Shown in pieces: positions 1 through 20,285 of a stretch of 20,285 nt of DNA (positions are counted from its first letter, which is position 1; each line of letters begins with the position of its first letter). The DNA lies in assembly GCA_965140785.1 (NCBI GenBank), contig OZ223512.1, positions 1 through 20,285 on the forward strand. Direction: 5' to 3'. Source of the stretch: an uncultured Ruficoccus sp. Lineage in GTDB: Bacteria; Verrucomicrobiota; Verrucomicrobiia; Opitutales; Cerasicoccaceae. The position numbers and the translations under genes are program-made. The notes below the pieces were generated by a model. It ran no database searches. It saw nothing but the letters and a program-made list of their open reading frames with translations, and was not told where the DNA came from.

Positions 1-1019
1 TAAAACAAATGATGAATTTGCCTTATTTGGCTGGATTTGCAGCATGGAATTTTGCCGATTTTGGATCGGAAAGGCGAAATGATGCAATACCACATGTCAA
101 TCAAAAGGGCTCATGAATTTCGACCGAACAGAAAAGGATGTTTGTTCGTTATATCGAGCCTGGTTTACTGATGATCCCGTTTTGTATATCGCATCGCGAA
201 ATTACACTAAGCGGGCAGGAATAGAAAATATCAAAGAAAACGGGGGTTTGTTTAGACTCTGTAAAAATATTCTCAAATGAACAGAGTGTGGAGCTTTTTT
301 TGAACGGCAAATCACTTGGAGAGAAACAAGTTCTGGATTATGAAGTAAATTTTGAGGTTCCTTTTCGGGATGGAAAGAACTACTTGTCAGCTGTTAGCAA
401 TAACAAACATTCCGATCAAATTACAATAGATTATACAGTTATATCAGCTAACACAAAAAAGGATGGTATAAAAGATCTTGCAATCAATGTTGGGGCAAAA
501 GTATCTTTTTATGATCCTGAGACCAAAGTGTTGTGGATCCCAGATAGACAGTATACTCCTGATTCATGGGGCTATGTTGGAGGAGCACCATATGTAACAA
601 AAGGGCAACCAGCTAAGACCGGTATTTCAGATAACATCCTTGGATCGGATTGTGATCCGTTGTATCAAACTTTTGTAGAAGGAATTAACAGCTATAGGTT
701 TGATGTGCCAAATGGAAAGTATAAACTAACTCTTTGTTTTCAGGAATATATATCCAGAGAAAAAAAGGATGACCTGATTTATAATTTTTCGACAGACAAT
801 ACAGGCGAGGAGGCTGATGAGCCTCGTGAGTTTGATATTCTGATTAATGGAAAGGAAGTTGTTAAAAATCTGAATCTGGAGCAGAATTACGGAAGTAAAA
901 GAGCCGTATCATTTTTCTTTGAGGTGGAAGTTGCAGATGAGGGCGGATTAACCGTTGATTTTAGTCCGATATCAGGAAAAGCATTATTAAGTGGTATACG
1001 CTTATCGTACTGTAAATAG
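1..1019 (+). CDS. Glycoside hydrolase family 2 (beta-galactosidase/glucuronidase-like), 3' part with C-terminal malectin-like domain; 5'-truncated by the window; two apparent frameshifts (~107-110 and ~237-246)
   Basis: Manual translation from base 3 gives ...PYLAGFAAWNFADFGSERRNDAIPHVNQKG, then in another frame MNFDRTEKD...YRAWFTDDPVLYIASRNYTKRAG, then VKIFSNEQSVELFLNGKSLG, joining ORF 288-1019. WNxxDF and NxKG are typical of the end of the GH2 catalytic barrel. AINVG...LYQT...YRFDVPNGKYKLTLCFQE...FDILING is malectin-like. Confidence 0.85.
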
Positions 1020-1200
1020 GGGATATAAATAAATGAGACACGCTTTTATGAGACGAAGGGGTTATTGCAGTATTTCTATCTTATTAAAGATTGCTTTTGG
1101 GGGATAATTGAAATACCACGGGTAATTAAGCTCTGGTAGAATTAAGCAAAGTATTCTTCTCTGGATTTGATTTTAAAATCAAGTCTCGTCTAACTCAAAT

Positions 1201-1370
1201 TTTTTGACTTTTGTGGAAAATAAAAAAGCACTTAAAATATTTATTTAAGTGCTTTTTTATTTTGATTGAATTTCTACTGGTGCCCAGTGAAAGACTATTT
1301 TGGGATTTTATTTTTCGCTATAAATCAGTAGTTTATATATGTCAAAGAATTTTGTTCTCGGTAAAGTCTC
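1201..1370. mobile_element. att-like site, copy A: hairpin + core CTGGTGCCCAGT (1277-1288) + IHF-like box (1323-1335) + arm-like motif (1356-1369)
   Basis: 1201-1288 aligns nearly gap-free with 9419-9505. The core read on the minus strand contains CTGGGCACCA (acceptor-stem 3' strand, A, CCA). AATCAGTAGTTTA matches the IHF consensus WATCARNNNNTTR. TCTCGGTAAAGTCT is identical to 9381-9394. Confidence 0.75.
1217..1263. terminator. Perfect 20-bp inverted repeat; probable bidirectional intrinsic terminator within att-like copy A
   Basis: AAAATAAAAAAGCACTTAAA (1217-1236), 7-nt loop, TTTAAGTGCTTTTTTATTTT (1244-1263). Lies between the convergent GH2 and TolC genes and just downstream of the tRNA-like 3' end on the minus strand. 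Confidence 0.7.
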
Positions 1371-1521
1371 TCTAATTTTTAAAAATTTAATAATTAAATT
1401 GTATTCTATTTACAAAGGCTTTATAGAGGCTTTGCTGTAATGTTTGCAAACAGTTTTTAGCTATTCTGTAACAGCAATTGTTTTTTTTTTTACTGTTTCA
1501 CATCTGTTTCTGTTTACAAGC

Positions 1522-2868
1522 TTACCTCCCTGTTACCTGCAAATAATTTACTTTGGCAATGCGGTACTGTGTTAAAGCATCGGTTTATAGGCATTGTGCG
1601 ACTGCTGAAGTTGGGCTTGGGCATCAAGGACATCCGAGACATTGACCATACCGGCATCATAATTATTCTGATTGACTCGTAGGTTTTCTTCGGCCTGATT
1701 TACAGATTTTTGAGCCAAATTCACCTGTTTAAAGGCTTCGGTGAGCAAGTTTTGGCCTTGCTGCATTTGCAAGAGCAGTTTTTCATTGGTGTCGTTGACC
1801 TTATTTTTGTTTTGTTCCTCTTTAATGCGACGCTCTTTCATTTTATGCTTGGCTTCCCACCAACCGGAAATGGGAATGCTGATAGTGCCGAATGCCACTC
1901 CGTAATCACCACCGTCACCCATTTCATCCATAATATCAAGATATAATGCCCCTACACCAATTGCTGCCTGGGGCAGATATTCTCCGCGTTGTAGTTTGGT
2001 TTTATAGTGTTCGGCTTCAGAACTTTTTTCGAGCATCTTATATTCATTGCGATTGTGCAATGCCTCCAGATGGTTGGTGGCATAGAGTTCGGGAGTGCCT
2101 TCAACAATAACTGTATCGGCAAAGCTGATGTTGTTGTTGTATTGAAGTCCGATATATTGACAGAATGCTGACTTTGCCAGTTCTGTACCGTTGGTGAGCT
2201 TGCTGAGGTTTATTTTCAGTTCGTTTTGCTTAAGCTCAACCTTTAATAGATCGTTGCGATTAACCATTCCTGCTTCAAAGGCATTGGAGACATCTTTGTG
2301 CAGGGTGTCTAATAGCCGGATGTAGTCTTGGAGCGTTTTTTTCTTTTGGGTCAAGGAAATAATTTGCCAGTATTGCTTTTCTGTGGATAGTAAGACTTCT
2401 TTTTGCATTGCAGCGAGCTGAAGTTGATTGACTTCGACACCGATGTTGGCGAGTTTATTGCCTGTAACAATACGTCCACCGGCATAGAGTGGTTGCGTAG
2501 CTGTAGCTGTAGCAATCACTCCTGATTCCAGCATAGACATTGCCATTCCCGGAAAGTAGGCGAACTCGGTAGCTGTTTGCAAATTTGCAGGGTTACCGTC
2601 ATATACAGGAAGGTTACCTCCCGGTATCTCTACATCAATTAAAGGGTCGGAGAATTTGTAGGCATAGGCGGAGGCAGATACCTGGGGGAAGTATTTGGTA
2701 AAAGCAGCTTTTTTAATTTCTTTGGCGGCATCAACATCCAACTTCTTGTTTTTCATTTGAACGTTGTGCTCCATTGCCAAATCTTTGCACTGTTGCAAAG
2801 AGTAGGTTTGGGGCACCTGCCATACAGGGGATGGCAAGTGCGATAATGGATATGATAAAATATTTCAT
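1522..2868 (-). CDS. TolC-family outer membrane efflux protein (~448 aa reconstructed); two apparent frameshifts (GGGG 2810-2813, TTT 1584-1586)
   Basis: Signal peptide MKYFIISIIALAIPCMAGA from ATG 2868 joins QTYSLQQCKDLAMEHN of ORF 1572-2837 after removing one base. OEP motifs YFPQVSAS, TQPLYAGG, YLPQAAIG and GMVNVSDVLDAQ are present. The natural C-terminus TDALTQYRIAKVNYLQVTGR* continues in another frame to the stop at 1522-1524. Confidence 0.9.
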
Positions 2869-2881
2869 TTGTTTCTGATTT

Positions 2882-5800
2882 TTAAAGGTTACTATTAGGC
2901 ACTTTTTTGTTGTGCTTGTTCTTAAAACGTTTTCTGACATCTACTATTTTAACCCCATCGAATATCTTCCAATACATCACAGGAAGCACCAGCACGAGTA
3001 GTATCATTGAGAAGATGGTTCCCCAGAAGATAACAATACCCATAGGCGACCAGAGTGAAGAATTTCCGGTAATCATCGGGATGATGCCAATGGCAGTGGT
3101 TGCCGAGGTTAAGAAAATGGGTACCATCCGGCGAACACCGGCATCGTAAGCAGCCTGACGAGCAGGCATCTTTTGATTTACACGTAAGTTTTCTGCATGT
3201 TCAAACAATAAGATGGTGTTACGGATGGTAATACCGAAAAGACTAATTACACCCAGTATACAGGTCAAACTTAAGCGAACATCACTAAACCAAAGGCCGA
3301 ATGAAGTGCCGGGAATAATTAAAGCCAGCGATATAAGAGCTGCGAGTGCTACGCCAATCTTTTTAAATTTGAGTAGTAAAAAGAAGAAAATAATAAATAC
3401 GGCTATGATGAGCACCTCAACAATTGAAGGAACGATCTCATTGTCGCCTTCATACATTCCTCCATATTTGTATTGGATATCGTTGGGTAAAGTGGGTGCT
3501 ATTTCATTATCCATCACTTTTCTGACTTTTTTGAAAACTTTATTTTCGCTATAGCCACGTTGTACATCAGCCATTACGGTAATGGTTGGGACACCGTTTC
3601 GTCGAACAATTTGCCCGTCGTTCCAAACGGGATTTACATCAGCTATTTGTCGCAATGGTACAGATACCCCAGGAATAAGTGTTGAAATGTATTTATCCTG
3701 AATATTTGCGGGGTTGTCGTGATTTGCAGGCTTTTCTGTTTTCATCACGATGGATAGCGGGTAGTCTTTATCCCATACGGTTCCAACAGGAATACCGGTG
3801 TAGTAGCCTGTGAGTTCGAGCTCCGCCAGACTTCTCATAACACCGAGACGAGTGGCTTCGGTTGTATGGAGGTTGACTTCCATTGTAGGAAGCGGATTTT
3901 CGAAATTAGTATGGAGCCAAACCAGCCCGTCGATATGATGAAGACTGGAAATAATACTGTCGGCATAACACTTTAGCTGCCCAATATTGTCACCAGACAA
4001 ACGAATCTCAATTGGAATTTGAGCCAACTGATAATCGAGTTGCTTGAAGCGTACAAAAGCATTAGGGAAATAGTTTTGATAGCGTGGTGCATACCTCATT
4101 AAGGATAGCTATGGTTGCCTCGTTGGAACTTGTGTTGACAATAAACTGCGCGTAGTTTTCACCGCCTAGATTGGGGGCATAAGTTGCCTGAAATCGAGGA
4201 GATGCCATGCCTTCAAATGAAGTAATGGATTTGACACGCTTGTCTTTAGATAAGATGGTGTATAGGCTATCGGTCACCTGTGTGGTGTGATTTATAGGTG
4301 TGCCCTGGGGCAGGTATATCTCAACGGCAAACTGGTCTCTGTCAGCATAAGGGAACATTCTTTTGTCAAGGTTAAAAAAAGACAACTGTTGCTATGACTA
4401 TCAAGATTAAGGTTGTTGCCAATGTGATTACCGGGAAACGGAAAGTCCACTCAAGTGCTTTGTTGTAGCCATTCTGAACAAATGTATTGATGTTGAACTT
4501 TTTCTTTTGAGCATTGGGAATTTTTTTTGATGAAAAGGAACTCTAAAATAGGAATGTAAACCATTGCCAAAATGAATGAGACCATCAAGGATATTCCGAA
4601 AGTGAGTGGGAAATCACGCACGAAGTCGTACCAGATTCCTGTAAATATACTTAACACAGGGAGGAATATCGCACATATTGAGATTGTTGCCAGGAATATT
4701 GCCCCGCTGTAGGTTTTTGCACTTAATGCTGCAGCATGCCAGCGCGAGTATCCTTTGCTGAGGTATTCGAGATAGCCGTCGATAACAACCACGGAGTTGT
4801 CAACGACCATCCCCAGAATAACAATTAGAGCAGCCATCGTTACCGTGTTAAGCGGAATGTGTAGCAGATAGCATGAACGCCAATGTCGTAAAAACGGTGA
4901 TTGGGATTGTTGTAGAGGCAATAACAGCTGATTTGAACGGGAAAAGAATCATCATAACAAGGATAATAATGATGATGGCAACGACTAAATCGCGTAAAAA
5001 TGAATTGACGGATGTGCTTACCACTTTAGGCTGGTCGGCAATACGCTGTACTGTTACGTCTTTAGGGATATGGTTCTCAAAGTTTTTTAGAATCTTATCG
5101 ACATCTTTTCCGTATTGGACAATATTATACCCTTCGCGCATTTCCATCGAAAGAATAATTGCTTTTTTACTATTATTTAGGGCGTAGCTTTTCGCTTTGG
5201 GATATTCTGTTTTGATGGTGGCTACATCTTTTAAGCGGACTATATTCCCTTTGGGGTCGGAATAGATGATTTGCTGAGCCACCTCATTTTCGGTGTCGTA
5301 TATTGGTGCAATATGCAAGGGCATATTAACATCGCCCGTTTCAATCATACCTGAGGAGGTCGTAAGACTTTGTGCAAACAGAGATGTTGCTAATAGTTTG
5401 TAGTTGATACCGTAAACCGCCAACTTATCCCTATCGAGATAGACACTTATTTGCTCTTTCTGGGTGCCATAACGACGCAGGTTCGATGCCGATTTAAGTT
5501 GCCTCAACTGGTCTTCTAATTGGTCGGCATAGCTGTCGAGTTCGCGATAAGATTGGGTGTTTGACTCTAAAGCAATTAAAAGTGCAGAAGTGTCACCAAA
5601 GTCGTCTTGAGCAATTAGTGCGAGAACTCCTGAAGGAAGCTGCATTTTGAACTGCGCCAACCCGTGTTTTATTTTTGACCAGACTTCGTCTTTATTGTTA
5701 ACATTGTCTTGCAGTTCGACCATCACATAGACCATTCCATCGCGAGACATCGAGTAGGTTTTCTCCCGATTAATCTCTTTATAAGTGAACAAGAATTTTT

Positions 5801-6014
5801 CCAAAGGCTTGGCTAGTTGTTTTTCGACCTGTGCTGAGGTTGCCCCCGGGAATACTCCGACAACAACACCTTGCCGAATGGTGAATTCAGGGAATTCTTG
5901 CTTAGGCATATTCCATAAGGCATAAGCCCCTACGGCAACCAATACCGCCACAAAAAAGAACATCAAAGAACTGTGGCGCATGACGGATTCGATGATTCCT
6001 GTTTTCTTTTTCAT
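2882..6014 (-). CDS. AcrB/AcrD/AcrF-family RND efflux permease (~1042 aa reconstructed), split by four +1 frameshifts (~4871, 4521-4528, 4374-4380, 4094-4095)
   Basis: ORFs 4848-6014, 4451-4921, 4062-4385 and 2882-4099, plus a bridging frame (IPNAQKKKFNINTFVQNGYNKALEWTFRFPVITLATT), are consecutive RND segments: PGATSAQVEKQL, IVRLKDVATI, LGMVVDNSVVVID, GITIRNTILL, RRMVPIFLTSATT. Removing 4 bases gives 1043 codons including the stop. Confidence 0.92.
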
Positions 6015-7042
6015 AGTACTTCTACTTTTAATCCACCAGACATTTTTTGATAGCCCTCAGAGATGATTTGGTCGCCATAAGCCAATCCGCTTAATACCTC
6101 AACACCGTCGCCTTTTTGTTTCCCAATTTTAATAAGTTGTTTCTGACTGTGGTTGTCAACTATTTTCCAAACAAAGCTATTTCCATTGCCATCTGTTAGG
6201 ATACATTGGTTTGGAATGACAATGGATTGACTCTCTGAATCGTCATTAATTGAGACATTACAAACCATACCCGGAAGTAGCGTATTGTCCTCATTGTTGA
6301 TTAAAATGCGGATGGGATAAGTGTGTGAAATAAGATCGGCAACTACTCCCTTTTTGCATACTTTACCTGAAAAATACTGATCGTTAGTTGCTGATACACG
6401 AGTAGTAGCTTTTTGACCGATATAGATGGCATTTATCTCCTTTTCGGGGACGGCTATTTTGATTTTTATATCCTCAATTTGCAACAAGGTTAATACGGTT
6501 TGGTTGGGCAGTACATTTTCGCCAACATTCACCATTCGATTTCCTACAATACCAGTGAAGGGGGCATAGAGGCAGCTGTTTTCTAAATTTCTGCGCGCAA
6601 TGGCCTCAGCAGATCTTGCCTTTTCCAGGTTGGTTTTCATTTCGATGTATTTGATTTCGGGCAAACTGTTTTTGTCGTAAAGCGACTGCAAGCGTTTCAT
6701 AGCATCTTCAGCCTGCTTAAGCATTGCAAATGAAGCATCGTGCGCACTTTTTAGGTTATAAGCGTTTAGCTCAGCCAGGAGTTCGCCTTTTTTTACTCGC
6801 TGTCCTTCTACCACATTTATTTTTTCTATTGTTCCGTTTACGGGGAAGCTGATAGAGGCAGAAGCTCCTTCTTCTACTACTCCGATATATTCTTTGTCGG
6901 TGGTGTTTTGGTCGTGATTTACCTTGTAGGTTTTTACCATCACACTGTTCGCTTGGCTGGAGGGTTGCTTGCTTTCGTGAGTGGAACAAGCTCCAAGGAG
7001 GAGAGCAAATCCGAAAAGCTGAATAAAAAATAGTTTTTTCAT
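6011..7042 (-). CDS. RND efflux periplasmic adaptor (membrane fusion protein), lipoprotein, 343 aa
   Basis: Probable start ATG 7042 (MKKLFFIQLFGFALLLGAC, lipobox LGAC). Motifs VNGTIEKINVVEGQRVKKGELLAEL, LYAPFTGIV, LLPGM and EVLSGLAYGDQII. The stop overlaps the RND start (ATGA, 6011-6014). Confidence 0.93.
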   Translation of the reverse strand: MKKLFFIQLFGFALLLGACSTHESKQPSSQANSVMVKTYKVNHDQNTTDKEYIGVVEEGASASISFPVNGTIEKINVVEGQRVKKGELLAELNAYNLKSAHDASFAMLKQAEDAMKRLQSLYDKNSLPEIKYIEMKTNLEKARSAEAIARRNLENSCLYAPFTGIVGNRMVNVGENVLPNQTVLTLLQIEDIKIKIAVPEKEINAIYIGQKATTRVSATNDQYFSGKVCKKGVVADLISHTYPIRILINNEDNTLLPGMVCNVSINDDSESQSIVIPNQCILTDGNGNSFVWKIVDNHSQKQLIKIGKQKGDGVEVLSGLAYGDQIISEGYQKMSGGLKVEVL

Positions 7043-7085
7043 TTTCTGAATTTTGTTTGTTATTACTTGTTGAAATTTGTATTGT

Positions 7086-7667
7086 CTATCCAAATATTTT
7101 AGGCACCATAAAGTCAATGGCTTTGTTGAGTTTATCTTCGTCTAAAAAGCCGTCTTTCTTTATGCTGTAAAAGACCAGTCCGAGGAAGGCTGCCAAAAAC
7201 ATTTCTGAAATCCAGCCTATTTCTTTGCGTTTTATTTCACGAAGCTCTTTGAGGTCGTATCCATCTTCTAAAATTCGACTGATGTAGCTTTGCTCAAAGC
7301 TGATTATACTTAGCAGATGATTGCGATATAATTCATTCGATTGCTCTTGTTTGATGATACGGTAGAGATTCTTTTTGTTGATGACCTCTTTGTGGAACTC
7401 CCTGATGTAGGTTTTTAAACGGTCTAACATATTTTTCTGTTTATCGACCTTGCTTTTGACATGCCTTCTCAGGTTGAGTAGTTCCATCTCGACTACGGCA
7501 TCAAACACGTCTATTTTACTGTTGTAGTAGTGATAGAGCGTGCTTTTAGCTTTGCCACACTCTGCAGCAATTTCATCCATTGTGGTTTTCTTTAAACCGC
7601 CTTTTTGAAATAGCTTCTGCGCATTTAATAGAATCTTGCTTTGTATAGTGTCTTCTTTGTTTTTCAT
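7086..7667 (-). CDS. TetR/AcrR-family transcriptional regulator
   Basis: N-terminal HTH ILLNAQKLFQKGGLKKTTMDEIAAECGKAKSTLYHYYNSK; first gene of the efflux operon. Confidence 0.93.
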   Translation of the reverse strand: MKNKEDTIQSKILLNAQKLFQKGGLKKTTMDEIAAECGKAKSTLYHYYNSKIDVFDAVVEMELLNLRRHVKSKVDKQKNMLDRLKTYIREFHKEVINKKNLYRIIKQEQSNELYRNHLLSIISFEQSYISRILEDGYDLKELREIKRKEIGWISEMFLAAFLGLVFYSIKKDGFLDEDKLNKAIDFMVPKIFG

Positions 7668-7669
7668 CG

Positions 7670-7754
7670 ACCAAAATCAGTTTTTAGTAGTGTTTAAAAT
7701 CGACTAACTGTTATTTTGGTGGCAAAGCTATCTTGATAATGAAAGGTCATCAAG
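7670..7754 (-). promoter_or_regulatory. Candidate Bacteroidota sigma-A promoter of the tetR-efflux operon with a possible TetR operator
   Basis: Minus-strand TAGCTTTG (7723-7730) matches the -7 element TAnnTTTG, and CTTG (7751-7754) lies 20 bp upstream as an imperfect -33 element. An imperfect inverted repeat ACCAAAATCAGTT (7670-7682) / AACTGTTATTTTGGT (7706-7720) lies between promoter and start codon. Confidence 0.5.
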
Positions 7755-7854
7755 ACCTAAAGGAGAGATAAAATGTTCCTTTGGTTGAATTATTTGTTTT
7801 TTTTAGCTTCCCAAATCGAATAATCGTTACTTTTATTCGACAATAAATAGTAGT

Positions 7855-8736
7855 ATGGAAGAAAAACTTTTCAGTTTATCTATAGAGGAGCTTGTGGCGA
7901 ATGAGATGAGTGCCGGTATTGGTAATGATATTGTAGTAAGCTCGCAGCTAACAAAGTTTATAGATATACTCAACTTTCCTTTGCGTATAAATGCTTTTGT
8001 TTTCTTTGTGTGTACTAAAGGAAGTATCAATGTTACAATAAACCTGAAGGAGTGGAATGTAGTTAAAAATACTTATGTGGCAAGTTTGCCCGAAAATGTG
8101 ATTGGACTAAATTGTTTAAGTGACGATTTTGAAGGGGTTGTTATTCTGTTTTCTCTGGAATACCTTAGGAAAATCAGTGTTGATTTAAAGAATGTGTTAC
8201 CTTATTATACTTATGTAAGAAATAACCCCTGCTTTACTGTATCCGATGAAAAAGTATCCACAATAACACGTTTTTATGATTTGCTATATGATTCATTAAT
8301 AGATGAAAAAAGCAAACGAAGAGATGATATTATCAAGGGGCTTGTTATATCTATCATATCCAAAATAGCTGATGATGTAGATGGGATTAGCTTGACAGGC
8401 ACATCTTTTCAGATAAAAAGTAAAGAGTACTATTTTCTATGTTTTATTGATTTGTTACTCAAGCATTTTAGAAAAGAGCATCATGTTGGTTTTTATGCCG
8501 ATAAACTGGCTCTTAGCCCCAAATACTTATCTTCTATTATCAGAAAGACTAGTGGTTCTTCAGCTCCTCAATGGATTAATGATTATATTGTGGTTGAAGC
8601 CAAAACACTGCTAAAATCATCAGATATGAATATTAACCAGATTGCCGATTACCTGTATTTTCCGAACCCTTCGTTCTTTAGTAAGTATTTTAAGCAGCAT
8701 ACAGGATTAACACCCAAAGAGTACAGGAGTAAGTAA
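7855..8736 (+). CDS. AraC-family transcriptional regulator, divergent from the efflux operon
   Basis: C-terminal double HTH: VGFYADKLALSPKYLSSIIRKTSG...INQIADYLYFPNPSFFSKYFKQHTGLTPKEYR. Confidence 0.93.
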   Translation: MEEKLFSLSIEELVANEMSAGIGNDIVVSSQLTKFIDILNFPLRINAFVFFVCTKGSINVTINLKEWNVVKNTYVASLPENVIGLNCLSDDFEGVVILFSLEYLRKISVDLKNVLPYYTYVRNNPCFTVSDEKVSTITRFYDLLYDSLIDEKSKRRDDIIKGLVISIISKIADDVDGISLTGTSFQIKSKEYYFLCFIDLLLKHFRKEHHVGFYADKLALSPKYLSSIIRKTSGSSAPQWINDYIVVEAKTLLKSSDMNINQIADYLYFPNPSFFSKYFKQHTGLTPKEYRSK

Positions 8737-9085
8737 GGAGATAAAGGGATTGATGTATGATTAACACCTTTGGGGATTGGCATTTTTCTGTATCGTTTTG
8801 TTGCGTCGGGAAGTTTAGTTTTTTTGGGTTTTTATGTATTGAATTTAGTGAAGGGGAAACCCATGAGCTAAATATATGCTGGCTTTCTTAATTGCCCGAT
8901 AGGGTGGAAGTAGGCGGGCAAAAACTAACTCTTTTTGCACCGAACCTTTGTCAATGAGCCATTTTTATCAAGCTGTTTTTCAACTCAGGTTCTAATGTTT
9001 GTACTTCGACTTTGTTCATTTGCAGCTAACGGCAGTCTGACGGTGAGTATAAGAATCCTTCCTTTTGCTCAATTTCCTGACAAAT

Positions 9086-9208
9086 TCATCCAATCTTTTC
9101 CTGAAGATTTAAGTAAATTGTTATGATCCTAAATCTTACAAAAACAGGAACTTCTTCATTAATTTTCTGTCTCGCTTTTTTCACAATAAAGTTAAGAGTC
9201 AATCCCAT
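9086..9208 (-). pseudogene. Possible N-terminal remnant of a tyrosine integrase (arm-DNA-binding domain-like), 40 codons
   Basis: ATG 9208 gives MGLTLNFIVKKARQKINEEVPVFVRFRIITIYLNLQEKIG*. By eye the first ~27 aa resemble the N-terminal F-x-x-K-K...P-(V/I)-(F/Y)-x-R pattern of Bacteroidota integrases. It starts ~290 bp inside the att-like core and reads away from it. Confidence 0.45.
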
Positions 9209-9346
9209 CTTTTTTCCATTTTTAAGGTTAAAGAAAAAATTGGTCTCGATTGTAGCTTAAAAATACCCTTTTAGGGGCTCGTTTTCAAGATCAAATCGAG
9301 TCAATTTATATCAATTTAAATATTGAAATAAAGAGCTTTATGAGAA

Positions 9347-9590
9347 TTGCCGAGACTTGTTTGTTATAAAAAAGTAGAGGTCTCGGTAAAGTCTAGTTAG
9401 AATGACTTTTTTTGTGCTTTTTTGATTCCTATGGAAAACAAAAAAGCACTTAAATGTTGATTTTAAGTGCTTTTGATTTTGTTTGGATTTCTCCTGGTGC
9501 CCAGTAAAGGTGCACGATTTATTTTGTAATGCGCTAAATATCAGTGATTTTGTTTGCTTTTTGTTTAATGGTCCCTTTCCGGTAACTCTA
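9347..9590. mobile_element. att-like site, copy B: arm-like motifs + hairpin + core CTGGTGCCCAGT (9494-9505) + IHF-like box (9539-9551)
   Basis: Homologous to 1201-1370. Inverted pair TTGCCGAGAC (9347-9356) / GTCTCGGTAA (9380-9389). CGCTAAATATCAGT (9532-9545) matches CGCTATAAATCAGT (1316-1329) at nearly the same distance from the core. Confidence 0.75.
9442..9474. terminator. Inverted repeat AAAAGCACTTAAA / TTTAAGTGCTTTT; probable intrinsic terminator in att-like copy B
   Basis: 13-bp perfect stem identical to the inner stem of copy A; the 7-nt loop has diverged (TGTTGAT vs ATATTTA). Confidence 0.65.
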
Positions 9591-9969
9591 TAATTACGAG
9601 TTGTTTAATAATTCAAATATCGACTAAATGTACTAAATTTTATGCAGATATGAGAACGTTGTTGTAAGTGGTGAGAAGTTAATAAGTTTGATTTTAAGAG
9701 ATTCTTCGTTTTGCTTAGCCAAGTTTGTGTTGAAGCTAAACCCTTCTTTTGCGCTGTAGAAGGAATAAATTTTGATTTTTATTCAATTTTTTTTATAAAA
9801 TGTATTAGCATGATTTGAACCATTTAATGATAGAGTTGAAGCTTCGGGGAGACTTTCTGTCTCTATAGAACCTGTATATTTGCGAATGGAATGTACTTTG
9901 TTCAATATTACTTCCTATCTAATAAACTCAGAGATTATGTTCTAAATCTTATGAATAATATTGTGCATC

Positions 9970-10265
9970 AATCTACCAATTGATTTCAAGATATTAAGAA
10001 TGTTTTCTCCAGCGCCTAGATTCTTTTTTTCCTTAATCGATAGCGGACCATATCAATACTTTTTTTGGGGGAAAAGTTAGCGCTGCAATTTCTTTTGTTG
10101 AAAGGTTTAATTTTAAAAAGGCGCATAACTTTCTTTCATTAGTTGATAAATCAGGATATGCTCTGTCAAGATTAGTATAAAAATCATCGAAAACAGCATT
10201 AAAATGTGTTTCAAACTCATTCCATACACTTTTTGAATCCCTCAATTATTTCAGTAATTTTTTTA
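9970..10265 (-). pseudogene. Remnant of a LuxR-type C-terminal HTH regulator (truncated and frameshifted)
   Basis: WNEFETHFNAVFDDFYTNLDRAYPDLSTNERKLCAFLKLNLSTKEIAALTF, continuing in another frame as KSIDMVRYRLRKK. Similar to the C-terminus of 12269-12826. No N-terminal part found. Confidence 0.8.
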
Positions 10266-10673
10266 ATCTAAAACAGGTTGCACTCCCAGCGAATTTCTAA
10301 AACTGAACTAGGATGGCGTTAAATTGCTGTTTGTGTGGTAGATTGATCAACGAAATTAAGTAAGTTGAGGTCGGTTTCTTTTTCAGGAGATACCATTAAT
10401 TCTGGAAGGGAAATAATTCCGTTTTGCGAAACATTGATAGATATTTCCAAACTTCAGTGCTAATTGATTCAAAATAGGCTACCGGTTAGAACTTTAAAAT
10501 CTTAAAAACTTCGACAAACCTTTCTTTATTGAGGGGAGGAATGCGTTTGCCCGCTTTGCGAAACATGAGCTTTTAAGCCCCTGATTCATGTAATTATTCA
10601 AAAAAATGAAACTATTAGATTTTATTAATTGTCTTTTTTTAATTTCGCGACGCTAAGCTATTACATGTAAATT

Positions 10674-11603
10674 ATGATAAAAACATCAGAAAAAATAATC
10701 AAAGTAGAATCGATTACGACATTACATAACATGTTGGATGTTGAGCCTCCCCAGCACTCGTTAATTAGTGTGGTTGATGTATCGAAGTTAAAAATTACAG
10801 AAGATTTAGTTGGTGTTAAAGTTAGTGCTGATTTTTACTACATCGGATTAAAAAATGCCGAATGTGGTTCCCATTACGGAAAAAACGATTATGATTTTGG
10901 TGATGGAGTCTTGGCTTTTACAGCACCACGTCAGGTTATTGCGGCAAAATCAACAACTGATTTTGATCAGGAGCAAGGTTGGATGTTGTTTTTTCATCCG
11001 GATTTAATACATGGAACTTCTTTAGGCGAAAATATTGGTAAATATTCGTTCTTTAATTATGACACTAACGAGGCTCTTCACTTGTCGGATAATGAGAAAA
11101 AAACATTGAATGATTGCACCCGAAAAATAAAAGAAGAATTAACGGTTGTTGGTGATAATTACAGTCAGGATATAATTATTTCAGGCTTAGAATTATTATT
11201 AAACTATTGTATGAGGTTTTATGCCCGGCAGTTTCGTACTAGAGAAAAACAAAATAGGGATATTCTTGAAAAAGTTGAGAGTGTGTTAGAAGAACGTATG
11301 AAAGGTGATCAACTTGAGAAATATGGTTTTCCTTCAGTTTCAGATCTGGCTGAAAAAGTAAATTTGTCGAAGAATTATCTGAGCGATCTGCTCCGAAAAG
11401 AAACCGGGCAAAGTGCGAAAGAACATATTAATGATGTTTTGATAGATAGAGCGCAATCTAAATTATTGTTGAACACAGAAGAGTCAGTTGCCGAAATAGC
11501 CTATTCTCTAGGGTTTAAATATCCACACTATTTTAGCCGGCTGTTTAAAGCCCAAACTGGTTACACTCCTCAGCAATACCGAAAATTGAAACAACATAAT
11601 TAA
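10674..11603 (+). CDS. AraC-family transcriptional regulator
   Basis: YGKNDYDFGDGVLAFTAPRQV and GWMLFFHPDLI in the N-terminal domain; C-terminal HTH NLSKNYLSDLLRKETGQS...VAEIAYSLGFKYPHYFSRLFKAQTGYTPQQYR. Confidence 0.93.
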   Translation: MIKTSEKIIKVESITTLHNMLDVEPPQHSLISVVDVSKLKITEDLVGVKVSADFYYIGLKNAECGSHYGKNDYDFGDGVLAFTAPRQVIAAKSTTDFDQEQGWMLFFHPDLIHGTSLGENIGKYSFFNYDTNEALHLSDNEKKTLNDCTRKIKEELTVVGDNYSQDIIISGLELLLNYCMRFYARQFRTREKQNRDILEKVESVLEERMKGDQLEKYGFPSVSDLAEKVNLSKNYLSDLLRKETGQSAKEHINDVLIDRAQSKLLLNTEESVAEIAYSLGFKYPHYFSRLFKAQTGYTPQQYRKLKQHN

Positions 11604-12268
11604 TGTAGAAACTGTCCACAAGGGATTCTTGTAAATCTGGTTTTCGGAGGAATTTTCTTTGTTAAAGATTTCTGGGTGCAGTTATTGGTGAAATAGGTTG
11701 TTTTCTTTTAATAACCATTGTTTTATCATTGATCTCAGAATGGTCGTAAAAGCATTTGCCTAATTTGTATAAGTTACATTATGGCAGGAAATAAATTTTG
11801 TAGAAGTAATATTTCTTCAATCTCTGCTGAAAAAAGATAATATGTGTTATTGTTTCTGTGATATGTGTTGTGGCAAGTTGTAGTCAAACGATATTTTTGT
11901 GTATGAAATGATGTAAAACGGAGAGATTGTAATATACGGGCCTCCAATGAAATGCTTGTTTCATGATATAGGTTTAATATGTTAAATATTAATATGTGTT
12001 GTGTTAAAAATTGTTATACTTTTTATTGTTGTATAAATTATTATCATAATACATAATCGGTAATGAAGAAGAATGGAGAAAAACTTTTTATTCATATTTA
12101 TTTCCACACTATTTTTCTTCAGCTGTTTCTAAATGTAATTTTCTTATGGAATATAATTTTTCAAATACCAGGACAAATTGTAACCCGATTCGGGGAAAAC
12201 TATAAAACAGGCAGATAACCTCAAAACTACATTGTTTTACAAACCAAACTCAAAAAGCGTTTATCCTG

Positions 12269-12826
12269 ATGGACTACTTGTTTTCAGCATTAATTCTATT
12301 ACTAATACTTATTATCTCGATTACATTTATTGTATGTGTGCATAAGAATCATAGACTTAATAAGTTGTATGTTGAAAATCAGCAACTTGCTAAACTTACA
12401 GAGTTGCACGAAAAGGAATTGGCTGCTAAAGCACTACAATTGGCAAATATGAATGAGAAGTTAATGTCAACCTTAAAAAGAATAAAGAAATTGCCCATTC
12501 AGGAAGGAAAAACCAATGAAAAAGAACGAAAAAGCATAATGAGTGATATTCAGCTGAATCTGCCGGAAGAAGCCTGGAAAGAATTTGAAACAAGGTTCAG
12601 CGAATTAAATAGTGTTTTCTACAGAGAATTACTCGACAAATGTCCCGCACTTACCCCTACAGAGCTAAGAATTTGTGGAATGCTTCGTTTAAATCTAACA
12701 TCAAAAGAAATTGCACTTATTAGCAACCGCAGTTTAGGTACCATTGAAAATTCCAGAAGTAGCATTCGTAAAAAATTGGATCTTAAGGATGATGACAACC
12801 TGGCGACGTATCTGATAAACATATAA
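12269..12826 (+). CDS. Membrane-anchored LuxR-type HTH transcriptional regulator, 185 aa
   Basis: N-terminal hydrophobic helix (LFSALILLLILIISITFIVCV), coiled-coil-like segment, then WKEFETRF...PALTPTELRICGMLRLNLTSKEIALISNRSLGTIENSRSSIRKKLDL. Confidence 0.85.
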   Translation: MDYLFSALILLLILIISITFIVCVHKNHRLNKLYVENQQLAKLTELHEKELAAKALQLANMNEKLMSTLKRIKKLPIQEGKTNEKERKSIMSDIQLNLPEEAWKEFETRFSELNSVFYRELLDKCPALTPTELRICGMLRLNLTSKEIALISNRSLGTIENSRSSIRKKLDLKDDDNLATYLINI

Positions 12827-13137
12827 TTCTGTTTTACATATCAGTTGGCAACGTTAGCTAACTTCTGTTTATATCGGCCCTGAAGTCTATCCGGAGTTGA
12901 GCACCGAAACCGATCGCGAACCGGAATGTATATTAAAAAACTTGGTTATTGTAGTCGAAACAGAATTGAATTTCATTATAAGTATTTGGTACATAAACAG
13001 ATTATTATGTAATTCTAACGTTTACATGTGTATGCAGGGAGAAAACTCTTCGTTTGAAAAGATTTCTATCGCTGTTGAGATGAAAAAAAGAATCAGTTAT
13101 TTGCAATGAAATGTAGCGAAGAATCTCATTTTTTTGG

Positions 13138-13166
13138 CAATTTAACCGTACACCACGGTTAAATTG
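13138..13166. terminator. Perfect 12-bp inverted repeat with 5-nt loop; terminator or operator
   Basis: CAATTTAACCGT-ACACC-ACGGTTAAATTG followed by a T-rich tract. Confidence 0.5.
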
Positions 13167-13217
13167 TTTATTTTTTATTAGAGGAGAAGTATTATTTTAT
13201 TTTCTGCCTACAAGGAA

Positions 13218-13320
13218 TCAGTGATACTTACCCTTCGTATCAGTAATTCTTACTATCCCTATCAGATGTATGTATTTTTTTGTCAGTAATTTATACTGTT
13301 TTTGTCAGTATTATTTACCT
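13218..13320 (+). repeat. Five phased direct repeats (core TCAGTA, period 21-22 bp); probable transcription-factor binding array
   Basis: TCAGTG 13218, TCAGTA 13240, TCAGAT 13262, TCAGTA 13283, TCAGTA 13305; four of five are followed by TAC about 11 bp later. Confidence 0.7.
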
Positions 13321-13565
13321 CCAGTCTTTCATGTTTTCTGATTATCTAAAAATGTAAGACTAATTTTATATGACTTTGTACTGTTCTGAATAATAGGTGG
13401 TTAGATTTTTATTATTCCCCATTTGTGAGGTTTTTATGAGGGGGCTGTTTTGCTGATTCTACAAATATAGGAGGTATTCATGAGGCAATAAATACGGTGA
13501 ACGTTTTGAAGTTCATTTTATTAGCTGTTACCTAAATTCAAAATTAATTATAAAAAAATCAAAAT

Positions 13566-13784
13566 GTGGAAAAATCTACCCCGGCTTCAGAAGAAAAAAA
13601 TACAGGAGCAGAAGAAAAAAAGGAGCACGAACTTTATGAGCAAGCTTGTGCGTTACGTAGTTTGGCCTATAATGTTCTTATACATAGAGGATTATTCAAG
13701 GGGAGTGAAAAACAAAAAGAGAATAAAAAAGATACTATTTGGTATAGGCTAAAAAAAATACTCGATATCTATTCTTTAATGTAA
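13566..13784 (+). CDS. Small hypothetical protein (72 aa) upstream of the adhesin
   Basis: ORF with a charged, helical-looking sequence after an A-rich leader; no recognised domain; overlaps an alternative 62-aa frame. Confidence 0.3.
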   Translation: MEKSTPASEEKNTGAEEKKEHELYEQACALRSLAYNVLIHRGLFKGSEKQKENKKDTIWYRLKKILDIYSLM

Positions 13785-13912
13785 TTAGCTATTTGAGCAA
13801 CAATGTAATGGAGATTTTATATGTGCTGCCGCATCTAACACAATTTGTATTCTACAGATTTGATAAAAGCGTTTGAACAAGAATAAACTGAAAACATAAA
13901 TACAAACGAATT

Positions 13913-16900
13913 ATGATTTACAAATTTACTTTATTATTAGGACTACTGCTATTTACAGGGTTAACCCCTTTGTTTGCAGACGATCCACCAGTAATGAGTG
14001 GAAACGAAACTTCTTCTCCGCAATATTTTACGGAAACGAATACACCGGTGGCTCTATTTCCGGATTTCACGATTAAAGATTTAGAAGATGATGATATTAA
14101 AGGTTTGACTATCCATTTTAGCTCCGGTTACCAGAGCAACCAGGATACTTTGCTTTTTACAAACACAAGCAAAATAGAAGGACATTTTGATGATACGCAA
14201 GGAGCACTAGTATTATTAGGCGATGCTTCTCCTGATGAATACCAGGCAGCCATGCGAAGTATTACCTATGTAAACAATGCACCTTTATTTAGTTTAATAG
14301 ATGGCAGCCAGCGTGAATTTACCATTTCACTGGCTAATGACAATTATTTCTCACAAGATTTAAAGTTGGACAATGGTCACTTCTATGAGTATGTAAATAC
14401 TCCCGTTGAATGGATTGAGGCTAAGGCCGCTGCCAGTGCTAAAACCTATTACGGATTGAAAGGTTACCTCGCTACGGTTACCTCTGAAAATGAGAAAGAC
14501 TTTATTCTGAGCATATCAGATGGAACTGAGCAAGCTTTGTGGTTAGGAGGTTCAGATGAAGCAATACCGGATACATGGAAATGGGTAACCGGCCCGGAGG
14601 ATGGTACAATCTTCTATCAAAACGGAGCAGTAGTTAGTGGCAAGTATGAAAACTGGTCTACTGGTCAGCCGGATGACGCAGGGAGTGTAGAGACGAGTTT
14701 GCAATTTTTCACTTCAAACGGCACATGGAATGACAGGCAAAATGGCTATACGTCTGGATATATCGTCGAGTATGGCGGAATGGATGGCGACCCAACTATC
14801 AATATGACGACAACTACAACGCTAAAAATTGATGTAGTTCGGCCGGAAGCCCCTGGAGGAATAGTTGACAATTTACGTGTATGGTTTAATGCCAACAGTG
14901 GCACTTCAATAACCAACGGAAATATTACGAGTTGGGAAGGCCAAAAGCCATATGGTGTAAATACAACTACTGTAAATGATGTTGCAGGAGATCCCTCAGT
15001 AGTTCCCAACAGTGCAAACTACAACTCGGTGGTGTCTTTTGATGAAGATGATGCGATACGAACTACTTCCAGAGTACCTTATACAACTTATTTTAATGCA
15101 AGCTCTGATCGTAATACCACATTTTTAGTAAAAAAATCTACGAAAGGTAACGTTGAAGCAGGCTATGCCTATGCGAATGGCGTCACTACTGAAAGAGCTG
15201 GTTATTTCGAAAGGGCAGCTGGTTATCAACGTTCAGATTATGGTAAAGATAAAACTATATTAGCTGGAAGTACAACTATGATCAATAAGTATATTATTGC
15301 CAGACAAGATGTGCAACCTGGTGATTTTTCTCTTTATTTGGATGGTGCGTTGGAGAGACAGATCGATAAATTCAGTTCACTGGCTGGTAGTTCCGAAGGT
15401 TATTTAGGCTTTGGAGCCAACCCGGATGATTTTTCATTCCAATCTGCTACAGATATCGCTGAATATATTATTTATGCCTCAGATCTTTCTCCAACAGAAA
15501 TAAAAGAAGTAGAATCTTACCTGGCGCTTAAATACGGTATATCCTTAAATCAGACAGTTGCTACCAATTATCTGGCTTCTGATGGTACTGTTATTTGGTC
15601 GGCTACTGATAATGCCGGCTATGCTACTGATATTTTTGGTATTGGGCAAGATAACGCATCTGGCCTTAATCAAAAAGTATCACGATCTGTAAATAACAAT
15701 AACAGCCCTGTTCTTTCAACAACAGCTAACTTTTCATTGTCGAATGCCGATGCAAGCCGAACAGCACTTGGCGAAGGTAATTTTATGGTGATGGGACACA
15801 ACAACGGGACCGAAAACTCATTTACATCAAGCTTTAACGGCGGAACCAATAACCGTACTGATCGTGTTTGGAAAGTAGATGAGACCGGTACGGTAGGAGA
15901 GGTGTATTTTGCCATCCCCTATGCTGCCGTAACATTTCCTTCGGGAGGAACACCTTCGGTTATTATTTCGGATGATGAAAATTTTGATGACCAGGATCAG
16001 GTTCTGCCGTTGACCTACAACCGTACTCAGGGCGGGTATTATGCAAGAATTAATCCGGGTGATGGTGATTATATTGCATTGGCAATAAGTGAAATTTCTG
16101 TGACTTTACCAACCTTTTACAGGACGGAATCTATCGGAGATGAGACAACAGGAATTACATCGTATCCAAGTTATTCCGATTTTATAAACAATACAAACAG
16201 TACATACACAACTTTTTCTCAGCATTGGAATTTCGATGATAGCTTTTTTGCCGATGGCGTATATTTTTACCGAACCAATAATGCAAAAACAACGGTAACG
16301 CGTTATCCGAGTCTTGCAGATCTGGCTGCTGGAACTAACGGAATAGTATATAACTTTACAAGCGGAGGAAGCCCTCAGGATTGGAATGACGATGACGAAT
16401 TCTTTGCATCAGGAGATCAGTTCTTCAGAACCGCTTCTTCTAACTCTCTCGAAAAATCAACCGGTTTAACAGCATATAATTCGTTTGCTGATTTAATGAC
16501 GAATACAAATGGAACATTCTACGCGTTTACGGTAAACTTTAATTTTGAGGATCAGTTTTTTCATGATGGAGAATATTTCTACCGAACAAATACACACCAG
16601 AGTAATAATACTCAATTTGGAGTAGCACGGTATGCATCTTTAAGTGACTTAGTTGCGAGTAAAACCATAGATTCTCCGACTTTCGGTCCATGGTCTACAA
16701 ATGATGATATTTTTGCAGTAGGAATTACAGCATCGTTTTCGGTAAGTAAAGATACATTAACCATGGCTGAAAATGCCGGAAAAGGAGAGTTTACTGTTGT
16801 TTTAGATGCCCGGCCATCTACCGATGTTGTTTTAGATATTGCAAGCGATGATACAAATGAGGCAACAGTTGATAAAGGCCAATTAACTTTTACTCCTGAT

Positions 16901-19900
16901 AATTGGAAGGTGGCTCAAACCATTACTGTAACAGGAGTAGATGATTATATAATCAGGAATGATTCGGCGATAGTTACCGTTTCAGTGAATACATCTAGTG
17001 ATAATACTTTTGCTGCATTAGCAAATCAATCAGTAGAGATTATATTAGAAGATGATGATGTAGCAGGTTTTACTCTTAGTGAATCAGCATTAACGATTGG
17101 CGAAAATGCCGGAACCGGAACATTTACCGTTGTTTTAGATGCACAGCCATTGAATGATGTCGTTTTTAAAGTTACAAGCGATGATACGAATGAGGCTACA
17201 GTTGAAGAATCAACATTAACCTTTACAACGGCCAACTGGAATACACCACAAGCAGTCACTGTTACTGGTGTGAATGATAATATTGACCGTAACGATAACG
17301 CCACAATCACTGTTTCGGTAGACGATGCATCCAGTGATGATTATTTTGATGCCTTGGATGATCAAAAAGTGGCAATCACTTTAACCAATGATGATACAGC
17401 TGGTTTTACGGTAAGTGAAACAAATCTAACAGTACCCGAAAATGCGGGAACAGGTACCTTTACGGTGGTTTTAAATACAGAACCAACAACTGATGTTGTT
17501 CTTGATGTTGTATCCGATAAAACGGCTGAAGCTACGATAGATAAGTCAACACTGACCTTTACATCGGCTAATTGGGACACGCCGCAGACGGTGACAGTTA
17601 CTGGTGTGGATGACGATATCGATAGAGATGACACGGCAACAATCACTGTTATGGTGAAGGATGCTTCCAGCGATGACCCTTTCGATGCGCTGACTGATCA
17701 AACTGCAGGAATCACCCTGACCGATGATGATACAGCTGGTTTTACGGTAAGCAAAATAGCCTTAACAATTGATGAAAATGCAGGAACAGGCAGCTTTACT
17801 GTAGTTTTAAATTCAGAACCGACAAGTGACGTTGTTTTTGATGTTACGAGCGATAAAACGGATGAAGCTACGATAGATAAGTCAACACTGACCTTTACAT
17901 CGGCTAATTGGGACACGTCGCAGACGGTAACAGTTACTGGTGTGGATGACGATATCGACAGAGATGACACGGCAACAATCACTGTTGCGGTGAAGGATGC
18001 TTCCAGCGATGACACTTTCGATGCGCTGACCGATCAAACCGTAGGAATCACCCTGACCGATGATGATGTGGCACCAACAGTTTCTACATCTGCGGTTTCT
18101 TCTATCACTTCAAGCTCAGTAACTATGGGAGGTGATATGTCAGATAAAGGTAGTGCTGATGTAACCGAAACCGGGGTTGTCTATTCTTCGATAAACGCAT
18201 CTCCCGAGATAGGAGGAGCAGATGTAACGCAAGATTCAAATGGGGCAGCGACTGGAATTTTTAGTGAAACTATTGGTTCACTTGCTCCCAATACCACTTA
18301 CAACTTTCAGGCGTATGCAATTAATAGTGCAGGAACGAGCTATGGTGGGGTTCAAAGTTTTACAACCAAACAAACTCAAACCATTACGTTTAATTCTCTT
18401 TCAGATAAAGCGTATGGTAACAGTGACTTTGATCCTTCAGCTACGGCAAGTAGTGGTTTAACGGTCTCTTATAGTAGTTCTAATACATCTGTGGCCACTA
18501 TTGTGGCCGGAAAGATTCATATTGTTGGAGTTGGTTCATGCACTATTTATGCTGACCAAGCCGGTGACGACACTTATGATGTGGCAGCCCAGGTTTCGCA
18601 AGGATTAAACATCACTCAAAAAGAAATAACGGTAACAGCAGATGCCGGTCAGACAAAAGTTTACGGAGATGCAGATCCGACTTTCACTTACACTACGTCA
18701 GCAACATTGGAAAGTGGCGATTCTTTCACCGGAGCACTTTCAAGAGCAACAGGAGAAGATGTAGGAAGTTATGCTATTACAATCGGAACACTGAGTGCCG
18801 GATCGAACTACGATTTAACTTTCGTGAGTAAAGACTTTAGCATCACTCAAAAAGCAATAACAGTAACCGCTGATGCAGGTCAGACAAAAGTTTACGGAGA
18901 TGCAGATCCGACATATACTTACACGGCATCTTCAGCATTGGAAAGCGGTGACTCATTTAGCGGAGTACTATCAAGAACAAGTGGAGAATCTGTAGGTTCT
19001 TATGCCATTTTACAGGGAACACTGAGTGTCGGATCGAACTACGATTTAACTTTCGTGAGTAAAGACTTTAGCATCACTCAAAAAGCAATAACGGTAACAG
19101 TTGATGCCGGTCAGACAAAAGTTTACGGAGGTGCAGATCCAACATTTACTTACACGGCATCTTCAGTATTGGAAAGCGGTGACTCATTTAGTGGAGTACT
19201 ATCAAGAACAAGCGGAGAATCTGTAGGTTCCTACGCCATTTTACAGGGAACATTGAGTGCCGGATCGAACTACGATTTAACTTTTGTGAGTAAAGACTTT
19301 AGTATCACCCAAAAAGCAATAACGGTAACAGCTGATGCCGGTCAGACTAAAGTTTATGGACAAGCAGACCCGACTTTCACTTACACCACGTCAGCAACAT
19401 TGGAAAGCGGTGATTCATTTAGTGGAGTACTATCTAGAACAAGTGGTGAGTCTGTGGGTTCTTATGCCATTTTACAGGGAACACTGAGTGCCGGATCGAA
19501 CTACGATTTAACTTTCGTGAGTAAAGACTTTGCAGTTACACAGAAACAAATAACCATAACAGCAGATGCCGGTCAGACAAAAGTTTACGGAGATGCAGAT
19601 CCGACATTTACTTACACGGCATCTTCAGCATTGGAAAGCGGTGACTCATTTAGTGGAGTACTATCAAGAACAAGCGGAGAATCTGTAGGTTCCTACGCCA
19701 TTTTACAGGGAACACTGAGTGCCGGATCGAACTACGATTTAACTTTCGTGAGTAAAGACTTTGCAGTTACACAGAAACAAATAACCATAACAGCAGATGC
19801 CGGTCAGACAAAAGTTTACGGAGATGCAGATCCAACATATACTTACACGGCATCTTCAGCATTGGAAAGCGGTGACTCATTTAGTGGAGTACTATCAAGA

Positions 19901-20285
19901 ACAAGCGGAGAATCTGTAGGTTCCTACGCCATTTTACAGGGAACATTGAGTGCCGGATCGAACTACGATTTAACTTTTGTGAGTAAAGACTTTAGCATCA
20001 CTCAAAAAGCAATAACGGTAACAGTTGATGCCGGGCAAACGAAAGTTTATGGACAAGCAGATCCGGCATTCACTTACACCACGTCAGCAACATTGGAAAG
20101 TGGCGATTCTTTCACCGGAGCACTTTCAAGAGCAACAGGAGAAGATGTAGGAAGTTATGCTATTACAATCGGAACACTGAGTGCCGGATCGAACTACGAT
20201 TTAACTTTTGTGAGTAAAGCTTTTAGCATCACTCAAAAAGCAATAACGGTAACAGTTGATGCCGGTCAGACAAAAGTTTACGGAG
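13913..20285 (+). CDS. Giant secreted multidomain adhesin-like surface protein (>2,120 aa; runs off the window end)
   Basis: ATG 13913 begins MIYKFTLLLGLLLFTGLTPLFA|DDPP (Sec signal peptide), and the frame is still in phase at the last codons (AGQTKVYG). Domains read manually: Ig/cadherin-like with inserted C-type lectin (~14372-14773), LamG-like region with APGG...LRVW and ESYLALKYGI (~14849-16080), 4x FYRT repeat (16115-16723), 4x Calx-beta-like (16736-18067), FN3 (~18071-18368), Ig-like (~18369-18610), MBG-like repeats (18611-end). Confidence 0.92.
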   Translation, partial: MIYKFTLLLGLLLFTGLTPLFADDPPVMSGNETSSPQYFTETNTPVALFPDFTIKDLEDDDIKGLTIHFSSGYQSNQDTLLFTNTSKIEGHFDDTQGALVLLGDASPDEYQAAMRSITYVNNAPLFSLIDGSQREFTISLANDNYFSQDLKLDNGHFYEYVNTPVEWIEAKAAASAKTYYGLKGYLATVTSENEKDFILSISDGTEQALWLGGSDEAIPDTWKWVTGPEDGTIFYQNGAVVSGKYENWSTGQPDDAGSVETSLQFFTSNGTWNDRQNGYTSGYIVEYGGMDGDPTINMTTTTTLKIDVVRPEAPGGIVDNLRVWFNANSGTSITNGNITSWEGQKPYGVNTTTVNDVAGDPSVVPNSANYNSVVSFDEDDAIRTTSRVPYTTYFNASSDRNTTFLVKKSTKGNVEAGYAYANGVTTERAGYFERAAGYQRSDYGKDKTILAGSTTMINKYIIARQDVQPGDFSLYLDGALERQIDKFSSLAGSSEGYLGFGANPDDFSFQSATDIAEYIIYASDLSPTEIKEVESYLALKYGISLNQTVATNYLASDGTVIWSATDNAGYATDIFGIGQDNASGLNQKVSRSVNNNNSPVLSTTANFSLSNADASRTALGEGNFMVMGHNNGTENSFTSSFNGGTNNRTDRVWKVDETGTVGEVYFAIPYAAVTFPSGGTPSVIISDDENFDDQDQVLPLTYNRTQGGYYARINPGDGDYIALAISEISVTLPTFYRTESIGDETTGITSYPSYSDFINNTNSTYTTFSQHWNFDDSFFADGVYFYRTNNAKTTVTRYPSLADLAAGTNGIVYNFTSGGSPQDWNDDDEFFASGDQFFRTASSNSLEKSTGLTAYNSFADLMTNTNGTFYAFTVNFNFEDQFFHDGEYFYRTNTHQSNNTQFGVARYASLSDLVASKTIDSPTFGPWSTNDDIFAVGITASFSVSKDTLTMAENAGKGEFTVVLDARPSTDVVLDIASDDTNEATVDKGQLTFTPDNWKVAQTITVTGVDDYIIRNDSAIVTVSVNTSSDNTFAALANQSVEIILEDDDVAGFTLSESALTIGENAGTGTFTVVLDAQPLNDVVFKVTSDDTNEATVEESTLTFTTANWNTPQAVTVTGVNDNIDRNDNATITVSVDDASSDDYFDALDDQKVAITLTNDDTAGFTVSETNLTVPENAGTGTFTVVLNTEPTTDVVLDVVSDKTAEATIDKSTLTFTSANWDTPQTVTVTGVDDDIDRDDTATITVMVKDASSDDPFDALTDQTAGITLTDDDTAGFTVSKIALTIDENAGTGSFTVVLNSEPTSDVVFDVTSDKTDEATIDKSTLTFTSANWDTSQTVTVTGVDDDIDRDDTATITVAVKDASSDDTFDALTDQTVGITLTDDDVAPTVSTSAVSSITSSSVTMGGDMSDKGSADVTETGVVYSSINASPEIGGADVTQDSNGAATGIFSETIGSLAPNTTYNFQAYAINSAGTSYGGVQSFTTKQTQTITFNSLSDKAYGNSDFDPSATASSGLTVSYSSSNTSVATIVAGKIHIVGVGSCTIYADQAGDDTYDVAAQVSQGLNITQKEITVTADAGQTKVYGDADPTFTYTTSATLESGDSFTGALSRATGEDVGSYAITIGTLSAGSNYDLTFVSKDFSITQKAITVTADAGQTKVYGDADPTYTYTASSALESGDSFSGVLSRTSGESVGSYAILQGTLSVGSNYDLTFVSKDFSITQKAITVTVDAGQTKVYGGADPTFTYTASSVLESGDSFSGVLSRTSGESVGSYAILQGTLSAGSNYDLTFVSKDFSITQKAITVTADAGQTKVYGQADPTFTYTTSATLESGDSFSGVLSRTSGESVGSYAILQGTLSAGSNYDLTFVSKDFAVTQKQITITADAGQTKVYGDADPTFTYTASSALESGDSFSGVLSRTSGESVGSYAILQGTLSAGSNYDLTFVSKDFAVTQKQITITADAGQTKVYGDADPTYTYTASSALESGDSFSGVLSRTSGESVGSYAILQGTLSAGSNYDLTFVSKDFSITQKAITVTVDAGQTKVYGQADPAFTYTTSATLESGDSFTGALSRATGEDVGSYAITIGTLSAGSNYDLTFVSKAFSITQKAITVTVDAGQTKVYG
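16736..18067 (+). repeat. Four tandem Calx-beta/cadherin-like coding repeats (333-336 bp, 111-112 aa)
   Basis: Units start at 16736, 17069, 17405 and 17741; conserved ENAGxGxFTVVL...EATxD...LTFTxxNWxxxQxxTVTGV(D/N)D...DD. Units 3 and 4 share long identical DNA stretches. Confidence 0.85.
18611..20285 (+). repeat. At least seven tandem 231-bp (77-aa) MBG-domain-like coding repeats plus a partial eighth
   Basis: Units start at 18611, 18842, 19073, 19304, 19535, 19766, 19997 and 20228; unit 1 is ITQKEITVTADAGQTKVYGDADPTFTYTTSATLESGDSFTGALSRATGEDVGSYAITIGTLSAGSNYDLTFVSKDFS. Confidence 0.92.

Follow-up and report, generated by a model that had tools for sequence, protein, structure and literature searches.

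Among the described systems, the closest one to the locus analysed here is the tandem accretion of genomic islands together with decayed cis-mobilizable elements (CIMEs). In the part of the review by Guédon et al. 2017 (PMC5704250) that deals with it, this is presented for the ICESt1/ICESt3-type elements of Streptococcus thermophilus. In the same source NBU1 of Bacteroides and MTnPi4 of Prevotella intermedia are listed as mobilizable elements whose integration site is the 3′ terminus of a tRNA-Leu gene. The window, a stretch of 20,285 nucleotides that comprises the whole DNA under study, resembles CIME accretion, as far as it is covered there, in that its cores have the same direction, its internal junctions carry attachment arms, an integrase gene is present as stubs, and the middle unit is devoid of transfer genes. 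In contrast to the streptococcal accretion of that source, it belongs to the Bacteroidota (Prolixibacteraceae), the integrase of the family has an Arm-DNA-bind_5 domain, and the target is tRNA-Leu(CAG). A further difference from the streptococcal CIMEs as presented there is that a replaced segment forms the interior of the middle unit, with one end cutting into an arm and the other into the integrase gene. NBU1 and MTnPi4 likewise come from Bacteroidota, use a tyrosine integrase and target the tRNA-Leu 3′ end, a likeness that stems from the table entry in the review and not from sequence. Unlike these two elements as listed there, the window units showed no relaxase or oriT in the Pfam analysis, and no TraG (TIGR03783) was found inside the tRNA-Leu islands of the three relatives G005, G064 and G001, the copies of which lie outside the islands.

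Two non-coding sites of the window, which are 8,217 bp apart, look alike. Both contain the 12-nt core CTGGTGCCCAGT (1277-1288 and 9494-9505). A search within the intergenic DNA of the window revealed that the blocks left of the cores (1214-1288 and 9432-9505) are 86.8% identical over 76 nt when gaps are allowed (E 8e-9), and 72% identical over 74 nt in an ungapped alignment. Each block contains a hairpin with a 7-nt loop, with 20 pairs in hairpin 1 and 13 pairs in hairpin 2. The stems match, whereas the loops differ, as do the spacers at 1264-1276 and 9475-9493; both hairpins are terminator-like by score, while about 0.1-0.2 such sites are expected in shuffled sequences. To the right, CGCTATAAATCAGT is situated 27 nt past core 1 (1316-1329) and CGCTAAATATCAGT 26 nt past core 2 (9532-9545), and CGGTAA follows 71 and 75 nt beyond the core end (1359-1364 and 9580-9585). 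Thus, the common architecture of core, left hairpin block and right motifs that an earlier note on this DNA had described was found again in every part. Because the junction blocks recur in dozens of related genomes, the likeness of the two sites is not due to chance. Patterns of the left and right blocks matched only these two places in the window's own assembly, a copy count of little informative value, because the contig has a G+C content of 38%, compared with about 60% for its metagenome bin, and is probably misbinned and derived from another organism. The integrases and tRNAs of the bin are all encoded on other contigs.

Species genomes were scanned with a 19-nt pattern (18 fixed bases) that spans the core, which yielded 29 loci. 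Fifteen of them, all from other phyla, were left out of the subsequent ARAGORN check; nine of the 14 loci checked had a tRNA-Leu(CAG) gene that ended in the matched sequence and was followed by the same hairpin block. In the Prolixibacteraceae relatives, the core is formed by the terminal 16 nt of tRNA-Leu(CAG), which supports the proposal that the junctions are of the att type and tRNA-targeted. The DNA directly downstream of this tRNA gene was 93% (G005), 87.5% (G004) and 81% (G001) identical to positions 9130-9510 of the window. Beyond this proximal arm, G001, G004 and G064 encode integrases of 407-410 aa with Arm-DNA-bind_5, Phage_int_SAM_5 and Phage_integrase domains. The left block is therefore the integrase-side arm of an island family with the order tRNA, island-borne terminator and gene for a tyrosine integrase of 407-410 aa; truncated integrases are also present in relatives, e.g., in the 79-kb island of Draconibacterium mangrovi GM2-18, and Sunxiuqinia elliptica (L045) has an intact one. 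The right block represents the far-end arm of these islands. An empty attB was found in G147, in which a different, native terminator directly follows the tRNA. In G005 the attR consists of the far arm and the core, followed by the native terminator (91% over 54 nt), and it lies 79 kb from the tRNA on the same strand. The same arrangement was found in G310 (89% over 52 nt). The attB/attL/attR set is thus directly observed, whereby the empty site and the matching flank stem from relatives and not from the window's own organism. The features of the window that were assigned on this basis are compiled in Table 1.

Table 1. Features of the window from left to right, with the evidence for each assignment
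Feature	Position	Strand	Evidence
GH2-family gene, 3′ part (DUF4982 and malectin domains)	288-1019	+	Pfam; beyond leftmost junction
Remnant (about 110 nt) of integrase-side (proximal) arm of third island; hairpin 1 (1217-1263) and spacer	1176-1277	-	Alignment
Core 1, degenerate copy of tRNA-Leu(CAG) 3′ end	1278-1295	-	ACTGGGCACCA exact; remainder with 2 differences
Far-end (distal) arm of middle island, inner side truncated	1296-1370	-	Motif GAGACTTTACCGAGAAC (1354-1370) and block around CGCTATAAATCAGT
Efflux block, five genes	1371-8987	mixed	Pfam
TolC-like gene, 1 frameshift	1572-2940	-	Pfam
RND pump gene, 4 frameshifts	2882-6014	-	Pfam
Membrane-fusion protein gene	6011-7117	-	Pfam
TetR gene	7086-7667	-	Pfam
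AraC-type regulator gene of efflux block	7855-8736	+	Pfam
Tyrosine integrase gene stubs	9055-9208	-	tblastn; residues 1-28, about 74-88 and 137-152 of 407-aa relatives
Complete integrase-side (proximal) arm of middle island	9209-9494	-	Hairpin 2 (9442-9474)
Core 2, final 16 nt of tRNA-Leu(CAG), CCTTTACTGGGCACCA	9495-9510	-	Match to tRNA end of relatives
Far-end (distal) arm, subtype b, of right-hand island	9511-9670	-	Collinear over about 165 nt with attR in G310 (L137)
Right-hand island interior, at least 10.6 kb	9671-20285		ORFs, Pfam
AraC-type regulator gene, right-hand island	10674-11603	+	ORFs, Pfam
GerE/LuxR-type regulator gene, right-hand island	12269-12826	+	ORFs, Pfam
Giant repeat protein gene (more than 2,124 aa), runs off contig	13913-20284	+	ORFs, Pfam; 231-nt repeats

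The arm order is the same at both junctions, i.e., far arm, core and integrase-side arm, and the cores have the same direction, which is the signature of tandem islands. Element arms on each side of the core are also what serial integration had been predicted to produce, and they were seen at both sites. The complete proximal arm of the middle island is 81-93% identical to the stretch that separates the integrase start from tRNA-Leu(CAG) in G005, G004, G001 and G064. The left end of the window including junction 1 (1-1373) is 95% identical to contig C1 of G111, where the GH2 context is also the same. The remnant of the third island shows homology to the attL arms of four genomes, and this homology ends about 40 nt beyond the hairpin. 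A comparison with the full distal arm of G111 revealed that the homology of the middle island's arm ends at 1373, so that about 80 nt and one motif copy are left and the inner part is gone. The nucleotide search of the region 9511-14000 against G064 gave weak matches at most. Taken together, the arm homologies support the earlier count of at least three stacked element pieces. A tRNA search of the window found none, and core 2 is not attached to a tRNA body; a profile search of the contig with PF00589 had no match, in agreement with the statement that the window is without an intact recombinase, and a terminal attR with native flank is absent from the window. As the window contains no full tRNA, intact integrase or terminal attR, the array is deduced from two internal junctions. 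A tyrosine integrase gene beside the tRNA-side junction is found in relatives (407-410 aa), and in the window it is represented by stubs.

Lambda-type and CTnDOT-type integrases use arm-type binding sites. The island integrases resemble them in having an N-terminal Arm-DNA-bind_5 domain (Pfam) and in that a 17-nt motif, a putative site, is present in both arms, at 2-3 copies per proximal arm (one of which is inverted) and a single copy per distal arm. The repeated motif GAGACTTTAYCGAGAAC is a candidate for the arm-type site to which the N-terminal domain of the integrase binds. In the proximal arm of the middle island, a motif copy of the form GAGAC..CGAGA is located at 9379-9394 and its inverted partner at about 9349-9362. 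An exact 14-nt match between 1356-1369 and 9381-9394 had been considered as an odd asymmetry; this was dropped, because the match is the arm motif common to both arm types. Five genomes contain 1-11 copies of the arm motif each, while the reversed control yielded 0-1. Nearly all inspected copies lie in arms beside tRNA-Leu-derived cores or integrase genes, arguing against a dispersed REP-like repeat; three copies are atypical or truncated (L095, L098 and L101).

Homologues of the far arm were found in 63 of 301 family genomes (E<=0.01). A sister subfamily targets tRNA-Leu(GAG), and its core TCTTGTTCTGGGCA was the tRNA end in all five genomes searched. At a distance of 22.8 kb, a far arm of G005 carries a second TCTTGTTCTGGGCA copy. 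The simple island model does not explain the placement in three genomes, whose far arm is on the strand opposite to the tRNA-Leu(GAG) gene and a long way from it. G111, G064 and the isolate Maribellus luteus XSD2 have composite junctions like those of the window, and a pattern search detected a composite junction after five of 24 distinct far arms. Apparently three units are lined up over about 182 kb behind one tRNA in G064. In G111, the 40 kb rightward of junction 1 contained no tRNA, core or family integrase, indicating that arrays can be large or rearranged.

The efflux block that fills the middle unit is 97.4% identical over 7,391 nt to G064 (C3:1073086-1080465), where it has five intact genes and is located at a site other than a tRNA-Leu gene. 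That genome also contains a copy of TraG (TIGR03783) 29 kb from the block. Between the two sites of the window, five frameshifts in total are directly observed in the efflux genes. Pfam analysis revealed no transfer genes in the middle unit, the other ORFs of 1291-9493 being efflux and regulator genes. The RND module had been thought to be bounded by the cores, but the homology to G064 and G111 is lost within the far arm (1371-1373) and within the integrase gene (about 8987-9055). Since the block ends off the cores, it is no clean att-bounded cassette, and the 8.2-kb unit does not represent an original element. Presumably, the block arrived through a recombination event at some distance from the att sites. 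The stubs between its right border and the proximal arm were recognized by tblastn with E values of 1.5e-8 for residues 1-28 and 8e-4 for residues 137-152. Together with the truncated integrases of relatives they indicate decayed autonomous islands, and not cassettes that are integrase-less by design as the earlier note had supposed. Its comparison with an integron-like array also had to be replaced by a CIME-like one, in which the integrase was lost by deletion. The window does share with integron arrays that ordered units at one site are bounded by recombination sites, and that units lacking a recombinase could in theory depend on a single enzyme for their movement. In contrast to integrons, the units have several genes, their own regulators and a size of several kb or more, the sites are tRNA-derived cores with long, putatively protein-binding arms instead of folded attC, and no integron platform integrase or attI was seen on the contig.

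A different explanation would be that the array is not real, because multi-copy arms and cores led the assembler to fuse three unrelated regions. The G+C content of the contig does not fit its bin, and the efflux block is found at another place in G064. No public run contained more than half of the sampled words, and among the matches listed no contig assembled from public runs bridges either junction in the window's form. Logan contigs from four runs break near 1257-1385 and 8736-9927, and in run X1 the depth is 3.45 over 8672-9338, compared with about 35-43 over most parts. An X1 contig of 22.7 kb joins 1257 to 9476, with just 26 nt on the far side, and contigs from X1, X14 and X16 join 9425 back to 1210. 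An interpretation of these joins as a deletion product and a circle junction was rejected, and they do not attest to excision. They are best read as switching of the aligner between the 87%-alike copies, because a natural variant of junction 1 in G111 has a copy-2-like spacer and most hairpins of the family have a copy-1-like loop. However, the longest exact match between the copies is 12-13 nt, which is too short alone to mislead an assembler, junction 1 and its GH2 flank are confirmed in G111 up to 1373, and the DNA is unbroken from the end of the AraC gene to the integrase stubs (8737-9208). In addition, composite junctions are present in chromosome-level assemblies and in the genome of an isolate. 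An artefact is thus regarded as unlikely.

The right-hand blocks might also be small RNA genes with their own promoter of the Bacteroidota type (a TAnnTTTG-like box at a fixed distance), which end at the next terminator, and the likeness to the tRNA end would then be part of the RNA. In most far arms the conserved block is indeed preceded at about 30 nt by a TAT(C/A)TTTG box, and a terminator-like hairpin comes after it, but the promoter-like part is missing from copy 1 of the window. From an alignment of 25 arms, no consensus structure emerged (-0.05 kcal/mol with 2 predicted pairs and without compensatory change), and the only Rfam match at E<=1 was a trpB motif on hairpin 1 (E 0.9, 30.7 bits versus a cut-off of 59 bits). 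The blocks are located at island ends next to a tRNA-derived core, and they are fully accounted for by the attB/attL/attR set. This reading is therefore very improbable, and an arm transcript could exist alongside the att function. A single island from one integration, flanked by long imperfect direct repeats of 76 nt, would account for two direct repeats around 8.2 kb, but it has practically no probability, because neither repeat adjoins a tRNA body, each has a far arm on its right and an integrase-side arm on its left, and one integration would give an attL with the tRNA and an attR with the native flank, as in G005 and G147.

Therefore, the window is with high probability part of a tandem genomic-island array at the 3′ end of tRNA-Leu(CAG) in a Prolixibacteraceae bacterium, which was generated by serial integration by a tyrosine integrase. 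The target tRNA would be on the minus strand, and it would be situated past the right end of the contig or have been lost from it. The integrase-side arm of an island restores the last 16 nt of the tRNA, brings along a terminator hairpin and reaches the integrase gene about 300 nt further on, while the far-end arm of about 115-165 nt terminates in the identical 16 nt. A new island could then enter the restored tRNA and displace the older one outward, and the resulting junction would consist of the far arm of one island, the core and the integrase-side arm of the next; it is in this way that we infer the order of arrival. Decay has reduced the older islands, the middle one to integrase stubs with the 7.6-kb efflux block as interior, and the third one to about 110 nt of arm. 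It is tempting to speculate that the tRNA-Leu(CAG) locus is a standing "island rack", at which the intact integrase of a neighbouring or newly arriving family member excises, reorders or hands on core-flanked segments without integrase, e.g., the 8.2-kb efflux unit. This idea is doubtful at present; if it were true, one enzyme would serve an array of several units that spans tens to hundreds of kb.

The analysis revealed no new mechanism, and stacked islands are a known route of bacterial genome growth. A literature search found no description of such tRNA-Leu islands for the Prolixibacteraceae, a little-studied family of marine and sediment Bacteroidota. A previously undescribed tRNA-Leu-specific island family is now defined for them by both arms, the 16-nt core, the tRNA-Leu(GAG) sister subfamily, the unoccupied target and tandem arrays that are frequent and contain truncated integrases. 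It offers a second setting, phylogenetically distant from the streptococci, for testing ideas on accretion and on mobilization in cis and in trans. The arms are simple markers to delimit islands in Prolixibacteraceae genomes, where genes for polysaccharide use, efflux and adhesins travel.

The two similar sites described in the earlier note were real, and the core, the left hairpin block and the right motifs were all recovered. The core CTGGTGCCCAGT is present at 1277-1288 and at 9494-9505, with a spacing of 8,217 bp. The left blocks (1214-1288 and 9432-9505) share 86.8% identity across 76 nt in a gapped alignment and 72% across 74 nt without gaps. Each contains a hairpin with a terminator-like score (1217-1263 and 9442-9474), the stem being common and the 7-nt loops different. 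To the right of the core, CGCTA(T/A)A(A/T)ATCAGT follows after 27 nt at site 1 and 26 nt at site 2, and CGGTAA after 71 and 75 nt, respectively. A tRNA gene search of the window found none, and an Rfam search of the window yielded nothing above threshold.

One genome per species was scanned with a 19-nt core pattern (18 fixed bases), which yielded 29 loci. The hairpin block was also present at 10 of these, in Draconibacterium, Sunxiuqinia and Maribellus. ARAGORN was applied to 14 loci, the remaining 15 being from other phyla and chance-like by eye, and in 9 of the 14 the core match was the 3' end of tRNA-Leu(CAG). Window positions 9130-9510 matched the DNA directly downstream of tRNA-Leu(CAG) in Draconibacterium mangrovi (93% identity), Sunxiuqinia elliptica (87.5%) and a third genome, G001 (81%). 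In G001, S. elliptica and an uncultured Sunxiuqinia (G064), this DNA is collinear with the window up to the start codon of a tyrosine integrase of 407-410 aa with Arm-DNA-bind_5, Phage_int_SAM_5 and Phage_integrase domains; the D. mangrovi integrase ends at 215 aa, without the catalytic domain. The left block is therefore an island's integrase-side arm, the island being seated in the tRNA gene and the hairpin being part of it. In Maribellus luteus, an ISL3-family transposase gene (L044:18285-19268) has inserted into the integrase-side arm, separating the hairpin from the remainder.

The 150-nt stretch right of core 1 had homologues in 63 of 301 sampled family genomes (E<=0.01). When aligned, these share a conserved unit, about 115 nt long, with the tRNA-derived core at its end, beyond which the sequence differs between loci. 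A 17-nt motif of this arm, GAGACTTTAYCGAGAAC, had 1-11 copies per genome versus 0-1 for the reversed control (five genomes), and it also occurs in the integrase-side arm, in one direct and one inverted copy. In D. mangrovi, tRNA-Leu(CAG) and a far-arm unit share a strand and are 79 kb apart. In genome G147 an intact tRNA-Leu(CAG) is directly followed by the terminator that stands behind the D. mangrovi far arm, and this locus is an empty target site; in G310 the same terminator lies behind a far arm of subtype b, the second of the window. Since one native terminator is found behind far arms as well as behind the tRNA, the right blocks are the far-end arms of islands. Thereby attB, attL and attR are each documented in relatives. 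In a sister subfamily the core is TCTTGTTCTGGGCA; tRNA-Leu(GAG) ends with it in all five genomes searched, and D. mangrovi has a second copy within a far arm, 22.8 kb off. In G294, G245 and G296, tRNA-Leu(GAG) and the far arm with its core are on opposite strands, 0.1-3 Mb apart, a pattern suggestive of inversion or another rearrangement between the ends of islands. Just inside the far arms of loci L137 (75-105, G310) and L138 (about 2930-2960, close relative G111) lies a stretch resembling the T-arm/acceptor end of another tRNA (GGTTCGAATCCTGG...); ARAGORN called no tRNA on it, and it may be the scar of another integration system.

Most far arms contain a TAT(C/A)TTTG box that precedes the conserved block by about 30 nt and is directed at the core (e.g., L025:470-500, L050, L053 and window 9640-9670). 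It resembles the Bacteroidota -7 promoter element, which has the consensus TAnnTTTG. The retention of such a box at a fixed distance would fit a family of small RNAs, but an alignment of 25 arms gave no conserved structure, and the set of att sites fully accounts for the blocks. The box could promote transcription across attR or, in a circular form, across attP. It is gone from far-arm copy 1 of the window.

Both window junctions consist of far arm, core and integrase-side arm in this order, exactly what serial integration at one tRNA yields. The main inference of the earlier note was right. The parts are listed in the table.

Parts of the window, read on the minus strand from right to left
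Feature	Position	Strand
Right-hand island, at least 10.6 kb, with two regulators and giant repeat protein		
Far arm subtype b, end of right-hand island	9511-9670	-
Core 2, exact last 16 nt of tRNA-Leu(CAG)	9495-9510	-
Integrase-side arm, complete	9209-9494	-
Integrase stubs, residues 1-28, ~74-88 and 137-152	9055-9208	-
Efflux block, 7.6 kb	1371-8987	
Far arm, inner side missing	1296-1370	-
Core 1, degenerate	1278-1295	-
Third integrase-side arm, ~110 nt left, including hairpin 1	left of core 1	-
GH2-family gene, 3' part	left of third arm remnant	

Composite junctions were also found in the isolate Maribellus luteus XSD2, G111 and G064, and a pattern search placed them behind 5 of 24 distinct far arms (7 of 24 by eye). 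In G064 (C3:2238885-2421400; L114, L085, L091) one tRNA-Leu(CAG) is followed by apparently three units of about 76, 1 and 105 kb, split by junctions of far arm and core; a further family island lies near 2.45-2.46 Mb in reverse orientation. Within the window, 13913-20284 encodes a giant protein of secreted type (more than 2,124 aa), open at the contig end, with a C-type lectin-like domain close to its start and at least seven tandem 231-nt (77-aa) repeats at 18600-20285. By eye, a 70-aa ORF (10033-10245, minus strand) is similar to the GerE/LuxR-type regulator of 12269-12826 (plus strand) in the latter's C-terminal half, and it may be a paralogue fragment; Pfam at 1e-5 gave no match for it. 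Relative to window 1-287, contigs from four public runs have 1 nt inserted after 102 and 1 nt deleted at 237/238, and therefore the GH2-family gene is probably frameshifted upstream of 288 in the window also.

Window 1371-8736 is present with 97.4% identity in G064, 1.16 Mb away from its tRNA-Leu(CAG). On one side of this copy lies what remains of an unrelated integrase (218 aa), at the end of a conjugative-type region, and on the other a glycan-use cluster. All five efflux genes are intact there. Compared with G064, the window has single-base insertions in the TolC-like gene (2813) and the RND pump (4095, 4380, 4528, 4871) and a 23-nt deletion at 7065. The 6.4-kb repeat-protein frame of the same contig is uninterrupted, which makes a uniform sequencing-error rate unlikely, and the frameshifts were thus read as real decay. 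G111 matches window 1-1373 at 95% identity, including junction 1, has a full-length far arm and departs from the window exactly at the start of the efflux block. The G064 match and this divergence point show that one end of the block lies in the far arm and the other in the integrase gene, neither of them at a core; the RND module proposed earlier is not a core-bounded cassette. It probably replaced an island interior via recombination away from the att sites.

A possible but less likely reading is an assembly chimera, which would be in line with the contigs of four public runs, which are broken at the junctions, and with one public run that has almost no depth across 8672-9338; however, G111 confirms junction 1, and exact matches between both copies are just 12-13 nt long. 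The arm homologies contradict the reading as one island flanked by long direct repeats.

The bin is 4.36 Mb in size and includes the window as one complete contig of 20,285 bp; most of its contigs have about 60% G+C versus 38% for the window contig, and all its tRNAs and integrases are on other contigs. The window contig was therefore treated as foreign to the bin, so that the two copies of both junction patterns in the whole assembly are uninformative about the true host genome. By its nucleotide matches, the contig falls in the Prolixibacteraceae (order Marinilabiliales, phylum Bacteroidota). Contigs C9 (39% G+C), C28 (28%) and C44 (40%) also look foreign, and together with the window contig they are probably binning contaminants.

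Among known cases, the closest to the window array is the one described in the review PMC5704250: tandem accretion, with decayed elements flanked by att sites (CIMEs). In a table of that review, the Bacteroidota elements NBU1 and MTnPi4 have the 3' end of a tRNA-Leu gene as their site. A literature search for islands described in Prolixibacteraceae or Draconibacterium gave no paper with those names. The array is not an integron. Serial integration in the window is a phenomenon of a kind already known, and the family is new; mobilization of the array units in trans would be a possibility.
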